Shown: one piece after another, positions 1-64,000 of the stretch
Position numbering within the stretch: the stretch's first letter is position 1
How the letters are laid out: each line of letters begins with the position of its first letter
From: Pseudomonadota bacterium
Lineage (GTDB): Bacteria; Myxococcota; JACRCW01; JAFGSX01
Direction: 5' to 3'
Assembly: GCA_043821645.1 (NCBI GenBank)
Contig: JBDRCO010000044.1
Coordinates: 6,910-70,909 of the forward strand
Length of the DNA stretch: 64,000 bases
Translations under genes and position numbers: made by a program
The notes under the pieces: model-generated
Told to the model about the DNA's origin: nothing
What the model saw: the letters and a program-made list of their open reading frames with translations, nothing else
Databases searched by the model: none

Positions 1-650
1 CGACCTCGGCAGTGGCCCTGTTGCTGGTCACCAGTCTCGCGACCGTGCTGGCGTGGCGCGCCTGGCGCTGGGATGCCACGGTACAGCAGACAGCCGCGAC
101 CGATGCCGCGCTCGCTGTCGTGGTGGGCAGCGGGGCCGACGCAAGCGTCGCGCGGGATGTGGACGGACGTCTGACGCAGGCGGAGAGCCAGGACGCTGCG
201 GTGGTCGCGGTGGCCGCCGCGTCTGCAGATGCGGCGCGCCACGAGCCAGGCCCCCGCTCCGGAGATGCGGGACCAGCTGGCCAGCACACCGCCGTCACCT
301 CAGCGCAGCCCACACCGACGCCCGTGGCGACCCGGGATCCCGTCGCAAAGGACCCTGTCGTCGAGACCCCGCGGCCCGCCAAGTTCGACAAGCGGCGCCT
401 GTTTGATCTGCTCACCAAGGGGGATATTCGCCACGAGGCCGGAGACTACGAGGGCGCGCTCGAGTTCTACCAGAAGGCTCTCAAGCTCGCCCACAACGAG
501 CCCCGGGTGCATCAGAAGCTGGCGCTGGCCTACCACAACCTGGGTCGCTTCGCCGAGTCCTGCACGGCCCTGGGCACCTTCTTGCGGCTGGAACCACACC
601 CTCCCGGCGAGGACTACTACCGGGCGCTGATCATGCGCAACTGCCAGTGA
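1..650 (+). CDS. 5'-truncated membrane-anchored TPR-containing protein (possibly the C-terminus of a Ser/Thr kinase)
   Basis: Frame is open from the window edge. TM-like LLLVTSLATVLAW, an Ala/Pro linker, then TPR-like GDYEGALEFYQKALKLAHNEPRVHQKLALAYHNLG. Confidence 0.55.
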   Translation, partial: TSAVALLLVTSLATVLAWRAWRWDATVQQTAATDAALAVVVGSGADASVARDVDGRLTQAESQDAAVVAVAAASADAARHEPGPRSGDAGPAGQHTAVTSAQPTPTPVATRDPVAKDPVVETPRPAKFDKRRLFDLLTKGDIRHEAGDYEGALEFYQKALKLAHNEPRVHQKLALAYHNLGRFAESCTALGTFLRLEPHPPGEDYYRALIMRNCQ

Positions 651-672
651 GGCGTGGCGAGGAGACAACAGG

Positions 673-2109
673 GTGAAACGACCCCGGGTGCTGTGGGCGC
701 GCGCGCCCTGGCGGCAACGCACGCGACGTCTGATGAGGCCGGTGGTGCGCGCGGCGCTGCAACGCTCGGCGACGCTTCCTCCGTCCTACTGGGGCTTGCG
801 TGTCGTCGACGGCAGGCTGCACGCCGGTGCGGTGGATCTGGCCGGCCTGTGTCCGCAGCACGGCTCGCCCCTGCACGTGGTGCTGGGGTCGCGTCTGCGC
901 GACAAGGTGCAGTGCTGCCAGGCGGCATTGGCGGGCGCGTCCACGGAACTGTTCTTTTCATACAAGACCAACCCGGTGCCGGGCGTGCTGCGCGTGCTCC
1001 ACGCACTGGGCGTCGGAGCCGAGGTCATCAGCCCCTACGAGTTGTGGCTGGCACAGCAGCTCGGCGTGCCCGGGCAGCAGATCGTGTACGGCGGCCCGGG
1101 CAAGGATGCACCGTCGATCCGGCGCGCCCTCGAGCTGGACATCCGCATGATCAACGTCAACCACCGCGAGGAACTCGAGGTGATCGCCGCCCAGGCTGCG
1201 GCGCTGGGTCGGCGCGCGCGGATCGCGCTGCGGGTGGCACCGGCCGGGGGCTGGAGCTGGCAGTTCGGGCTGTCCATCGCCGGTGGCGAGGCGCTCGAGG
1301 GTTTTCGCGCCGCGCTGGCCTCCCCCCATCTCCAGGTGGTGGGCTTGCACGCGCACCGCGGCGAGCTGATGCGCAGCGTCGGGGAGCTCCGTTCGTTTGT
1401 GCAGCCCGTGCTGACCTTCTGCGATGAGCTGCGGCGTGAGCTGAAACTCGACCTCGAGCTGCTGGACCTGGGCGGGAGCCTGGCCGTGCCGTCGGTGGCG
1501 TCGTCGCCGGCCCTCGAACGTCGCCTCGAGCGTGCTTTCTTGCTGCCAACGCCGGCGCCCGACCCCGCCGCGACCTTGACCCTGCCTGCTTACGCGGCCG
1601 AAGTGTCGCGCCAGGTCGCCGCGCACTTCAATGCCCGGGGCCGACCCGTGCCGACGGTGATCCTCGAGCCCGGCCGCGCGCTCAGTGCCGATTGCCAGCT
1701 CTTGCTGTGCCAGGTGCGCACGCTCAAGGCCAGAGCGGAGCCTCCGACCTACGCCATCCTCGATGCCGGCATCCACGTCGCCGAACCCGTGGCGCATGCG
1801 CATCACACGCTGTTCGCGGCCACGCGCATGAGCGCGCCCGCCACCACCACCTGGCGCCTGGTAGGGCCCACCTGCACGCCCCACGACGTGCTGTACAGCG
1901 CCTGGCAAGGTCCCGAGCTGCAGGTCGGCGACGTGCTCGCCATCATGGACGCGGGCGCGTACCTGGTGCCCTTCTCGACCACCTTCTCGTTTCCACGACC
2001 AGGCGTGGTGCTGGTGGACGACGGTCGGGTCGTGCTGTTGCGCCGGGCCGAGACCTTTGAGGATCTGGTGGCGCGCGACGTCATGAACTCACTTGAAGGT
2101 GAAGGGTAG
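673..2109 (+). CDS. Diaminopimelate-decarboxylase-like PLP-dependent decarboxylase (fold III)
   Basis: FSYKTN (PLP Lys), HAHRG, LDLGGSL, ILEPGRAL, GPTCTPHD, DAGAY. AGGAG RBS before GTG 673. Confidence 0.85.
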   Translation: MKRPRVLWARAPWRQRTRRLMRPVVRAALQRSATLPPSYWGLRVVDGRLHAGAVDLAGLCPQHGSPLHVVLGSRLRDKVQCCQAALAGASTELFFSYKTNPVPGVLRVLHALGVGAEVISPYELWLAQQLGVPGQQIVYGGPGKDAPSIRRALELDIRMINVNHREELEVIAAQAAALGRRARIALRVAPAGGWSWQFGLSIAGGEALEGFRAALASPHLQVVGLHAHRGELMRSVGELRSFVQPVLTFCDELRRELKLDLELLDLGGSLAVPSVASSPALERRLERAFLLPTPAPDPAATLTLPAYAAEVSRQVAAHFNARGRPVPTVILEPGRALSADCQLLLCQVRTLKARAEPPTYAILDAGIHVAEPVAHAHHTLFAATRMSAPATTTWRLVGPTCTPHDVLYSAWQGPELQVGDVLAIMDAGAYLVPFSTTFSFPRPGVVLVDDGRVVLLRRAETFEDLVARDVMNSLEGEG

Positions 2110-3438
2110 ACGCTGCTTCAGGGCTTCGCCCTCGAACACGGTCACGGCTCCGGGCACGGCGCGCGCACGGGCCAGGGCGGCCATGGTGGCCTCGGTGGGC
2201 CGGCGCAGGGGAGGCTGGCCGCCGCCAAAACTGGGGGTGCTGGGTTCGTCGGGAACACCCACGGCCTGACGTCGCTTGGGGTTGTGGTCCGACGCGCTGA
2301 TCCCTGCTGCATCGTCACGCGGTCGCAGGGCGCGCCGCACCTCGCCCAGGCGCGTGCGCAAGGCAGGGGGTGAGGCCCTGCGGTAGATGCACAGGTTGTG
2401 GGTGTCAAAGGTGTCGGCGAGCCAGCGTTGCTTGTGGTAGCCGAAGTGACCGTGCAGGGCCAAAGTCTCGACGCCACTGTGCAAGAAATCCTCGGTCTCC
2501 AGCAGCGCCAGGATGTTGCCGGGGCTGAGTGCGCGGTAATAGTCGTCGTAGCAGTTCTCGAGCCCAAAGCAGTTGGGACCGAAGCAGCCGTTGAGCAGTG
2601 CGGCGGCCGGCACGCCGTCGTGCAGCAGCAACCACACGTGCAGGGACATGGGTTGACCGGGTTCGGCCAGGGCCTCGAACAGAGCCTGGCGCTGCGGGTG
2701 GCGAGCGATGCCGACCTTGGCCTCGACCTTCCAGGAGCGCGCCTCGACGTCGAGGTAGACGGCGAGCAGGTCGCGCAGCACGCGCGGGTCACAGCTGCTC
2801 AGCACCGAGATGGTACCCGACTCGAACAGACGGCGACCGCGACGGGCGATACCCTGGCTGACCGAGCGATCCATGGCCTTGAAGAAGCCGGGAAGATCGT
2901 CGTGGGCACGCCGCACCTCGTTCATCGGCATGCCCGCGAAGACCTTGACCCGGGTCCAGGGGCGGCGCCCCGCGTCGCGCGCTCGCCACAGGCCCGAGTG
3001 AGGCTCCAGGTTGATGAGCTGGATCATGGCGTGGCGGTGCATGTGTCGAGTCATGTGCCGCAGCAAGGCCCGCGCTGCCGCGTCCTCGTGCTCGGCCGCA
3101 GCCAGCACCCGCGGTCTGTCGATCTCGGTGGCGACCAGGAACTCGAGACGGGTGAAGGGCAGACCCAGAGCGCGCGCACGCACCTCCTTGAGTGGCAGGG
3201 CGGCCATGATGTCACCGCCGTTCTCGGCGCGGCAGACCAGGATGCGCGAGCGCACCTGGCCCGGCCGGTACAGCTCGTTGTGCTCGAGGTAGGCTGCCAT
3301 GTACTCAGGAGTCAGATAGGGATTGGGCCGCGGCGAACGATCGTTGAGCTCGCGCAGAAGGGTCCACTGGTCACGGCACGCGTGCAGTGAGCCAAGATCC
3401 TCGACAACGAAGACGGGGAGTTGCGGGAGAGTCGTCAT
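2089..3438 (-). CDS. GNAT-fold acetyltransferase-like protein (CelD/BcsL-like)
   Basis: WLLLHDGVPAAALL...CYDDYYRALSPGNILAL...YHKQRW pattern. Start moved to ATG 3438 (MTTLPQLP) to avoid overlapping the asnB upstream region. Confidence 0.65.
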   Translation of the reverse strand: MTTLPQLPVFVVEDLGSLHACRDQWTLLRELNDRSPRPNPYLTPEYMAAYLEHNELYRPGQVRSRILVCRAENGGDIMAALPLKEVRARALGLPFTRLEFLVATEIDRPRVLAAAEHEDAAARALLRHMTRHMHRHAMIQLINLEPHSGLWRARDAGRRPWTRVKVFAGMPMNEVRRAHDDLPGFFKAMDRSVSQGIARRGRRLFESGTISVLSSCDPRVLRDLLAVYLDVEARSWKVEAKVGIARHPQRQALFEALAEPGQPMSLHVWLLLHDGVPAAALLNGCFGPNCFGLENCYDDYYRALSPGNILALLETEDFLHSGVETLALHGHFGYHKQRWLADTFDTHNLCIYRRASPPALRTRLGEVRRALRPRDDAAGISASDHNPKRRQAVGVPDEPSTPSFGGGQPPLRRPTEATMAALARARAVPGAVTVFEGEALKQRLPFTFK

Positions 3439-3574
3439 GACAGCGTGCGACCTCGAGCGATGGGATCGATAGACAGGGTCAAGGCTGCGCGACCGTGCTC
3501 CCAACCTATATAACGCGCGACGGTGAACTTCACCGAACATCGCAATCATGTCATGGTCTCGACGGGGGCCCACT

Positions 3575-5515
3575 GTGTGTGGAATCGCAGGTATCCTCGA
3601 GAGTTCTGGCGCGGTGCCCGACAGGGATCTGCTGCAGCGGATGATAGCGCGCCTGCGACACCGGGGGCCAGACGAGCAGGGACTTCACGTCGAGAAGGGT
3701 GCGGGCCTGGCACACGCCCGTCTCAGCATCATCGACCTCGCCAGCGGCCAGCAACCCATGCGCAGTCCCGAAAGCGGCCTGGTGCTGGCGTTCAACGGCG
3801 AGATCTTCAACTACCTGGAGCTGCGCGACGAGCTGGTGGCGCTGGGCCACGGCTTTCGCACGCAGTCGGACACCGAGGTGGTGCTGCGCGCCTACGAGGC
3901 CTGGGGCGCGGACTGCGTGCAGCGCTTCAATGGCCAGTGGGCCATCGCGCTGTGGGACCCGGCCCGGCAGAGACTGTTCGCTTCGCGCGACCGGCTGGGC
4001 ATACGACCCTTTTTCTACACCCGGCTGCGCGACCAGCTGGTGTTTGGCTCCGAGATCAAGGCCCTGCTCGCGCACCCCGAGGTGCAGGCGCGGGTCGACC
4101 TGCAAGGCCTGGATCAGTACTTCACCTACTGGACCAGCGTGCCGCCGCGCACCTTCTTTGCCGACATCCTCGAGCTGCCACCGGGGCACAACCTCGAGTT
4201 CCACGCCGGCGCGCTGCGCACCTGGCGCTACTGGCAACTCGACTACCCCACGCCCGCTCCCGCCTTGGCCGTGGACGAGGCCGTGGAACAGCTGAGCGCG
4301 CTGCTGCGCGACAGCGTGCGCCTGCGCCTGCGCGCCGACGTGCCGGTGGGGGCTTACCTGAGTGGTGGCCTCGACTCGGCCCTGACCGTGGCCCTGATCC
4401 GCGAACTGACCGACGCGCCTCTCGAGACCTTCTCGGTGGGCTTCGACCATCCCGACTACGACGAGAGTTCTTTTCAGCAACTGGCCGTGGCGCAGTTCGG
4501 CACCCGCCATCACCACCTGCAGTGCGGTGGCGACGACATCGCCAGGGCCTTCTCGCAAGTGGTGTGGCAGGCCGAGCAGCCCCTCCTGCGCTCGGCTCCG
4601 GCGCCGCTGTTCCTGCTCTCCGGGCAGGTGCGCGAGAACAACTTCAAGGTCGTGGTCACCGGCGAGGGCGCCGACGAGCTGTTCGGAGGCTACGACCTGT
4701 TCAAGGAGGCCAAGCTGCGCCGCTTCTGGGCCAAGCAGCCGGACTCGCGTTGCCGGCCCCTGCTGCTCCGGCGGCTGTACCCGTACATGTCCACGTTGCA
4801 GGCGCAACCCGTCGAGGTCCTGCGCAGTGTGTTCCACGTCAAGCCCGAGGCCCTGGCCAGCCCCTACTTCTCCCACCTGCCGCGCTGGGAGCTGACCGCC
4901 CGGCTCAAGCAGTTCTATTCGCCCGCGGTCAAGGCGGCCCTGGCGGGTGGTGTCGAGCACTCAGCGCTGCCCGAGCTGCTGCCCGAGAACTTCGCGCGCT
5001 GGGATCCCTTCTGTCAGGCACAGCACCTCGAGACCGCGCTGCTGCTGCCCGGCTACCTGCTCTCCGCCCAGGGCGACCGCATGACCATGGGGCACTCGGT
5101 CGAGGGTCGCTTTCCCTTTCTCGATCACCGGGTGGCGGAGTTCGCCGCCGCGCTGCCGCCGCGCCTCAAGATGCGCGTTCTCGACGAGAAATACTTGCTC
5201 AAGCAGCTCGGCAAGGGTCGCATTCCGGCGCCCATCCTGGCTCGCCCCAAGCAACCCTACCGGGCTCCGGACCTGACGGCCTTCATCGGGCCCGCGGGTG
5301 CGCTTCACCCCTCGGTGGCCGACGCTCTCGAACCCCACGCCCTGGCCGCGGCCGGGCTCTTTCACCCGCCGGCGGTGGCGGCCCTGGTGCGCAAGTGCCA
5401 GGCTGGCCGAGCCATAGGCACGCGCGACGCCATGGCGCTGGTGGGGATCCTGTCGACCCAGCTTCTGATGAAGCAGTTCAAAATTCACGATATGAAAGGT
5501 CCCGCTCATGGATGA
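3575..5515 (+). CDS. asnB: Asparagine synthase (glutamine-hydrolysing) family amidotransferase
   Basis: GTG start gives N-terminal (M)CGIAG Ntn nucleophile. RHRGPDE, LAHARLSIID, FNGEIFNY, YLSGGLDS, TGEGADELFGGY, SVEGRFPFLDHRV. Confidence 0.95.
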   Translation: MCGIAGILESSGAVPDRDLLQRMIARLRHRGPDEQGLHVEKGAGLAHARLSIIDLASGQQPMRSPESGLVLAFNGEIFNYLELRDELVALGHGFRTQSDTEVVLRAYEAWGADCVQRFNGQWAIALWDPARQRLFASRDRLGIRPFFYTRLRDQLVFGSEIKALLAHPEVQARVDLQGLDQYFTYWTSVPPRTFFADILELPPGHNLEFHAGALRTWRYWQLDYPTPAPALAVDEAVEQLSALLRDSVRLRLRADVPVGAYLSGGLDSALTVALIRELTDAPLETFSVGFDHPDYDESSFQQLAVAQFGTRHHHLQCGGDDIARAFSQVVWQAEQPLLRSAPAPLFLLSGQVRENNFKVVVTGEGADELFGGYDLFKEAKLRRFWAKQPDSRCRPLLLRRLYPYMSTLQAQPVEVLRSVFHVKPEALASPYFSHLPRWELTARLKQFYSPAVKAALAGGVEHSALPELLPENFARWDPFCQAQHLETALLLPGYLLSAQGDRMTMGHSVEGRFPFLDHRVAEFAAALPPRLKMRVLDEKYLLKQLGKGRIPAPILARPKQPYRAPDLTAFIGPAGALHPSVADALEPHALAAAGLFHPPAVAALVRKCQAGRAIGTRDAMALVGILSTQLLMKQFKIHDMKGPAHG

Positions 5516-5792
5516 GTCCCAGATCGTGTCGCGGTTGCGCGACTTCATCGTCGAGAATTTTCTGTTCGGGGATGCCAGCCAGGCGCCCGCGGCCGAGGTC
5601 TCGTTCTTGGCCAGTGGTCTCATCGATTCCACGGGCATGCTCGAGCTGGTGTTCTTTATCGAGGAGACCTGGGCGCTGCACATTGCTGACGAGGACCTGA
5701 TCCCTGACAACCTGGATTCATGTCAACGCATTGCGCGCTTCGTCGCGCGCAAGCTCGACGCCGGCGCCACGGCCCAGGGGGGTGCGGTATGA
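5508..5792 (+). CDS. Acyl carrier protein
   Basis: 94-aa acidic protein with GLIDSTGMLELV phosphopantetheine-Ser motif. Overlaps the asnB stop. Confidence 0.9.
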   Translation: MDESQIVSRLRDFIVENFLFGDASQAPAAEVSFLASGLIDSTGMLELVFFIEETWALHIADEDLIPDNLDSCQRIARFVARKLDAGATAQGGAV

Positions 5793-6778
5793 GCAGCTTC
5801 GGACCAGGAGTCCTCGAGCTCGATACCCGCGCTGAGATCTCACGCATCGCCGGACGCCTGCGCGAGCAGGTGACCCGGCTGCTGCGGCGGCGCGGCGCGG
5901 TGGTCGCCCTGTCCGGCGGCATCGACAGCAGCGTCGTTGGCGCCCTGGCGGTCCGCGCCCTGGGGCCGGAGCACGTGCTGGGCCTGCTCTTGCCCGAGCG
6001 CGACTCGGCCGCAGAGACACCGGGCCTGGGGCAGACCCTGACCGAGCATCTGGGCATCGCATCCATCCAGGAGGACATCACCCCCCTGCTCGAGGCCACG
6101 GGCTGTTACCGTCGACGCGACGATGCGCTGCGCGAGGTGGTTCCCGCCTACGGGCCAGGCTGGAAGTTCAAGATCGTGTTGCCCCAGGTCGGTGAAGACG
6201 CGAGCTACAACTTCTTCTCGGCGGTGGTGCAGTCGCCCGACGGCGCGATGCAGAAGGTGCGGCTGCCCCCGCGCGCCTACCTCGGCATCGTCGCGGCCAC
6301 CAACTTCAAGCAGCGCGTGCGCAAGATGCTCGAGTACTACCACGCGGATCGTCTGCAGTACGCGGTGGCCGGCACGCCCAACCGGCTGGAGTATGATCAG
6401 GGCTTCTTCGTCAAGCTCGGCGACGGCGCCGCCGACGTCAAGCCCATCGCCCACCTGTACAAGACCCAGGTCTACGCCCTGGCCCGGGCCCTGGGACTGC
6501 CCGAGGAGATCTGCGCGCGCCCGCCCACCACCGACACCTACTCACTGAGCCAGGGACAGGACGAGTTCTACTTCTCGCTCCCCTACGCGCAGCTGGACCT
6601 GTGTTTGTATGCGCACAACCACGCCGTCGCCGCGGCCGACGTCGCGCCCCACGTGGGTCTGCGCGTGGATCAGGTCGAACGGGTCTACGCCGACATCACG
6701 AAAAAACGCGCCACCACCCGCTACCTGCACAGCGTTCCACAGCTCATCGAGGCGGTCCCAGAGATCTCCCGGGTGTGA
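5789..6778 (+). CDS. nadE: NH3-dependent NAD+ synthetase (NadE)-like ATP pyrophosphatase
   Basis: VVALSGGIDSSV PP-loop, NFKQRVR, AGTPNRLEYDQGFFVKLGDG, PIAHLYKTQVYALA. ATGA overlap with the ACP gene. Confidence 0.8.
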   Translation: MSSFGPGVLELDTRAEISRIAGRLREQVTRLLRRRGAVVALSGGIDSSVVGALAVRALGPEHVLGLLLPERDSAAETPGLGQTLTEHLGIASIQEDITPLLEATGCYRRRDDALREVVPAYGPGWKFKIVLPQVGEDASYNFFSAVVQSPDGAMQKVRLPPRAYLGIVAATNFKQRVRKMLEYYHADRLQYAVAGTPNRLEYDQGFFVKLGDGAADVKPIAHLYKTQVYALARALGLPEEICARPPTTDTYSLSQGQDEFYFSLPYAQLDLCLYAHNHAVAAADVAPHVGLRVDQVERVYADITKKRATTRYLHSVPQLIEAVPEISRV

Positions 6779-6800
6779 ACCAGGACGCGAGGGGTTCCCG

Positions 6801-8348
6801 ATGGCGGGTGAGCTGCTGCACCATCTGCTCGAGCACAGCGCAGGCCGCAGGCCCGAGGCTGAGGCCCTGGTGCAGGGTGACACGACGATCTGCTACGGCG
6901 AGCTGGAGAGAGGCGCCAACCGCCTGGCGCGCCTGCTCGTCGCGCGGGGCATCGCAGCCGGTGACCGCGTGGCCCTGCTGGCCCACAACGCGCGCTTTTA
7001 CGTCGAGGCCTACTACGGGGTTCTCAAGTCCGGAGCGGTGGTGGTACCCCTCAACACCGCAGCTCCGCCATCGCAGCTTGCCCAGCTACTGCGCCACGCC
7101 GAGGCCCGGGTCTTGCTCTGCGGGACCAGCATGCTGCGCCACGTGGTTCGCGAACCAGATGTGCTGGCACAGCTCGAGCTCCTCGTCACCGAGGGTGAGG
7201 TGCGGCTTCCCGCGCTCACCGCGACCCTGCAGGTCGCGAGCGCGGCACAGGCCGATCTCGACGCCAGCGCGCCCGCGATCGTCCGCGACGCGCAGGAGCT
7301 CGCGGCCATCGTCTACACCTCCGGCAGCACCGGCGCCCCGCTGGGAGCCTGCCTGAGTCACGCCAACCTGGTGCACAACGCCCGGGCCATTCTCGACTAC
7401 CTGCCCATGGCCTCCAGCGAGCGCGCTTTCGTGGTGCTGCCCTTCTATTACATCTACGGCACCTCCATCCTGAACAGCCACATCGCCGCGGGTGCCGCCC
7501 TGGTACTCGAGAACAACTTCATGTTTCCCCAGGCGGCCCTGGATCACCTCGAGGCAGAAGCGTGCACCAGCTTCGCCGGGGTGCCCTCGACCTTCGCCAT
7601 CCTGCTGCATCGCTCCAACCTGGCGCAGCGGCAGCTCGAACACCTGCGCTACGTCACCCAGGCCGGCGGCGCCATGAGCCCCGCCCTCACCCGCGAATTG
7701 ATGGCGGCGCTGCGGGGGCGAGCGCTCTACGTCATGTACGGAGCCACCGAGGCGGCGGGGCGGCTCACCTACCTGCCTCCACAAGAACTGCAGCGCGAGC
7801 TCGGTTCCATAGGCCGTCCCATCGCGGGCATGCAGGTGCACGTGCTGGGCACGAACGGCGAAGAGCTGGCGCCCGGCGAGGTGGGTGAACTGGTGGCCAG
7901 CGGTCCGAGCATCATGCAGGGTTACTGGAAGGCTGCGGACGAGACGGCGCGCGTGCTCGATGCCCACGGGCTGCACACGGGCGACCTGGGCTATCGCAGT
8001 CACAGCGGCATGCTGTACGTGGTCGGTCGCAGCAAGGACATGATTAAAAGTGGTGCGCACCGCATTGCCGCGCGCGAGATAGAAGAAGCCATCCTCGAGC
8101 ATGAGGCTGTGCACGAGGTGGCGGTGCTGGGCGTTCCCGACGCGATCCTGGGCGAGGCCATTCACGCCTACGTGGTACCGCGGGAGGCCGGGTTCGAGGT
8201 CGACACCTTGCGCGCCTTCTTGAGCACGCGTCTTGCCAGCTACAAGATCCCCGGGACCCTCGTGTGCCGGGAGACGCTGCCCAAGAACGACGCCGGCAAG
8301 ATCCTCAAGCTGCGGCTCCGTGAGGAGCTGGGACTGCCCACGGTCTAG
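6801..8348 (+). CDS. Class I adenylate-forming enzyme (acyl-CoA/acyl-ACP ligase)
   Basis: IVYTSGSTG, MYGATEA, LHTGDLG, GRSKDMIKSG, LPKNDAGKI. Confidence 0.92.
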   Translation: MAGELLHHLLEHSAGRRPEAEALVQGDTTICYGELERGANRLARLLVARGIAAGDRVALLAHNARFYVEAYYGVLKSGAVVVPLNTAAPPSQLAQLLRHAEARVLLCGTSMLRHVVREPDVLAQLELLVTEGEVRLPALTATLQVASAAQADLDASAPAIVRDAQELAAIVYTSGSTGAPLGACLSHANLVHNARAILDYLPMASSERAFVVLPFYYIYGTSILNSHIAAGAALVLENNFMFPQAALDHLEAEACTSFAGVPSTFAILLHRSNLAQRQLEHLRYVTQAGGAMSPALTRELMAALRGRALYVMYGATEAAGRLTYLPPQELQRELGSIGRPIAGMQVHVLGTNGEELAPGEVGELVASGPSIMQGYWKAADETARVLDAHGLHTGDLGYRSHSGMLYVVGRSKDMIKSGAHRIAAREIEEAILEHEAVHEVAVLGVPDAILGEAIHAYVVPREAGFEVDTLRAFLSTRLASYKIPGTLVCRETLPKNDAGKILKLRLREELGLPTV

Positions 8349-8923
8349 GCGTCTTCTCTCGCCACCAGATCCAGTCGCATGCATCGTGCCGGGTTGCCGA
8401 TGGCCAGGCTGTGGGGGGGGACATCGCGCGTGACCACGGCCCGCGCCGAGACCACCGCGCCATCGCCGATGCGCACGCCGGGTTGCACCACGGCGCCGTG
8501 GGCCAGCCAGACGTCGTCGCCGATGTGCACGGGTCCGCGCAGGCGTCGGGTGCGGTCGCGAATGACGACCCCGGTGGCGAGGATGCAGCCGTTCCCCAGC
8601 GTCACCTCGTCGTGGGCGTCGATGGTGACACCGTAGTTGAAGCCACAGCGATCACCGATGCGCAGGGTCGCACCGGGGTGGCTGCGCAGTTCCGTCGCCA
8701 CCGGGCCGCCGAGAAAGAAGCAGCTGCGACCAAGGCGCACCCTGCCGGACTCCGGCGCGAGCAGCACGGTGCCCCGGGTCCAGACCCGCGCCCCGAGCTC
8801 GGCGTGGCGGAGCTGCCAGCGGGCGCGCAGCATGCAGCTCGCGCGCTCGGCCAGGGTGGCGAGGCGGAGCGCCGCGGCATGCAGGTGCTGACGGTGCGGC
8901 ACGGCGCCCGAGGACTCAGCCAT
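8345..8923 (-). CDS. Hexapeptide-repeat (LbH) acyltransferase
   Basis: VHIGDDVWLAHGAVVQPGVRIGDGAVVSARAVVTRDVPPHSLAIGNPAR. Confidence 0.88.
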   Translation of the reverse strand: MAESSGAVPHRQHLHAAALRLATLAERASCMLRARWQLRHAELGARVWTRGTVLLAPESGRVRLGRSCFFLGGPVATELRSHPGATLRIGDRCGFNYGVTIDAHDEVTLGNGCILATGVVIRDRTRRLRGPVHIGDDVWLAHGAVVQPGVRIGDGAVVSARAVVTRDVPPHSLAIGNPARCMRLDLVAREDA

Positions 8924-9446
8924 GGCGCTCGCTCTCCTTCGGGATCGGGCGCGCGGCCACACGACGGCTCACCACCCGTCCGGGCTCGATGCTGCAGCCA
9001 TCCTCGACGATGGCGCCCGGCAGCAGCACGACGTGGGGACCGAGCTCGACGTCGGCACCCACCTGCAGCTTGCCGGCCTCGGGCCGGACCGCGCGATTGC
9101 CCCGGATCGCGTGGAACTGGTTGTCCATGAGCTTGCAAAATCGTCCCAGGTGGCAGCGTGGGCCGATGCGGATCACGCCGGTGGCCTCGATGGACACGCC
9201 GGGCTCGATGGACACGTCGTCACCGATGTAAATCTCGGCGCCGGGTCGGGCATGCAACTCGATGGCGCAGGCCCTGCCGTCCAGGTGGACGCGGTCCCCC
9301 AGCACGATACGGCCACCTCCCCGCACCCAGATCCGGCCCCGGGTCACCGGAGCGCTGCCGAGGTGGGCGCAGCGGCGTAGTCTGAAACGAGCGAGGAGCT
9401 CGGTCCCCGGTCCCCGCAGCGGATCGAGAAGTCGTGACCAGGCCAT
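8916..9446 (-). CDS. Hexapeptide-repeat (LbH) acyltransferase
   Basis: IYIGDDVSIEPGVSIEATGVIRIGPRCHLG...VGADVELGPHVVLLPGAIVEDG. Confidence 0.8.
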   Translation of the reverse strand: MAWSRLLDPLRGPGTELLARFRLRRCAHLGSAPVTRGRIWVRGGGRIVLGDRVHLDGRACAIELHARPGAEIYIGDDVSIEPGVSIEATGVIRIGPRCHLGRFCKLMDNQFHAIRGNRAVRPEAGKLQVGADVELGPHVVLLPGAIVEDGCSIEPGRVVSRRVAARPIPKESERHG

Positions 9447-9447
9447 C

Positions 9448-10305
9448 TCAAGGATCCTGCGCGGGCGCGCTCCCGGCTGCCGCCAGCGAGCCCAGAAAGC
9501 GCAGCAGCTCGGCGGCCAGGACGCGACGACCTGCCTCGTTCGGATGTTCCCCGTCGTCGGTGTAGACAGGGGCCAGGACCTCGACGGGGCGGCCCTCGAC
9601 CTCGATGAGATGCCGCTGACCGCCGGCGGTGGTCGACTCCAGCCGCGCCAGATCGAACACGGGCTGTCCCGTCAACTCCTGGCGCACGCGCGCGTTGTAG
9701 GCTGCGCGCTTCAGGTTCTCGCGCTCACCCCACACCGGCTTGCCCAGAGCTCGCTTGAGCGTCGCCTTGACCCCGCCCTGCACCGTGGTCAGCGGCACGG
9801 TCAAGTGCACGAAGGTGGTCGAGGGGTAGCGCGCCCGCAGGCCGTCCAGGGTGCTGCGGTAGCGCTCGAAGAGAGCATCCACGTCGGTCTGCGCGTTGAA
9901 ATCGATGTAACAGAATTTCATGAAGGCCAGGTTGGCGATGCCGCCGAGCCCACCCTCGATCGCACGCTTGAAGTCCTCGAGCTTGCTCTGGGCGTTCTCG
10001 TTGCGGCCGATGGCCGAGTGCAGGATCACGCCAGGTCCGAGCAGCGAGGCCTCGCGTCCGTCGACGATGCGAAGGGCGTGCGGAGCCCGGCCCCCCTCGA
10101 GGTCCTCGATACCCGAGAGCAGGTCGCGCCCCACCGACTGGTGGCCAAAGAAGATGCGTTGCCCCGCGAGCATGCCCAGAACCTCCTCGTCACGATCGGC
10201 GGGTGCCGGCAGGATCCCGGGATCCACGTCGCCACAGGCGAGCACGATCCCTGCCAGGGACATCACCACGGCCATCCGGGTGCCGGTCTGGCGTGGTGTG
10301 CTCAA
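9448..10305 (-). CDS. Putative lipoprotein, SGNH-hydrolase-like
   Basis: Lipobox-like IVLAC, FFGHQSVG near the N-terminus and DDGEHPNEAG (DxxH) near the C-terminus. Start uncertain (TTG 10305 with GGAGG, or ATG 10275). Confidence 0.5.
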   Translation of the reverse strand: MSTPRQTGTRMAVVMSLAGIVLACGDVDPGILPAPADRDEEVLGMLAGQRIFFGHQSVGRDLLSGIEDLEGGRAPHALRIVDGREASLLGPGVILHSAIGRNENAQSKLEDFKRAIEGGLGGIANLAFMKFCYIDFNAQTDVDALFERYRSTLDGLRARYPSTTFVHLTVPLTTVQGGVKATLKRALGKPVWGERENLKRAAYNARVRQELTGQPVFDLARLESTTAGGQRHLIEVEGRPVEVLAPVYTDDGEHPNEAGRRVLAAELLRFLGSLAAAGSAPAQDP

Positions 10306-10397
10306 GCGCGAGCCCTCCCCGAGCACCACCTCCAGGGGGCGTCCACAAGTTCTAGGACCGTGAGGGTCTCGAGTCGTGCGCACGACATCCTGCCGTC

Positions 10398-11687
10398 TCA
10401 GTCCAGCGAGGTGCGAATCAAGGTGAACTCGCTCATCGACGAGGGCAGCTGGTCACTGTCGAGGTCCGTCCACTCGACCACGAACCAGCTGGCCTGGGGA
10501 TCGGGTGCGGCCAGAAGGTGGTTCACCAGGTACCAGCCCGCAGCCCGGCTGCCCACGATGTCGAAGCCGTAGCTGGCCAGGATCAAGGCGCCGCGCTCGG
10601 GATCCGGGAACAGCTCGACGACAAAGTAGTCGTGGCTCGCGGTGGTCAAGCTGGCGGGCACTTCGATGACGACGCCGGAGCCGTCGGTCCGCACGAAGCT
10701 GTGACGGTTCTGGCCATTGTCAAAGACGTAGCGAAGAGGTGCCGCGTCGCTGTCCTCGAAATGCTGGAGCATGAGCTGAAAGTAGGGCCCGCCGTGCAAG
10801 ATGATCGTGTTCCCCACGCCGACGAGCGGCGCGTGGGTGGTCTGATCGACGACGCTGGCATCGAGAAGTGTGGTGTGGGTGACCGTGCCCGTGCAGTGCG
10901 CGGCAATGGCAGCGCCGTTGAGGGCCAGGGTGATGTCATCGTCCACGCCGGAACCCACGGAGATGCGAGTGTCGTTGTCGCACAGCGTGGAGAAGCCCAG
11001 GGGGGTGCAGCCTGGCGTGTCGGCGCAGAACTGCGTGGATCCACAGCTCGCACCGCAGGCACCACAGTGGTTTGGATCTGCGAGCAGGTCCACGCAGTGA
11101 CCGCTGCAGCAGACCTGGGGATCTCCGCAGGACGGACCACTGTCTTCGCCGCTGCACTCGGGGCCCGCGTCGATCGCAGCATCCACGGCGGGTGCGGTAT
11201 CGATGCCGCCTCCGTCCGCGGCGGCGTCACCCGCGGGGCCGCCGCTATCCGCCATGGTGGCACCGTCCGGTGCGGGCGCGTCTGGCAATGCGGTGTCACC
11301 TGACGTGACGTCGGCCTGGAGTACATCGGTGGCGTTGCTGTCCGGGGTGCTGGTGTCGGCCACATGGGTATCGGCCGTGCTGGTGTCGACGGTTGCGCTA
11401 TCCGCCACACGGGCATCGGTCGTGGCGGTGTCGACGGCTGCGCTATCCGCCACTCGGGTGTCTGCGACGCTGCTGTCCCCGCGCGCAGCGTCCTGCTCCG
11501 AGCTGTCTGCCCCGGCCACATCTGCCGCCGTGCCCTGGTCTGCCGTGGAGCGATCCGCACCCGCGCTGTCGGCAGTTCGGGCATCCGTCCCCCCGCCACT
11601 GTCGGCGGTCGTCGCGGGATCCGGACAGGCGAGTAGACAGCAGAGCACACCCAGCGCCGGCACCGTCTTGAAGCCGTTTCCTCGCAT
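10398..11687 (-). CDS. Cys-rich lipoprotein with D/A/S/T linker and unknown C-terminal domain
   Basis: LLACP lipobox, low-complexity linker, CVDLLADPNHCGACGASC repeat of the myxobacterial Cys-rich type. Confidence 0.6.
   Translation of the reverse strand: MRGNGFKTVPALGVLCCLLACPDPATTADSGGGTDARTADSAGADRSTADQGTAADVAGADSSEQDAARGDSSVADTRVADSAAVDTATTDARVADSATVDTSTADTHVADTSTPDSNATDVLQADVTSGDTALPDAPAPDGATMADSGGPAGDAAADGGGIDTAPAVDAAIDAGPECSGEDSGPSCGDPQVCCSGHCVDLLADPNHCGACGASCGSTQFCADTPGCTPLGFSTLCDNDTRISVGSGVDDDITLALNGAAIAAHCTGTVTHTTLLDASVVDQTTHAPLVGVGNTIILHGGPYFQLMLQHFEDSDAAPLRYVFDNGQNRHSFVRTDGSGVVIEVPASLTTASHDYFVVELFPDPERGALILASYGFDIVGSRAAGWYLVNHLLAAPDPQASWFVVEWTDLDSDQLPSSMSEFTLIRTSLD
11366..11459. 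repeat. Imperfect 45-bp tandem repeat (about 2 copies) in the linker-coding region
   Basis: gggtatcggccgtgctggtgtcgacggttgcgctatccgccacac followed by gggcatcggtcgtggcggtgtcgacggctgcgctatccgccactc. Confidence 0.8.
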
Positions 11688-11826
11688 CCCCACCTCCTGT
11701 GCGCCCAGGTTGCGCGTCCTGCACATCCTCTCACATTCCATCCCCAAATGTGTTGTAGTGTGCCCGTTTCATCTGCGCCAGTGCGCGACGCCTCGTCGCT
11801 CGATATGTATGGCCTCCCGAGGACGC

Positions 11827-12522
11827 ATGACCGAGCACGATGACCAGAACATGCAGTCAACCAGCGAAGAGCCGGATCGCGCGACACGGCTGCAGGCCTG
11901 GCGTCGTGGTTCGACGGGCCCTCTTCCGGTGGCCGTGCCGGTGCCCGTCCAGCACGCCTGGTACCGCATGACCGGCGGCGAGTGGACCTCGCTGGCCCTG
12001 GTTCCCGTCGACAGCCACGTGCGTGCGGCAGGGCTGGCGCGCAACTTCGGACAGCTCGCCGCGCAGGAGCCGCAGGCCAGGATCCTCGTCGTCAACGCCT
12101 CGCTCCGGGGCTGCTGGACGCCGACCGATCCGCGCCCGGCTCCACCCGAGGAGATCTGGTCGTTTCTGGCAGCGGCCTCGACCACCAGCGCCGAGAGTTC
12201 GTCGCTTCCTTTTGACTACCTGGACTTCGTCAATCTCGACCGGGTCGAGGCCACCCGGGCCCTGGCCTCGGCGCAGACCCTGCTCGACGCGGTCATGCTC
12301 AAGGCGGCCTACCGGCGCTGCATCTTCGCCGTCGACGACGTGATGACCCAGCCCGAGGCCACGCCCCTGGTCCGCGCGGTGGACATGGCCGTGCTGTGCG
12401 TGGCTCGCGGCAGGAGCACGCTGCGGGCCGTGCGCCATGCTCTCGACCTGTTCGGACCATCCAAGATCGCCGGTGCGGTGCTGCTGGAGCCGTCGACCTC
12501 CGCGAGCGCGGCTCGGGACTAG
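11827..12522 (+). CDS. Stand-alone BY-kinase-like (CpsD/CapB fold) protein lacking Walker A; probable pseudokinase
   Basis: ILVVNA and AVDMAVLCVARGRSTLRAVRHALDLFGPSKIAGAVL resemble the CpsD C-terminus. No GxGKS/T seen (ALVPVDSHVRAAGLA occupies that position). Confidence 0.6.
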   Translation: MTEHDDQNMQSTSEEPDRATRLQAWRRGSTGPLPVAVPVPVQHAWYRMTGGEWTSLALVPVDSHVRAAGLARNFGQLAAQEPQARILVVNASLRGCWTPTDPRPAPPEEIWSFLAAASTTSAESSSLPFDYLDFVNLDRVEATRALASAQTLLDAVMLKAAYRRCIFAVDDVMTQPEATPLVRAVDMAVLCVARGRSTLRAVRHALDLFGPSKIAGAVLLEPSTSASAARD

Positions 12523-12695
12523 GAGCCTGTCGGAAAAATCCACCGGCTGCGGCGTCGGATCCTCTCGCTGCGACCGATGTGCGCACTCGCTCCTCCTGCG
12601 ACGCACCGCAAGTGCGTCTCGTCGTCACGCGCTGCGCTCATCGCTCTCGCTTCGGTCTCCACCGCCTCGCTTCGTTGTGTTTTCCCGACAGGCTC
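12523..12695. mobile_element. MITE-like non-autonomous element (173 bp) with 16-bp terminal inverted repeats and CTAG target duplication
   Basis: CTAG(12519-22)-GAGCCTGTCGGAAAAA ... TTTTCCCGACAGGCTC-CTAG(12696-99), a 15/16 TIR match. Internal hairpin GACGCAC-cgcaa-GTGCGTC at 12600-12618. No transposase. Confidence 0.75.
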
Positions 12696-13478
12696 CTAGA
12701 GGCTCCCCCCCGTCGTCGACGAGCAAGGCGCTGCGCGGCGTACGCAGCATGCGCCAGGCAATGCCCAGGATCGCGCGATCGCGCACCAGGTAGCGCTGTG
12801 CCATGCGCCGCGGGTCCTGCCACAGGCGGTAGCTCCACTCGAGCCCGAGGCTCGACATCCAGGCCGGCGCGCGTCGCTGCTCGCCCGCCAAGAAGTCCAG
12901 GGTCCCGCCCACGCCCAGGGCCACGGCCGGTGCCGTGCCGCACGCCAGCGGTGCATGAGCAGCTCCTGCAGCGGACAGCCCAGGGCCACCAGCACCAGGT
13001 CGGGCCGGCTTGCGCGCACGCGCTCGAGAGCCTCGGCGCTGGCCACGGGGTCGCACTCGAAGCCGCGCGGGGGCGCGTCCAGGCCGACGATCTGCAGCGT
13101 CGGCAGCATGGCCTGCACGACCTCCGCAGCGCGCGCGCCTACGCCAGGAGCCGCCCCGAGGAAGAACACCCGCCAGCCCTCGCGCGCCGCACGTTCGAGC
13201 AGCGGCAGGGCCAGGTCCGAGCCCGACACCTTCTCGGGAAAGCGTGCGCCGACGAGACGGCTCAGCCACACCAGGGGCATGCCGTCGACCAGGGACAGGG
13301 ACGCATCGTCGTAGGCCGCGCGCAACTCGGCGTCGGATTCGGCCAGCACCACATGGTCCACGTTGGGCGTGACCACGTAGCCGCCCTGGCCGCGCTGGAT
13401 GAGCTCGGCGATGGCGGTGATGGCGCCCTCGAAGGTCACCATGTCGGCGTGGATGCGGCCGAGGCAGAGACGCTGCAT
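12625..13478 (-). pseudogene. WecB/TagA/CpsF family glycosyltransferase (EpsA-like), frameshifted
   Basis: N-part has VVTPNVDH, DGMPLVW, KVSGSDL, VALGCPLQE. The conserved C-part GVGGTLDFLAGEQRRAPAWM..LGLEWSYRL lies in another frame. A single missing base at 12934/12935 would restore ...AALAPAVALG. Could be a sequencing error. Confidence 0.8.
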
Positions 13479-13484
13479 GACGCC

Positions 13485-15152
13485 CTAGCGAGCCACCGGC
13501 GCCACTGCGCTGGAGCTGTCGTGCGTTGCCGTGTCGTCGTCCCTGCCGCCGCCGCGACCCCCGGCGGCCCGCGCGCGGACCTCGGGGCGAGGTGCGGTGA
13601 CGACGGAGTTCGCAGGCACCGACTCGGTCAGCACCACCCCGGCCATGATCTTGGAACCGGCGCCGACGGTGATCGGACCGAGCAGGGTGGCGCCCGGGCC
13701 GACGTGGACACCGGGCTCCAGCGTCGGTGCGCCCTGGACGCGCGTCACCGGGTCCAGGCCCTCGCCCAGGGTCACGTTGTGAAACAAGATGCAGCCCTCG
13801 CCGACCCGCGCGGCGTGGCTGATCACCAGCCCGTTGCCGTGCACCACCGAGATCCCGGGCGCGATGTCCGCGTCCCAGTGGATCTCGGCGCCATACAGGT
13901 GCCGGATCAAGCGCGAGGTCACCTGCGGCAGCAGGGGTAAACGACGTCGACGCAGCGCTTGCATCAGCCGCACTGCCGCCAGCATCTGCACGCCCACCTT
14001 GGTCACCACGTGAACCGGCAGCTGGCCCGGGCTCACGCGGTCGGCGTGGTACTTCGACCGGTTGCGGCGCAGCGAGGCGTGGTCCGCACGCAGCGCACCG
14101 AGAAACGACGGTGGAGCCGCGGCGCGGCGCTTGTCGAGATAGTGACGCAGGCCGTGCACGGCGCCTCCCAGCGAGCCCGAGGCCTCGCGCAGACCGTGAA
14201 AGTACTCGACGCCGTAGGCCAGGGTGGTGCCAGCCAGGGCAGGACGCTGCAGGCCCAGGCGATCCAGTCGCCCGGCCACGACCATGAGTCCTCGTGCCAG
14301 GGGCTTTGCGGCGACGGGCAGGGCGACCACGCCGAGCAGCAAGGGCCGCGAGACATGGTTGACCAAAAACAGGTAGCGCCAGGGATCCGCACTTTCCACA
14401 TCTTGATGCATGGCGGCGATGCGCGCGTCCCACAGGCCGTACTCGAAGGCGCGGCTGAGCCAGCGCTCGAGCACGGTGTGATCGGTGTGGTGCACGACCT
14501 CGGCGTCGATGGCGAAGGCGAGACGGGCGCCCGCCTTCTCGAGGCGTATGCCCAGCTCGCGATCCTCCGAGCGCGGGATGCTGGCGTCAAAGCCCCCCAC
14601 CTCGAGGTAGCGCCGACGGCGGATCGACACGTTACCCGAGCACAGCTGGATGCCCTTCAAGCGGATCCGGCCGCTTCGGATCTGGCGCGCCAGGCGCAGC
14701 ACCTGCTCGGCGTGAAAGCGTTCGAACAGCGGCATCGTGCCGAACTCGGGCGCGGGCGCGATCAGGCCGAACACCACCTCGGCGCCGGCCTGGTGAGCGC
14801 GCAGGTGCGCGGATAAAAAGCCTGGCCCGAGCTCCATGTCGTCGTCGACGACCACCAAGATCTCACCCTGGGCCACCTGTGCTCCGCGGTGCCGTGCGGC
14901 AGCGGGGCCGGCATTGGCCTGGGCGAGGTACGTGATCGGGTAGGGCAGCTCCAGCGCCCGGCAAGCCTCGCTCGCCGGGGGTGTCGAGCCGTCATCCACC
15001 ACCACCACCTCGAACTGATCCGCGGCCAGATCCTGCTGTCCCAGATCCCGCAGCAAGCGCTGCAAGGCAGCATGGCGATTGTAGGTCGCCACCACGACGC
15101 TGATCTGGAGGGGAGTGTGCTCCGCCACGCGCTCAATCCTCCCGGCGCGCAT
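13485..15152 (-). CDS. GT2 glycosyltransferase fused to a C-terminal serine-O-acetyltransferase-like LbH domain
   Basis: ISVVVATYNR, VVVVDDGS, LVVVDDD, EDRELGIRL, then in the same frame LYGAEIHWDADIAPG..HGNGLVI..NVTLG..HVGPGATLLGPITVGAG. Confidence 0.85.
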   Translation of the reverse strand: MRAGRIERVAEHTPLQISVVVATYNRHAALQRLLRDLGQQDLAADQFEVVVVDDGSTPPASEACRALELPYPITYLAQANAGPAAARHRGAQVAQGEILVVVDDDMELGPGFLSAHLRAHQAGAEVVFGLIAPAPEFGTMPLFERFHAEQVLRLARQIRSGRIRLKGIQLCSGNVSIRRRRYLEVGGFDASIPRSEDRELGIRLEKAGARLAFAIDAEVVHHTDHTVLERWLSRAFEYGLWDARIAAMHQDVESADPWRYLFLVNHVSRPLLLGVVALPVAAKPLARGLMVVAGRLDRLGLQRPALAGTTLAYGVEYFHGLREASGSLGGAVHGLRHYLDKRRAAAPPSFLGALRADHASLRRNRSKYHADRVSPGQLPVHVVTKVGVQMLAAVRLMQALRRRRLPLLPQVTSRLIRHLYGAEIHWDADIAPGISVVHGNGLVISHAARVGEGCILFHNVTLGEGLDPVTRVQGAPTLEPGVHVGPGATLLGPITVGAGSKIMAGVVLTESVPANSVVTAPRPEVRARAAGGRGGGRDDDTATHDSSSAVAPVAR

Positions 15153-15789
15153 CCGCGTCCACCACGAAGCGCTCTGGATCCAGCTGGCGCACAGGTCGCG
15201 CGGGGATGCCTGCCACCACGGTGAAGGGTGGCACGTCGCGGGTGACCACGGCCGAGGCTCCGACCACGGCGCCGCGCCCGATGCGGACGCCCGGCAGCAC
15301 GGTGGCCTTGGCGGTGATCCAGACATCGTCCTCGATCACCACCGGACGCGCCGGAGGGCGGACCGAGCGCTGGTAGAGATCGTGAAACGCGCTGTCCACG
15401 ATCATGACGAAGGGTGCCACGCGCACGCGCTTGCCAAGCACGATGGAGCGGGTCGCCCCGATGCTGACGCCGTAGTTGATGCTGCAGCCGTCGCCTATGG
15501 TGAGGCTGGCGCCGGGCTCGGTGGCCAGTTCGATGGGCACATGGACAGAGCGCAGCAGGACGTCGTCACCGATGTGCATCACGCCTTCGTTGACGATGCG
15601 GGGGCGCCCCAGCGTGCGCACCCGGGCCCCCACGGAGCTGGCGCCGCGCAGGTACCAGGGCGCGCTGATCACAGCCTCGAGGTAGCGCGTGCCACGACGG
15701 ATTCGGGCGGGCATGGGCTCGTCGCGGTGGACATCCCACTTGCGGCGCAGCACTTCCAGCCAGGCCGTGATGTCCCGCGAGCCTTGCAT
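15133..15789 (-). CDS. Hexapeptide-repeat (LbH) acyltransferase
   Basis: PVVIEDDVWITAKATVLPGVRIGRGAVVGASAVVTRDVPPFTVVAGIPAR. Confidence 0.88.
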   Translation of the reverse strand: MQGSRDITAWLEVLRRKWDVHRDEPMPARIRRGTRYLEAVISAPWYLRGASSVGARVRTLGRPRIVNEGVMHIGDDVLLRSVHVPIELATEPGASLTIGDGCSINYGVSIGATRSIVLGKRVRVAPFVMIVDSAFHDLYQRSVRPPARPVVIEDDVWITAKATVLPGVRIGRGAVVGASAVVTRDVPPFTVVAGIPARPVRQLDPERFVVDADARRED

Positions 15790-15899
15790 CGTCTTCTCGC
15801 CCCTCCCTGCGTGTGTCGCGGGGGCCTCGACCCCGTGCCCCCGGGCGGACGAGGCCTCGTTTCGCATTTTCGAATGACGGACGCAACCGGCCAGCCAAG

Positions 15900-16283
15900 A
15901 CACGTAGCAGAGAGGGCACCGCTCCGCAGGGTGGTGGATCCAAGCACCGGCAGGATCCATGTAGGATAATCTGCTCCAAACCCAAGGCCACGCCGCTATA
16001 TTTTGGTAGGCATGTGGAGTAACTGGATGGGATCGAGCCACAATAAACCGCCGGATAGAATTTTTAAACTACTTAGTATTTTTGGTGTTTTTTTAAACTC
16101 TGCGGGTGAGAAGGCTTGCTTCTTGAGCCGCCAACCCTATGTGTGGGTTGTGCACCCACAGCCGACAGCCCTTTTGGAGCATGTGGACCATTCTGGTTAT
16201 GACGCTATGCGTCATATGTTCTGGACATTGGACGGTGGAGGTGAGACTGCTACCTGGTGTGGACCTCTTGGGGGAGGGGAATC
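15900..16283. promoter_or_regulatory. AT-rich divergent regulatory region of the eps locus
   Basis: T/A tracts (aatttttaaac, gttttttaaac) in otherwise high-GC DNA, between divergent operons. RBS GGAGGGG before ATG 16284. Confidence 0.55.
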
Positions 16284-17675
16284 ATGAACGGGCGATTGGA
16301 TCGTTATGTTCCCGGGGCGACAGCCAAGCTCAATCTCCTGATCGACGTGGTGTTTCAGGCTCTGGCGCTGTGGCTGGCGCTCGGGGGAGCCACCGTACCC
16401 TTGCGTGGCGACTTCATCGGCTTGCTCAGCGCCGTGTTCCTGTGCTGGTTCGTGGCGACGGCGGTGCTCAGACTCTATGCCCCGCTGACGCCGCGCCGCT
16501 TCTTCGACAACATCGCCCTGGCCGCGCTGGCCGTGCTGGCGCCGACCCTGGCGGTGCTGCTGCTGCACTGGATCGCCTTCTATCCTGACTTCGCGTTCCA
16601 GCCGCTGGTGTTCGCTGGCGCCCTGTTTGCCGGTGCCCTGTTCAACCACCAGGTCATTGGCCGCGCCCTGTCGCAACGTCTCAGTGAGCCGCGCCATGCC
16701 ATCCTCATCGTCGGCACGGGGGCGCTGGGACTGGCCACCTTTGAGCGGCTGCGCATCGACGGGCAGCGGCAGGTCATCGGTTTTATGAACTTTCCGGGCG
16801 AGCCCGATGCGGTTCCCTTCGACGACACCGAGGTGCTCGGCGACAGCAGTCTGCTGCTGACCGTGCTGCAGCATCGCATCGTCGACGAGGTGTACATGGC
16901 CGGACGCCTGGCCTACCAGGCCAGGCCCATGCAGGCGGCGGTGAGCGTGTGCGAGGAGGTCGGCATCCCATTCGCGATGCCCCTGCACAGCCTGCGCTTC
17001 GAGCGCGCCACTTTGCTGTCGAATTCGACCCGGCGTGACGGCTACCTGCACTACATGACCCAGGAGCCTAAACCCATGCTGTTCGCGATCAAGCGGCTGA
17101 TCGACATCGTCGCCTCGTCGCTGGCGCTGGGTCTGCTTTCGCCCCTGCTGGTGCTGGTGGCGGTGGCCATCCGTCTCGATAGCCGAGGCCCCGTGTTCTT
17201 CAGGCAGCGCCGCGTCGGGCTGCACGCGACCCACTTCAACATGCTCAAGTTTCGCTCGATGGTGCAGGACGCCGAGGCTCGCCGCGGTGAGCTGGAGCAG
17301 GCCAACGAGCAGAGCGGGCCCGTGTTCAAGATGCGCCACGACCCGCGCGTGACCCGGGTTGGCCGCTTCATTCGCAAGTTCAGCATCGACGAGCTGCCAC
17401 AGCTGGTGAACATCCTGCGTGGCGACATGACCATCGTCGGCCCGCGGCCCGCGCTGCCCAAGGAAGTGGACCAGTACAAGGCCTGGCAGCGTCGGCGCCT
17501 GTCGGTGCGGCCCGGGTTGACCTGCTACTGGCAGATCGGCGGCCGCAACGAGATCAGTTTTGATGAGTGGATGCAGATGGACCTGCGCTATGTCGACAAC
17601 TGGAACCTGCGCGTCGACCTGAACATGATCATCCAGACCGTTCCTGTGGCGCTGAGCGGACGCGGCGCCAGCTGA
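16284..17675 (+). CDS. Polyprenyl-phosphate priming sugar-1-phosphate transferase (WcaJ/EpsZ-like)
   Basis: N-terminal TMs, ILIVGTG Rossmann-like segment, KRLIDIV, FNMLKFRSM, DPRVTRVGRFIRKFSIDELPQLVNILRGDMTIVGPRP. Confidence 0.95.
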   Translation: MNGRLDRYVPGATAKLNLLIDVVFQALALWLALGGATVPLRGDFIGLLSAVFLCWFVATAVLRLYAPLTPRRFFDNIALAALAVLAPTLAVLLLHWIAFYPDFAFQPLVFAGALFAGALFNHQVIGRALSQRLSEPRHAILIVGTGALGLATFERLRIDGQRQVIGFMNFPGEPDAVPFDDTEVLGDSSLLLTVLQHRIVDEVYMAGRLAYQARPMQAAVSVCEEVGIPFAMPLHSLRFERATLLSNSTRRDGYLHYMTQEPKPMLFAIKRLIDIVASSLALGLLSPLLVLVAVAIRLDSRGPVFFRQRRVGLHATHFNMLKFRSMVQDAEARRGELEQANEQSGPVFKMRHDPRVTRVGRFIRKFSIDELPQLVNILRGDMTIVGPRPALPKEVDQYKAWQRRRLSVRPGLTCYWQIGGRNEISFDEWMQMDLRYVDNWNLRVDLNMIIQTVPVALSGRGAS

Positions 17676-17715
17676 CCCGGAGCGGTCCGCTCCACGGTGC
17701 GAGCGTACAACAAAG

Positions 17716-19263
17716 GTGGCGGCGACTCGCATGGCGGGGCTTCCGGCAGATGAGGGCAGCGCGGTCGCGTCCCGGGAAGTGTCGCTGGCACTGCGCAACA
17801 CCCTGCGCCTCGGGCTGTCGCTGGCGGTGACCTTCGGCGTGGCCTTTTTGGTGCGCTTCTGGTTGCCGCGCTACCTGGGCCCGGACACCTTTGGCCTGGT
17901 CTACTTCGCCGAGGAGTTCGCGGCGGCCTTCTTCGTCCTGGGTACCCTGGGCGTCGAGACCTACATCCACAAGGAGGTGTCGACGCGGCCCGCGCTGGCC
18001 AGCGAATTCTTCGGCACCTTCACCTTGTTCCGCTTGCTGGTGGGCCTGGGCATCCTGGGCGCCATGGCCGTCACCCTGCACGGCATGGGCAAGAGCGAGA
18101 TCGAGTGGCGGCTGGTCGCCCTGTTCGCCGCGGGTCAGATCCTGTTCGTCCACAACAGCTCGCTCGGCGCCATGCTGCAGGCCGTGGGAACGGTCGGCGA
18201 GCTGGCCTGGATCAAGGCCGGTGCCAAGGTGCTGTGGGGCGTCGGCATCGTGACCGGCCTGCTCATCGAGCGCAGCTTCGTCGAGGTGATCGCCATCTCG
18301 TTCCTGGTGACCGAGGCCCTGCGCCTGCCGCTGCTTACCCGCGCGGCCCGTCGTCACCTTGGCCTGCGCTTCACGGTGCGACGCCAGGCCCTGCGCCTCG
18401 TGCTCGCCGCCAGCATGCCCTACTTCATCAACTACGTGGCGTTTCGGATCTACAGCAAGATCGACGTCAGCATGCTGTCCTACCTCACCACCGACCGAGA
18501 GGTCGGCTGGTACGGGGCTGCCGCCAACGTCACGGCCATCGTGTTCCTGGTGCTGCCGCTGCTCAACGCCGTCATCATCCCGATGGGGGCGCGCATCGCC
18601 CAGACCTCGGAGGACGCCGCCAGCGCGACCATGCGCGGGACTCTGCGCATGGTGCTCATCCTGACCGTGCCCATGGCCCTGCTGCTGGCACTCAATGCGT
18701 CGACGGTGGTGCCCCTGCTGTTCTCGTCGAGCTACCTGCCTTCGGTGACGGCCATGCAGGTGCTGACGCCGCTGGTGCCCCTCACCTACGTGTGCTCCAT
18801 GCTGGGCTCGCACCTGGTGCAGCTCGGGCGCATCTGGAGCGTCACCTCGATCTCGCTGGTGGGTCTGGTGCTCAATCCCGTGCTCAACGCGCTGCTCATC
18901 GTCCCCGTGTGGCGGGCGCTGGGAGACGGCGGAGCCGGCATCGCCGCGGCGTCGACCACCGTGCTGACCGAGCTGGTGGCGGCTGCCCTGCTGTTCGCTG
19001 CTCTCGGCCGCGCGAGCTGGGACCGTGCCCAGAGCCTGTTGTTGCTGAAGCTGGTGCTGGTCAGTGCCCTCCTCGGGGGCGCCCACCTGTGGCTGCAGCG
19101 ACTGGGTCTGCTGGCCATCCCCGTCGAGATCGTGCTCTACGTCATGCTGGCGGCCCCCCTGGGGGCCTTGCCGCTGCGCTCGATGCTGCAGCGGGTGCGA
19201 CACGCGCTGCGCCCGCGTGGGTCCACGCCTTCGCCGTCCGACGACCAACCGGAGTCGCCATGA
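17716..19263 (+). CDS. wzx: Wzx-type polysaccharide flippase
   Basis: Multi-TM protein. RYLGPDTFG and YSKIDVSMLSYL..REVGWYGAA are typical of MOP flippases. Confidence 0.88.
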   Translation: MAATRMAGLPADEGSAVASREVSLALRNTLRLGLSLAVTFGVAFLVRFWLPRYLGPDTFGLVYFAEEFAAAFFVLGTLGVETYIHKEVSTRPALASEFFGTFTLFRLLVGLGILGAMAVTLHGMGKSEIEWRLVALFAAGQILFVHNSSLGAMLQAVGTVGELAWIKAGAKVLWGVGIVTGLLIERSFVEVIAISFLVTEALRLPLLTRAARRHLGLRFTVRRQALRLVLAASMPYFINYVAFRIYSKIDVSMLSYLTTDREVGWYGAAANVTAIVFLVLPLLNAVIIPMGARIAQTSEDAASATMRGTLRMVLILTVPMALLLALNASTVVPLLFSSSYLPSVTAMQVLTPLVPLTYVCSMLGSHLVQLGRIWSVTSISLVGLVLNPVLNALLIVPVWRALGDGGAGIAAASTTVLTELVAAALLFAALGRASWDRAQSLLLLKLVLVSALLGGAHLWLQRLGLLAIPVEIVLYVMLAAPLGALPLRSMLQRVRHALRPRGSTPSPSDDQPESP

Positions 19264-19850
19264 AAACTGCCCTCTCCATCCTGACCCTCGCCCTGCTCGG
19301 TGCTGTCCGCTGCGCCCACCCGGCAGCCTCCATCTGGGTCGACGAGCTCCCGGCGCAGGACTCGGCGCCACCGGTCTATCGCTTCGCGGTGGACGATCAG
19401 GTGCTGGTGACGGTGTGGAACCAGCCGCAGCTCTCGGGTCTGCACCGGGTGCGAGCCGACGGCATGATCACCCTGCCACTCAGCGGTGACGTGGCGGTGC
19501 TCGGCCTCACCCCGGAGGGTGCCTCGACCCAGATCGCCCGGGCGCTTGCGGGTCTCGTGGTCGACCCCAAGGTGACCCTGGAGCTGGCGCAGGCGCGGGC
19601 GCCCCAGGTCACGGTGCTGGGGGAGGTGCGAACGCCCGGCCGCTTCGAGCTCCGCGTGGGCGAGGGTGTGCTGGAGCTGCTGGCCCAGGCCGGCGGACTC
19701 ACCGAGTTCGCAGCGCGGGATGGTATCTACGTGCTGCGCCGCGAGGGCCAGGTCCCGCGCATCCGCTTCGATTACAGGCAGCTGGAGACCGGCGAGCCGA
19801 GGGCCGTGGGTTTTCTGTTGCGCGACGGTGACGTCATCATCGTGGAGTGA
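19260..19850 (+). CDS. Short OPX/Wza-like polysaccharide export lipoprotein (EpsY-like)
   Basis: AVRC lipobox, YRFAVDDQVLVTVW, VRADGMITLPLSGDV (Poly_export motif), SLBB VLGEVRTPG..AGGLT. Ends at LRDGDVIIVE with no C-terminal OM helix. Confidence 0.88.
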   Translation: MKTALSILTLALLGAVRCAHPAASIWVDELPAQDSAPPVYRFAVDDQVLVTVWNQPQLSGLHRVRADGMITLPLSGDVAVLGLTPEGASTQIARALAGLVVDPKVTLELAQARAPQVTVLGEVRTPGRFELRVGEGVLELLAQAGGLTEFAARDGIYVLRREGQVPRIRFDYRQLETGEPRAVGFLLRDGDVIIVE

Positions 19851-21076
19851 GGCCGCCGGTGTCCCTGCTTGTCCTCGGTCTGACCCTGAACCTGCTCACG
19901 GCACCCCCGGACCTGGGTGCGCGCGGCTCGATCGATGGCGAGCTGAGCGCTGGCGCCCTGGCGAGTTCGGGATCCGCGGGGGCGGCCGCGGGAGCCCAGA
20001 CCGAGTGGGTGCCTGGCCTCGACCTGGACCTGCGCCTGCGCCGTCAGCACCTGGCCGCCGGCTACCACCCGCGCCTCGTCCTGCGCTGGCCCCAGGCGGT
20101 GGATGGCCGGCCGCTGGTGCTGCACCGTCTCACCCTGCGGTATGACGCCACCCCGGCGCGCCGGGCGCGGGTCAACGCCAGGTTCTACCTCGACGCGGGA
20201 GACACGGCCTACGGACGCAGTCTGTTTGTGTTCGATGGCGCCGCGCTGTCCAGCAGCGTGCCCACCGTCGACGTCCTGAGCTTCCTCAGCAGCGGCGCAG
20301 ACGCCAGCCTGCGCTGGCGACTGGATCGACGCCAGGACCTGCTGCTGTCGACCTCGCTGGGCTACAACACGCCCCTGGGCACGCCCCCGGTCGCCGGGCT
20401 TTTTCCAGAGCAGCTCCGCGGCACCATCGAGGTGGGCTACACCCTGGCCGCGGCGCGCCGCCAGGAACTCGTACTCGACGTGCAGGGGCGCGGTGTGCAG
20501 TTCAGGCCCGGGCCGACCTACCTGGCGCTGCGGCCGACCGCGCAGTGGAAGGCCCTCGTGAATGCACACTGGACCACCACGATCGTCGGCGGCGCGCTGC
20601 TGGCCCAGCAACAGGGAACGATCGCCTCCACCAACGTCCTGCGCACGCCGCTGATGCCCGTCGCGGAGATCGGCGTCGACGGGCGTGAGCGCCTGGCACG
20701 CCGAGTCCCTGCCCACGTGGACCTGCGCGTCGGGCTCGACGGCTATTTCGATCCCGTGGCCGCCAGCCTGTCGCCCCTGGCCTCGGCGCGCAGCATGCTC
20801 GAGCTGGCGCTGGGACCGCACGCCTTGGCGAGCGCACAGGCATATGTCTATATTCCCCTCGGCAGTGAGGCGGGACTGGTGCCGGGATGGGGCCGGCGCG
20901 ATCCACTGCTCGCTGGTGGGGATGTCCGGATCTCGCCCTGGTCGCAGCGCGACCTGCGGCTGGATTGCGGCGTTCGCGGCTTCGGTCTGTGGACGACGGC
21001 AACAGGGCTCATCCTGCAGCGCAGCGAGCTGGTCGGCTTCGTGGGTCTGCGGGCAGGCCTCGACGCGGGAGCGTGA
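19847..21076 (+). CDS. Putative outer-membrane beta-barrel partner of the OPX protein (EpsX-like)
   Basis: Signal peptide and alternating amphipathic beta-strand pattern. GTGA overlap with the short OPX gene. Confidence 0.55.
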   Translation: MRPPVSLLVLGLTLNLLTAPPDLGARGSIDGELSAGALASSGSAGAAAGAQTEWVPGLDLDLRLRRQHLAAGYHPRLVLRWPQAVDGRPLVLHRLTLRYDATPARRARVNARFYLDAGDTAYGRSLFVFDGAALSSSVPTVDVLSFLSSGADASLRWRLDRRQDLLLSTSLGYNTPLGTPPVAGLFPEQLRGTIEVGYTLAAARRQELVLDVQGRGVQFRPGPTYLALRPTAQWKALVNAHWTTTIVGGALLAQQQGTIASTNVLRTPLMPVAEIGVDGRERLARRVPAHVDLRVGLDGYFDPVAASLSPLASARSMLELALGPHALASAQAYVYIPLGSEAGLVPGWGRRDPLLAGGDVRISPWSQRDLRLDCGVRGFGLWTTATGLILQRSELVGFVGLRAGLDAGA

Positions 21077-21246
21077 TGGACAAGCTGGTGCTGCTCAGCG
21101 TGATCGGCGCCTCCGTGGCCGTGCCCATGATGGCGGCCCGCCTGGGCGATCCGCGGCGCGCTTTGCGGCTGTGTCTGTTTGCGTTCGTCGGCTTCAATGC
21201 CGTGTACATTGCACTTCTGTTCCTGGTCTTTCCGAGGTTGGTATGA
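21076..21246 (+). CDS. 56-aa two-TM small membrane protein
   Basis: MDKLVLLSVIGASVAVPMMAARLGDPRRALRLCLFAFVGFNAVYIALLFLVFPRLV. Overlaps both neighbours (TGATG, ATGA). Confidence 0.7.
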   Translation: MDKLVLLSVIGASVAVPMMAARLGDPRRALRLCLFAFVGFNAVYIALLFLVFPRLV

Positions 21247-21695
21247 GCGAACCCAGCGACACGCACCTCCCACTGCGCGCAGTGGTGGCGGACGACGACG
21301 TCGACATCCGCCGGGTGATTGCGATCCAGTTGAAGGAGCTTGGCTACGAGGTGATCGAGGCCGGCAATGGGGACGCCGTGAAGGCGGCGGTGACCGAGCA
21401 TCCACCGGACCTCATCTGCCTCGACCTCAACATGCCCCTGGTGAGTGGCTACGCGGTCCTGCGCTGGCTGCGCGAGGAGCCCGCATTGACCGAGATCCCG
21501 GTGCTCGTGATCACCGCCCGGACCAGTCTCGACGACTACGCCACCTGCCGCGAGTACCAGGCCACGGCCATCGTCGAGAAACCCTTTCGCACCAAGGCCC
21601 TCAGGGCTGCCGTGCAACGCCTCGTCGGACAGAGCGGTGCTGCAGCCGCCACAGCGCCGCGTTCCCGCTCGGGCGATTCCGGGGAGAAACCATGA
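21243..21695 (+). CDS. Single-domain response regulator (CheY-like; EpsW-like position)
   Basis: VVADDD, LICLDLNMP (phospho-Asp), VLVITA, VEKPF. Confidence 0.9.
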   Translation: MSEPSDTHLPLRAVVADDDVDIRRVIAIQLKELGYEVIEAGNGDAVKAAVTEHPPDLICLDLNMPLVSGYAVLRWLREEPALTEIPVLVITARTSLDDYATCREYQATAIVEKPFRTKALRAAVQRLVGQSGAAAATAPRSRSGDSGEKP

Positions 21696-23128
21696 GCATG
21701 GGCGGGTCGGGTGTCCCGCGCGGCGCCTACGAGACCGCGAGTCCCCTCGACGGCTTGACCACGACGTGGAAACTTGTGCGCGGAGCCCTGCGACGCCACT
21801 GGGGCCTCGCCCTGTTCTGTTTCACCACCACCCTCGGTCTGGCGATCGTGGCGCTGGCGCTGGTGCCGCGGCAGTACCTGGTCGAGGCACGTCTGCTGAC
21901 CAATCCCGGCTACCTGATCCCGAGCCTGGCGCACCCGCAGCGTTCGGTGCCGCGTGAGTCGCAGTCAGCCACGCGCGGCGTCACCGAGCAGATCAAGGCA
22001 CGGGACAGCCTGCTCGCGCTGGTCGACGCGAGCGAGCTGCCGCGACGCTGGCGCGAGACCCGGATCCCGGTGGGCCGGGTGCTGGACAACCTGCGCGAGT
22101 TCGTCGTCGGGCCCTTGAGTCCCGAGGACGAGCGCGAGGCCCTGGTCAACATGCTGGACCGGCGGATGTGGGCCACCATCGACAAGGACAGCATCGTGAT
22201 CAGCGTGCGCTGGCACGATCCGGAAACGACCCGGCTGCTGGTCGAGACCGAGGTCCAGCAGTTCCTCGAAACGCGAAAGCAGCGCGAGCTCGGCGAGATC
22301 AACGACACCATCGCCCTCCTCGAGCGCAGCGTCGAGGATGCCGCCCCGAGTCTGGCTGCGGCGACCGCCGAGCTGGAGAGCGCCATTGCCAAGGCGGATC
22401 GCAGCGGGCGCCAGGTCCGCATCCCCGTGCGGCCGCGGGTTCGCAACGAGAATTCCGACGAGTCACAGCGCGATCGCACAGCGCTCGAGCAGGAGCTGGC
22501 CGGGAAACGCCGTGCCATCCAGACCCTCGAGGCGAGGTACCAGGCAGCCCTGCAGCGCGGGCAGGCCGATCTGCAGGTCATGCAGACGACGCTGGGGCCA
22601 CAGCATCCAGATGTGGCAGAGGCCGTGCGCGGGGTCGAGCGCCTCTCCATCCCGCCCCAGGAGCTGACCGCCCTGCGCACCGACGAGGTCAACCTCATCC
22701 AGCGTCTGAAGAGTCTGGATGGTTCATCTCGCCAACCTGCCCCGGAGCCCGAAACGCCTCCTCTCGAGACCGCGGCCCCGGTCAATGCGGCCACCGATCC
22801 CGCCATCGAGCGTGCCACGTATAACTACCGCCAGGCTGAGGACACGATGTCGGACCTCAGCCGCCGCGTTGCCAATGCGCGCATGGAGCTGGCCTCTGCC
22901 CAGGCGGCTTTCAGCTACCGCTACATCGTGACGCAGCCACCCATCTTGCCGCGACTCTCGGTCAGCCCCAGCCCGGTCAAGTTCATCGCCGGTGGAACCC
23001 TCGCCGGGCTGTTCTTGGCCTTGCTGTTCGCGTTGCTGGCGGAGTTCCGCGCGGGTCGCGTGGTGGAGGCCTGGCAGCTCGAGCGCGTGCTCGATGTGCG
23101 GGTGCTGGGGGAATTCGAGGAGCCGTGA
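21692..23128 (+). CDS. Polysaccharide co-polymerase (Wzz/GumC/EpsV-like) without kinase domain
   Basis: Two TMs flanking a periplasmic coiled coil, and YIVTQPPILP before TM2. Short cytoplasmic tail, no P-loop. Confidence 0.85.
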   Translation: MSMGGSGVPRGAYETASPLDGLTTTWKLVRGALRRHWGLALFCFTTTLGLAIVALALVPRQYLVEARLLTNPGYLIPSLAHPQRSVPRESQSATRGVTEQIKARDSLLALVDASELPRRWRETRIPVGRVLDNLREFVVGPLSPEDEREALVNMLDRRMWATIDKDSIVISVRWHDPETTRLLVETEVQQFLETRKQRELGEINDTIALLERSVEDAAPSLAAATAELESAIAKADRSGRQVRIPVRPRVRNENSDESQRDRTALEQELAGKRRAIQTLEARYQAALQRGQADLQVMQTTLGPQHPDVAEAVRGVERLSIPPQELTALRTDEVNLIQRLKSLDGSSRQPAPEPETPPLETAAPVNAATDPAIERATYNYRQAEDTMSDLSRRVANARMELASAQAAFSYRYIVTQPPILPRLSVSPSPVKFIAGGTLAGLFLALLFALLAEFRAGRVVEAWQLERVLDVRVLGEFEEP

Positions 23129-24633
23129 TGGCGGCCGAGCCCACTCCGTGGAGCCTGCGTCTGCTTGCGGCCGGCACCATCCTCGCGTCGGTGGCCCTGC
23201 TCATCCTCAGCGACGGGAACCTCCTGGCCGCGCTGATGCCCTCGCTGGTGCTTGCGCTGGGCGTGACCTTGCTGCGACTGCCCTTTCCGACCGTGGCCGC
23301 GGCCGCGGTGCTGGTGGCCCTGCTCGTCGACGACGTGCGGGCGCGACCGTACATGGGCCTGTGGGAGTCCCCGCTGTTTGCGCCGGGGCGCTTCGTGTAC
23401 GACGCCCTTGACAAGATCACGGGTGTCCCCGGACTCAAGGTCTTTGGCGTCGAACTCATGTTCCTGGTGCTGCTGGCCCTGCTGCTGCTGACCCTGCTGG
23501 GTTCGCGGCAGGCGCTCCCTGCGCCGCCCCGGGTCTTCGCGCGCGCGGCGCTGATCGCGGTGGCGGCGGTGCTGCTGCTCGAGCTGTGGGGGCTCGTGCG
23601 CGGAGGCAACCTGCGCTACTCGATGCTGCAGATGCGCCCCATGCTGCTCACCGGGCTGGGGAGCCTCATCCTGGGGTATGCCGCGCCGCAGGCCAGGAAC
23701 GCACGCCTGCTGCTGGCCGTCGTCGTCATCGCGGCGGTCGTGCGCTCCCTGGTCGGGCTCTACTTCTGGAGCGTGGTGGTGGGTGGTGCCGACCCCGAGG
23801 CACTGGAGATGGGAGGCGGGCGTTACCTGATGACCCACGCCGACACCGTGCTGCTGGTGGTGGCCCTGCTCATCTGCCTGAGCACGCTGGTGGCCTGGCC
23901 CACCCGCGCCGCCCTGCTGCTCAATGTCGCGGTGACGCCGCTGCTGAGCCTGGTGCTGGTGCTGAACAACCGGCGCCTGGCCTTCGTGAGCCTGGGCCTG
24001 AGCCTGCTGGTGATGTACGCGCTGCTCCAGGGCCCGCTGCGCCGTCGTGTGAACCAGCTGGCGCTGGCGCTGGTGCCCATCGCCGCGCTGTATCTAGTGG
24101 CGGGCTGGAACGCCCAGGGACTGTGGGCCAAGCCTGTGATCAGCGTGCGCTCACTGCTCTCGGGCGAGGATGCCTCGGCCAGCATGCGAACCATCGAGAA
24201 CTACAACCTGGTGCACACCGCGCGCAAGAACCCTGTTCTCGGCTCGGGCTTCGGCCACGAGTATGACGAGGTGTCGCAGGCCTTCTCCATCGAGACCTAT
24301 CTCGAGGCGTACCGCTACATGCCGCACAACAGCTTGCTGTGGCTGGTCAGCGTCGGCGGAGTGGTGGGCTTCAGCATGTTCTGGTGGCTGCTGGTGGTGG
24401 GAGTGTTTCTGGCTGCCCTGGTGCAGCGGCACGCTCGCACGGCGCTGGATCTGGTGGTCGCGCAGTCCGGCATTGCCGCCATCATCACCTACGGCATCCA
24501 GTGTTTCGGGGACATGGGGATGCAGAGCTGGCTCAGCATCGTGGTGCTGATTACCTTGCTCGGTCTGGTGGCCAGCCGCGCCACAGCCCTCGAGGTGTGG
24601 CCCGAGCCGCACCCAGGGCGGAGAGGCGCATGA
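23125..24633 (+). CDS. wzy: Wzy polymerase / O-antigen ligase family membrane protein
   Basis: Many TMs, NNRRLAF, RTIENYN..PVLGSGFG, PHNSLLWL. Confidence 0.8.
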   Translation: MMAAEPTPWSLRLLAAGTILASVALLILSDGNLLAALMPSLVLALGVTLLRLPFPTVAAAAVLVALLVDDVRARPYMGLWESPLFAPGRFVYDALDKITGVPGLKVFGVELMFLVLLALLLLTLLGSRQALPAPPRVFARAALIAVAAVLLLELWGLVRGGNLRYSMLQMRPMLLTGLGSLILGYAAPQARNARLLLAVVVIAAVVRSLVGLYFWSVVVGGADPEALEMGGGRYLMTHADTVLLVVALLICLSTLVAWPTRAALLLNVAVTPLLSLVLVLNNRRLAFVSLGLSLLVMYALLQGPLRRRVNQLALALVPIAALYLVAGWNAQGLWAKPVISVRSLLSGEDASASMRTIENYNLVHTARKNPVLGSGFGHEYDEVSQAFSIETYLEAYRYMPHNSLLWLVSVGGVVGFSMFWWLLVVGVFLAALVQRHARTALDLVVAQSGIAAIITYGIQCFGDMGMQSWLSIVVLITLLGLVASRATALEVWPEPHPGRRGA

Positions 24634-25838
24634 GCGTCCTGGTCCTGGCGTCGACAGCGCTGGCCCTGCTTGCCGTCCCGGCCTGCCTCTACCTGGGCGC
24701 GCTCGCCATCCTGGCGCGCCGCATGCCGACGGTGGCACGCGCCGACGGTCCGTGCCTCGCGGTGGTGGTGCCCGCGCACGACGAGGAGGCCCAGATCGAG
24801 GCCACCGTGCGCAGCGTGCTGGCGACGGAGTATCCCCCGGCGCAGCGGCGGGTGCTGGTGGTCGCCGACAACTGCACCGATGCCACCGCGGCGCGGGCGC
24901 AGGCTGCCGGGGCAGAGATCCTGACGCGCGTCGACGCCCAGCATCGGGGCAAGGGCTTCGCCCTGGCGCTTGCCTTCGACCAGCTGCTCGACGAGGGCTG
25001 GGCCGACGCCGTGGTGGTCATCGACGCGGACACGCTGGTGTCCAGCAACCTGCTCGGAGGTTTCGCGGCGCGGCTCCAGCGAGGCGCGCAGGCGATCCAG
25101 GCCGAGTATGGGGTGCGCAACGTCGACGAGAGCTGGCGCACCACCTTGATGACCCTGGCCCTGGCCATGTTTCACCGCACCCGCTCGCTGGCGCGGGAGC
25201 GCCTGGGTCTGTCCTGCGGCCTGCGCGGCAACGGCATGTGCTTCAGCAGCGCGCTGCTGCGTCAGGTTCCACATCGCGCCAGTGGCCTGGTCGAGGACGT
25301 GGAGTACGGCGTGACCCTGGGACTGGCCGATGTGCGCGTGGTCTACGCCGCCGACGTCGAGGTGCGTGGTGAGATGGCGGCGACCGGCGACGCAGCACGC
25401 AGTCAGCGCCGTCGCTGGGAGGGTGGGCGCCTGGCCTTGCTGCGCCAGACCGTGCCGTCATTGCTGCGAGCGGCGTGGCAGCGGCGCAGTGCCGTGGCTC
25501 TCGACCTGGCGCTGGACCAGCTGGTGCCGCCCCTGGCCAGCCTCAGCCTGCTGGTGATCGGGGGCTGTGGCGTCGAGCTCGGGTTGTGGTTTGCGCAAGG
25601 TCAGCTCTCCTGGGCCGCGGGGCCCTGGGCTCTGGCGGTGCTCGGGCTGGCTCTGTACGGCCTGCGGGGAGTGCAGCACAGCGGGCTTGGCTGGCGCGCG
25701 CTGCAGGCCCTGCTGTATGCGCCCGTGTACATCGCCTGGAAGCTGGGGGTGGTGCGCGTGCTGTCGTCGCGCCGCAGCGAGGCCTGGGTGCGCACACGTC
25801 GGAGTGGCGAGGACGCGAAGCCTCCGCCACCCACCTGA
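24630..25838 (+). CDS. GT2 family glycosyltransferase (membrane-bound, EpsU-like)
   Basis: VVVPAHDEE, VVADNCTD, GKGFAL, VIDADT, LRGNGMC, VEDVEY, QRRRWEGG. Confidence 0.9.
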   Translation: MSVLVLASTALALLAVPACLYLGALAILARRMPTVARADGPCLAVVVPAHDEEAQIEATVRSVLATEYPPAQRRVLVVADNCTDATAARAQAAGAEILTRVDAQHRGKGFALALAFDQLLDEGWADAVVVIDADTLVSSNLLGGFAARLQRGAQAIQAEYGVRNVDESWRTTLMTLALAMFHRTRSLARERLGLSCGLRGNGMCFSSALLRQVPHRASGLVEDVEYGVTLGLADVRVVYAADVEVRGEMAATGDAARSQRRRWEGGRLALLRQTVPSLLRAAWQRRSAVALDLALDQLVPPLASLSLLVIGGCGVELGLWFAQGQLSWAAGPWALAVLGLALYGLRGVQHSGLGWRALQALLYAPVYIAWKLGVVRVLSSRRSEAWVRTRRSGEDAKPPPPT

Positions 25839-25856
25839 GCCCCGCCGTGGGCAGGT

Positions 25857-27089
25857 TCAGGTCGTGGACCGCCGCAGCGAGCGCACCAGGGCGCGGGGGT
25901 GACGCAGCATCTTGACCGTGAACACCAGACTCGGCACCGGATCCCGGAGATCGTTGACGATGTCGACGTGGGGCGTGCCGACCTCGTGCAGATAACGCGT
26001 GAGCTGCGCCAGGCGGTCCGGGGCGTGCCACAGCTGCAGGCCCTGGTCGATGTGATAGGGCAGGGCGTGGCGCCAGCTCACCCCAGCGCGCGGTGCCGTG
26101 GCCGCTTCGATCGCCAGGCCACAGCTCTGGCGGTACCACAGCAGTGGCAGGTCGTGGCCGCGGCGCAGGTTGAGCGAGATCTGGCCGAAGGCCCGGGGGT
26201 TGAGGTCCACGGCCAGAGCCCGGCCGCCGCTGTCCAGGATCAGTTCCAGCTCGAACAGACCTCGGCCGAGCATGCGCCGGGCCAGGCGCGTGCCCTGGGC
26301 CAGCAAGTCCGGATCGTCGAGACTGTGGAACACCGTGCCCACGCCGAGGGTCGGTGGCCACTGCGACGTCTTCTGGCACAGCGACGTGGCGAGCGCCGCG
26401 TCGTCCCCACCCAGCACTCCGCTGATCGAGAACAGGTGCGCCAGAGCACCGGGCACGTAGGCTTGCAGCACGGGCCAGCGCTGCTCGGGGTGGCGTTCCA
26501 CCAGGTCCCTTTGGCCTGGTGCCACCGGGAAGGGAGCAAAGGCGGCGCGCAGCTCGGTGGGACCGGCCACGACCGTACCGCGAGCCAGGGGCACCACCAC
26601 GTGCGAGCGCGGCTTGACGATCAGTGGGTAGGGATAGTCCCCGGCACCGTCGAGGGCGTCGTCCGTCGACACCGGCGCCTTTTGCCACGGCACGAGCTGG
26701 CCCACAGCGAGGCATGCGCGGTGAAAGCGATCCTTGAACAGCGCGTCGAGGATCGCGTCGTGCTCCGGCAGGGCGTGCAGCGCGCTCGCCGGGAGGTGCT
26801 CGCGCACCGTCGAGATGTAGTAGGTCATCAGGTCGGTGGTGGGCACGATCAGCTCGATGTCACCGCTTCGCAGCGCGTCGTCGAGCCAGGGCACGAAACG
26901 ACTGGCGTCTCCCAGTGGCGGACACAGGCGCTCGCGCCTGGCGTGCCGGGACAGACCCGCCACGCTCCCGCGGTGGGGCGTGAACACTTCGACCTCGACG
27001 CCCGCGCGGCCCAGGGATCGCGTGACCGCGAGGGCTGGTGGGGCGTCCGCGTCGAACACCGCGACGCGAAGGGGAGTGTCCGTGCTCAT
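25857..27089 (-). CDS. ATP-grasp fold protein (carboxylate-amine ligase-like)
   Basis: LFKDRF, YPLIVKPRS, PVLQAYVPG, FELELI..VDLNPRAFG. Confidence 0.75.
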   Translation of the reverse strand: MSTDTPLRVAVFDADAPPALAVTRSLGRAGVEVEVFTPHRGSVAGLSRHARRERLCPPLGDASRFVPWLDDALRSGDIELIVPTTDLMTYYISTVREHLPASALHALPEHDAILDALFKDRFHRACLAVGQLVPWQKAPVSTDDALDGAGDYPYPLIVKPRSHVVVPLARGTVVAGPTELRAAFAPFPVAPGQRDLVERHPEQRWPVLQAYVPGALAHLFSISGVLGGDDAALATSLCQKTSQWPPTLGVGTVFHSLDDPDLLAQGTRLARRMLGRGLFELELILDSGGRALAVDLNPRAFGQISLNLRRGHDLPLLWYRQSCGLAIEAATAPRAGVSWRHALPYHIDQGLQLWHAPDRLAQLTRYLHEVGTPHVDIVNDLRDPVPSLVFTVKMLRHPRALVRSLRRSTT

Positions 27090-27351
27090 GCCTGTATCTC
27101 CTGAACCAGGTCACCTGGCCGGATCCACAGCCCGCCGCACACCGGCTCGAGGCTACCTTCTTCCCATCCGGGGCCCTGGTCGTCGACGTCGGACAGAACC
27201 CTTCATCGGCAACTCACGGCGTGCATATACGCACTTCACTGAAAGCTTTCACGCTCCCTGTGCGTGCGCCACCGTTGCCTGACGGCAACAGGCTCATATT
27301 ATGGGGGGCCGGGCGTGCTGACGAGCTAGTGTGTCCCGGGAAGGAAACGAG

Positions 27352-29625
27352 ATGCGCAGCGCGGAGACCGCGACCCCCCCCATGCAGTTCGCGATCCCGC
27401 GGCTCCTCGCCGTCGGGGTGGCGGCTGTAGCGACGGCGCTGCTGATCGTCCTTGCGGTGTCCCTGGGGCCGGGTCGCCTCGAACCTGTCGCGGTGGCCGG
27501 TGCAGATCGACCGCCCGCTCCGGCGTCGGCCGAGGCCACCTGGCGCGAGCTGTCTGTGCTGTATCGCGGCGGTCTGCAGGGCGACTGGGAGGACTGGGGC
27601 TGGGCCCCGCGCGAGCTCAACAAAGGGCAGCCCGCCCGCGTCAACTTCTCCGGCTGGGGAGGGTGGATTCTCGGTACCCGTCGGGCCGCACCACGCTTCG
27701 CGGCACTGCAGTTCAAGATCCAGGCGCCCGACACCGAGTTCCTCGAGGTTCGCCTGCGCAACAAGAGCGGCGTCGAGCTGCCGGCCGTTCCGCTGACCGC
27801 CGCACATCGCCGCAGCAGCGCAGGTGGCTGGGAGTTCTTTCGGGTCCTTGCCAGCGAGCTCGATCCCCAGGACGTCGGCTACGACCAGGTGGTGTTGCGC
27901 GCCCACCGTCGCGTCGGCGCGGACTGGGTGCTGCTCGACGAGATCGTTCTACTCGGACCACCGGTCGTGGTCTCGCCCGCGGTCGGGGTGGTGCAGGGCG
28001 ACGGCGGCCCGCGGACCGAGCCGCGGCTGACACCTGTGCGTCGCGTCCCGGGGCGCGTCGATTGCAGCGCCGAGGGTCACCTGATCCCGCCCGCCATCTA
28101 CGGCATCGCCTTTCATCCGCGCAAGGCCTTGTCGGATGACTCGGTGTGGGAGCTGCGGGCCGGCGCACGACGCTGGGGCGGCAACCCGGCCTCGCGCTAC
28201 AACTGGCGCCTGGGCAACGCCTGGAACTCGGCGTCGGACTGGTACTTCAGAAACCTCAACTACACCTCGGACCCGGGCTTCAGCTGGAAGGTCTTCCTGG
28301 ACCAGAACCGGGAACACGGCATGGTCACTGCGCTGACGATGCCAACCCTGGGCTGGGTGGCCAAGGACACCAGCTCCTACAGCTTCCCGGTCTCGGTCTT
28401 CGGCGCCCAGGCCAGCACCGACCCCGAGCTGCCCGACGTGGGCAATGGCCGAGCCAAGGACAACAGCCTCCTCAAGCCCGGCAAGGCCACGCGCACCAGC
28501 GTCCCCTTTCAACCCGAGGACGCGGCCGAGTGGGCGCGCGCCATCCAGGCGCATGCCGGACCCACCGGCGCCCGTGCTGTCCACTTCTACCTTCTCGACA
28601 ATGAGCCCATGCTCTGGCACAGCACACACCGCGACGTGCGCCAGGAGCCCCTTGGCTACGACGAGCTTCTCAGCAAGACACTTGGCTACGCCCAGGCCCT
28701 GCGCAGCATCGATCCCGACGCGTACATCGCGGGTCCCGGCGTCTGGGGCTGGCCCGCCTACTTCTTCTCGGCCAGGGATGCCGAGGCCGGCTTCCGGCTC
28801 AAGCCGGACCGTCGGGCACACGGGGACGTGCCCTTGCTCGAGTGGTACCTGGCCCAGCTCGCCGCGCAGGAGCAGAAAACCGGCCAGCGCGTGATCGATG
28901 CCCTCGACGTCCACTTCTATCCACAGGGTGACGGCGTGTACTCCGGAGGCAAGGGCGAGACGGACTCCGCGACCGCTGCGTTGCGCATCCGCTCGACGCG
29001 CGCGTTGTGGGACCCGACCTACAAGGACGAATCGTGGATCGCCGAGCGCATCGAGTTGCTGCCCCGCTTGCGGCGCATGATCCGCGATAACTACCCCGGG
29101 CTCGGCATCGTCATCGGCGAATACGCCTTTGGCGGCGAGGGGCACATCAGCGGTGCGCTGGCGCTGGCCGAGGCCCTGGGGCGCTTCGGCGCCTTCGAGG
29201 GCCTGAGTGCGGCCTTCTACTGGACCTATCCGGCACCGAGCAGCCCGGCGGGCCAGGCTTTCAAGGCCTTTCGTAATTACGATGGTCGTGGCGCGGCGTT
29301 TCCCCGCCGCTCGCTCCCTGCCAGTGCCCGCGACGCGCTTTCTCTGTTCACCGCCCGCGACGATTCGGGCCATGTGGTCGCCGTGGTGCTCAACCTCTCC
29401 CTTTCCGAGACCCTGGCTCTCGACGTGACCGCGGCGGGCTGTGATCGCCTGGTGGTGGACCGACAGTTCCGTTACCGCGCCGGCCTGCCAGGACTGATAG
29501 AGGTCCGGGACGAGCAGCTGGCGATCGACTCGGAGAGCTGGACGATGGTGCTGCCTGCGGCATCGATCAGCGTGATCGAGCTTCACGTGGCCGAGCCTCC
29601 TCCGCCGCCACCTCCTGTCCCCTGA
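27352..29625 (+). CDS. Glycoside hydrolase family 44-like endoglycanase with N-terminal anchor and accessory domain (EpsB-like)
   Basis: RRWGGNPASRYNW, LDNEPMLWHSTHRDV (acid/base Glu), LDVHFYP, VIGEYAFG (nucleophile). Confidence 0.8.
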   Translation: MRSAETATPPMQFAIPRLLAVGVAAVATALLIVLAVSLGPGRLEPVAVAGADRPPAPASAEATWRELSVLYRGGLQGDWEDWGWAPRELNKGQPARVNFSGWGGWILGTRRAAPRFAALQFKIQAPDTEFLEVRLRNKSGVELPAVPLTAAHRRSSAGGWEFFRVLASELDPQDVGYDQVVLRAHRRVGADWVLLDEIVLLGPPVVVSPAVGVVQGDGGPRTEPRLTPVRRVPGRVDCSAEGHLIPPAIYGIAFHPRKALSDDSVWELRAGARRWGGNPASRYNWRLGNAWNSASDWYFRNLNYTSDPGFSWKVFLDQNREHGMVTALTMPTLGWVAKDTSSYSFPVSVFGAQASTDPELPDVGNGRAKDNSLLKPGKATRTSVPFQPEDAAEWARAIQAHAGPTGARAVHFYLLDNEPMLWHSTHRDVRQEPLGYDELLSKTLGYAQALRSIDPDAYIAGPGVWGWPAYFFSARDAEAGFRLKPDRRAHGDVPLLEWYLAQLAAQEQKTGQRVIDALDVHFYPQGDGVYSGGKGETDSATAALRIRSTRALWDPTYKDESWIAERIELLPRLRRMIRDNYPGLGIVIGEYAFGGEGHISGALALAEALGRFGAFEGLSAAFYWTYPAPSSPAGQAFKAFRNYDGRGAAFPRRSLPASARDALSLFTARDDSGHVVAVVLNLSLSETLALDVTAAGCDRLVVDRQFRYRAGLPGLIEVRDEQLAIDSESWTMVLPAASISVIELHVAEPPPPPPPVP

Positions 29626-29743
29626 GCGCCCATGCCAGCAGCCTGCAGCCGCCGGTTTTGTCGACGGTGGCCAAAGCGTATTCCGGGCGTTATGACGAAC
29701 AGGCTCAGCCCCGGCCAGGCGGGGAGGTGGGCCGGGAGGGACC

Positions 29744-31051
29744 GTGCCGAGTGACAGGACCTGCGGAAGGCCGGTGCGCACGGCTGGGCTGCTCCTGGCC
29801 TGCTGCGGCGCGCTCATCGCGTGCGGTGACAGGGCGCGAATCTGCGTCAACGCGACCTGCGCGTCTCCTTTCCGGGATGCTGCGACCGGGCCTGAAGATG
29901 CTGGACCGGCCGATGTTCTCGCCCGGGACAGCAACGCCAGCGTGGATTCCTCCGCCGTCGATCGCCCACCACCGCGGGACAGTGCGACGGCGCGAGACAG
30001 CGCCGCTCGCCCGGACCGCCAGGCGAGCCCGGACAGCCAGGCGAGCACCGATCGCGCGAGCGTTGCGGATGCCGCGATCGCGGATGCAGGTCCGCCGCCG
30101 ACCGCGGGCTGGTTGCATACCGCGGGCAGGCAGTTCCTGCACGCCGACGGTGGCACCTGGGTCGGGCGCGGCGCCAACATCCACGACACGCGCTCGTGCA
30201 ATGCCTGCGCCTGGTCCGCACCCGACGTCGACGAGGTGAAGCGGCGCATCGACGTGCTGGTGGACGACTGGAAGGCCACCTTCATGCGCCTGGATCTCGA
30301 GAGCTACGCCACTGCCAGCGGTCGGACGCACTGGCAGAGCGTGCTCGACGACCCTGGCTACCTGCAGGACATCGAGGCCATCGTCGCGCACATCGGGAGC
30401 AAACCCGGCGTGTACGTCCTGCTCTCGCTGTGGGTCAGCGAGTTCTTTGACCCCCTGGGCTGGCCCAGCGCTCATTCCCGGCAGGAGTGGCAGGTGCTCG
30501 CCGACGCCTTCGTCGGGGTTCCGCACGTCATGTTTGGTCTGGTCAACGAGCCCGAGTCCAACTTCAGCGGCACCCAGGACGCCGAGGTGTGGGATGCCAT
30601 GAATCAGACCGTGGCGGTCATTCGCGCCGTCGAGGACGCCGCGTCGAGCCCGCACCACATCGTCGCGGTGCAGGGCACCGGTGCCTGGGCGCGCAACCTG
30701 GGCTACTACGTCACCCATCCCATCACCGCGGGTGGCGGTGACAACATCGCCTACGAGATCCACGTCTACAATCCCGAGGCGGACTTCGACAACATGCTGG
30801 TGACGCCGGCACAGACCCTGCCCGTGATCGTCGGCGAGTACGGTCCGGTGGCGGGCACCATGACCGAGGCCGACTGCCAGGCCCTGATGGCGCTGGTCGA
30901 CCTGCAGGGGATCCCTAACCTGGCGTGGACCTTTCACATGCGCTGCCCACCCAACCTGATCGTCGACAACTCGGGTGGCGGCTGTGGTGTGGACATGAAC
31001 CTGCAGCCCACGGCCTGGGGCTCCCTGCTGATGCAGCACCTGGCTCCCTGA
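29744..31051 (+). CDS. Glycoside hydrolase family 5 (cellulase-like) lipoprotein
   Basis: ALIAC lipobox, D/A/S linker, FGLVNEP, YEIHVY, VIVGEYG. Confidence 0.8.
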   Translation: MPSDRTCGRPVRTAGLLLACCGALIACGDRARICVNATCASPFRDAATGPEDAGPADVLARDSNASVDSSAVDRPPPRDSATARDSAARPDRQASPDSQASTDRASVADAAIADAGPPPTAGWLHTAGRQFLHADGGTWVGRGANIHDTRSCNACAWSAPDVDEVKRRIDVLVDDWKATFMRLDLESYATASGRTHWQSVLDDPGYLQDIEAIVAHIGSKPGVYVLLSLWVSEFFDPLGWPSAHSRQEWQVLADAFVGVPHVMFGLVNEPESNFSGTQDAEVWDAMNQTVAVIRAVEDAASSPHHIVAVQGTGAWARNLGYYVTHPITAGGGDNIAYEIHVYNPEADFDNMLVTPAQTLPVIVGEYGPVAGTMTEADCQALMALVDLQGIPNLAWTFHMRCPPNLIVDNSGGGCGVDMNLQPTAWGSLLMQHLAP

Positions 31052-31099
31052 GCCGGCCCCGCAGAGGGACCACAAGACATCCATCGGGCCCGTACGCCA

Positions 31100-32452
31100 T
31101 CAGCGGGTGCAGGTGCAGATGAGGTCGGGCTGCGTTGAGTTGCACGGGTAAGTCGTGGGCAGGGCCGGGCAGCTATCGGTCGTATCGTTGGCCGCGCCCA
31201 GGCAGGCACCACCTGCGGCCTGACAGATCGTGTCGCAGCTGGCCGGGACAGCCACCCTGTTGTCGGCGTAGAACTCGCAGGCCAGCTCGGACTCGCTGCA
31301 CAGGACAAAGCCGGTGACCGCGCCGTAGCGCGCGCTGCAGCTCGGGCCCGCAGCGTCGGGGAAGCCGCCGTCAAAGACCTCGGTCGTGCAGCGGCAGAGG
31401 CCATCGGCGAGCGCATCCGCACAGGTCTTCGGATCGGGCTTGGCCTCGCAGGTGATGTTGCCGACGGGATCCTGGTTGTCCCTGGTCCCGAGGCAGCTCC
31501 CACCATTTTGCGTGCACAGGGTCTGGCAGCTCAGCCCCGCCGTGGCAACGTAGAACTCACACCAGCCGGTGCCTCCGGTGCAGTACAGGAAGTTCGTGGT
31601 GGTGCCGTAGCGCGCTGCACAGGCGAGCTGGTACGCGATGGGTGGACCGGCGTCGCCTGCAGCCGCATCCGCCCCGCTCGCCTGGTCGGGGGCCGAGGTC
31701 GTGTCTGCCAGCGCGGCCTGGTCGGGTTTGCTGGCACTGTCGGACGCGCTCCCGGTGTCCAGGCCGACATCGAGAGGCCTGTGGTCCGCGGTGGTGACGT
31801 CGGCAAGCACAGCGTCCGGCAACCAGGCATCCGCGATCGGGGCGCTGTCCACGCGCACCAGTTCTGCCACCGTGGCGTCGCGCAGGACAGCATCGGACCT
31901 CGCAGCGTCTCTGGAGGCGGCGTCTGTTCCGGACGCGCTGTCGACGATGACCGCATCGATCCTGATGCTGTCGACGATGGCGAGGTCAGGAGGTGCCTGG
32001 TCCCGGGCAGACAGGTCCGCCGCGGTGAGGTCCGGGGCCGTTCGATCCGGGTTGAAGGCGTCCACGCGACTGCCATCCCGGGACGCGCTGTCGTACCCGG
32101 CCGCATCCAGGAGCCCGCGATCACTGCTCGCTGTGGCGTCGGGGCGCGGCGCCGCGGGCATGCAGGCGCCCTCGCTGCAGGTCTGGCCGGGATCACAGTC
32201 GCTGTTGTGGTTGCAGACCCGGCGGCACAGGGTGTCGCGGCAGAGCTGGTCGGTCGGGCACTCGGTCGTGCTCGCGCAGGGCAGGGCGGCGGAGGGATCA
32301 CACTGGCAGGCGTGACCCAGCAGGCTCAGCATCAGCAGCAGCGCGCCGCGGCGCCTGCGAACCCGTGAGGGGCGGGACGCGTATGCGACGGGCGCGGCCA
32401 GGGCTGTCACTGCCCCGCCCGAAAACCGAACTGGTGCCGACGCTGGTCTCAT
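31100..32452 (-). CDS. Secreted Cys-rich protein with D/A linker and two 8-Cys C-terminal repeats
   Basis: N-terminal CASTTECPTDQLC module and duplicated C(A/S)ARYG...CEFY...SC..lC...GG.ClG...C..C unit. Start uncertain. Confidence 0.6.
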   Translation of the reverse strand: MRPASAPVRFSGGAVTALAAPVAYASRPSRVRRRRGALLLMLSLLGHACQCDPSAALPCASTTECPTDQLCRDTLCRRVCNHNSDCDPGQTCSEGACMPAAPRPDATASSDRGLLDAAGYDSASRDGSRVDAFNPDRTAPDLTAADLSARDQAPPDLAIVDSIRIDAVIVDSASGTDAASRDAARSDAVLRDATVAELVRVDSAPIADAWLPDAVLADVTTADHRPLDVGLDTGSASDSASKPDQAALADTTSAPDQASGADAAAGDAGPPIAYQLACAARYGTTTNFLYCTGGTGWCEFYVATAGLSCQTLCTQNGGSCLGTRDNQDPVGNITCEAKPDPKTCADALADGLCRCTTEVFDGGFPDAAGPSCSARYGAVTGFVLCSESELACEFYADNRVAVPASCDTICQAAGGACLGAANDTTDSCPALPTTYPCNSTQPDLICTCTR

Positions 32453-32510
32453 CTATCGGATCAGGATACCGCGTTTCGGCCTTGCTGCGCCTGGTCTGTG
32501 TTGCCCGCGC

Positions 32511-33725
32511 TCAGGCCTGGGCGGGAACGGGCTCCACACCCGCACGCGTCACCTGGAGGATCTCGGTGCCCTCGACCGCAGCCTGGATGAGTGCCTCGAG
32601 TTCGAGTTTCTGCTCCTGGCCCTCGACGAACTTCAGGCGCGCCCGGGTCTCGGGATGTGGCGGGACGAACAGCGAGCAGCAGTCGGCAAAGGGCCGGATC
32701 GAGATGTCAAAGCTTCCGATGCGACGGGCGATCTGCATGGTGTCGAGCTTGTCGGTGCCGATGAGCGGCCTGAGCACGGGCAGGCTGGCCGCATCCTCGA
32801 TCACCACCAGGTTCTCGAGGGTCTGGCTCGCCACCTGGCCCAGGCTCTCGCCGGTGACCAGCACCGGGATCTCGCGCTGCGTGGCGACGGCGCTGGCGAT
32901 GCGCATCATCAGGCGCCGGTACAGCACCACCGTGAGCCTGGGGTTGCAGCGCTGGTGGATGGCCTTCTGTACCTCGGTGAAGGGCACCACCAGCAGCGAG
33001 AAGTCTCCCTGCATGCGCCACAGGCGCTGGCACAGGTCGAACACCTTCTCTTTGGATTGATCGGAGATGAAGGGGAAGCTGCGAAAGTACAGCGCATCAA
33101 GGGAGAGCCCGCGGTTGATCATCAGGTGACCGGCCACCGGCGAGTCGATGCCACCCGACAGCAGCAGCAGGCCCCGGCCCGCCGTTCCCGCCGGGAGTCC
33201 GGCGACACCGGCGATGCGCTGATCGAACACGAAGGCGTGGCGCTCGCTGAGTTCGACCTCGATGATCAATTTTGGGTCGTGCAGCTCGGCGTCGATGCCG
33301 GTCTGATCGACCACGTAGGTGCCGATGACCTTGCCCAGTTCCGACGAGTTCATGGCCACGCGCTTGTCCACCCGCTTGACCGTGACCCGCCAGGGCTGGC
33401 CGGTGTGGCGGGCGCGCAGCAAGCCGAGGGTGGTCTGCTGCATGGCCTCGATGCTGGGATCGCAGCGCCGCGCGGGACTCAGGGTGATGTAACCGGGAAC
33501 CAGCGCCAGGCGGCGGCACACCTGGTCGCATAGCTCGTCGTCGGGGCCTTCCCGGAACAGCACCAGCACGCGGTTGCGCAGCATGCGTACCTCGGTGGGG
33601 AGGTCCTGCAAGGCGGTGCGCACGCTGTGCACCAGCGCGCGCTCGAAGTGGCGGCGGTTGCCGCGCTTGAGAAAGAGCTCGCCGCAGCGGAGCAGCACGG
33701 CGTCGTACCCGGGGCTCTGGATCAT
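32511..33725 (-). CDS. thiI: tRNA 4-thiouridine synthase ThiI (no rhodanese domain)
   Basis: GELFLKRGNRRHFE, THUMP region, GLPAGTAGRGLLLLSGGIDSPVA, TGESLGQVASQTLEN, RPLIGTDK, DCCSLF. Confidence 0.93.
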   Translation of the reverse strand: MIQSPGYDAVLLRCGELFLKRGNRRHFERALVHSVRTALQDLPTEVRMLRNRVLVLFREGPDDELCDQVCRRLALVPGYITLSPARRCDPSIEAMQQTTLGLLRARHTGQPWRVTVKRVDKRVAMNSSELGKVIGTYVVDQTGIDAELHDPKLIIEVELSERHAFVFDQRIAGVAGLPAGTAGRGLLLLSGGIDSPVAGHLMINRGLSLDALYFRSFPFISDQSKEKVFDLCQRLWRMQGDFSLLVVPFTEVQKAIHQRCNPRLTVVLYRRLMMRIASAVATQREIPVLVTGESLGQVASQTLENLVVIEDAASLPVLRPLIGTDKLDTMQIARRIGSFDISIRPFADCCSLFVPPHPETRARLKFVEGQEQKLELEALIQAAVEGTEILQVTRAGVEPVPAQA

Positions 33726-34888
33726 GGGGCGAGGATCCTCAGCTCGGCCACCGCCTGGGCAAAGGCCCTGGCAGCGCGACCGATCTCGTCGTCGGTGGTG
33801 AAGCGGGACAGCGACAGCCGCAGGTGGCCCTGATCCGCGCGGCCCTGGCCGATGGCGCGCAGGGTCTTCGAGGGGCGACTGTCCCGGGCGTGGCAGGCCG
33901 AGCCCACGCTGCCCAGGACGCCGCGCGCCTCGAGCGCGTGCAGCAGGTGCTCGCTCTGCACCCCGTCGACGCTGAGGTGCACGTTGTTGCACAGGCGCTG
34001 TGTGGGGTGGCCATTGAGACGGACCCCGGGTGTGTCGCCGAGCAGGCGCAGGATCAGGCGATCGCGAAGCGCGCGCATCTGCGGCACGCTGTCGCGTCGC
34101 GCGGCCAGGGCCAGCCGTGCGGCCTCGGTCAGGCCGGCAATGGCAGCGAGGTTCTCGGTGCCAGAGCGCAGCCCGCGCTGCTGTCCACCGCCGCCCCACA
34201 GCGGGATGAGCGGGACGCCGGCGCGCAGCACCAGGCAGCCGACGCCCTGCGGGCCGTGAATCTTGTGGCCGGACAGCGCGATGGAGTCCACGCCCAGGCT
34301 GTCGAGGTCGACGCGCTCCTTGCCAAAGCTCTGCACGGCGTCGACGTGGAGGTGGGTCCGGGGGTTGCGTGCGCGCACCGCGCGGGCGATCTCGGCCACC
34401 GGCTGCACGCTTCCGATCTCGTTGGAGGCATGCAGCACCGCCACCGCGCACACCTCCTCGTCGACATGTGCGCCCACCCAGGCCGGGTCGACCAGGCCAC
34501 AGGCGTCGACGGGGATCTCGATCACGCGGTAGCCCTCGCGCTCGAGCAACTGCGCGGACTCCAGCACGGCCGGGTGCTCGATGGCGGAGACCAGGACGGT
34601 GTGGCCATGCCTCGCCCGGGCGCCTCCGAGCACACCCAGGGCATTGGCCTCGGTGCCACCCGAGGTGAAGATCACGTCGTCAGCGCGGGCGTGGAGGGCG
34701 TCCGCCAGCAGCTCCCGGCTGCGCTGCAGGACACGCCAGGCCTCGACGCCGCGCCGGTGCAAGGACGAGGGATTGCCGTGCCGATCGCCCCAGAAGGGCT
34801 GCATGGCGGCAAGCACCTCGGGCAGGGGCCGGGTGGTGGCGGCATTGTCGAGGTAGATCTCGGATGGCGTGCTCACGCGCGAGACCAT
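33722..34888 (-). CDS. Cysteine desulfurase (IscS/NifS family)
   Basis: IYLDNAATT, GNPSSLH, FTSGGTEAN, HVDAVQ, SGHKIHGP, GSACHA. ATGA overlap with thiI. Confidence 0.93.
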   Translation of the reverse strand: MVSRVSTPSEIYLDNAATTRPLPEVLAAMQPFWGDRHGNPSSLHRRGVEAWRVLQRSRELLADALHARADDVIFTSGGTEANALGVLGGARARHGHTVLVSAIEHPAVLESAQLLEREGYRVIEIPVDACGLVDPAWVGAHVDEEVCAVAVLHASNEIGSVQPVAEIARAVRARNPRTHLHVDAVQSFGKERVDLDSLGVDSIALSGHKIHGPQGVGCLVLRAGVPLIPLWGGGGQQRGLRSGTENLAAIAGLTEAARLALAARRDSVPQMRALRDRLILRLLGDTPGVRLNGHPTQRLCNNVHLSVDGVQSEHLLHALEARGVLGSVGSACHARDSRPSKTLRAIGQGRADQGHLRLSLSRFTTDDEIGRAARAFAQAVAELRILAP

Positions 34889-35030
34889 AGCGATCGCGAT
34901 CGAACCTGGCCAGGGGCAGTGCAGGTTCACCCGGCTGGCGAACCCTTTCATCGGCCCCCGGCTCACACCCGCTGTCACAACAAAAACCGCACGGAGACTG
35001 CAGCGCAGCACCGTCACATTGGAGGACCCG

Positions 35031-35489
35031 ATGACCAGCACCACCTCGACCACCCCGGTCACCGACAAGAACTTCGAGCAGCTGATCCAGAAGGACGGCA
35101 TCGTGCTCATCGACTTCTGGGCACCCTGGTGCGGTCCCTGCCGCTCCTTTGGCCCGGTGTTCGAGAAGGTCGCGAGCGAGAACCCGGACCTGGTCTTTGC
35201 CAAGTGCAACACCGAGGACGAGCAGGGCCTGGCAGGAGCCCTGGGCATTCGATCCATCCCCACGCTGATGGTGTTCCGCGACAACGTGCTGCTGTTCAAC
35301 CAGCCCGGAATGTTGCCCGAGACCGCGCTGCGCGAGGTGGTGCAGAAGGTGCGCGACCTCGACATGGTCGAGGTGAAGCGCGAGATCGCCGAGCAGGAGA
35401 AGGCGCATGCCGACGGTCACGATCATGGCCACGATCACGCCCATGACGACGACGAGTTCCAGGCCACGGCGCCGGCCGCTCAGGCCTGA
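35031..35489 (+). CDS. trxA: Thioredoxin with His/Asp-rich C-terminal tail
   Basis: DFWAPWCGPC, GIRSIPTL, tail HADGHDHGHDHAHDDD. GGAGG RBS. Confidence 0.9.
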   Translation: MTSTTSTTPVTDKNFEQLIQKDGIVLIDFWAPWCGPCRSFGPVFEKVASENPDLVFAKCNTEDEQGLAGALGIRSIPTLMVFRDNVLLFNQPGMLPETALREVVQKVRDLDMVEVKREIAEQEKAHADGHDHGHDHAHDDDEFQATAPAAQA

Positions 35490-37747
35490 GGATCCCGCTC
35501 GTTCTCGGCTCTTGGCCCGCGTCGCCCCAGCACGATCGCGCCCGCGGGCACCAGCAGCAGATCCGCCGCCAGGGCGACCACGGCCGTGAGCACCACGGTG
35601 AGCCCCAGCATGGCGATGGCCTTGGACGTCGAGGCCAGCAACACGGCGAAGCCCAGCCCCACCACCAGGGAGCTGCGGATCATGGCAGGGCCACAGGCGG
35701 TCAGGGCGGCGCGCGCGGCGGTACCCCACGCGAGTTCCCGGTGCAAGGCTCGCACCCGCCGCAGCACGTGCAGGGTGTCGTCGACCGCGAGCCCGAGCGC
35801 CACGCTGAAGAAGAGCATGGACGAGGGCTTGAGGGTCACCCCCAGGGCTCCGTACAGCCCCAGCACCACCACCAGCGGTCCCAGGTTGGGCACCATGGCC
35901 AGGGCCCCAAGGCGCAGCGAGCCCAGGGCCAGCACCATGAGCACGGCAATCCCCACCGCGGCCAGGGCGAAGCCCCACAGGGCCTGCCGCGTCAGCAGGT
36001 GGTAGGCCAGCAGCGTGAGGTAGGTCCGCCCCGCGAAGCCCACCGTGATGTCGGGGCGCAGGGCGAGCGCCCGTTCTCGCAAGGCGTCCAGCAGGGCCAG
36101 GGTGGCGTTGGCGCCAGGGTCGGCAAAGCGCAGTTCCAGGCGCAGATACAGTTTTCCGTCGTCACCCAGCGCGCGGTAGCGCTCGAGAACACCCGGCGCC
36201 ATCCCCTCGGCCACCAGCTCGAGCTGGGCCAGGCGCGCGTCGTCGGCATCCGCCTTGCCGTCGCCCCCGAGTAGCGCGTCGACCCAGGTCAGCACGCCCA
36301 GGGCGCTGTGGACTCCCAGGACGTCGTGGCCCGTCCTCGCCTCGCGGCTCAAGGCCTCGAGCAGAGTGGCGCTGTCGGTCCGCATCGCATCCTCGGTGGC
36401 GGGCACACCCAGCACCAGATCGATGCGGCTCTCGCCCAAAAACTGGTCGGAGAAGTAGCGGTTGTCGACGACCACCGGGTGGCGGTCGGCCAGCTCCTCG
36501 AGGATGCGCGAATCCACGCGCAGCAAGGGCGCCAGGGCCAGGGCCACCGCCATCAGCACGCTCGCGGCGACCAGGATGCGTTCGGGCTTGCGCTCGACGA
36601 GCTGCCGGCATCGCGCCACCAGCCACTCCATCGTGAGGTCTAGCGCTCCCGGGGAGACGATGGGCCGCGCCGCGCCCAGCAGCCAGGGCAGCCCCAGCAT
36701 GGCCACGGCATACCCGGCGAGGATGCCCAGCGAGGTGGCGACGGCGAATTGCCGGATCACCGGGATCGAGGTCAGGGCGAAGGACGCGAAGCCCACGGCG
36801 GAGGTGACGCTGGTCCACAGGCAGGTTCGTACCCCCCGACGCATGGCCTGCGCCCGCGCGTCGTCTGCGGACAGGCCCTGCTCGCGCAGGCGAAGGTGAT
36901 CGCTGACGACGTGGATCACGTCACATAGCACCACCACCAGCACCACCACCGGGCTGGCCAGGGTGAGCAGGGTCAGCGGCAGGCCCAGGGCGCCGAGCAC
37001 TCCAAGCTGCACCACCACCGCGGCCAGACCGAGGCCCAGGGCCCCCGCGGTCAGGCGCTTCTGGCCAAAGCTCAGCCACAACAGCAGCGCCATGATCAGC
37101 AAGGTGGCGACGAAGAACTGACCAGCCTCGCGCGCCAGGAAGCGCGTCGAGCGCGCCTCCATCGCTGGAATGCCCGCCAGGTGCAGCTGCCAGCCCGCTT
37201 GTTCGAGGGGCTGCAGCGCGGTCTCCACCTCCTCGACGATGCGCGAGGCCTGCGCCAGGTCGCGCACGGCCTCGGGCTGCAGCTCGAGGATGGCGAGCAG
37301 GCCAAACCCGTCGCGGGACAGCCAGCGCAGCCCGGGCAAGACCTCGCGCTCGAGGCTCTGCCGCAGCGCCAGCACACCGGCTGCGTCGTCGGGAACCGTC
37401 GCCAGGGGCACCTGGCCGCCGAGGGTCTCGTCACCCGGGCTGGCCAGGGGCGTGGTGTAGGCCGAGTGCAGCGCGCGCAGCCAGGGCCGCGCCTGCAGTG
37501 AGCGCAGGCAGGCGCCCAGCTCCTTCAGGGCCGCCGGGCTCCAGGTCTGCGCGCCTTTGCTGGCAGCCAGGTACAGCTCGCGCCGGCCGTCCACATCGAA
37601 CAGTGCGCGCAGCCGCTGCTCCTCGCGCACCGTGTCGTTGCCGGCGGGCAAGAAATCCTCGAACGAGAAGCGGGGTTGCACGCGCAGCGCGAAGCTGGCC
37701 AGGCCGACCAGGGCGAGCACGGCGAGGATGGTGAGGGGGCGGCGCAC
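35480..37747 (-). CDS. MMPL/RND family exporter
   Basis: Two repeats of TM + large loop + 5 TM, LCDVIHV, GLAVDDTLH, TSVTSAVGFASF. Confidence 0.85.
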   Translation of the reverse strand: MRRPLTILAVLALVGLASFALRVQPRFSFEDFLPAGNDTVREEQRLRALFDVDGRRELYLAASKGAQTWSPAALKELGACLRSLQARPWLRALHSAYTTPLASPGDETLGGQVPLATVPDDAAGVLALRQSLEREVLPGLRWLSRDGFGLLAILELQPEAVRDLAQASRIVEEVETALQPLEQAGWQLHLAGIPAMEARSTRFLAREAGQFFVATLLIMALLLWLSFGQKRLTAGALGLGLAAVVVQLGVLGALGLPLTLLTLASPVVVLVVVLCDVIHVVSDHLRLREQGLSADDARAQAMRRGVRTCLWTSVTSAVGFASFALTSIPVIRQFAVATSLGILAGYAVAMLGLPWLLGAARPIVSPGALDLTMEWLVARCRQLVERKPERILVAASVLMAVALALAPLLRVDSRILEELADRHPVVVDNRYFSDQFLGESRIDLVLGVPATEDAMRTDSATLLEALSREARTGHDVLGVHSALGVLTWVDALLGGDGKADADDARLAQLELVAEGMAPGVLERYRALGDDGKLYLRLELRFADPGANATLALLDALRERALALRPDITVGFAGRTYLTLLAYHLLTRQALWGFALAAVGIAVLMVLALGSLRLGALAMVPNLGPLVVVLGLYGALGVTLKPSSMLFFSVALGLAVDDTLHVLRRVRALHRELAWGTAARAALTACGPAMIRSSLVVGLGFAVLLASTSKAIAMLGLTVVLTAVVALAADLLLVPAGAIVLGRRGPRAENERDPQA

Positions 37748-37830
37748 GCGATCACTCTAGCCCACGCGCACCGCCGTGACGACGGCATGCCGCACGCGCC
37801 ACCCGCGGCCGCTGGCCGGATCTCGAAGGG

Positions 37831-39657
37831 CTACAGCCGCCAGCCCAGCTCGACCAGCCGCTGCGACACGTTGGCGGGCACGTAGATGAAGATGCGGTCG
37901 CCGCGCGGGCAGTCGCAGCTGGCGCAGAAACTGGTGTCAAACAGGCCGCGCTCGATGCGGTAGGCGAGCACGGGGATGGAGGGCGCGAGCTGCGAGCGGT
38001 AGTACTCGCGAAGGACCTCACCCTCGTCGATGGGGCGGATCTCCTGCACGTTGTTGACGTCCCGGAACCAGCGCTCCCAGGGGCTGTTGCCGCACTGCAG
38101 GGGCTCGATGTTCAGCCACAGGTTGCCACAGGGATCTGGCGCTGGCGGCGCGCCGGGTGTCGGCTGCGGCGGTGGCGGATCGGCGGGGTCGGTGCCGGTG
38201 GTGTAGCAGGTGTTCTGCATGTCGCAGGCGAGCGACACGAGCAGGCCCTGGCGCTCGCACAGCTGGCAGGGCACCAGCTGATCCGTCGGTCCCTGCGAGG
38301 GGACGGCCTCCTCGTGGCACAGCAGATCGTCGCAGCTGGTGTGCACGACCACACCATTGGGATCCCGGCACACCTCGCAGATGATCCCGTCGGCACTCTG
38401 CTCCACCACGCATACCACGCTGGGCCGGCTGTTGGAGCAGGTCTCGCTGATCTCGCCCTGCTCGGTGCGGCACACCGTGCACACCACGCTGTCGCCGGTG
38501 CTGTCGCTGCGCGTCTCTTCCCAGCACTCCACCGGTGTCGGCGGTTCGGGGAAGCAGGTGGCGTCGAGCACATCGACCGTTCCATCGCGGTTGAGGTCAC
38601 CGCAGATCTCGCACAGCACCCCGTCGAGGGTGGTGAAGAGCTCGCAGCTCGGCGCCTGCTCGCAGGAGCACAGGCCATTGACGCAGGCCGCGCCCTGGGC
38701 GCAGTCGCTGTCGTTCATGCAGGTCAGGCCCTGGCCGGCGCAGCCCGTGGTGTCGCAGGCGCGATGGGTGATGTTGCCCGCGGCGTCGTAGCAGATGGTG
38801 CACAGGCCGTCGCTGGTGCTGTAGGTGTGGCACTGCTCGGGCGGAGGGTCGCGCCAGCAGCTGCGGTTGACCACGCCGCCGTTCTGGTCGTAGCAGACCT
38901 GGCAGGTGGCGCCGTCGGAGGTCCGGTACTCGGAGCAGGCCACCGGTGCCGGACCCGAGCAACTGTGCTCCACCACCGCGTTGTTGGCGTCGTAGCAGGT
39001 GTAGCAGGTGCTGCCGTCGGCGGAGCTGAGGGCATTGCAGTAATCCGGGCCCGGCGGCAAGGGCTCGCAGGTCTCGGTGGTGCCGCCGTTGCCGTTGACA
39101 CAGCGCTGGCAGCGCTGACCGTCACGCTGGTAGATCTCGCAGGGCAGGTCTTCTCCCGTGCAGTCCCGGCGCACCACATCGCCATTGTCGGCGTAGCAGA
39201 TCTCGCAGGTCAGGCCATTGGCGTCGGTGTAGCTCTCGCAGCCCGCCAGCATGTTGGTGGGCAGCTCTTCGTGGCAGGAGTCGAACAGCACGGTGCCCGT
39301 GGAGGTCTGGCAGATGCTGCAGGTCGCACCCAGATTGTTCTCGAGCACGCTGCACTCGGCGCGCTCGCCGACCCCGCACAGCTCGCTCAGCACCCGGCCC
39401 TGCAGATCGGTGCAGATCTCGCAGGTCTGGCCACCCGCCTCGACTCGCACCTCGAGGCGCGCGCAGCCCTGGGGATTGGCGAGGCAGGGACCACGGTCCT
39501 GACCCTGGGCGCGCAGGCACTCGCCCTGGGCCACGAACACCGTGGTCTGCTCTTCTCCGCCCAAGGTCCCCTGATCCACCGCCGCAGATTCCGCCGCCCA
39601 CGGGCAGGCGGCTCCGGCGAGAAAAAGGGTCAGCAGGGCTGTGCTCAGGCGTCGCAT
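37831..39657 (-). CDS. Lipoprotein with about 11 CxxC-x4/5-G-x5/6-C repeats
   Basis: GAACP lipobox. Repeats such as GQTCEICTDLQGRVLSELC, GLTCEICYADNGDVVRRDC, GATCQVCYDQNGGVVNRSC. Confidence 0.7.
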   Translation of the reverse strand: MRRLSTALLTLFLAGAACPWAAESAAVDQGTLGGEEQTTVFVAQGECLRAQGQDRGPCLANPQGCARLEVRVEAGGQTCEICTDLQGRVLSELCGVGERAECSVLENNLGATCSICQTSTGTVLFDSCHEELPTNMLAGCESYTDANGLTCEICYADNGDVVRRDCTGEDLPCEIYQRDGQRCQRCVNGNGGTTETCEPLPPGPDYCNALSSADGSTCYTCYDANNAVVEHSCSGPAPVACSEYRTSDGATCQVCYDQNGGVVNRSCWRDPPPEQCHTYSTSDGLCTICYDAAGNITHRACDTTGCAGQGLTCMNDSDCAQGAACVNGLCSCEQAPSCELFTTLDGVLCEICGDLNRDGTVDVLDATCFPEPPTPVECWEETRSDSTGDSVVCTVCRTEQGEISETCSNSRPSVVCVVEQSADGIICEVCRDPNGVVVHTSCDDLLCHEEAVPSQGPTDQLVPCQLCERQGLLVSLACDMQNTCYTTGTDPADPPPPQPTPGAPPAPDPCGNLWLNIEPLQCGNSPWERWFRDVNNVQEIRPIDEGEVLREYYRSQLAPSIPVLAYRIERGLFDTSFCASCDCPRGDRIFIYVPANVSQRLVELGWRL

Positions 39658-39669
39658 GGTCCACATCTT

Positions 39670-39686
39670 ACGCAAGCGGCGTGCCG
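39670..39686 (-). promoter_or_regulatory. Putative sigma54 (-24/-12) promoter
   Basis: Minus strand CGGCACGCCGCTTGCGT versus consensus TGGCACGnnnnTTGCW (GG-N10-GC). It would give a very short leader to ATG 39657. Confidence 0.45.
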
Positions 39687-39944
39687 CGGGCGAGAGCTGC
39701 CACAAAGACCGCCATTTGTTGCTAAGTAGCTGTATCGACAGGACAAAAAGAGGTGCGAAGGGCGCGCAGCTTTGCCCACCCCGCCAGAGAATCGCCGCAA
39801 CTGATGCGTCCAGGCATCACTGCGACGCCGGATCCCTGAGGCGAGGTCGCAGCGATCGTGGCCATGGCGAGTGGTGCATAAGCGCCGTTCCGCGGGAGTT
39901 CCTGCAGCGTGTGGTACCTGGCTGGAGCGCACAGACGTGCCGGC

Positions 39945-41285
39945 TCAGCCGCCCCGGGTGTTGGAGATGTCGTACTTGTTGATGAGCTTGTGCAGGCTCA
40001 TGCGGTCGATGCCGGCCTGGCGTGCGGCGGCGCTGACGTTGCCCTTGTGGGCATCGAGCAGGGCTTCGGTGTAGGTGCGCTCGAAGCTCTCGACGAGTTC
40101 GGCTTTCTGTTCCTTGAAGGGCTTGTCGAGATCCAGCGGCGGGGAGGTCACGGCCGCGCTGTCGATGCGGCGCAGCTGCTCGGGTGTGCTCACCTCGCCC
40201 AGCACCACGCTGCGTTCGACCGCATTCTTGAGCTCGCGCACATTGCCCGGCCAGTCGTGCTCGAGAAAACGGTGCACCGCGCCCTCGGGCAGGTCGGCGC
40301 GGGTCTTGTGGAGGCCAGCCAGAAAGTGGTCGATGAGCAGTTCAAGGTCCTCGCGTCGCTCACGCAGGGGCGGCACGGTGAGGGTCACCACGGCCAGGCG
40401 GTAGTACAGGTCCTCGCGAAAATCACCGCGCGCCACCATGCTGCGCAGGTCGCGGTTGGTGGCAGCGACGATGCGCACGTCGACGGGCAGGGTCTGGCCA
40501 CCGCCCACGCGCTGGATCTCGCGGCGCTCCAGCGCCCGCAGCAGCTTGGGCTGCAAGCTCATGTCGAGCTCGCCCACCTCGTCGAGGAACAGGGTGCCGC
40601 CACTGGCGCGCTCGAAGGCGCCAATCCGCTTGCTCACGGCGCCGGTGAAGGCGCCCCGCTCGTGGCCAAACAGCTCGCTCTCGATGAGCGAGGGCGCGAT
40701 GGCGCCGCAGTCCACGACGACGAAGGGGCCCCGCGCGCGGGTGCTGGCCTCGTACAGGGCGCAGGCGATGACTTCCTTGCCGGTGCCGGTCTCGCCGGTG
40801 ACCAGCACCGTGGCGTCGGTCCGCGCGACCTTCTCGACGCGGGCAAAGATCTCGCGCATCAGCGGCGAGCGGCCCACGGCGCTGCCCAGGTTCTCCTGTG
40901 GTGACAGCGGCGACTGCACGGTCTCGCTGGCGGCCTTGAAGTGCAGGGTCACCTCGCCGGCGAGGATCTCGACCTCGCGGTCGAGGTAGGCCTCGAGCAC
41001 GCGCACGCCGTTGAGGCGGGTGCCGTTGGTGGAGCCCAGGTCGCGCAGGACAAAACCACGCTCGCTGACCACGATCTCGAAGTGGGCGCTGGAGACCGTG
41101 GGATCGCTGAGCACGAGGTCATTGCCCGGACCGGCGCCGACGCGCACGCGCTCGGTGTCGAACACGCGCTTGAGCCCCTCGGCTGCGCCGCTCTTGACCG
41201 TGATGACGAAGGTCTGACGCTCGATCTTCTGGCCGTGGGCACCAGGGACCAGGCGCGTCGGACGGTTGAACAGGGCCTCACCCAT
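39945..41285 (-). CDS. FHA-domain sigma54-dependent enhancer-binding protein
   Basis: FHA ([29 protein letters not shown]), [57 protein letters not shown]. Confidence 0.95.
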
Positions 41286-41398
41286 GCGTTCCTCGTCGGC
41301 AACCGGCGAGCCGGTGCGCGTATTGTGACCACGCAGCTCCCGCTCGTGCAACCGTTGCGGTCTTCTGTCGGGGACGGCCGCGCATGCTCCGCAGCGAC

Positions 41399-42145
41399 TC
41401 AGCGTCGCGCCACCACCACCAGTCGCTCGGCCTCGTGATCGTAGGGCGTGCCGTGCAGGCTGCCAAAGCTCTGCACCTGGTCGAAACCCACGTCGCGCAG
41501 AAGGCCTTCGAGCTCGCTGGCAGCGTACAAGCGGTGTTCGACCACCACCTGCACGGTCTGGCCCTGGCGCAGCAAGGTCCACTGGTTGCGGATCCAGCCA
41601 AAGCTGTGCTGCAGCTCCCTGTCCTCGATGATCAGCGTGCCGTCGGCCAGGCGATCCCAGTCGCGCTGCCTGAACTTGCGGGCCAGGATCTCCTTGCCCA
41701 GCAGGTCCATGACCAGCACGCCACCAGGCTTGAGGCTCTGCCGCAGCTTGTCGAGCACCTGCCTGTCCTGAGCCGGGTCCTCGAAGTAGCCAAAGGCGGT
41801 GAACAGGTTGACCGCGAGATCAAAGGCACGCGGTCTCACGAAGTGCCGCATGTCGTCCTGCACCCACTCCACCTGCAGCCCCGCGTCGCTCGCGCGCGCG
41901 CCCGCGCGTTCGAGGTAGGCCGCGGTCCTGTCGACGCCGGTGACGGTGAAGCCGCGGCGCGCCAGCTCCACAGCGTGGCGGCCCGGGCCGCAGCACAGGT
42001 CGAGCACACTACCGGGCGGACGGACCTGGACCAGGCCGAGCAGCGCCTCGATCTCTGCCGGTGCCGCGGCAAAGCGGTCCTCGTCGAACATCACGGGATC
42101 GAAGTCGCGCCAGAACGCGTCGTCGTCATGCCAGGGGACGGTCAT
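41399..42145 (-). CDS. Class I SAM-dependent methyltransferase
   Basis: VLDLCCGPGRH, VTGVDR, DDMR, FDLAVNLFTAFGYF, LKPGG. Confidence 0.9.
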   Translation of the reverse strand: MTVPWHDDDAFWRDFDPVMFDEDRFAAAPAEIEALLGLVQVRPPGSVLDLCCGPGRHAVELARRGFTVTGVDRTAAYLERAGARASDAGLQVEWVQDDMRHFVRPRAFDLAVNLFTAFGYFEDPAQDRQVLDKLRQSLKPGGVLVMDLLGKEILARKFRQRDWDRLADGTLIIEDRELQHSFGWIRNQWTLLRQGQTVQVVVEHRLYAASELEGLLRDVGFDQVQSFGSLHGTPYDHEAERLVVVARR

Positions 42146-42720
42146 CGCGGTCTCCCCGGGGTGGGCTCCCCGGTGGCGGTCCCAAAACCTCGCAGGCAAC
42201 TGCCCAGCGCGGGCAGGTCGTCCAGCAGCTCGCGCAGACCGGGCTCGCGAGCGCGCTCCAGGATCGCGTGGGTGGCCTCGTGCACGCGATGCTCTTCGCG
42301 CTGTTTCTCGTCGTCACTGCTCTCGAAACGCGCCAGACGCCGGGCAAAGCGCACCACGTGCACCAGCTCGTGTACCAGCAGGAACAGCAGCAGTGCCCCG
42401 GCGCGGGCTCCCTGGTCGACGGCGGCCAGGATGTGCGGGTCCCACAGGCACACCCGGTAGTGGATGCGCCGCCTGTCCCGCGCCGAGCGTTCCTCGCGGG
42501 TGAGGTCGCAGCGCTGCACCTCCGCGAGCTGGGTGGGCGAGGGCGGGGGCGCGATGTCCAGACCCTGCAGTTCGACGGCGGTGACGACGTCGTAGGGTGC
42601 CTGTCGCAGGTCAAAGGCGCTGAGCCTGAAGTGATCGCCGCACAGGTCCTCAGCCAGTCGCAACGTGCGCTGCACCTCGGCCCGCATGGCGTCGTCGAAC
42701 AGGCGCATGATCTGCCCCAC
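42142..42720 (-). CDS. Conserved hypothetical protein with HExxH (zincin-like) motif
   Basis: LLVHELVHVVRF followed by EEHRVH. Alternative ATG at 42708. Confidence 0.55.
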   Translation of the reverse strand: MGQIMRLFDDAMRAEVQRTLRLAEDLCGDHFRLSAFDLRQAPYDVVTAVELQGLDIAPPPSPTQLAEVQRCDLTREERSARDRRRIHYRVCLWDPHILAAVDQGARAGALLLFLLVHELVHVVRFARRLARFESSDDEKQREEHRVHEATHAILERAREPGLRELLDDLPALGSCLRGFGTATGEPTPGRPR

Positions 42721-42817
42721 CTCGTCGAGGTTCCAGGCTAGCGAGTTCGCTGTGGCAGGGCAACGCGCGAGCCGGAACCGGGGGCTCGTCGGGATACGGA
42801 CGCTCCCCGAGGTGCAC

Positions 42818-43594
42818 TCAGTTCAGCAGCACGGCCAGCACCAGCACCGCGGTCTGCGCCACCTCGACGCTGGCACCCAGCACATCGCCGGTGACGCCGC
42901 CGAGCACGCGCTCGGCCCAGCGCGCCATCGCCCAGCCCAGGCCGAGGCCTGCGGCCAGCAGCAGGATCCAGCCAAAAGGCCACGCCAGCACCACGCCGGC
43001 CGCGAGGGCAGTCACCGACGCCATCCGCAGCCAGTCGCCCTGCACCTTGCCCACCAGCAGGCGGCCCAGGCTGTTCACGCCGGCCCAGTCCGGCGGCCGG
43101 CACACGAAGGCCACCACCACTGCGGCCAGTCTTCCGACGACGGGAGCGAGCACCACGGCGCCGAGGTGTCCGGCATGCAGCAGCGATCCCGCGGCCACGG
43201 CCTGCAGCGCCAGCACCAGAAACACCGCCACCGCGCCCATCACGCCGACCCGGCTGTCCTTGAGGATCTTGCCTGCGTCCTCGCCGCGCTTGCCCGAGAG
43301 CAGGCCGTCAAAGCTGTCGGCCAGGCCGTCGATGTGAAACGCGCCGGTGACCAGCGCCCAGGTGGCGATGGTGAGCAGCCCGGGCAGCAGGCTCTGCTCG
43401 GGGGCCAGCCACGACACCGCGCCGCCCACCAGCAGGCCGCACAGCCCGACCACCAGGCCCACCGCAGGATAGAACGCTGTCAGCGACGGGATCTCCTCCT
43501 CGCTGGGAGCGCGCCCCAGCTTCACCGGCAGGCGCGTCAGGTACTGCAGCGCGGCGAGCGCTCGGAACGCCAGATCGGGCGGGGCTGTACTCAT
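42818..43594 (-). CDS. cobS: Adenosylcobinamide-GDP ribazoletransferase (cobalamin synthase)
   Basis: LQYLTRLP, FYPAVG, GAFHIDGLADSFDG, LKDSRVGVMG, GGVTGDVLGA. Confidence 0.95.
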   Translation of the reverse strand: MSTAPPDLAFRALAALQYLTRLPVKLGRAPSEEEIPSLTAFYPAVGLVVGLCGLLVGGAVSWLAPEQSLLPGLLTIATWALVTGAFHIDGLADSFDGLLSGKRGEDAGKILKDSRVGVMGAVAVFLVLALQAVAAGSLLHAGHLGAVVLAPVVGRLAAVVVAFVCRPPDWAGVNSLGRLLVGKVQGDWLRMASVTALAAGVVLAWPFGWILLLAAGLGLGWAMARWAERVLGGVTGDVLGASVEVAQTAVLVLAVLLN

Positions 43595-43598
43595 GACC

Positions 43599-44663
43599 TC
43601 ATCTCACGGCGCGGGTCACGCCCGCGGCCTCGAAGATCGCCATCTCGTTGAGGACCTTGACCCCGGCCTCGATCACGAACATGGCCAGGGCCGCGCCCGT
43701 GCCCTCGCCCAGGCGCAGGTCCAGGTCGAGCAGCGGTCTCAGGTCCAGGCGCTCGAGCATGACGGTATGCCCGACCTCGACCGAGCGGTGCGAGGCAAAC
43801 ATGTACTGGGCGCTTGCCGGGCACAGCGCGTGCGCCAGCAGGGCGCCGGCGGTCGAGATGAAGCCGTCGACGACCACGGGCAGCCTGTTCTTGGCCGCGC
43901 CCAGCACCAGCCCGGCCAGGCCCCCGATCTCGAGCCCGCCGACCTTGCTCAGCACGTCGATGGGGTCCCCGGGATCGGGCGCATTGACGTCGAGGGCGCG
44001 GCGCACCACGGCGATCTTGTGCGCCAGGGTGGCGTCGTCGACGCCGGTGCCGCGGCCGGTGACCTCGGCGGGATCGCGGCCACTGAGGCAGGCCACGATG
44101 GCGGCCGAGGGCGTCGAGTTGGCGATGCCCATTTCGCCTGTGCCCAGCAACTGCACCCGGCCCTCGCGCACCAGCGCGTCGACGATCTCGATGCCCACCT
44201 CGATGCTGCGCTTGGCCAGCGCGCGGTCCATGGCCGGGCCGCGGGCGATGTTGGCGGTGCCCCGGGCCAGCTTGCGGTCGATGACGCCCGGAATGCCGGT
44301 CAGGTCGCCGTTGACGCCGAGGTCGACCACCATGAGCTCGGCTCCCGCGTGGCGGCCGAGCACGTTGATGCCGGCGCCACCCGCGGCGAAGTTCTTCATC
44401 ATCTCGATGGTGACTTCGGGTGGCATGCGGCTGACGTTCTCCTCGACCACACCATGGTCGCCGCCCAGGGTCACCAGTACCTTGGTCGCCACCGATGGCT
44501 GCCGCTGGCGGGTGATGGCCACCACGCGCCGCGCGCACTCCTCGAGCCGGCCCAGGCTCCCCGGCGGCTTGGTCTGGTTGTCCAGGCGTTGCTGGGCCCA
44601 GGCCATCAGCTCGGCGTCCACGGGCTCGATGCGATCCAGGGTTTCTTGCAGCAAGGATTTCAT
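43599..44663 (-). CDS. cobT: Nicotinate-nucleotide-dimethylbenzimidazole phosphoribosyltransferase
   Basis: [48 protein letters not shown]. Confidence 0.96.
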
Positions 44664-44688
44664 GGCGATCTTTCCAGGGGGCGTCGGC

Positions 44689-45231
44689 TCACGCCTCGTT
44701 CAGGAGCGCTGGCTCGTGTCCCTTGAGCACCAGGGGCAGCCCGGACACCATGACGACCACGGCGTCGCAGCTCGCGGCCATCTTCTGGTTGAGCGAGCCC
44801 AGGGCGTCGCGGTAGCGCCGGCTCAGGGCGTCGCCGGGCACCAGGCCCAGGCCCACCTCGTTGCTCACCAGCAACACCGGCACCCGGCACGAGCGCAGGG
44901 CCGCGTCCAGGGCGTCGAAGCGGCGTGCCAGCTCGTCGTCGTCGAGCTCGGCGCACAGCAGGTTGCTGACCCACAGGGTCAGGCAGTCGAGCACCACCAC
45001 GTCGTGCTGGGGGCCGTGGCGCAGCAGGGCCATGGCCGGCGCCATCGCTTCCTCCACCGTGGTCCAGCCCTCGCCGCGCTCGGCCTGGTGGCGAGCGATG
45101 CGGGCCTGCATCTCGTCGTCGCCGGGTTCGGCGGTGGCCACGAACAGGCGTCGCGGTCCCAGACGTTCAGCCACCTGCTGGGCGCGGGCGCTCTTGCCCG
45201 AGCGCGCGCCTCCCGTGTACAGGACCTTCAC
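44689..45231 (-). CDS. cobU: Bifunctional adenosylcobinamide kinase / phosphate guanylyltransferase
   Basis: [40 protein letters not shown]. Confidence 0.96.
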
Positions 45232-46037
45232 CCACCACCCCCGGATCCGGGCCAGCTCGTCGCGAGCGCCTTCAGGGACGACTCGAAAGCCTCGACGCCG
45301 AACACCTCCACCGTCACCACGCCCTGGTATGCGCGCTCCTGCAAGGTCTGCAGGATTCCCGCAAGGGGTGGAAAATGCTCAAGAGATCTGTGATCTCTGT
45401 CCGCCACGCCATGGATGTGGATGTGGTTCGTGCACTCCAGGTTGGCAGCCAGGATGGGCAGCGGATCCGCATGCGCATAGTGCACATGGCCGAGGTCCAG
45501 GCACAGGCTGCAGCCGCTGTGTTCTGCCAGGGCCCGGTTGCAGGCCACGTCGTAGGCCCACTGGTTTTCCACCGCCAGCCGGAGGGGGTCCACCCCGGCC
45601 AGCTCGGCGATGCGAGCCAGGCCGCAACGCGCGCGTTCGACCCAGGTGTGCAGCGCGTCGCCTGCTTCTGGAGGCGCGGGCACGATGTGCAGCACGCCGG
45701 CCGACGGCGCCAGGGGCTCGATCAGCCGCAACATGGCGGCCACGGCCTGGGCCGAGCGCTCACAAGGGTCTCCGTCCAGGGCCACCAGGGTCGGCAGGTG
45801 CACGCTGTAGCTCAGGCCCGTGTCGCGGCCAATGGCAGCCATGCGTGCGATGGCGTCGGGGTCTGGCAGATCGCCCTCGGGTTCCAGCAGCAGGATCTGC
45901 ACATCGTCGACCCGGTCCTGCAGCCACTCCACATTGGGCAGCAGGTGGTCGGGGAGCACGAAGGAGCTGGTGCCCAGGCGGAAGGAACGGCTCAGGGCGG
46001 GCAGGATGGGGCGGTGCGAGGGCATTTTTTTCAGCAT
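45228..46037 (-). CDS. cbiR: Cobamide-remodelling phosphodiesterase CbiR-like (AP endonuclease 2 fold)
   Basis: RLGTSSFVLP...NV..L...VDDVQILLLE, YSVHLP, LAVEN, CLDLGH, HIHG...DH.SL, TVEVF. GTGA overlap with cobU. Confidence 0.65.
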   Translation of the reverse strand: MLKKMPSHRPILPALSRSFRLGTSSFVLPDHLLPNVEWLQDRVDDVQILLLEPEGDLPDPDAIARMAAIGRDTGLSYSVHLPTLVALDGDPCERSAQAVAAMLRLIEPLAPSAGVLHIVPAPPEAGDALHTWVERARCGLARIAELAGVDPLRLAVENQWAYDVACNRALAEHSGCSLCLDLGHVHYAHADPLPILAANLECTNHIHIHGVADRDHRSLEHFPPLAGILQTLQERAYQGVVTVEVFGVEAFESSLKALATSWPGSGGGG

Positions 46038-46162
46038 GTTCGCCGCTGTCGAGGCCTTCAGGATGTCATGGCGGCAACCCGAAGTCGCCAAAAAATCCGT
46101 TGACGAACTATCTTGTGGTGCCTATCTCAATGGCAGGACCGCTTGCTGCGCGGAGGTACACG

Positions 46163-46498
46163 ATGCCCATCTACGAATATCACTGTGATGGCTGCGGCCA
46201 CGAGTTCGAAGAGATGCAGAAGGTGAACGATGCGCCGGTGACCCGCTGCGAGACCTGCGGCGGCGACAAGGTGGTGCGCCTGATCTCGCGCTCCAGCTTC
46301 CAGCTCAAGGGCGGGGGCTGGTACGCCGACCTGTACGGCTCGAGTTCCTCCAAGGGCAAGAACAGCCCGAGCAGCAGCACCGCCTCGACCCCAGCGTCGA
46401 GTTCGAGCACCACATCGACCAGCTCGACCAGTCCGTCGTCGTCGACGGCGTCGACCAGCAGCGCGTCGAGCACCCCGGCCGCTTCCAGCAAGAGCTAG
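46163..46498 (+). CDS. FmdB-family zinc-ribbon putative regulator with Ser-rich tail
   Basis: MPIYEYHCDGCGHEFE...CETCGG..V.RLIS..SFQLKGGGWYADLY. GGAGG RBS. Confidence 0.9.
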   Translation: MPIYEYHCDGCGHEFEEMQKVNDAPVTRCETCGGDKVVRLISRSSFQLKGGGWYADLYGSSSSKGKNSPSSSTASTPASSSSTTSTSSTSPSSSTASTSSASSTPAASSKS

Positions 46499-46561
46499 CC
46501 CCTCACCTTCGTCTCTCGCCCCGGCGTCGTCCAGCCGCCTGGCCCTGTCGGCCCGATTTTT

Positions 46562-46580
46562 CGGTGGCAGCGTGCCACCG
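46562..46580. other. Perfect 8-bp hairpin downstream of the FmdB-like gene
   Basis: CGGTGGCA-gcg-TGCCACCG. No downstream U-tract. Confidence 0.35.
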
Positions 46581-46724
46581 CATGCCTGCTGCTGCGGGCT
46601 GGTGGGCCAAATTGCGTTGCATGCCAGCCATCTGTCTGCGACTTTTGCCCAAGCTTTTCGTCGAGCAAGAGACCCAGATGTAGGACCAAGGCATGGTCCG
46701 CAGAGATCCTGGGAAGGACGCCTC

Positions 46725-48707
46725 ATGACAAGCCGAATTGCGGGTTGTGACGCACACCTCAACGAGGCGGGGCCCGGGCCCATCCACCTCGGGACGCTCA
46801 CGCTCGCCGGCCTGCTCCTCCTTGCGCTCCTTGGCTGTCCCGGTGCGGTGCGCGCCCCGGGTGAGCAGATCTGTGCACCTGGCCAGAAGGCTTGCGAGGA
46901 CGGCGTGCTGCTGTCCTGCAGTGCCGACGGTACCCAGATCGAGCACCGCACGGACTGCGCGCCGGGTATCTGCCGCAACGCGGCCTGCGTGACGCTCGAT
47001 GGCGGCACCAGCGACGCCAGTGCCGGTGACGGCTGGGTCCCGTGTGGCCAGAGCTCGTGCAGCGGCTTCACCTATTGCGACGACGTCAGCGACGAGTGCC
47101 TTCCCGGCTGTGCCGGCGACGGGCAGTGCCAGGCCCACGAGCGCTGCGAGCAGCAGAGCCACAGCTGCGTGTGCCAGACCGGCTTTCATCGCTGCGGCCA
47201 GGCCTGCGTGAGCGATGGCGAACCGGCCACCTGTGGCTCGAGTTGCGCCCCCTGCCCGGGTCTGCTCAACGGCCATGCCACCTGTGACCTCGGCGCCTGC
47301 GGTCTTGCCTGCGACGCCAACTTTCACTTCTGCGGCGAGGTCTGCGCGTCGAACAGCGACCTCGCGACCTGTGGCCAGCGCTGCGAGGTCTGCCCCGACG
47401 ACGCGCACGGCGTCGCCATCTGCCAGGACCAGAGCTGTGCCGCCACCTGCCATATCGGGTATCACTGGTGCACGGGGGGCTGCGCCCTCGACCGCGACGT
47501 GGCGAGTTGTGGCCAGCGCTGCGAGCCCTGCCCCGACGACGCCAACGGCGTCGCCAGCTGCACCGACGGCCAGTGCGGCCTGGCCTGCAACGCGGGCTAT
47601 CTGGCCTGCGGTCAGGGCTGCGCCCCGTGTCCTGACATCGCCAACTCCATCGGTGCCTGCGCGGCCAGCAGCTGCGTCTTCGCGGGCTGCGTGACGGGCT
47701 ACCGCGTGTGCGGTCAAGCCTGCTGCCCGTTCACCGTGACCCAGGTGGCCGCGGCGTCGCTCATGGGGGACAGCGACGTGGCCGTGGATGGCGCGGGCAC
47801 GGCACACCTGGTCTGGCATACCTACCCCAGTGGTGGCCTCCATTATCAGGCGGGTCTTACTGGAACACCGGAAGACATCGAACCCGGCGATGGGGAGGGG
47901 CAGTACCTCGCCCTGGCCCTGGACAGCAGCGAGCGCCCCGTCGTGGCGTACTATCATGAAGTCGACAAGCAGTTGAAGTTCGCGACCCGGGAGAGCACAG
48001 GCTGGACCGTCGAGGTGGTCGATGCCGACGGCGATGTGGGCTCGTATGTGTCGCTCGACCTCGACAGTGGAGGCCAGCCGCACATCGCCTACTACGACAG
48101 CGATGGCAAGAATCTCAAGTACGCGGCGCACAGTGCCCAGGGCTGGAGCGTACAGTTTGTCGATCTGGCTACCGACGTCGGGATCTATGCGGCACTGCGC
48201 CTGGATGCCGCGGACCATGCCCACATCGCCTACTGGGATCAGAACCGGTCGGTGCTGCGGTACGCGCGCTGGACGGGGACGACCTGGCTGTTCGAGGACG
48301 TCGATTCCGGCCTGTACACGGCCCCCCTGATCGACCTGGCCCTCGACCCGGCCGGGAACCCCCACATCAGCTACGTCAAGCCATCCACCCTTCGCCACGC
48401 AGCCTTCAACGGCACGAGCTGGCAGTTCGAGGAGCTGTTCCCGGGGGTGGTGACCTCGAAAACCTCGATCGAGATCGACGCCGGTGGTCTGATCCATGTG
48501 CTCTATGTCAACCGGGGCGATGCGCAGCAGACCTACGACCTGAACTATCTCCTGCTATCCGGGGGGCGGTGGTACCGCACGATCGTGGCGGAAGACCTTG
48601 GTTTTCTGGGCGGCCGGCATAGCCTGTCCCTGGACGCCACGGGCAATCCGCACATCACCTACATGGACTACAACGCCAGCCCCGATAGCATCCACTACGC
48701 CCACTGA
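46725..48707 (+). CDS. Cys-rich-repeat lipoprotein with C-terminal propeller-like repeats
   Basis: LLGCP lipobox, 3-4 C..D..TCG..C..C...nG.A.C....C...C..G units, then repeats of sLaLD..G.PHIaYyd....LkYA. Confidence 0.7.
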   Translation: MTSRIAGCDAHLNEAGPGPIHLGTLTLAGLLLLALLGCPGAVRAPGEQICAPGQKACEDGVLLSCSADGTQIEHRTDCAPGICRNAACVTLDGGTSDASAGDGWVPCGQSSCSGFTYCDDVSDECLPGCAGDGQCQAHERCEQQSHSCVCQTGFHRCGQACVSDGEPATCGSSCAPCPGLLNGHATCDLGACGLACDANFHFCGEVCASNSDLATCGQRCEVCPDDAHGVAICQDQSCAATCHIGYHWCTGGCALDRDVASCGQRCEPCPDDANGVASCTDGQCGLACNAGYLACGQGCAPCPDIANSIGACAASSCVFAGCVTGYRVCGQACCPFTVTQVAAASLMGDSDVAVDGAGTAHLVWHTYPSGGLHYQAGLTGTPEDIEPGDGEGQYLALALDSSERPVVAYYHEVDKQLKFATRESTGWTVEVVDADGDVGSYVSLDLDSGGQPHIAYYDSDGKNLKYAAHSAQGWSVQFVDLATDVGIYAALRLDAADHAHIAYWDQNRSVLRYARWTGTTWLFEDVDSGLYTAPLIDLALDPAGNPHISYVKPSTLRHAAFNGTSWQFEELFPGVVTSKTSIEIDAGGLIHVLYVNRGDAQQTYDLNYLLLSGGRWYRTIVAEDLGFLGGRHSLSLDATGNPHITYMDYNASPDSIHYAH

Positions 48708-48850
48708 CCGGCCCCGCAGGGTGCAGCGCGACCATCGAGGTCAGCGCAGCCCGGTGCCAGCTGTCATGAGCCGGGACTGCCCGATGGAGCTGGGGGCAAA
48801 GGATGCTGTGCCTCGCCAGCGCTTGCGGCCGAAACCTTGCGAGGAGGCGA

Positions 48851-50137
48851 CTACTTCTCGTCGTCCGCCCCGTCCTCGTCCCCGTCCTCGGTCGTTGGTG
48901 TTGCGCCGGGCTTGGCCTCGAAGGTCTTCTTCCACCACGACGCCGCCTCGCCCGCGGCGTTCTTGAGCACGTCGCCGGCGTTCTTGACCGCGCCGCTGGC
49001 CGCCTGTGAGGCCTCGGCGAAGAAGTCGTCGACGCTGGCCGGTCCGTCGCTGCTCGCCTCCTCGTCATCGGTCGAGGTGCCGCCGCGCGGGTCCACGCCG
49101 CAGTGCGGACACACCATGGCGGTCTTCAGCACCGGCTTGTGGCAGGACGCGCAGGGGGCGCTGTCCTCGTCGCTGCGCCGGCGATACTCGCCGTCCAGGA
49201 TCTCCAGGTAGTTGCCCGAGCTGACCCAGTCCACGATCTCCTTGGCGCGGTAGACCGGGAAGGGATGCGAGCGGAACATCTCCTGCACCAGCATCAGGGC
49301 CCGCGCCCAGCCGCTGTCGGCGCTCATCTTGTCCAGGCGATCGGCCTGCTGCAAGAAGGCCTCGAAGTTGAGCTGCTCGAGCAGCGAGGGCGCACCGCCG
49401 GCGATCTTCATCAGCAGGTGCAGCACCACCTCGGGCCGTCGCACCGCCAGCAGCGCCGCGCGGTCCGCGGTGAGCTCGGCGCAGCGGTCCCACCACATCA
49501 GGCCGAGCTGCAGCGGCAGGGCGATGAGCCCGCCCAGACCGAAGCTCACCGCCGCCAGGCGCGAGGCCAGGGCCGAGATGAAGCGCGCCGCGGTCTTGTA
49601 CAGCATGTGGTCCGAGTGAATGTGCCCCAGCTCGTGGGCGAACAGGGCGATCTGCTCCTCGGCATCGAGCAGCTCCAGCGCGCCCGTCGTCACCGTCACG
49701 AAGTACTGCTCCACGCCATAGGTCGAGGCGTTGGGGAAGGGGTTCTGCACCACGTACAGCTCGGGCAGCGGCGTGATGCCCAGGCGCGCCGCCGCGTCCT
49801 CGAAGCGGGCGTAGATCTCGGGCATCTGCTGCGCGCTGACCTGCACCGTGTTGGCGGCCTGGCTCAGGCGCAAATTCAGCTCGAGGGTCCAGCGGATCAC
49901 GCGGCGCAGCAGCGTGCGAATGCCCGGGATCTTCTGCAATGCCTCCAGCGCGTCCTTGTCCAGGGGATGCTGGTAGGCGCTGGGGGCGATGTCGCCCAGG
50001 CTGCTGTCCAGCGAGCGGAACAGTGGCTCGCCGCACTTGCCGCAGCGCGGAGAGCGGCTCAGGCGCAGCAGCTTGGCTGTCTGCAGCCGGTTGGGGGCCT
50101 CGCAGGAACCGCAGTTGAACTCGACCAGTTCGATCAT
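48851..50137 (-). CDS. M48 family zinc metallopeptidase with N- and C-terminal zinc-finger motifs
   Basis: AHELGH, ELTADRAALL, SHPFPVYR. N-terminal CGSC..NRL...PRCGKCGEPL and C-terminal CASC..CPHCG. Confidence 0.88.
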   Translation of the reverse strand: MIELVEFNCGSCEAPNRLQTAKLLRLSRSPRCGKCGEPLFRSLDSSLGDIAPSAYQHPLDKDALEALQKIPGIRTLLRRVIRWTLELNLRLSQAANTVQVSAQQMPEIYARFEDAAARLGITPLPELYVVQNPFPNASTYGVEQYFVTVTTGALELLDAEEQIALFAHELGHIHSDHMLYKTAARFISALASRLAAVSFGLGGLIALPLQLGLMWWDRCAELTADRAALLAVRRPEVVLHLLMKIAGGAPSLLEQLNFEAFLQQADRLDKMSADSGWARALMLVQEMFRSHPFPVYRAKEIVDWVSSGNYLEILDGEYRRRSDEDSAPCASCHKPVLKTAMVCPHCGVDPRGGTSTDDEEASSDGPASVDDFFAEASQAASGAVKNAGDVLKNAAGEAASWWKKTFEAKPGATPTTEDGDEDGADDEK

Positions 50138-52449
50138 CGGGATGCTCCCTGCGCCGGTGCTCGGCGCGTACCTCGTCGTCGATACAGGGTCAGCGTCAGC
50201 AGGACCACCACCCCGAGCCCGGCCGGACCTGCGGCGAGGGTGGTGCAGCCACAGGTGTCGATGGGGCCCACCGAGGAGGGTGGGGGCTGGCGGCCATGAA
50301 AGGCCACGGTGGCCAGGTAGACCAGGGCGCCGGCGGGCAAGAAGGGGGTGGCCACCTGTGGCTGCAGGCGGTCGGGCTGGCCATCGCCGTCGTCATCCAC
50401 GCGCCGCAGCAGGCCACCGTACTGGGCGCTGCGCGGGTCCGCGAGCGCGATCAGCTGCTCGAGCAAGGGAGCCAGGCGCAGGCGCCGGGCCTTGTCGTCG
50501 CGGCACAGCTCCGCCAGGATCCAGACCCGCAGCGGCAGGTCCTGCACCGTGGCCTGCTGCAGGGCCAGCTCCGACTCGACCTCGAGCAGCAGGGCATCCA
50601 CCGCGGCGTCGTGCACGGCCCCCGCTTCGAGCAGCCGGCCGAGGTACAGGGCCAGAGCGCGCTCGACGGGGCTGCCCTGCAGGATGCCCGCGGCGTCGAC
50701 GAAGTGCTGCCGGGCTGCCAGCCGCAGGCTGCGGGCGCTCTCGCGATAGCGTTCCACCCGCGCATCCTGCGCGTCGCGCCAGGACAGCGCGGTGGCGATC
50801 TGCTCCAGGGCGGCCACGCTCAGCGCTGCGGCGCGCACGCTCTGCCTGGCCACCGCGTCCTCATCCTCGACCGCCGCGCAGGTCAGGCCGGTCGCCGCGT
50901 CGCGGCAGCCGTCGAGGTCATCTCCTGCCAGCAGCAAGGAGGTGGCCACGCGCTCCAGGTAGCTCCTGGCCTCGTCGTCATGGCGGGCATCCCGCAGTAC
51001 CTGGACGTGGCGGGCCATGGACCACGCCGCCAGGGCCGAGGCGTCGATGGCGGAGGGCAATCCCGCCGCAGGCTCACCCAGGCTGTCGTGGCAGGTCCAC
51101 CAGCGACCCGAGGCCGCGCTGCTCCCCGCACGCTGCTGGGCCTGCGCGAGAAACACTCCGTGCGCGCTGGCCTGGCCATACAGCCCCGCCTGATCCAGCG
51201 CCTCGCGCATCCACGCGCTGTAGGCCGGGCAGTCCAGGGCCAGTGGAGGTTGCCCGGCCAGGGCCGCCACCAGGGCTCCACTGCCTGCGCTCTGGGCCGT
51301 GGCCACGGCGCGGATGGCGCGGCGGGCCACCTGGCGCACCGCCAGGTCCTGGGTATCGGGCATGGCCATGGCGCGGTCCAGCTCGCCGTCGGTGCGCAGG
51401 GCCTGCTCGCTGTAAGTCGCGAACCCGTACAGGCGCGCGTTCTCGATCAGGGCCAGCGCCTCGCCGGCCAGGCTGCCCGCCGCCACGAACACGGTCACCA
51501 CGGAGGAGGAGGTCGGCCAGCTCCAGAGCAAGGCACCGCTGGCGGATCCGAGGACCGCAGGCTGCCCCGTGAGCGTGCCGTCGGCGGCATCGAGATAGGC
51601 GTCGCGCGGCCGCGCCAGATCTGTCGGATCCACGCGTCCGACCTGGTGCGCCAGGCTGGGCAGATCCGCGCCCAGGGCCAGGTAGGTGCCTTCCCGGGGC
51701 TCCTGGATCAGCTCCTGAAGCAGCGCGTCGGCCGCGGCCTGCCCGGCAGCGTCGGTGCCAATCGCCGCCATGGCGGGGGCCCACAGCTGGCCCAGCGCCT
51801 CGCTGTCGCGCGGCCTGAAGTGCAGCAGGGCGTCCGCCTGCGCGCTGTAAAGAAGAGCAAAATCATTAGGATGGTCGCTTCCCTGGGCGTCGTAGAGCCA
51901 GTCCGCCACCGGTTGTCCCGGGATGTGCTGATCGCAGGGAGCCAGGTTCTCGTACAGCACTAGGCCGGCGGGGATGCGGCGGGCGCCCTCGGTCTGCAGC
52001 TCGAGTTGCAGCAGCAGCAGGGGCCGGTCCGGGGCCAGCCAGTACTCCTCGATCAGGACCAGGGCATCGTCGTCGAGGCGATACTCGACGCGCACCACCC
52101 GCGAGGTATCCGACAGGTAGCTGACCTCGCTTGACCAGCCCTCACCCTGGTGCGGCCACTCGACCCAGGCCTGCCCGTCCTGCTCGAAGCGCAGACCCAC
52201 GAACAGCCCCATGTCAGGTTGCGCGCCCGCGCGGGGCAGGGCGGGGAGGCCATCGGCGGGGGGCGGCCGGGTCACATAATGCAGCTGATCAAAGCGCCCG
52301 GTGCTGGGCCAGCGCAGGGCCGTGACGTCGCCCCGCTCGCTCACCGTGAGCGCCATCTGGCCATTGGCCAGGGCGGCCAGGCTGTCGGTGGCGCCAAAGC
52401 GGGCCTCGACGCTCTCCAGCGCCAGTCCACACAACAGGGCACAGGTCAT
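50134..52449 (-). CDS. GH15-like six-hairpin protein with MYXO-CTERM-like tail
   Basis: ALANGQMALTVSERGDVTALRWPS N-domain and C-terminal TCGC-TM-RRR tail. Start uncertain (ORF is open to 52569). ATGA-coupled to the M48 gene. Confidence 0.55.
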   Translation of the reverse strand: MTCALLCGLALESVEARFGATDSLAALANGQMALTVSERGDVTALRWPSTGRFDQLHYVTRPPPADGLPALPRAGAQPDMGLFVGLRFEQDGQAWVEWPHQGEGWSSEVSYLSDTSRVVRVEYRLDDDALVLIEEYWLAPDRPLLLLQLELQTEGARRIPAGLVLYENLAPCDQHIPGQPVADWLYDAQGSDHPNDFALLYSAQADALLHFRPRDSEALGQLWAPAMAAIGTDAAGQAAADALLQELIQEPREGTYLALGADLPSLAHQVGRVDPTDLARPRDAYLDAADGTLTGQPAVLGSASGALLWSWPTSSSVVTVFVAAGSLAGEALALIENARLYGFATYSEQALRTDGELDRAMAMPDTQDLAVRQVARRAIRAVATAQSAGSGALVAALAGQPPLALDCPAYSAWMREALDQAGLYGQASAHGVFLAQAQQRAGSSAASGRWWTCHDSLGEPAAGLPSAIDASALAAWSMARHVQVLRDARHDDEARSYLERVATSLLLAGDDLDGCRDAATGLTCAAVEDEDAVARQSVRAAALSVAALEQIATALSWRDAQDARVERYRESARSLRLAARQHFVDAAGILQGSPVERALALYLGRLLEAGAVHDAAVDALLLEVESELALQQATVQDLPLRVWILAELCRDDKARRLRLAPLLEQLIALADPRSAQYGGLLRRVDDDGDGQPDRLQPQVATPFLPAGALVYLATVAFHGRQPPPSSVGPIDTCGCTTLAAGPAGLGVVVLLTLTLYRRRGTRRAPAQGASR

Positions 52450-52603
52450 GGTGAGCGGGCCAACCACGGCCGCAGCATGGCAAAGGCTGGACCCTGGCCG
52501 CAAGCGGCGCGCCCGCGAGGTCCGCAGCGCAGCTCGGGCGGGAGCCGGCGCCGTGCTTGCCCGGGCCACGCATCGACGAGGACAGGACCGTGACGGGGGA
52601 GTC

Positions 52604-52630
52604 TTGACACCTCCAGGTGCAGGCCATAGT
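52604..52630 (+). promoter_or_regulatory. Possible sigma70-type promoter for the cytochrome c-folB pair
   Basis: TTGACA (52604-09), then CATAGT (52625-30) with only a 15-bp spacer. Confidence 0.25.
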
Positions 52631-52658
52631 CAAGCAGGGCACTGACCAGAGGACGACC

Positions 52659-53195
52659 ATGACGACGAAGAACCTGTCCGTTGCCTGTCTGCTTGTCTGT
52701 CTCGGCGCGACCGCCTGTCCGGACCAGCATCCGGCGGCACCGGAAGCGGTCAAGGGCCAGGAGGTCAACTGGGGTGAGAACTTCGCTGCGGCCGATCAGC
52801 AGCCCAAGGCCGCAGCCGAGGCCATGCACGCCGAGGGCGGGGCCATGGCCCCCACCATGACCTGGGAGGGTGGAGAGGCCAGCCGCGGCCGCGTCCTGTT
52901 TGCCGACAAGTGCGCGCGCTGCCATGGCAAGGGGGATCCCTCCACGCTCGCGGACGGCAACCCCGTGCCCTCGCTCAGGCCGGCGGCGCTCGAGTCCAAG
53001 ACCGAGCGCGACCTGGCGCGCCACATCGCCCACGGCCATGGCGCCATGCCGGCCTTTGTCGGCGAGCTCAACCGCGAGCAGCTGCTGGATCTGATCTCGG
53101 CCCTGCGCAACGACGTTGGCGGCACCGGGCCCGCTCCCGTGGTGATGCCCGAGCCCGCCACGGCCCCTGCCTCGGCGCCTGCCGCCGCACCGTGA
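52659..53195 (+). CDS. Monoheme cytochrome c lipoprotein
   Basis: GATACP lipobox, GRVLFADKCARCHG heme motif, GHGAMPAF distal Met. Confidence 0.88.
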   Translation: MTTKNLSVACLLVCLGATACPDQHPAAPEAVKGQEVNWGENFAAADQQPKAAAEAMHAEGGAMAPTMTWEGGEASRGRVLFADKCARCHGKGDPSTLADGNPVPSLRPAALESKTERDLARHIAHGHGAMPAFVGELNREQLLDLISALRNDVGGTGPAPVVMPEPATAPASAPAAAP

Positions 53196-53200
53196 ACCCC

Positions 53201-53593
53201 ATGGACCGCATCTACGTCGAGGGCATCACCTTCGTGGGCCACCACGGCGTGTCGCGCAGCGAGCGCGCCGAGGGGCATCAGATGTGGGTCGACGTCGTGG
53301 CCTGCCTGGACACCCGGGCTGCAGCCGCTGGCGACCGCCTGTCGCGGACCGTGGATCACGTGGACCTCGCCCGCATCGCCCACGAGCTGGGCACCAGCTC
53401 CAGCTTCAAGCTGCTGGAGACCCTGGCCGATCGCATCGCCAGCGCCGTCCTCGAGGCGACCGGCGCCCACAGCGTCGAGGTGAGGGTACGCAAGCAGAGG
53501 CCCATCCTGCCCGGGCTGCCCTCGGCCACTGGCGTCACCATTGCCCGCGGACGCGACGGCGCCATGCTGGAACCCGGGGCGCTTCGCCCCTGA
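53201..53593 (+). CDS. folB: Dihydroneopterin aldolase
   Basis: DRIYVEGITFVGHHGVSRSER..G, TVDH, FKLLETLADRIA, VEVRVRK. Confidence 0.9.
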   Translation: MDRIYVEGITFVGHHGVSRSERAEGHQMWVDVVACLDTRAAAAGDRLSRTVDHVDLARIAHELGTSSSFKLLETLADRIASAVLEATGAHSVEVRVRKQRPILPGLPSATGVTIARGRDGAMLEPGALRP

Positions 53594-53629
53594 ACTGCCG
53601 GATTCCTCCCCACCCGCCGCCGGGTAAGC

Positions 53630-53897
53630 ACAAGCAGAACGCGATCAAAGACAGATAGTATGGAGCGGGACTTCGGCACCCAGCTGCGCTGTCCGGGGCC
53701 TGCCGGACCGCAAAAAAGTGATCCCGGTTAAAAAAAGATGCATGTAGGTTTTTGTCCGCCGAGGTACTTCCCCGTCTTGCTTGGCTATTTTGAATCTTAT
53801 CAAATCGAGAAAAAGCGACAGATCAGGCAACCTTCGCGGTATACTGGTCGATAAGATACGCCAGAGGGTCAAGGCTGAGCCACCCAAGGAGGAAACG
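53630..53897 (+). promoter_or_regulatory. AT-rich upstream region with A-tracts, a TATACT -10-like hexamer and strong RBS
   Basis: aaaaaa/aaaaaaa/ttttt tracts, TATACT near 53840, AAGGAGG before ATG 53898. Confidence 0.4.
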
Positions 53898-54875
53898 ATG
53901 TCGGTCAATTTTAACCTCTCCGTCAACACCAACTACGCGGCGTTCAACTCGCTCAGCCAGATCTCCTTTGGCGGCGCCTCCGTCGTCAGTTCGGCATCGT
54001 TCTCGGCCATCTCGGATGGTTTCGCCCTGGCCGGAGGCGGCATCAACTTCGCGTCGGCTTTTGCCAACCTGCCTCCCCCGTACCTGCCCCGGCCCCCGCA
54101 CTACAGCGTTAGCCCCGAGATGGCGGCGCAGAAGATGGCCCAGTTCGTCGGTAACCTGGCCCAGTTCGGCGGCAGCCAGGGGCAGTTCGGCTTCGGCCAG
54201 TTCCTCAAGATGTCGGCCATGAACAACGTCGTCGGCAACTACATGTCGACCCAGGCGCTGTTCGGCCAGAGCTCGATCAGCAACCTCAGCGTGTACGGCC
54301 AGGCCACCATCACCTCGCCCGCCCTCATGCAGCGCGAGCTCAAGGACGAGTTCGCCGCCGGTAACTCGGCAGGCAAGGGCAAGCAGAGCAACATGGCCAA
54401 CTCGCCCGAGACGGTGCTGGCCCTGAACAATATTCTCAAGGGCCACACGGACAACATGCCCTTCGAGGAAGTGCAGAAGCAGCTCAAGGATCAGTACGGC
54501 ATCGAGTCCAAGATCACCGACGTCGACGGCCGCAAGGCCCTCGAGTTCAAGAACGGCGACAAGATCGTCGACGCCAGCGGCAACGGCATGCTCGGCACCG
54601 CGGACTACAAGTTCGGCGACGCCGTCAAGTCCATCAAGGAGAAGTACGGCCTCAGCGACGAGGCCCTGAAGACCTTCGACACCGACGAGGGCAAGAAGGC
54701 CCTGGGCGCGATGTCAGGTGCGCGGGAACAGCTGTACCTTCCCCAGGAACACACCATGGCCTTCGGCTTCAACATGACCAGCTTCAACAGCAGCTGGATG
54801 GGTGTGCAGAACAACTTCCTGGACATGCGCCAGTTCGAGCCCATCTTCGCCCAGGCCTTTGCCTTCGCGTACTGA
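53898..54875 (+). CDS. Hypothetical protein (S/F/N/G-rich N-terminus, charged central domain)
   Basis: Strong RBS, C/G-ending codon bias, no recognisable family motif. Confidence 0.75.
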   Translation: MSVNFNLSVNTNYAAFNSLSQISFGGASVVSSASFSAISDGFALAGGGINFASAFANLPPPYLPRPPHYSVSPEMAAQKMAQFVGNLAQFGGSQGQFGFGQFLKMSAMNNVVGNYMSTQALFGQSSISNLSVYGQATITSPALMQRELKDEFAAGNSAGKGKQSNMANSPETVLALNNILKGHTDNMPFEEVQKQLKDQYGIESKITDVDGRKALEFKNGDKIVDASGNGMLGTADYKFGDAVKSIKEKYGLSDEALKTFDTDEGKKALGAMSGAREQLYLPQEHTMAFGFNMTSFNSSWMGVQNNFLDMRQFEPIFAQAFAFAY

Positions 54876-55146
54876 GTTCGCACCCTCTGAGTGACGCACG
54901 GTCCCCGTTGACGCTCCTCCTCGTCGACGGGGATTCGTGTTTGAGGGCTTCCCCTCGCCACAAACCGCAGGGTCGACGCCACTTCCTGACGCGGTGAGCC
55001 AACGCGCTGCGCGGGTCCGTCGACAGAGCGTCCGGGGCGAGACAGCAGCCGGGAAAGCGCCTCGTGCAGGCAACGGTCTGCAGAGCTTCTGGCGTTCGCC
55101 AAAAACCCTATGCTAGGCTTCCGCGTCCACCGCCGGGGAGGCGATC

Positions 55147-55545
55147 GTGAAGAAGGAAGAGGTCCGTGAGCTCACCCGACAGTTCGTCGCTGCGCTCGAG
55201 GAAGAAAAAGAGATCCGCACCAAGCTGCTCGAGCTCAAGATGCTGGGCAGCGATGACGAGGTCCGGCGCAACCTGCAGCGGCACGACGCCATGATCGACA
55301 GCATCAAGAAGCTGCGCGAGCAGAAGATGCTGCCCATCATCGACAAGCTGGGTGCCTTCATCGCAGACAAGGCTGGCACCAACCGCACGCCGCAACAGCG
55401 CCTGCGGGACGCCATCGGCGAGGGCAAGCAGAAGGTGGCCGAGAAGCGCCTGCACTCGGGCATGCCCGGCACCAAGAAGGCGCCCGCTACCGCCGTTCCG
55501 CCGGCCGCACCTACCAAGGAAAAGAAGACCAAGGCCAAGAAGTGA
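55147..55545 (+). CDS. Hypothetical coiled-coil protein with Lys/Ala/Pro tail
   Basis: GGAGG RBS and helical E/K/R-rich sequence. Located 7 nt upstream of the radical SAM gene. Confidence 0.7.
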   Translation: MKKEEVRELTRQFVAALEEEKEIRTKLLELKMLGSDDEVRRNLQRHDAMIDSIKKLREQKMLPIIDKLGAFIADKAGTNRTPQQRLRDAIGEGKQKVAEKRLHSGMPGTKKAPATAVPPAAPTKEKKTKAKK

Positions 55546-55552
55546 GCCCGGT

Positions 55553-57436
55553 ATGAGCACGACCGCCGACAAGAACGCCGACGGACGCGCCGCGCCGCGG
55601 ATGCTGTTTCTGTTCCCGCCGCAGTGGACGCCGCAGAACCCGCACTTCGTGCTGACCTCGCTCACCGGCACCCTGCGGGAGCGCGGTTACCACGTCGACG
55701 CGGTCGATCTGAACATCCTGTTCTACACCAGCATCCTCACCCGGGAGGCGCTGGAGCTGTCGCGCACGCGTGCCCTGCTCGAGCACAAGTTCCTGTGCGA
55801 CAAGCTGCGCCTGCAGTCCATCGTCGACGACACGGGGCTCGACTTTCAATTCGACGGCGCCAAGGCCGACCACATCGAGCACTACGTCAAGAGCCATCCC
55901 GACGAGTTTGCCTCGATCCCGACCCTGATCGCGGACGCCCTGGCGACCCTGCGCGATCCCGTGCGCTACTACGACCCCGAGCAGTTCTGCGACGCCATGG
56001 AGATCGTGGACAATGCGCTGGAGATCTACTCGCTGCCGTTTTGGCCCAGCACCCTGCAGTTCAACTTCTTCGAGCACCCCCTGGCCCAGCTCAACTTCGA
56101 AGACATCGTCGGCTACGTCGACAATGAGCATGGCAACATGTTCATCAATTTCTTCGAGCGGCAGCTGCCGACGCTGACCACGGGCCAGTACGACGTCATC
56201 GCCCTGAGCATCAACACCTTCTCGCAGGTGCTGCCCGGGTTGACCCTGGCGCGCATGCTCAAGCGCGCGGTGTCGCCGGATGTGCACATCAACATCGGCG
56301 GCAATTTCTTCAGCCGCGTGCTCGACAACCTGCGCCAGAGGCCGGCCTTCTTCGAGGAGTTCTGCCACAGCATCACCTTCAGCGAGGGCGAGCGGCCGCT
56401 CAGTGCGCTGCTCGACGCGGTGGCGGGCAAGCGCCCTCTCGACGAGGTGCCCAACCTGCTGTTCCTCACCGACGACGGCGGCACGGTCAAGCGCACCGAG
56501 GATGGCGAGCCCGAGCCTCTGGAGACGCGCGGCTTTCATGACCTGACCGGCCTGCCCATGTACCTGTACCTGATCCCGGACACCGTGCTCTGCCTCGAGG
56601 CCAGCAAGGGGTGCTACTGGGGGCGCTGCTCGTTCTGCGACTCCTTCTTTGGGGTACGCAAGGATCAGGCCTCGATCGATCGCGTGATCAACGAGATCAA
56701 GCACGTCAACCAGAAGTGGGGTGTACGCCACTTCGAGTTCACCGACGAGTGCATGACCCCTCAGTACATGGAGGATCTGGCCGACCGCATCCTCGCCGAG
56801 GGACTGGACATCAGCTGGCTGTGCAACGGTCGGCTGGAGCGCACCTTCACCCGCGAGCGGCTGTTCAAGCTGCACCAGGCGGGTCTCAACCTGGTGCTGT
56901 GGGGATTCGAGTCGGGCTCCAAGCGCATCCTCGATCTGATCAACAAGGGTGTCGGCTTCGAGGAGCGCTGGGACGTGCTGACGGACGCCGCCGACGCGGG
57001 CATCTGGAACAACGCGTACATCTTCTTTGGCTTCCCCACCGAGAGCAAGGACGAGGCCGATTCCACGGTGCGTGCGATCAGCGACCACACGGATCTGATC
57101 CACAGCTACGGGCGGTCGATCTTCACCCTGGGCAAGCAGAGCATCCTGCGCGACGAGGCCAAGAACTATGGCATCGTCGACATCCTGACCGATGACCAGG
57201 AGTTCTCGACCAACCTGTTCTTCAAGGCCAGTGCCGGCATGAGCGACGAGGAGTCCAAGGAGTTCTTGACCCAGAGCACGGTGCGCTGTGCAGCGGCCTA
57301 TGGCGGTGCGCCGCTGTGGATGTTCCTGCGCTATCGCGAGGACCTGCACCTGTACATCGCCAAGCACGGACGCGAGTACGTCAGTCGCTACCAGGTGCGC
57401 AGTCGAGTCGTCAGCAACTTCGAGAAGGTCTGGTAG
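55553..57436 (+). CDS. Cobalamin-binding-domain radical SAM protein
   Basis: N-terminal PPQW..P...L..L...G..V...DLNI, later HINIGG, SKGCYWGRCSFCD cluster motif, FTDE, WGFESG. Confidence 0.88.
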   Translation: MSTTADKNADGRAAPRMLFLFPPQWTPQNPHFVLTSLTGTLRERGYHVDAVDLNILFYTSILTREALELSRTRALLEHKFLCDKLRLQSIVDDTGLDFQFDGAKADHIEHYVKSHPDEFASIPTLIADALATLRDPVRYYDPEQFCDAMEIVDNALEIYSLPFWPSTLQFNFFEHPLAQLNFEDIVGYVDNEHGNMFINFFERQLPTLTTGQYDVIALSINTFSQVLPGLTLARMLKRAVSPDVHINIGGNFFSRVLDNLRQRPAFFEEFCHSITFSEGERPLSALLDAVAGKRPLDEVPNLLFLTDDGGTVKRTEDGEPEPLETRGFHDLTGLPMYLYLIPDTVLCLEASKGCYWGRCSFCDSFFGVRKDQASIDRVINEIKHVNQKWGVRHFEFTDECMTPQYMEDLADRILAEGLDISWLCNGRLERTFTRERLFKLHQAGLNLVLWGFESGSKRILDLINKGVGFEERWDVLTDAADAGIWNNAYIFFGFPTESKDEADSTVRAISDHTDLIHSYGRSIFTLGKQSILRDEAKNYGIVDILTDDQEFSTNLFFKASAGMSDEESKEFLTQSTVRCAAAYGGAPLWMFLRYREDLHLYIAKHGREYVSRYQVRSRVVSNFEKVW

Positions 57437-57447
57437 GGGAGAAAGCC

Positions 57448-58203
57448 ATGAATACAAAAGCCGGGTCCAACCTCAAGGAGAGCAAGGCGCGCGGCTGGGA
57501 GATCGATGCCCGGGGCCGCGTCAAGATCGTCGAGCCCTTCACCACCGATCCGCCCGACGAGTACTTCATCATGCGGTCCGAAAAGAACCAGGTGATGGAG
57601 ATCCAGGAGGTCAAGAAGCGCCCCGAGCTGGCGACCTGTGGTTTTCTCCAGTACGACGCGAAGAAGCACGTCGTGGCCTCGGTGTGGAAGGAGCGCAAGG
57701 GCATCGTCGTCACCAGCTTTTACTACAGCTACGACGAGCGCGGCACCATGACCCGGCGCGAGGAGAGGACCAAGACCGGACGGGTGCTGTACACCACCGA
57801 GTGTCGCTGCGACGACAGTGGCAACCTGCTCGAGGAGCGCTACCTGAAGGGTGAGGAGTTTCTGGGTCGCAACGAGTACACCTACGACGCCCAGAGCCGC
57901 ATCGCCAGCGAGACCCACTTCGACAACGAGGACAAGTGCTCGGGCTCGTACCACTTCAAGTACGACGAGAAGGGGCGCTGTATCTCCCGCGCCTGGCACA
58001 ACCTCGAGGGCAAGCTGATGACCACCTTCAGCTACACCCTGGACGACAAGGGCAACCGCATTCGCGCCGAGTTGCTCAAGGCGGGGCAGATCGAGAACGT
58101 GCAGGAGTTCACCTACGATGCCCGCGGCAACTTGCTCGAGGAGCGCTGGAAGGATGCCGACGGAACCCTGCTGCGCACCATCCCCCACAGGGCGGCGGAC
58201 TAG
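57448..58203 (+). CDS. Small YD/RHS-like repeat protein (no signal peptide, no toxin tip)
   Basis: About 6 repeats: YSYDERGT, CDDSGNL, YTYDAQSR, FKYDEKGR, YTLDDKGNR, FTYDARGNL. Confidence 0.75.
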   Translation: MNTKAGSNLKESKARGWEIDARGRVKIVEPFTTDPPDEYFIMRSEKNQVMEIQEVKKRPELATCGFLQYDAKKHVVASVWKERKGIVVTSFYYSYDERGTMTRREERTKTGRVLYTTECRCDDSGNLLEERYLKGEEFLGRNEYTYDAQSRIASETHFDNEDKCSGSYHFKYDEKGRCISRAWHNLEGKLMTTFSYTLDDKGNRIRAELLKAGQIENVQEFTYDARGNLLEERWKDADGTLLRTIPHRAAD

Positions 58204-58216
58204 AGCCCTTCTTTTT
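58189..58216 (+). terminator. Weak possible intrinsic terminator
   Basis: AGGGC...GCCCT stem followed by tcttttt, spanning the stop codon. Confidence 0.25.
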
Positions 58217-58301
58217 CACGACCACCCCTCCCGCCACCTCCGGCTGTGACCTGATCCAGACGGATTTCTCAGCCACGAATCCCCTGGGCACTGCAACGCG
58301 C

Positions 58302-58329
58302 TTGCCACCCCCTTGCGCGCGCCTATATT
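58302..58329 (+). promoter_or_regulatory. Putative sigma70-type promoter upstream of lon
   Basis: TTGCCA-16 bp-TATATT. Confidence 0.4.
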
Positions 58330-58440
58330 CTGCCCATCCCCGCACGCGCGGGGTTCGGGTGTGGTCTGCTCGCACTCGCCGTCCGCATAGCCACCTGCTT
58401 CGCTGCCCGTTGCCGCGAAGTCGTGAAATGGGAGTTCATC

Positions 58441-60933
<2,493 letters not shown>

Positions 60934-61036
60934 CGCGGGCACGATCGCCTCGTGCAGCATGCTTCAAGCGCCGCCGGGTTCGTGATAGCAACACAGTCTC
61001 GACGACGCTGAACGTCCCGCGTCCGCGAGGCTGCGC

Positions 61037-62152
61037 ATGGCCCTCTCGATACAGGCGGTCCACAACCGCCTCGACCTGCGACGCTGGCACGCCCTCGGCG
61101 AGCAGGTGTACAGGCCCTACCCCCTGCATCGCAGCACCGGCGATGACATCGCGCACTGGCTCATCGGCGGCAAGTCGCTGTTTTGCCGCCATGCCAGCAT
61201 CACCCCCTACCTTCTCAAGAACGGCTGGCACGCGGTGGGGCGCTTTGCCCTGATTCGCGACGAGCGCAGGCCCGAGGTGGTGCAGGTGGCCTTCTTCGAG
61301 GCGCTTCCCGGACTCGAGGGCGTTCGTGATGCCATCCTGCTCAAGGCGCGCGCGATGCACCCCGAGTGCGCGGACATCGTGGTCGGTCTCGACGGCCACC
61401 TCAACTACGCCTGCGGCTTTCTGGTCGATCGCCACGACGAGCCGCCGGTGTTCGGCTTGCCCTACACGCCTCCATACTACCTGGACTACTTTGAGGGCCT
61501 GCGGCGTCGGGACATGGTCTCGTATCGTTTTCAGAACCAGGGCTTTTACGACCTGAGACGTGTCGTCGAGCCGGCCCTCGATCTCAGCGGCGTGACCATC
61601 CGGCTGTGGGATAAAAGGCAGTTCGCGCGCGAGATGGACATCTACACGCACCTCAACAACGTGTGCTTCCACGATCACCCGTACTGGGCGGCGCGGCAGT
61701 CCAGCGAGGACCAGGAGCTGTTCGAGGGCTTCAAGTGGTTCCTCGACGACGATCATCTGATCATCGCCGAGAAGGAAGGCCAGCCCATAGGCTTCTTGCT
61801 GTGGTACCCCGACTTCAACGAGCTGGTGGGCCCGGGACAAGCTCTGGGTGTGAAGGCGCTGCTGAAGTACCGCGCGCTCAAGGCCGCGGGACGCCATCCC
61901 ATCAAAGCGGTGCGCCTGACCGAGATCGCCGTGCACCCGGCACATCGCTCACGCAAGGTGCTGGCGGGTATGACCATGAAGATGATCGAGCGGGTCGAGG
62001 CGAGCGGCCACCTGTTCACCGAGGGAGGCTTCATCTTCGAAGAGAATCAGAGTTCGATAGGCTACACCCTGGCCTACATCAGCCGCGCCATGGGTCGTGA
62101 ACCTGAACCTTTTCGCCGCTACTGTCTCTTCGAGGGGGAGTTGAGGTCGTGA
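61037..62152 (+). CDS. Hypothetical GNAT-fold N-acyltransferase-like protein
   Basis: FGLPYTPPYYLDYFE, FLLWYPDFNE, FIFEENQSS..., RRYCLFE pattern. Confidence 0.55.
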   Translation: MALSIQAVHNRLDLRRWHALGEQVYRPYPLHRSTGDDIAHWLIGGKSLFCRHASITPYLLKNGWHAVGRFALIRDERRPEVVQVAFFEALPGLEGVRDAILLKARAMHPECADIVVGLDGHLNYACGFLVDRHDEPPVFGLPYTPPYYLDYFEGLRRRDMVSYRFQNQGFYDLRRVVEPALDLSGVTIRLWDKRQFAREMDIYTHLNNVCFHDHPYWAARQSSEDQELFEGFKWFLDDDHLIIAEKEGQPIGFLLWYPDFNELVGPGQALGVKALLKYRALKAAGRHPIKAVRLTEIAVHPAHRSRKVLAGMTMKMIERVEASGHLFTEGGFIFEENQSSIGYTLAYISRAMGREPEPFRRYCLFEGELRS

Positions 62153-62207
62153 ACGGGATCGGACGTCCCAAAAGACTGTGTCGAGGCGGAGGGGGAGGCG
62201 TGGAGTG

Positions 62208-63227
62208 ATGGTTGCCGAGCCTCGCATCCTGGTGGCCAGGATCGCGCGTGCAAGCCTGCTGGTGCCCGAGTGGGATGCGCTGTGTACGAGTCCGTTTCAG
62301 CGCCGCGACTTCTTGACCCACCTCGAGGACACCAATGCATGCCGGCAGCGTTACTACGAGCTGCGCGACGACTCAGGCGCGCTGCGCGCCGGTGCCATCG
62401 TCTATACCCTGCCTCTGGACCTGCTCACCTACAGCCATATGCCCAGTCGCATGACCCTGAACTTCCTGGGCGTCCCCTGCTCGCAATCGGCCCCCGGAGT
62501 GGTGGGTGCGCCGGAGTCGACGCGGCGCCTGATCGAGCGCTTGCCCCTCGAGGAACCGCGCTTCGTGGTCGGGCTCAACCTCGATCACAGGCTGGGGCTC
62601 AAGGGTTTCGTCGAGGGGCGCAACCTGCCTACCGTGATCATCGACCGTGGTTTTGACAGCTTTGACGACTACCTCGGCGCGCTGCGCAGCGACTACCGGC
62701 GGCGGCTGAGCAAGATCGTGAAGGCCTTTGCGGATGTCGAGGTCCAGCGATCGTCCTGCAGCGACTTCGACGACACCATGTATACCCAGTATCTCGACGT
62801 GTACGGCCGCAGCGATGCCAAGCTCGAGAAGCTCGACAAGATCTTCTTCGACCGGCTTGATGCGCGCTTCGTGCTCACGGCCTATCGCCGTGCCGGCGCC
62901 CTCCTTGGCTGGCACATCACACTGGTCGACGGGGAGACCTGCTACTTCTTGCTCGAGGGCCACGATCCCGAAGTGGAGCACGGCTACTTCAACCTGCTCG
63001 TCGGGGTGCTGCGCGAGGCCATTGCCCGGGGTGCGCGGCGTATCGATCTGGGGCAGACCGCCGAGATTCCCAAGATGCGCCTGGGCGGAACTCTCGTCGA
63101 GAAGCATATGTTCGCCACGCACCCGAGTCGCGTGGTGCAGATGATGATTGCCCGTGGTTCGCGCTTTTTGGAATACCGGCGCCAGGTCCCGGCGGTGCAT
63201 GTGTTCAAGGCGGATCCTGTCCGGTAA
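62208..63227 (+). CDS. GNAT/FemAB-like acyltransferase-fold protein
   Basis: FDSFDDYLGALRSDYRRRL, YFNLL...AI..G...IDLGQTAEIPKMRLGG. Confidence 0.6.
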   Translation: MVAEPRILVARIARASLLVPEWDALCTSPFQRRDFLTHLEDTNACRQRYYELRDDSGALRAGAIVYTLPLDLLTYSHMPSRMTLNFLGVPCSQSAPGVVGAPESTRRLIERLPLEEPRFVVGLNLDHRLGLKGFVEGRNLPTVIIDRGFDSFDDYLGALRSDYRRRLSKIVKAFADVEVQRSSCSDFDDTMYTQYLDVYGRSDAKLEKLDKIFFDRLDARFVLTAYRRAGALLGWHITLVDGETCYFLLEGHDPEVEHGYFNLLVGVLREAIARGARRIDLGQTAEIPKMRLGGTLVEKHMFATHPSRVVQMMIARGSRFLEYRRQVPAVHVFKADPVR

Positions 63228-63274
63228 TAGAGACCAGGCCAGTCTCTTCGCTGGCACCAGAGAAAGAGAAAAAC

Positions 63275-64000
63275 ATGCCTCGAACAGCGATTGCTGCCGG
63301 AGAGATGACGCCGACTCGCCGGATCCTTGGCGTCGCGCAGCTGACTTTCGTCGCATGCCTGATCTTGTGCGTACTGAGCTGGTACTCCGTAGTCTCCGTG
63401 CTGTGGCGCGAAGGTGTGCCGCCGGCCATGTGGGCAGCGAACATGCTGCAGAAGATCCTCGTCCTGTTCGCGGTCAGCGGTGTGACCGCGGTCGTGCTGA
63501 GACGGCTCGCGCATTCGGACATGGCGCTTCAGCGCATGGCTGCCGCTCAGGACAGGTTCATCAGGGCCTGCGCAGGCAGGCGTCTCGACATCGGCATTGC
63601 GGTGACGGCAGCCCTGGGTCTGTTGCTGGAACTTGCTCTCATTCGCTGGTACGGAGCCATGTTCCCGGTCTTCGCCTTCTACAAGAACCTGAATCTGCTG
63701 GCCGCGTTTCTGGGACTCGGGCTGGGATACGCCATGAGCGGTCGGAAGCAGATCCCGATCGTCCTGGTGACGCCCTTGCTCGCGTGGCAGTTCTTCGTCA
63801 TCCAGTGGCTCCGCTATGGCCCGCGGTTCTGGGACACGGTCCTCCTCAAGGGCGCACCCACGACGGAGCAGGTCGCCATGGGCTTGGCTCCTGTACAGTG
63901 GACGCAAGAACTCGTTCTCTTCGGGTTCCTGGTGACGGTCTTTTCTCTTCAAGTTCTGACGCTCTTGCCGCTGGGACAACTTTGCGGTTCGTTGATGAAC
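63275..64000 (+). CDS. 3'-truncated polytopic membrane protein, resembling the N-terminus of spermidine-synthase-like membrane proteins
   Basis: Open frame from ATG 63275 to the window end (not in the ORF track). LLLELALIRW..FAFYKNLNLLAAFLGLGLGY. Confidence 0.6.
   Translation, partial: MPRTAIAAGEMTPTRRILGVAQLTFVACLILCVLSWYSVVSVLWREGVPPAMWAANMLQKILVLFAVSGVTAVVLRRLAHSDMALQRMAAAQDRFIRACAGRRLDIGIAVTAALGLLLELALIRWYGAMFPVFAFYKNLNLLAAFLGLGLGYAMSGRKQIPIVLVTPLLAWQFFVIQWLRYGPRFWDTVLLKGAPTTEQVAMGLAPVQWTQELVLFGFLVTVFSLQVLTLLPLGQLCGSLMN

Follow-up and report, generated by a model that had tools for sequence, protein, structure and literature searches.

The window (the whole 64,000-nucleotide stretch of DNA that was analysed) carries a set of biosynthetic genes within a Myxococcus-type slime-polysaccharide locus. 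Gene models were obtained by GC3-guided calling with Pfam and NCBIfam searches, and every gene named in the original prediction was recovered. The features are as follows:

3–650, plus strand: TPR-repeat protein (Pfam TPR families), 5′ end cut by the window
673–2109, plus strand: PLP decarboxylase of the Orn/DAP/Arg fold (fold-type III), LysA-like (Pfam accessions PF02784 and PF00278)
2089–3438, minus strand: FemAB/CelD-type GNAT (PF13480, E=8.5e-12)
3575–5515, plus strand: AsnB-type glutamine amidotransferase, long form, 646 aa (PF00733, GATase_6, GATase_7)
5508–5792, plus strand: acyl carrier protein (ACP), 94 aa (NCBIfam ACP models, IDSTG motif)
5789–6778, plus strand: NadE-like PP-loop ATP pyrophosphatase, 329 aa, NF002048 subfamily (NCBIfam)
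6801–8348, plus strand: ANL-superfamily acyl-AMP/acyl-carrier ligase, 515 aa (PF00501 and PF13193)
8345–8962, minus strand: LbH (hexapeptide) acyltransferase 1, LbH1 (Hexapep, E=4.6e-13)
8916–9446, minus strand: LbH acyltransferase 2, LbH2, 176 aa (Hexapep, E=2e-10)
9448–10383, minus strand: SGNH-fold lipoprotein (VLAC lipobox, AlphaFold and Foldseek)
12696–25838, no single strand given: Eps-type Wzx/Wzy polysaccharide genes (NCBIfam best matches, Pfam)
13485–15326: EpsD/EpsC-like fusion with a C-terminal LbH domain
15133–16041: LbH3, a further LbH gene
25857–27110, minus strand: ATP-grasp-like enzyme, 417 aa (family profile against the PDB)

The asnB, ACP and NadE-like genes had been described as overlapping, with the ligase gene close behind, and direct reading of the sequence bears this out. 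The ACP gene begins with the ATG at 5508, within the stop region of asnB (an 8-nt overlap), the ATGA at 5789–5792 combines the ACP TGA with the NadE-like ATG, and 22 nt separate the NadE-like stop from the ligase ATG. We infer from sequence that the cassette forms an operon, including translational coupling. The 3′ ends of the LbH1 and ligase genes overlap by 4 nt, and LbH2 lies upstream of LbH1 in the same predicted minus-strand operon. The TPR-repeat protein, which scores 20.8 bits against the PrsT model (cut-off 312), flanks the locus.

We collected 80 related loci by their NadE-like gene, many of them incomplete. These loci include an ACP (65 loci), a ligase (64 loci) and an AsnB (59 loci), and all four genes occur together in 47 of the 61 related loci that are 12 kb or longer. 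Hundreds of species have the four-gene cassette; the loci come from more than 15 phyla and show about 20 different gene orders. Single-copy loci (n=43) have a median span of 4965 bp, with all genes on one strand in 35 of the 43, and the ligase gene adjoins the ACP gene in 28/43 loci. Clustering of the four core genes is far above chance and recurs in dozens of unrelated genomes. Immediate same-strand neighbours of core genes include an LbH gene in 14 loci and an SGNH homologue in 11, and 9 loci have an AcpS-type PPTase gene with the cassette. Conservation as a unit is limited to AsnB, ACP, NadE-like and ligase (positions 3575–8348), with LbH and SGNH genes as recurrent accessories. The ACP-centred core of the original prediction thus stands together with these accessories, whereas the decarboxylase and GNAT that it had included fall outside: a PLP decarboxylase is near the cassette in 1 of the 80 loci, and the GNAT is absent near the cassette in all 80. 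Of the suggestion that a substrate is amidated or decarboxylated, the amidation part is retained as a conjecture.

The cassette is not a new kind of system. It belongs to the same, already documented family as the Sinorhizobium meliloti pSymB operon asnB-SMb20651-SMb20650-nadE1, in which the four genes are ordered asnB-ACP-ligase-nadE. Identity to the S. meliloti counterparts is 53% for AsnB, 45% for the ACP, 36% for the ligase and 61% for the NadE-like protein. The ACP and ligase genes of the pSymB operon, which includes the gene named nadE1, are cotranscribed; SMb20651, the pSymB ACP, is phosphopantetheinylated, holo-ACP forming with AcpS, and its acylated form appears on co-expression of the ligase; and the SMb20650 ligase is unable to replace FadD for oleate (PMC7232532). 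Unlike the window cassette, the S. meliloti operon lies outside a polysaccharide locus, among ABC-transporter, aldo/keto-reductase and minCDE genes. The operon is likewise outside polysaccharide loci in other Alphaproteobacteria.

The asnB gene starts with GTG followed by a Cys codon (N-terminus M-C-G-I-A-G), and its product has an intact N-terminal Cys nucleophile (Cys2) and SGGLDS PP-loop. The MCGIAG and SGGLDS motifs are conserved in an alignment of 44 AsnB sequences. The protein scores 513 bits against TIGR01536 (cut-off 267) and 303 bits against the asnB model PRK09431, under the cut-off of 499. Among solved structures it matches the hydroxyamidotransferase 7ylz best (258 bits, versus 157 bits for E. 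coli AsnB), and it is nearer to this secondary-metabolism amidotransferase than to housekeeping AsnB. Pfam PP-binding does not detect the window ACP (best Pfam match PF14573, E=0.09); the best match of this ACP to NCBIfam ACP models reaches 43.8 bits (E=2.5e-11), and it has the phosphopantetheine-serine motif IDSTG, whose conservation across the family is 90% or more. The nearest solved relatives of the ligase are fatty-acyl, feruloyl, malonyl and oxalyl-CoA synthetases (187–227 bits). The A10 Lys is conserved in the ligase. Its A3 motif, APLG, is unusual in lacking the basic residue of relatives (RPRG or xPKG), and the window ligase might therefore be impaired.

The NadE-like protein is the most conserved cassette member (family mean pairwise identity 59%). 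It scores 502 bits against NF002048 (cut-off 313) and is also above the cut-off of TIGR00552, which NCBIfam names NAD(+) synthase. Its AlphaFold model (pLDDT 86.8) has a NadE fold (TMt 0.84–0.86) with an insert of ~60–70 residues at about 102–171, and identity to solved NadE enzymes is 20–28%. The SGGIDSS motif is conserved and most catalytic NadE motifs are kept, so that true NAD synthetase activity is possible. Natural fusions join the NadE-like domain to the ligase (849 aa), to A_sub (AMP-binding_C) and a PCP (PP-binding) with a GGHSL carrier motif (P0255, 510 aa), and to an AcpS-type PPTase (479 aa). The fusions connect the NadE-like enzyme with chemistry on carrier proteins and not with NAD synthesis.

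LbH1 has weak NCBIfam matches to O-acetyltransferases and to LpxA/LpxD and is a candidate transferase for the ACP-bound group. The SGNH assignment is weak by sequence (E about 0.002–0.006). All Foldseek matches of the AlphaFold model (pLDDT 86.5) are SGNH hydrolases or acyltransferases, including SsfX3, OafB, Ape1 and TesA. The family motif is FGHQSVG...KFCYID...DGxHxN, and Ser47, Asp241 and His244 are invariant in a 14-sequence alignment. The lipoprotein is probably an extracytoplasmic esterase or acyltransferase, and the cytoplasmic ACP would therefore be out of its reach. No MBOAT- or AT3-type shuttle is found beside the cassette.

The region at 12696–25838 encodes EpsA-like, EpsD/EpsC-like fusion, LbH3, EpsZ-like PGT, Wzx, putative outer-membrane, EpsV-like PCP, Wzy and EpsU-like GT2 proteins, and the window also encodes a WecG/TagA-type (ManNAcA-type) transferase. 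The best matches are Myxococcus xanthus Eps models, yet all are under the equivalog cut-offs (bits/cut-off: EpsA 161/500, EpsD 355/370, EpsC 105/150, EpsZ 506/800, Wzx_EPS 295/800, EpsV 207/800, Wzy_EPS 280/670, EpsU 419/700). These matches agree with the predicted placement of an ACP-centred amidation/acylation cassette inside a myxobacterial Eps-type Wzx/Wzy locus, and the ATP-grasp gene and further LbH domains expected across the locus are present (last three lines of the list). As had also been claimed, no such cassette is listed for M. xanthus eps: asparagine-synthase, acyl-carrier, NAD and decarboxylase entries are all missing from the published text on the eps locus and from Table S1 (PMC7484181). 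The comparison with exosortase-A (PEP-CTERM) loci needs qualifying, the window proteins being below the curated cut-offs of TIGR03098 (346/592), TIGR03099 (113/478, for the PLP decarboxylase) and TIGR03108 (467/817); it is therefore an analogy and not membership.

At least one polysaccharide hallmark gene lies no more than 9 kb away in 22 of 34 full-flank loci, and at least two in 16 of 34; with the HMMs used, none was detected in the other 12. Homologous cassettes are thus mostly linked to polysaccharide loci (at least 65% of full-length loci), in line with the linkage originally proposed. Wzx, Wzy, WecA-type or exosortase genes are close downstream (within about 700 bp) in 8 loci. In the closest relatives (L002, L012 and L031, all Myxococcota), the cassette is beside EpsU-, EpsA-, EpsD-, Wzy- or GH44-like genes.

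We propose, with a probability of roughly 45%, that the four-gene module would put an amide-bearing acyl group on an Eps-type sugar polymer. The ligase would adenylate a carboxylic acid and load it as a thioester on holo-ACP, as shown for the S. meliloti pair. AsnB might then amidate a free carboxylate of the carrier-bound group with glutamine-derived ammonia, and the NadE-like enzyme might adenylate another carboxyl or carbonyl group, which would then be amidated or transferred to the carrier thiol. One of the adjacent LbH acyltransferases, acting as do LpxA and LpxD (LbH enzymes that depend on acyl-ACP), would pass the group to a sugar in the Eps-type repeat unit carried on undecaprenyl. The SGNH lipoprotein could trim or relocate the ester or amide in the periplasm.

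It is somewhat unlikely that the product built on the private ACP is instead a lipid or a small amide metabolite (such as a fatty amide or an N-acyl compound) that stays separate from the polysaccharide, the nearness of EPS genes then reflecting a common role in the envelope or a lipid anchor. The genes surrounding the S. meliloti operon, the 12 of 34 loci without a polysaccharide hallmark and the fatty-acyl-CoA synthetases among the nearest ligase relatives point in this direction. Ramos-Vega in 2009 reportedly found SMb20651 carrying C12 and C18 fatty acids in E. coli, as would suit a lipid product. However, glycan genes occur in most loci, often directly adjacent, the cassettes of the window and of its closest relatives sit inside an Eps-type locus, SMb20650 does not substitute for FadD on oleate, and no lipid-synthesis genes recur beside the cassette. 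We consider it unlikely that the genes serve two separate decorations, in which uronic-acid carboxylates on nucleotide sugars or on the polymer would be amidated by AsnB and the NadE-like enzyme (NDP-uronates mimicking NaAD) while the ligase, ACP and LbH proteins acylate a sugar independently. If their functions were independent, the four genes would not have stayed linked across more than 15 phyla despite about 20 rearrangements, and the fusions join the NadE-like domain to ligase, carrier domain and PPTase. AsnB homologues in O-antigen loci (WbpS/WbtH-type) have been associated with uronamide formation, and the ManNAcA-type transferase in the window is compatible with such a role. UDP-glucose dehydrogenase genes are present in 7 loci, directly adjacent to the core in 3, but most loci, and the scanned part of the window, lack Ugd.

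The fusion P0255, in which the NadE-like domain stands where the ANL core domain would be and A_sub has another residue in place of its A10 lysine (..SPDGNID..), raises another explanation that we regard as quite unlikely. The NadE-like enzyme would be a second carrier loader (PP-loop adenylation, then a thioester to phosphopantetheine), and the ANL and PP-loop enzymes would build a two-part acyl group on one ACP. The strong conservation of the NadE-like protein is consistent with this role, but P0255 is a single architecture and the stand-alone cassette always keeps the ANL ligase too. To our knowledge, thiol attack in the NadE family has no biochemical precedent. Finally, NCBIfam names two of the proteins asparagine synthase (TIGR01536) and NAD(+) synthase (NF002048, TIGR00552), above cut-off, as would be expected of ordinary housekeeping asnB, nadE and lysA genes near an EPS locus by chance. 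This is highly improbable given the linkage with ACP and ligase across phyla, the location of the S. meliloti operon on pSymB with a gene named nadE1, the lysA (227 bits, cut-off 298) and PRK09431 scores under cut-off, the low identity to solved NadE enzymes and the fusions to carrier-protein components.

The PLP decarboxylase and the ATP-grasp gene are a conserved pair separate from the core cassette. Decarboxylase orthologues (50–55% identity) in Myxococcus, Corallococcus and Pyxidicoccus adjoin an ATP-grasp-like gene and a small GT2 (the latter noted for Myxococcus). The window ATP-grasp gene has no Pfam match, and all PDB matches of a 4-sequence profile of its family are ATP-grasp enzymes (carbamoyl-phosphate synthetase, E=5.7e-6). 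Its product is 29% identical over 412 aa (E=2e-36) to the protein whose Myxococcus faecalis gene converges on the decarboxylase orthologue, and is also related to the product of the gene two upstream of the orthologue in L085. The probable role of the decarboxylase/ATP-grasp module is to form an amine and join it to a carboxylate, for example that of a uronic acid. The FemAB-type GNAT, whose gene is convergent with the decarboxylase and divergent from asnB, may be part of it. A relationship of the GNAT to the ~370-aa accessory family beside the cassette elsewhere was ruled out (hhalign probability 0.8%). The GNAT is lineage-specific, with one close relative only among 5.8 billion proteins, and the closest MAG (L084) has the same convergent decarboxylase-then-GNAT arrangement (76% identity).

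The window has a G+C content of ~69%, and genes were therefore chosen by third-position GC (GC3), followed by checks against Pfam and NCBIfam models. The genes at and around the cassette are the following.

3-650 (+): TPR protein, cut by the window edge
673-2109 (+): fold-type III PLP decarboxylase
2089-3438 (-): FemAB/CelD-type GNAT (PF13480)
3575-5515 (+): AsnB-type amidotransferase
5508-5792 (+): acyl carrier protein (ACP), 94 aa
5789-6778 (+): NadE-like protein
6801-8348 (+): ANL ligase
8345-8962 (-): hexapeptide acyltransferase LbH1, in a putative minus-strand operon with LbH2 and SGNH that is convergent on the ligase
8916-9446 (-): hexapeptide acyltransferase LbH2, in the putative operon with LbH1 and SGNH
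9448-10383 (-): SGNH lipoprotein, in the putative operon with LbH2 and LbH1

The AsnB, ACP, NadE-like and ligase genes (the core cassette) occupy 4.8 kb of one strand (3575-8348) and are predicted to form an operon. Every junction within it overlaps or is 22 nt long. Reading the DNA directly, we found that asnB starts with a GTG at 3575 and that a Cys codon comes next, giving M-C-G-I-A-G, the kind of N-terminus that an Ntn glutaminase requires. By the same direct reading, asnB and the ACP gene (ATG at 5508) have 8 nt in common at the asnB stop, an ATGA at 5789-5792 joins the end of the ACP gene to the NadE-like start, and the 22-nt gap separates the NadE-like stop from the ligase ATG. A scan for promoters and terminators was uninformative. 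GC3 gene calls, Pfam/NCBIfam matches and the DNA itself thus bear out the genes and overlaps named in the original prediction, which had proposed an ACP-centred amidation/acylation cassette attached to a myxobacterial-type EPS locus; its interpretation stands only in part.

The window AsnB has an intact Ntn cysteine and an SGGLDS PP-loop in its sequence. Its best solved match is the hydroxyamidotransferase 7ylz (258 bits, versus 157 bits for E. coli AsnB). It passes only the broad TIGR01536 model and scores 303 bits against the AsnB equivalog PRK09431 (cut-off 499), a profile score that places it outside the predicted housekeeping asparagine synthetase B group. The ACP is missed by the Pfam PP-binding model and matched by NCBIfam ACP models, and its serine motif, IDSTG, is invariant across the family. 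The ligase sequence includes the A10 lysine. Among solved structures it comes nearest to fatty-acyl, feruloyl, malonyl and oxalyl-CoA synthetases, but to none of them closely enough to indicate its acid. The ligase A3 motif reads YTSGSTGAPLG, as against RPRG in its closest relatives and xPKG in most of the family; the basic residue of this phosphate-binding loop, conserved in the family, is missing from the window copy only.

NadE-like homologues number more than 8000 in the protein collection and are spread across Planctomycetota, Myxococcota, Actinomycetota and other phyla. The best non-self match to the window protein has 68-69% identity, and an exact-sequence look-up returned no matching record. 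A scan of one genome per species placed the gene in at least 587 species (cultured carriers include S. meliloti 1021, Nocardioides flavus, Virgisporangium ochraceum and Aminobacter ciceronei), and a HMMER search of 1.84 billion representative proteins (E<=1e-30) gave 402 clusters at 50% identity. We fetched 80 loci around NadE-like relatives from more than 15 phyla, many of them truncated, and compared the window proteins with them by tblastn. The ACP was present in 65 of these loci, the ligase in 64 and AsnB in 59; of the 61 loci that reach 12 kb or more, 47 contain all four core genes.

Arrangement was analyzed in the 43 loci where every core gene occurs exactly once. The median span of the four genes is 4965 bp (under 7 kb in 40/43 loci), and all lie on the same strand in 35/43. 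These loci have ~20 distinct gene orders, with ACP-ligase the commonest adjacency (28/43). Linkage that survives ~20 rearranged orders argues for a single pathway. The NadE-like protein is the best conserved of the four products (59% mean pairwise identity), followed by AsnB (48%), the ACP (41%) and the ligase (38%).

Natural fusions were also identified. One joins a complete ANL ligase to the NadE-like protein (849 aa), and another joins the NadE-like protein to an AcpS-type phosphopantetheinyl transferase (PPTase; 479 aa). A third, the metagenomic protein P0255 (510 aa), combines NadE-like, AMP-binding_C and PP-binding domains, the last with the carrier motif GGHSL. As read from their predicted sequences, these fusions physically tie the NadE-like enzyme to carrier-protein chemistry. 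In P0255 the PP-loop domain occupies the usual place of the ANL core, and the A10 Lys of the A_sub domain is replaced (..SPDGNID..). Two apparent NadE-like/AsnB fusions, P0276 and P0370, have the look of incomplete or merged gene calls and were set aside; an internal Cys could not be an Ntn nucleophile.

The NadE-like protein matches 116 plasmid records, mainly Sinorhizobium/Ensifer megaplasmids. In the annotated Sinorhizobium meliloti region, asnB, acyl carrier protein, acyl-CoA ligase and nadE genes form a single operon (pSymB asnB-SMb20651-SMb20650-nadE1), whose products align at full length with those of the window (AsnB 53%, ACP 45%, ligase 36% and NadE 61% identity). Both sets are tightly packed on one strand. 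The S. meliloti order is AsnB-ACP-ligase-NadE, whereas that of the window is AsnB-ACP-NadE-ligase. The S. meliloti operon stands alone, adjoining aldo/keto reductases and transporters, whereas the window cassette has LbH and SGNH genes as partners and sits within a Wzx/Wzy locus of Eps type.

Published work on this operon describes its ligase and ACP (Ramos-Vega et al. 2009, Microbiology 155:257, as summarized in PMC7232532). According to PMC7232532, SMb20650 is cotranscribed with the ACP gene SMb20651. The same paper states that SMb20651 is phosphopantetheinylated to the holo form by AcpS and is acylated upon co-expression of SMb20650, and that SMb20650 did not substitute for FadD. A 2017 paper still flagged the function of the S. 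meliloti ACP for investigation (PMC5686131). Our literature search for the core gene combination found nothing beyond, or later than, the S. meliloti work. Judged by sequence, the window cassette belongs to the same family, defined by an NF002048 NadE-like protein, a long-form AsnB with its Cys and PP-loop, an IDSTG-containing ACP and an ANL ligase within ~5 kb. The operon family is thus already documented; what is new is a member in an Eps-type context.

To define the neighborhoods of the 80 loci, all ORFs around them were clustered and then searched with iterative HMMs. LbH acyltransferases occur in 26 of the 80 loci (in 14 as a same-strand neighbor of a core gene) and the SGNH family in 15 (11 adjacent), making both recurrent partners of the cassette. 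AcpS-type PPTases (9/80) and a small methyltransferase (8/80) are less frequent. Polysaccharide hallmarks include PGT (16 loci), GT2 (20), PCP (13), BY-kinase (13), GT4 (11), Wza (8), Ugd (7), WecG (7) and DegT (6). Flanks of a full 10 kb are available for 34 loci; 22 of these (65%) show one or more hallmarks within 9 kb, and 16 (47%) show two or more. Both shares are lower bounds, because the HMMs missed Wzx, Wzy, WecA-type or exosortase genes lying ~700 bp or less downstream of the cassette in 8 loci. Related cassettes are therefore not mostly unlinked to polysaccharide genes, the outcome by which the original prediction was to be judged wrong. A minority of loci, including that of S. meliloti, stand alone.

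The nearest relatives of the window cassette are in Myxococcota MAGs. Two of these loci share its gene order, L002 beside GH44-, EpsU- and Wzy-like genes and L012 beside EpsA/EpsD-like genes; L031, with another order, lies beside EpsU/EpsA-like genes. In L002, the closest syntenic Myxococcota locus, a CE4 polysaccharide deacetylase (2921-3967) lies just 5' of asnB, a position suggesting that an amino sugar may be deacetylated first and reacylated afterwards.

The sequence evidence for SGNH is weak, with the Pfam match under the gathering threshold. Its AlphaFold model has a pLDDT of 86.5, all top Foldseek matches are SGNH enzymes, and Ser47, Asp241 and His244 are invariant. The modeled fold and the Ser, Asp-x-x-His set place the protein in the SGNH hydrolase/acyltransferase superfamily. 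We also observed a ~370-aa family in seven loci (L062, L063, L065, L066, L069, L073 and L043), mainly with the S. meliloti gene order. It has no Pfam match, and its sole PDB profile matches are N-myristoyltransferases, at non-significant scores. A 'GNAT-like' label for this family was dropped, as it has no Pfam match and is not homologous to the window GNAT.

Is the NadE-like protein a true NAD synthetase? This is possible, and the protein has a NadE fold, a PP-loop (SGGIDSS) and a score above the TIGR00552 nadE domain cut-off (146 versus 63.65 bits). The central NadE motifs are kept (GFFxKxGDG), and the AlphaFold model (pLDDT 86.8) matches NadE structures with a Foldseek TMt of 0.84-0.86. It shares its fold, SGGxDS PP-loop and GFFxKxGDG motif with NadE and Francisella NMN synthetase (PDB 2e18, 1xng and 3fiu). 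Identity to solved NadE enzymes is 20-28%, and the protein scores 502.5 bits (cut-off 313) against NF002048, a model of the ~330-aa type. Unlike NadE, it carries an insert of ~60-70 residues (~102-171, modeled as an extra helix and a small sheet), and its gene is always linked to those for AsnB, ligase and ACP; fusions to carrier-protein components also occur. The position that we take to be that of the stacking Tyr32 (B. subtilis numbering) is Val. Francisella NMN synthetase is among the top structural matches of the model and provides, by analogy, a precedent for an altered substrate in the NadE fold. We put at roughly one in three the probability of the most far-reaching interpretation, that NF002048 proteins are carrier-protein-directed PP-loop enzymes and not NAD synthetases, and that with AsnB, a private ACP and an ANL ligase they constitute an undescribed, very widespread pathway building an amide-bearing acyl substituent for surface polysaccharides. 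In the boldest form of this proposal, P0255-type fusions suggest that the NadE-like domain could replace the ANL core and load the carrier thiol.

The product itself might be of another kind. The pathway could possibly release a free lipid or small amide, and the stand-alone loci are those in which polysaccharide genes do not adjoin the cassette; the hallmark genes beside 22 of the 34 full-flank loci sit more easily with a surface glycan. It is also possible that uronic acids are amidated and that acylation is a separate matter; Ugd is among the recurrent hallmarks, whereas the conserved linkage of the four core genes and the carrier-protein fusions argue against this reading. A link to the ornithine-lipid OlsHI pathway was considered and rejected, as the ACP similarity is weak (43.8 bits versus a cut-off of 130) and the pathway is unrelated.

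Under the polysaccharide-substituent reading, the one that we favor, the ligase would load an acid onto the ACP, the sole step with experimental backing (in S. meliloti). AsnB and the NadE-like enzyme would then turn carboxyl or carbonyl groups of the ACP-tethered acyl group into amides, an LbH enzyme would pass the product to the lipid-linked repeat unit, and the SGNH lipoprotein would edit it outside the cytoplasm. The long-form AsnB architecture is common to the window AsnB and secondary-metabolism amidotransferases of the TsnB9 type (PDB 7ylz). OxyD makes the malonamyl starter unit of oxytetracycline. Enzymes of the TsnB9/OxyD type provide a precedent for amidation of the carboxylate of a thioester-bound acyl group, although they belong to polyketide pathways and lack a NadE-like partner.

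Carrier-dependent decoration of the cell envelope is known from D-alanylation by DltABCD, the Vibrio cholerae O1 tetronate system RfbKLMNO and the deacetylate-then-N-acylate enzymes LpxC/LpxD. Like these systems, the cassette would use a private carrier protein that an ANL ligase charges. LbH-mediated transfer in Lpx and RfbO, and the SGNH-like extracytoplasmic protein DltD in Dlt, parallel the window LbH and SGNH genes. The cassette differs from them in lacking an MBOAT (DltB) partner, in having two extra PP-loop amidating enzymes and in the absence of sequence-level orthology. A Dlt-like MBOAT/AT3 shuttle to SGNH was rejected, as we found no such membrane protein in the window cassette region or adjoining the cassette elsewhere; the multi-TM genes adjoining it elsewhere encode Wzx, Wzy, WecA-type or exosortase proteins.

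Thousands of database genes labeled 'NAD(+) synthase' or 'asparagine synthase' probably represent one dedicated carrier-protein pathway. The identity of its product would correct this annotation and explain an S. meliloti operon that has been open since 2009. The product could be a new decoration of exopolysaccharides, capsules or O-antigens in soil, sediment and wastewater bacteria.

The locus surrounding the window cassette contains the following genes, given with NCBIfam scores.

Best matches of window genes to M. xanthus EPS models (bits/equivalog cut-off)
12696-13478: EpsA-like, 161/500
13485-15326: EpsD+EpsC fusion, EpsD 355/370 and EpsC 105/150
16245-17675: EpsZ-like, 506/800
17656-19263: Wzx_EPS-like, 295/800
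21131-23128: EpsV-like, 207/800
22840-24633: Wzy_EPS-like, 280/670
24267-25838: EpsU-like, 419/700

The M. xanthus EPS models are the best matches in every case, yet all scores fall under the NCBIfam equivalog cut-offs. The locus is thus a distant Eps-type relative and not the same pathway as M. xanthus Eps. The label 'myxobacterial-type EPS locus' is fair in this looser sense, although no gene scores at equivalog level. No asparagine synthase, acyl carrier, NAD synthase or decarboxylase is entered in the published account of the eps locus of M. xanthus or in its Table S1, which goes through the locus gene by gene (PMC7484181), in agreement with the statement in the original prediction that M. 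xanthus eps has no such cassette.

Several further genes were observed in and around this locus. At its end, GH44 and GH5 hydrolase genes (27322-31051, +) directly follow an ATP-grasp gene; GH44 is also present in the related loci L002 and L085. A ~237-aa protein with no Pfam match is encoded at 11809-12522 (+), between the gene for a Cys-rich lipoprotein and that for the EpsA-like protein, in the 3' portion of a long frame that GC3 supports. By eye, it resembles a BY-kinase-type protein lacking the P-loop, and it may be an EcpK-like pseudokinase partner of the EpsV-like PCP; such a partner of a PCP has been described for M. xanthus (PMC12004946). A pair of secreted/lipoprotein-like proteins (10398-11747, -, and 31100-32452, -) flanks the EPS locus on both sides, each with an extended low-complexity region, rich in Asp, Ala, Thr and Ser, that leads into a Cys-rich domain (weak Stig1, DUF7107).

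The decarboxylase and GNAT, which the original prediction had placed in the cassette, drop out of it: tblastn found the PLP decarboxylase in 1 and the GNAT in 0 of the 80 related loci. The decarboxylase scores 226.8 bits, in two stretches, against LysA TIGR01048 (cut-off 297.9). Cultured Myxococcus, Corallococcus and Pyxidicoccus have orthologues that are 50-55% identical to it. In Myxococcus faecalis a small GT2 gene precedes the decarboxylase, which is convergent with a gene for a 438-aa ATP-grasp-like protein; the latter is 29% identical over 412 aa to the window ATP-grasp-like protein (E=2e-36). The metagenomic Eps-type locus L085 has the order ATP-grasp-like, GT2, decarboxylase and is without the AsnB cassette. 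The closest MAG (L084) repeats the window arrangement, with the decarboxylase gene convergent with that for a GNAT of 76% identity. Because these pairings recur in Myxococcus, L085 and L084, in L085 without the AsnB cassette, the decarboxylase and ATP-grasp gene, possibly with the GNAT, are predicted to form a module separate from the core cassette.

The window ATP-grasp gene (25857-27110) has no Pfam match and none in a single-sequence PDB search; a small profile of its family matches only ATP-grasp enzymes in the PDB, weakly. Apart from the L084 copy, a homologue search for the GNAT found a single relative, on a 1.5-kb contig, and a PDB sequence search gave no match. By analogy, this second module may ligate a decarboxylation-derived amine to a carboxylate. 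In the glucuronamide pathway of the Campylobacter jejuni capsule, Cj1438 combines a GT2 with an ATP-grasp amidoligase (PMC11800379). In both systems a polysaccharide locus combines a GT2 with an amide ligase of the ATP-grasp type and with PLP-dependent supply of an amine. Unlike Cj1438, the window and Myxococcus proteins are separate, the ATP-grasp assignment is a weak profile match, and the decarboxylase is LysA-like and not of the C. jejuni enzyme type. Uncultured myxobacterial Eps-type loci thus have at least two modification modules that the M. xanthus model lacks (the cassette and the decarboxylase/ATP-grasp pair), and myxobacterial EPS chemistry is therefore likely more diverse than that model suggests. 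The trio of small GT2, LysA-like decarboxylase and ATP-grasp-like genes spans 9153-12822 in L082/L083 (M. faecalis) and 7918-11422 in L085, where two AT3 acyltransferases, an alpha/beta hydrolase and GH44 accompany it.

The original prediction had also compared the cassette with the exosortase-A (XrtA/PEP-CTERM) set, which has the same enzyme classes (ligase, PLP decarboxylase, amidotransferase and FemAB-like protein) beside EPS genes. Membership in that set is contradicted by scores far under the three TIGR cut-offs (ligase TIGR03098, 346/592 bits; decarboxylase TIGR03099, 113/478; amidotransferase TIGR03108, 467/817). The window GNAT does not match the PEP-CTERM FemAB model, and there is no exosortase (EpsH) gene among the window ORFs scanned. 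To our knowledge, NadE-like and ACP components are absent from the described XrtA set. The comparison survives as an analogy, consistent with three related loci. In a Deltaproteobacteria MAG (L068, 11915-14895), LbH, second ANL ligase and PLP decarboxylase genes directly follow the cassette, a ligase-decarboxylase pairing typical of exosortase-A loci. In two others (L034, 11016-12566, and L013, 2492-4483), an exosortase (EpsH) gene lies immediately 3' of the NadE-like gene. In L013 the exosortase domain shares its open frame (664 aa) with an NTP-transferase/LbH (GlmU-like) portion, which may reflect a real fusion or an ORF-calling artefact.

Follow-up and report, generated by a model that had tools for sequence, protein, structure and literature searches.

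The locus lies in a 64,000-nucleotide stretch of one contig, hereafter the window, from an uncultured member of the Myxococcota whose assembly (7.07 Mb) is 94.7% complete. Four stop-free, tightly packed open reading frames occupy positions 42818-46025 of the minus strand in the order cbiR-cobU-cobT-cobS (Table 1). A first-pass annotation of this DNA had described a compact set of cbiR-like, cobU, cobT and cobS genes, and this description is borne out. All four genes are intact, and their products score above the curated NCBIfam cut-offs for CbiR (NF041277, 198 bits against 105), CobU (NF004469, 180 against 161), CobT (TIGR03160, 437 against 319) and CobS (TIGR00317, 113 against 110), in agreement with a Pfam search. 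The first two genes overlap by four nucleotides (GTGA), cobU and cobT are separated by 25 nucleotides, and cobT and cobS by only 4. These tight junctions suggest that the four genes are co-transcribed as one operon. An in-frame ATG at 46037 precedes the cbiR start at 46025 by four codons, but the latter is favored because it agrees with the recorded gene call and because the proteins of relatives 75-77% identical are likewise 265 residues long.

Table 1. Features of the cassette, its flanks and the radical SAM gene, in window coordinates
Feature	Position	Strand	Length, evidence and remarks
cbiR, cobamide-remodeling phosphodiesterase (AP endonuclease 2 TIM barrel)	45228-46025	-	265 aa; NF041277, conserved residues, AlphaFold model, tree
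cobU, adenosylcobinamide kinase / cobinamide-phosphate guanylyltransferase	44689-45231	-	180 aa; PF02283, NF004469, motifs
cobT, nicotinate-nucleotide:base phosphoribosyltransferase	43599-44663	-	354 aa; TIGR03160, active-site Glu
cobS, cobamide-5'-phosphate synthase (membrane protein)	42818-43594	-	258 aa; PF02654, TIGR00317, motifs
cbiR / zinc-ribbon divergent intergenic region	46026-46162		probable promoter region; block of about 60 nt kept in two relatives
FmdB-family zinc-ribbon gene	46163-46498	+	TIGR02605; flank, outside cassette
Conserved hypothetical zincin-like protein	42142-42720	-	flank, outside cassette, possibly co-transcribed; zincin-like Atlas structure neighbors
Radical SAM gene	55553-57436	+	PF04055, E 4e-19; 9.5 kb from cassette

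A sigma-70-like match at 46052-46024 was not accepted as a promoter, as it overlaps the cbiR start codon. An Rfam search revealed no RNA elements anywhere in the window, and hence no riboswitch before the cassette. On the downstream side, the hypothetical protein has no matches to Pfam or NCBIfam. The SAM methyltransferase gene at 41399-42199 was considered as a BzaC-like lower-ligand methylase and rejected: the methyltransferase encoded after bzaF in Trichlorobacter lovleyi has no matches in the host genome, and 60 metagenomic CobT loci yielded no homologue of it.

The product of the first gene spans positions 1-248 of the 249 in the CbiR model, and it also matches PF01261 of the AP endonuclease 2 superfamily (59 bits, cut-off 31). 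Ten His, Asp and Glu columns of metal-binding type are 93-100% conserved among 148 homologues (a set defined from this alignment and not mapped onto the positions mutated in the Akkermansia enzyme), and the protein retains all of them: H76, H113, E153, D177, H180, H203, H205, D211, H212 and E240. Its AlphaFold model is a confident TIM barrel (pLDDT 94.7). Foldseek matches in the PDB are epimerase-like barrels of the same superfamily at 13-19% identity, with no CbiR structure among them. In a tree of 32 sequences, in which near relatives were chosen by similarity to the query, uncharacterized Myxococcota AP2 proteins served as outgroup, and the Akkermansia CbiR and published reference enzymes were left out, the protein groups with CbiRs defined by the HMM (clade support 100/99). 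There it falls in an eight-sequence subclade (95/88), placed as the sister group of the remaining sampled CbiRs (92/91) and distinct from the group containing CbiRs of Anaeromyxobacter and Polyangia. The subclade carries E43Q together with other pocket changes. By curated HMM, residues and tree, the first gene likely encodes CbiR, with an activity assigned through homology.

A reading that accepts this family membership but gives it less weight is that the locus is a plain cobUTS operon for cobinamide salvage, in which the CbiR-family protein is accessory or altered and acts, for example, only on some or on damaged cobamides. Cobinamide salvage indeed needs only CobU, CobT and CobS (PMC6461909), the manner in which a promiscuous CbiR spares its own product is unexplained (PMC7733943), and the early-branching protein differs from most of the family in carrying E43Q and D80L. 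Nevertheless, we regard this reading as quite unlikely, given that every invariant catalytic-type residue is retained, that Gln is found at position 43 in 17 of the 148 homologues, that the HMM score is nearly double the cut-off, and that the subclade keeps the cbiR-cobU-cobT-cobS context. That the gene instead encodes endonuclease IV or an ordinary sugar-phosphate isomerase, placed beside cobUTS by chance, is barely credible. Pfam yields PF01261 only, JGI annotates relatives as 'sugar phosphate isomerase/epimerase', and the best PDB folds are epimerase-like. However, matches to isomerase models reach just 13-17 bits where the cut-offs are 290 or higher, a tree that forces the protein to group with AP2 proteins below the CbiR threshold is rejected (AU p=0.005), adjacency to cobU is conserved across phyla, and in comparison with a genome of the same family (G001) cbiR and cobUTS come and go together. 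Thus, the match to the CbiR family that the first-pass annotation proposed as a check was found, and the grouping with generic isomerases that it named as the contrary outcome was not.

The remaining three genes appear equally intact. CobU (PF02283, E 2e-57) has its P-loop Lys13 and the His48 of the RIxxH motif, CobS (PF02654, E 1e-46) carries HxDGLAD and GGxTGD motifs, and CobT has Glu177 and Glu320 of the active site; we take these to be the residues and motifs on which the three enzymes depend. The cobT gene is present in single copy, with one PF02277 match in the genome. When aligned through E. coli CobT, the protein has Met80 and Met88 at the specificity positions that are Ser80 and Gln88 in the Salmonella enzyme, where they favor adenine. 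Hydrophobic residues at these positions lower adenine use and raise DMB use, according to PMC4657239, which cites Crofts et al., and the cassette CobT is predicted to disfavor adenine. The Met80/Met88 state is common among aligned CobTs and is thus no peculiarity of this protein.

The first-pass annotation noted the lack of ring-synthesis genes in the window, and this extends to the rest of the assembly: cbiC, cbiD, cbiG, cbiH, cbiL, cbiET and cobN were not found in either. Genome-wide searches also failed to recover cbiB, cobQ, cbiZ (PF01955), bluB, bza and metE, as well as cobO, btuR, eutT and eutBC, where 94.7% completeness leaves each of these absences unproven. With the nucleotide-loop genes cobU, cobT and cobS and no ring genes found, the genome probably belongs to the cobinamide-salvager class (PMC6461909). 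Conversely, B12 enzymes are well represented: the genome encodes MetH, methylmalonyl-CoA mutase, NrdJ and a QueG-like protein, further matches correspond to a corrinoid protein and a CarH-like regulator, and eight radical SAM open reading frames have a B12-binding domain above the cut-off. The adenosyltransferase is of the PduO type. Because MetH is present and MetE was not found, the cell should depend on imported corrinoids.

A candidate import system lies on another contig, where the one cobalamin riboswitch detected (109 bits) is located about 60 nucleotides upstream of a TonB-dependent receptor gene, followed by three unassigned proteins and btuF-like and btuC-like genes. A genome check for BtuB, proposed in the first-pass annotation, therefore recovers a BtuB/BtuF/BtuC-like operon, but one whose genes score below the respective equivalog cut-offs. 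The cargo of this riboswitch-led system is presumably corrinoids. Its presence, together with the failure to find de novo genes, supports the earlier suggestion of corrinoid scavenging and remodeling.

It is very improbable that the cassette forms the end of a de novo B12 pathway and that the remainder falls in the unassembled 5% of the genome. The genome is incomplete, and two genes resembling cbiA/cobB either exceed the cut-off for CobB or match strongly, but both flank or sit within a dsr operon, where such genes are DsrN siroheme amidases according to a title cited in PMC10591310. The uroporphyrinogen methyltransferase is CysG, and the BzaF-like match is ThiC (662 bits against a cut-off of 460; BzaB, 482 against 700). 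Searches for some ten individual de novo genes recovered none of them, and three relatives in the same class are without cbiD and cobQ.

The cassette is therefore best read as a remodeling operon, and we consider it very probable that it serves both cobamide remodeling and cobinamide salvage in a B12-dependent Myxococcota bacterium that does not produce the cofactor. Corrinoids would enter through the riboswitch-led BtuB/BtuF/BtuC-like system and receive an adenosyl group from the PduO-type enzyme. CbiR would then cut the phosphoribosyl bond, releasing the former base as its alpha-riboside and leaving cobinamide-phosphate. CobU would convert cobinamide-phosphate to cobinamide-GDP, with free cobinamide also usable as a starting point, while CobT would activate a new base with NaMN. 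CobS would unite cobinamide-GDP with the activated base, and an unlinked phosphatase might take off the 5'-phosphate. The sole histidine phosphatase of the genome is 29% identical to E. coli CobC and scores 96 bits with TIGR03162, below the cut-off of 163. CbiB is dispensable in this scheme because the aminopropanol-phosphate linker is retained. We infer every catalytic step in the host from homology; the CbiR chemistry itself, which is sensitive to oxygen and EDTA, has been demonstrated for the Akkermansia enzyme (PMC7733943). Rebuilding without CbiB, as envisaged in the first-pass annotation, is supported by the failure to find cbiB or cobQ and by an E. coli precedent, in which a strain given cbiR uses its own cobTSU and cobC, nearly the same gene set, to convert [Cre]Cba to B12 (PMC7733943). 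The control list shows no CbiB-family gene for E. coli.

The pathway probably yields a benzimidazolyl cobamide whose base is imported, as judged from CobT Met80 and Met88 and from the failure to find bluB or bza. In a cell with neither gene, any benzimidazole must come from outside, or else a purine serves as the lower base in spite of Met80 and Met88. Remodeling could in principle be under selection, because class II ribonucleotide reductase binds its cofactor base-on. It is also conceivable, though unlikely, that the early-branching subclade, which unites this protein with some seven metagenomic relatives, comprises selective CbiRs that cut purinyl or phenolyl cobamides and spare the benzimidazolyl product of their partner CobT.

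Two further suggestions in the first-pass annotation fared less well. It proposed that the scavenged corrinoids possibly come from prey, and nothing found points in that direction. The genome has a dsr operon of reductive-type layout, with dsrA, dsrB, DsrD-like, DsrL-like, DsrC and DsrMKJOP genes, and the heme-copper oxidase family is matched just once, and partially; the host lineage is probably sulfite- or sulfate-reducing. An anoxic lifestyle is consistent with an oxygen-sensitive CbiR. Further anaerobic Myxococcota without cultured members are predicted to be non-predatory (10.1101/2021.07.06.451402). The annotation also pointed to a B12-binding radical SAM enzyme about 10 kb away. The gene is real, but its B12-binding domain scores weakly and below the cut-offs (PF02310, 13 bits against 32; TIGR03975, 98 against 282), with 26-33% identity to two B12-binding radical SAM open reading frames of the genome. 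We rejected a link to the cassette in view of this weak score, the opposite strand and the separate module in which the gene lies; its product would be no more than one B12 user among the many that the genome encodes.

The closest known counterpart is the Akkermansia muciniphila enzyme (Amuc_1679; Mok et al. 2020, PMC7733943). The Myxococcota protein passes the equivalog model of this family over its full length, has the AP endonuclease 2 TIM barrel and the conserved His/Asp/Glu set, and is likewise encoded next to co-oriented cobU, cobT and cobS. More than 280 CbiR homologues have been published, 80% of them beside cobamide genes (PMC7733943). Akkermansia is without de novo synthesis, cbiZ and metE, none of which was found in the Myxococcota host, and cobC is not among the linked genes in either locus (PMC7733943). 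However, the Akkermansia locus also has cobDQ and cbiB, neither of which was found in the Myxococcota genome, whereas no transporter adjoins the present cassette and its CbiR belongs to the early-branching subclade. Moreover, Akkermansia makes pseudo-B12, in contrast to the predicted bias of the Myxococcota CobT. Regarding the host, Table S1 of the published homologue set has no named myxobacterium, but does contain unnamed 'Deltaproteobacteria'.

With cobUST and cobC, E. coli assembles the nucleotide loop without ring synthesis or CbiB, as is predicted for the Myxococcota host; it represents the 'Cbi salvager' class, to which 15% of genomes belong (PMC6461909). The Myxococcota system differs in its cobU-cobT-cobS order behind cbiR, its PduO-type adenosyltransferase in place of BtuR, the lack of a clear CobC, and Met80/Met88 in place of Ser80/Gln88 in CobT. 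CbiZ remodeling, as in Rhodobacter sphaeroides and Dehalococcoides, serves the same purpose of removing and replacing the lower ligand, but CbiZ has another fold, cuts another bond (an amide) and leaves a need for CbiB to restore the linker; neither PF01955 nor cbiB was found in the host. The best PDB sequence match of CobT is ArsA, of the phenolic-base phosphoribosyltransferase ArsAB from Sporomusa ovata (PDB 4hdk), and the two share Met at the Gln88 position. ArsAB is a heterodimer encoded by tandem genes, whereas the host has one cobT, whose product scores above the cut-off of the regular CobT equivalog.

Few Myxococcota encode CbiR. Among 401 genomes of the phylum that were searched, 11 encode a CbiR above the cut-off, 9 of them in the family containing Anaeromyxobacteraceae, compared with 67 that encode CobT. 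The class of the host comprises only four genomes in the collection searched. Its three class relatives have MetH, and neither CobT nor CbiR was found in their assembled sequence. In G001 (82% complete), both flanks of the cassette lie on one contig with no cassette between them: the FmdB-type gene is about 190 nucleotides from the hypothetical gene, whose product is 68% identical to that in the window. This empty syntenic site indicates that the presence or absence of the cassette concerns all four genes together. The zinc-ribbon/cbiR/cobU arrangement is retained in two metagenomic relatives at 75-77% identity.

The composition of the cassette appears native (GC 0.709 against 0.672, GC3 0.83-0.93, contig tetranucleotide correlation 0.997), and neither a recent foreign origin nor mis-binning is indicated; a plasmid search for CbiR gave no matches, and neither did a single-protein scan of named genomes or an exact look-up. 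An old gain of the cassette seems more likely than repeated loss. The order cbiR-cobU-cobT-cobS recurs in seven other loci, namely the two nearest long contigs and five named genomes (Sandaracinaceae, two Anaeromyxobacter, one labeled Proteobacteria, and Hydrogenedentota). Across 19 named loci, cobU follows cbiR in 15, and cbiB is found within 6 kb in 6, with several of the loci ending at contig edges.

A remodeling set without cbiB is already known from the E. coli precedent, this order of genes recurs elsewhere, and the CbiR family is covered by a curated model at NCBI; the cassette leaves the known pathway unchanged. The new elements are small: the host lineage, the divergence of the CbiR subclade, the empty site in G001 and the benzimidazole preference predicted for CobT. 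The locus would extend CbiR remodeling, with modest importance, to an uncultured and probably sulfite- or sulfate-reducing Myxococcota lineage, as a natural minimal cbiR-cobUTS unit in a genome where cbiB was not found. To our knowledge only one CbiR has been characterized so far, and the cassette thus offers a divergent second one for testing. If the subclade should prove selective, it would address how CbiR spares the cell's own cofactor.

Among the CbiR-family proteins, five exceed the usual length: P0017, P0051, P0055 and P0138, which span 453-690 aa, and P0194 (449 aa), which carries PF01261 and PF02283 in one chain and is a natural CbiR-CobU fusion. Some Myxococcota sequences form a well-supported CbiR clade (loci L054-L068) that comprises Anaeromyxobacteraceae and Polyangia and includes the cultured Anaeromyxobacter oryzisoli SG63; we found no named myxobacteria in the published CbiR table (Table S1 of PMC7733943). 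At the loci of this clade, a gene for a divergent TonB receptor often adjoins cbiR. In another genome, G382, a frameshift near residue 50-60 interrupts cbiR (L053), which is followed by cobU and cobT; this reflects either a pseudogene or an assembly error.

In the window (see table), the zincin-like protein encoded beside the cob cassette belongs to a family that is common in Thermodesulfobacteriota and lacks a Pfam model. The propeller gene, like the cassette itself, is absent at the syntenic site of the same-family genome G001. Farther along, the radical SAM enzyme of a three-gene module bears a distant likeness to RiPP C-methyltransferases, with a TIGR03975 score below the cut-off, and the GC content of this module is lower (0.62-0.64). 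Translations judged by eye from the left part of the window include asparagine-synthase-like, acyl carrier, WecB/TagA-like and flippase-like proteins, which together look like an exopolysaccharide biosynthesis cluster.

Loci in the window and on contigs of the host genome, G000
Location	Coordinates	Content
Window	1-31051	Large cluster resembling exopolysaccharide biosynthesis
Window	42142-42720	Zincin-like protein with HExxH motif, without annotation
Window	46572-48707	Protein with Cys-rich repeat and BNR-like propeller
Window	55147-58203	132-aa protein without family; radical SAM enzyme; small YD-repeat protein
C81 (L030)	1-14342	Reductive-type dsr operon: dsrA, dsrB, dsrD-like, dsrL-like, dsrN, TPR gene, dsrC, dsrT-like, dsrMKJOP, second dsrN
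C107 (L074)	1740-3517	MetH-like cluster in split form, with an activation-domain fragment, a corrinoid protein and a homocysteine methyltransferase domain encoded in tandem
C118 (L023)	8250-16330	B12-riboswitch uptake operon

Elsewhere in this Myxococcota genome, the dsrD-like gene of the dsr operon (79 aa) has no Pfam match and was assigned via the Atlas, and the second of the two dsrN paralogues lies at the contig end. Besides the split MetH-like cluster, of which G001 also has one, a full MetH is encoded on contig C43.

In the uptake operon, no ABC ATPase gene was identified adjoining btuC. The TonB receptor and btuF genes are separated by three genes without assignment, encoding a 530-aa protein without family, a 283-aa EGF-like/LIC13354-like protein and a 410-aa LIC_13355-like lipoprotein, and these three proteins are candidate surface corrinoid-binding proteins.
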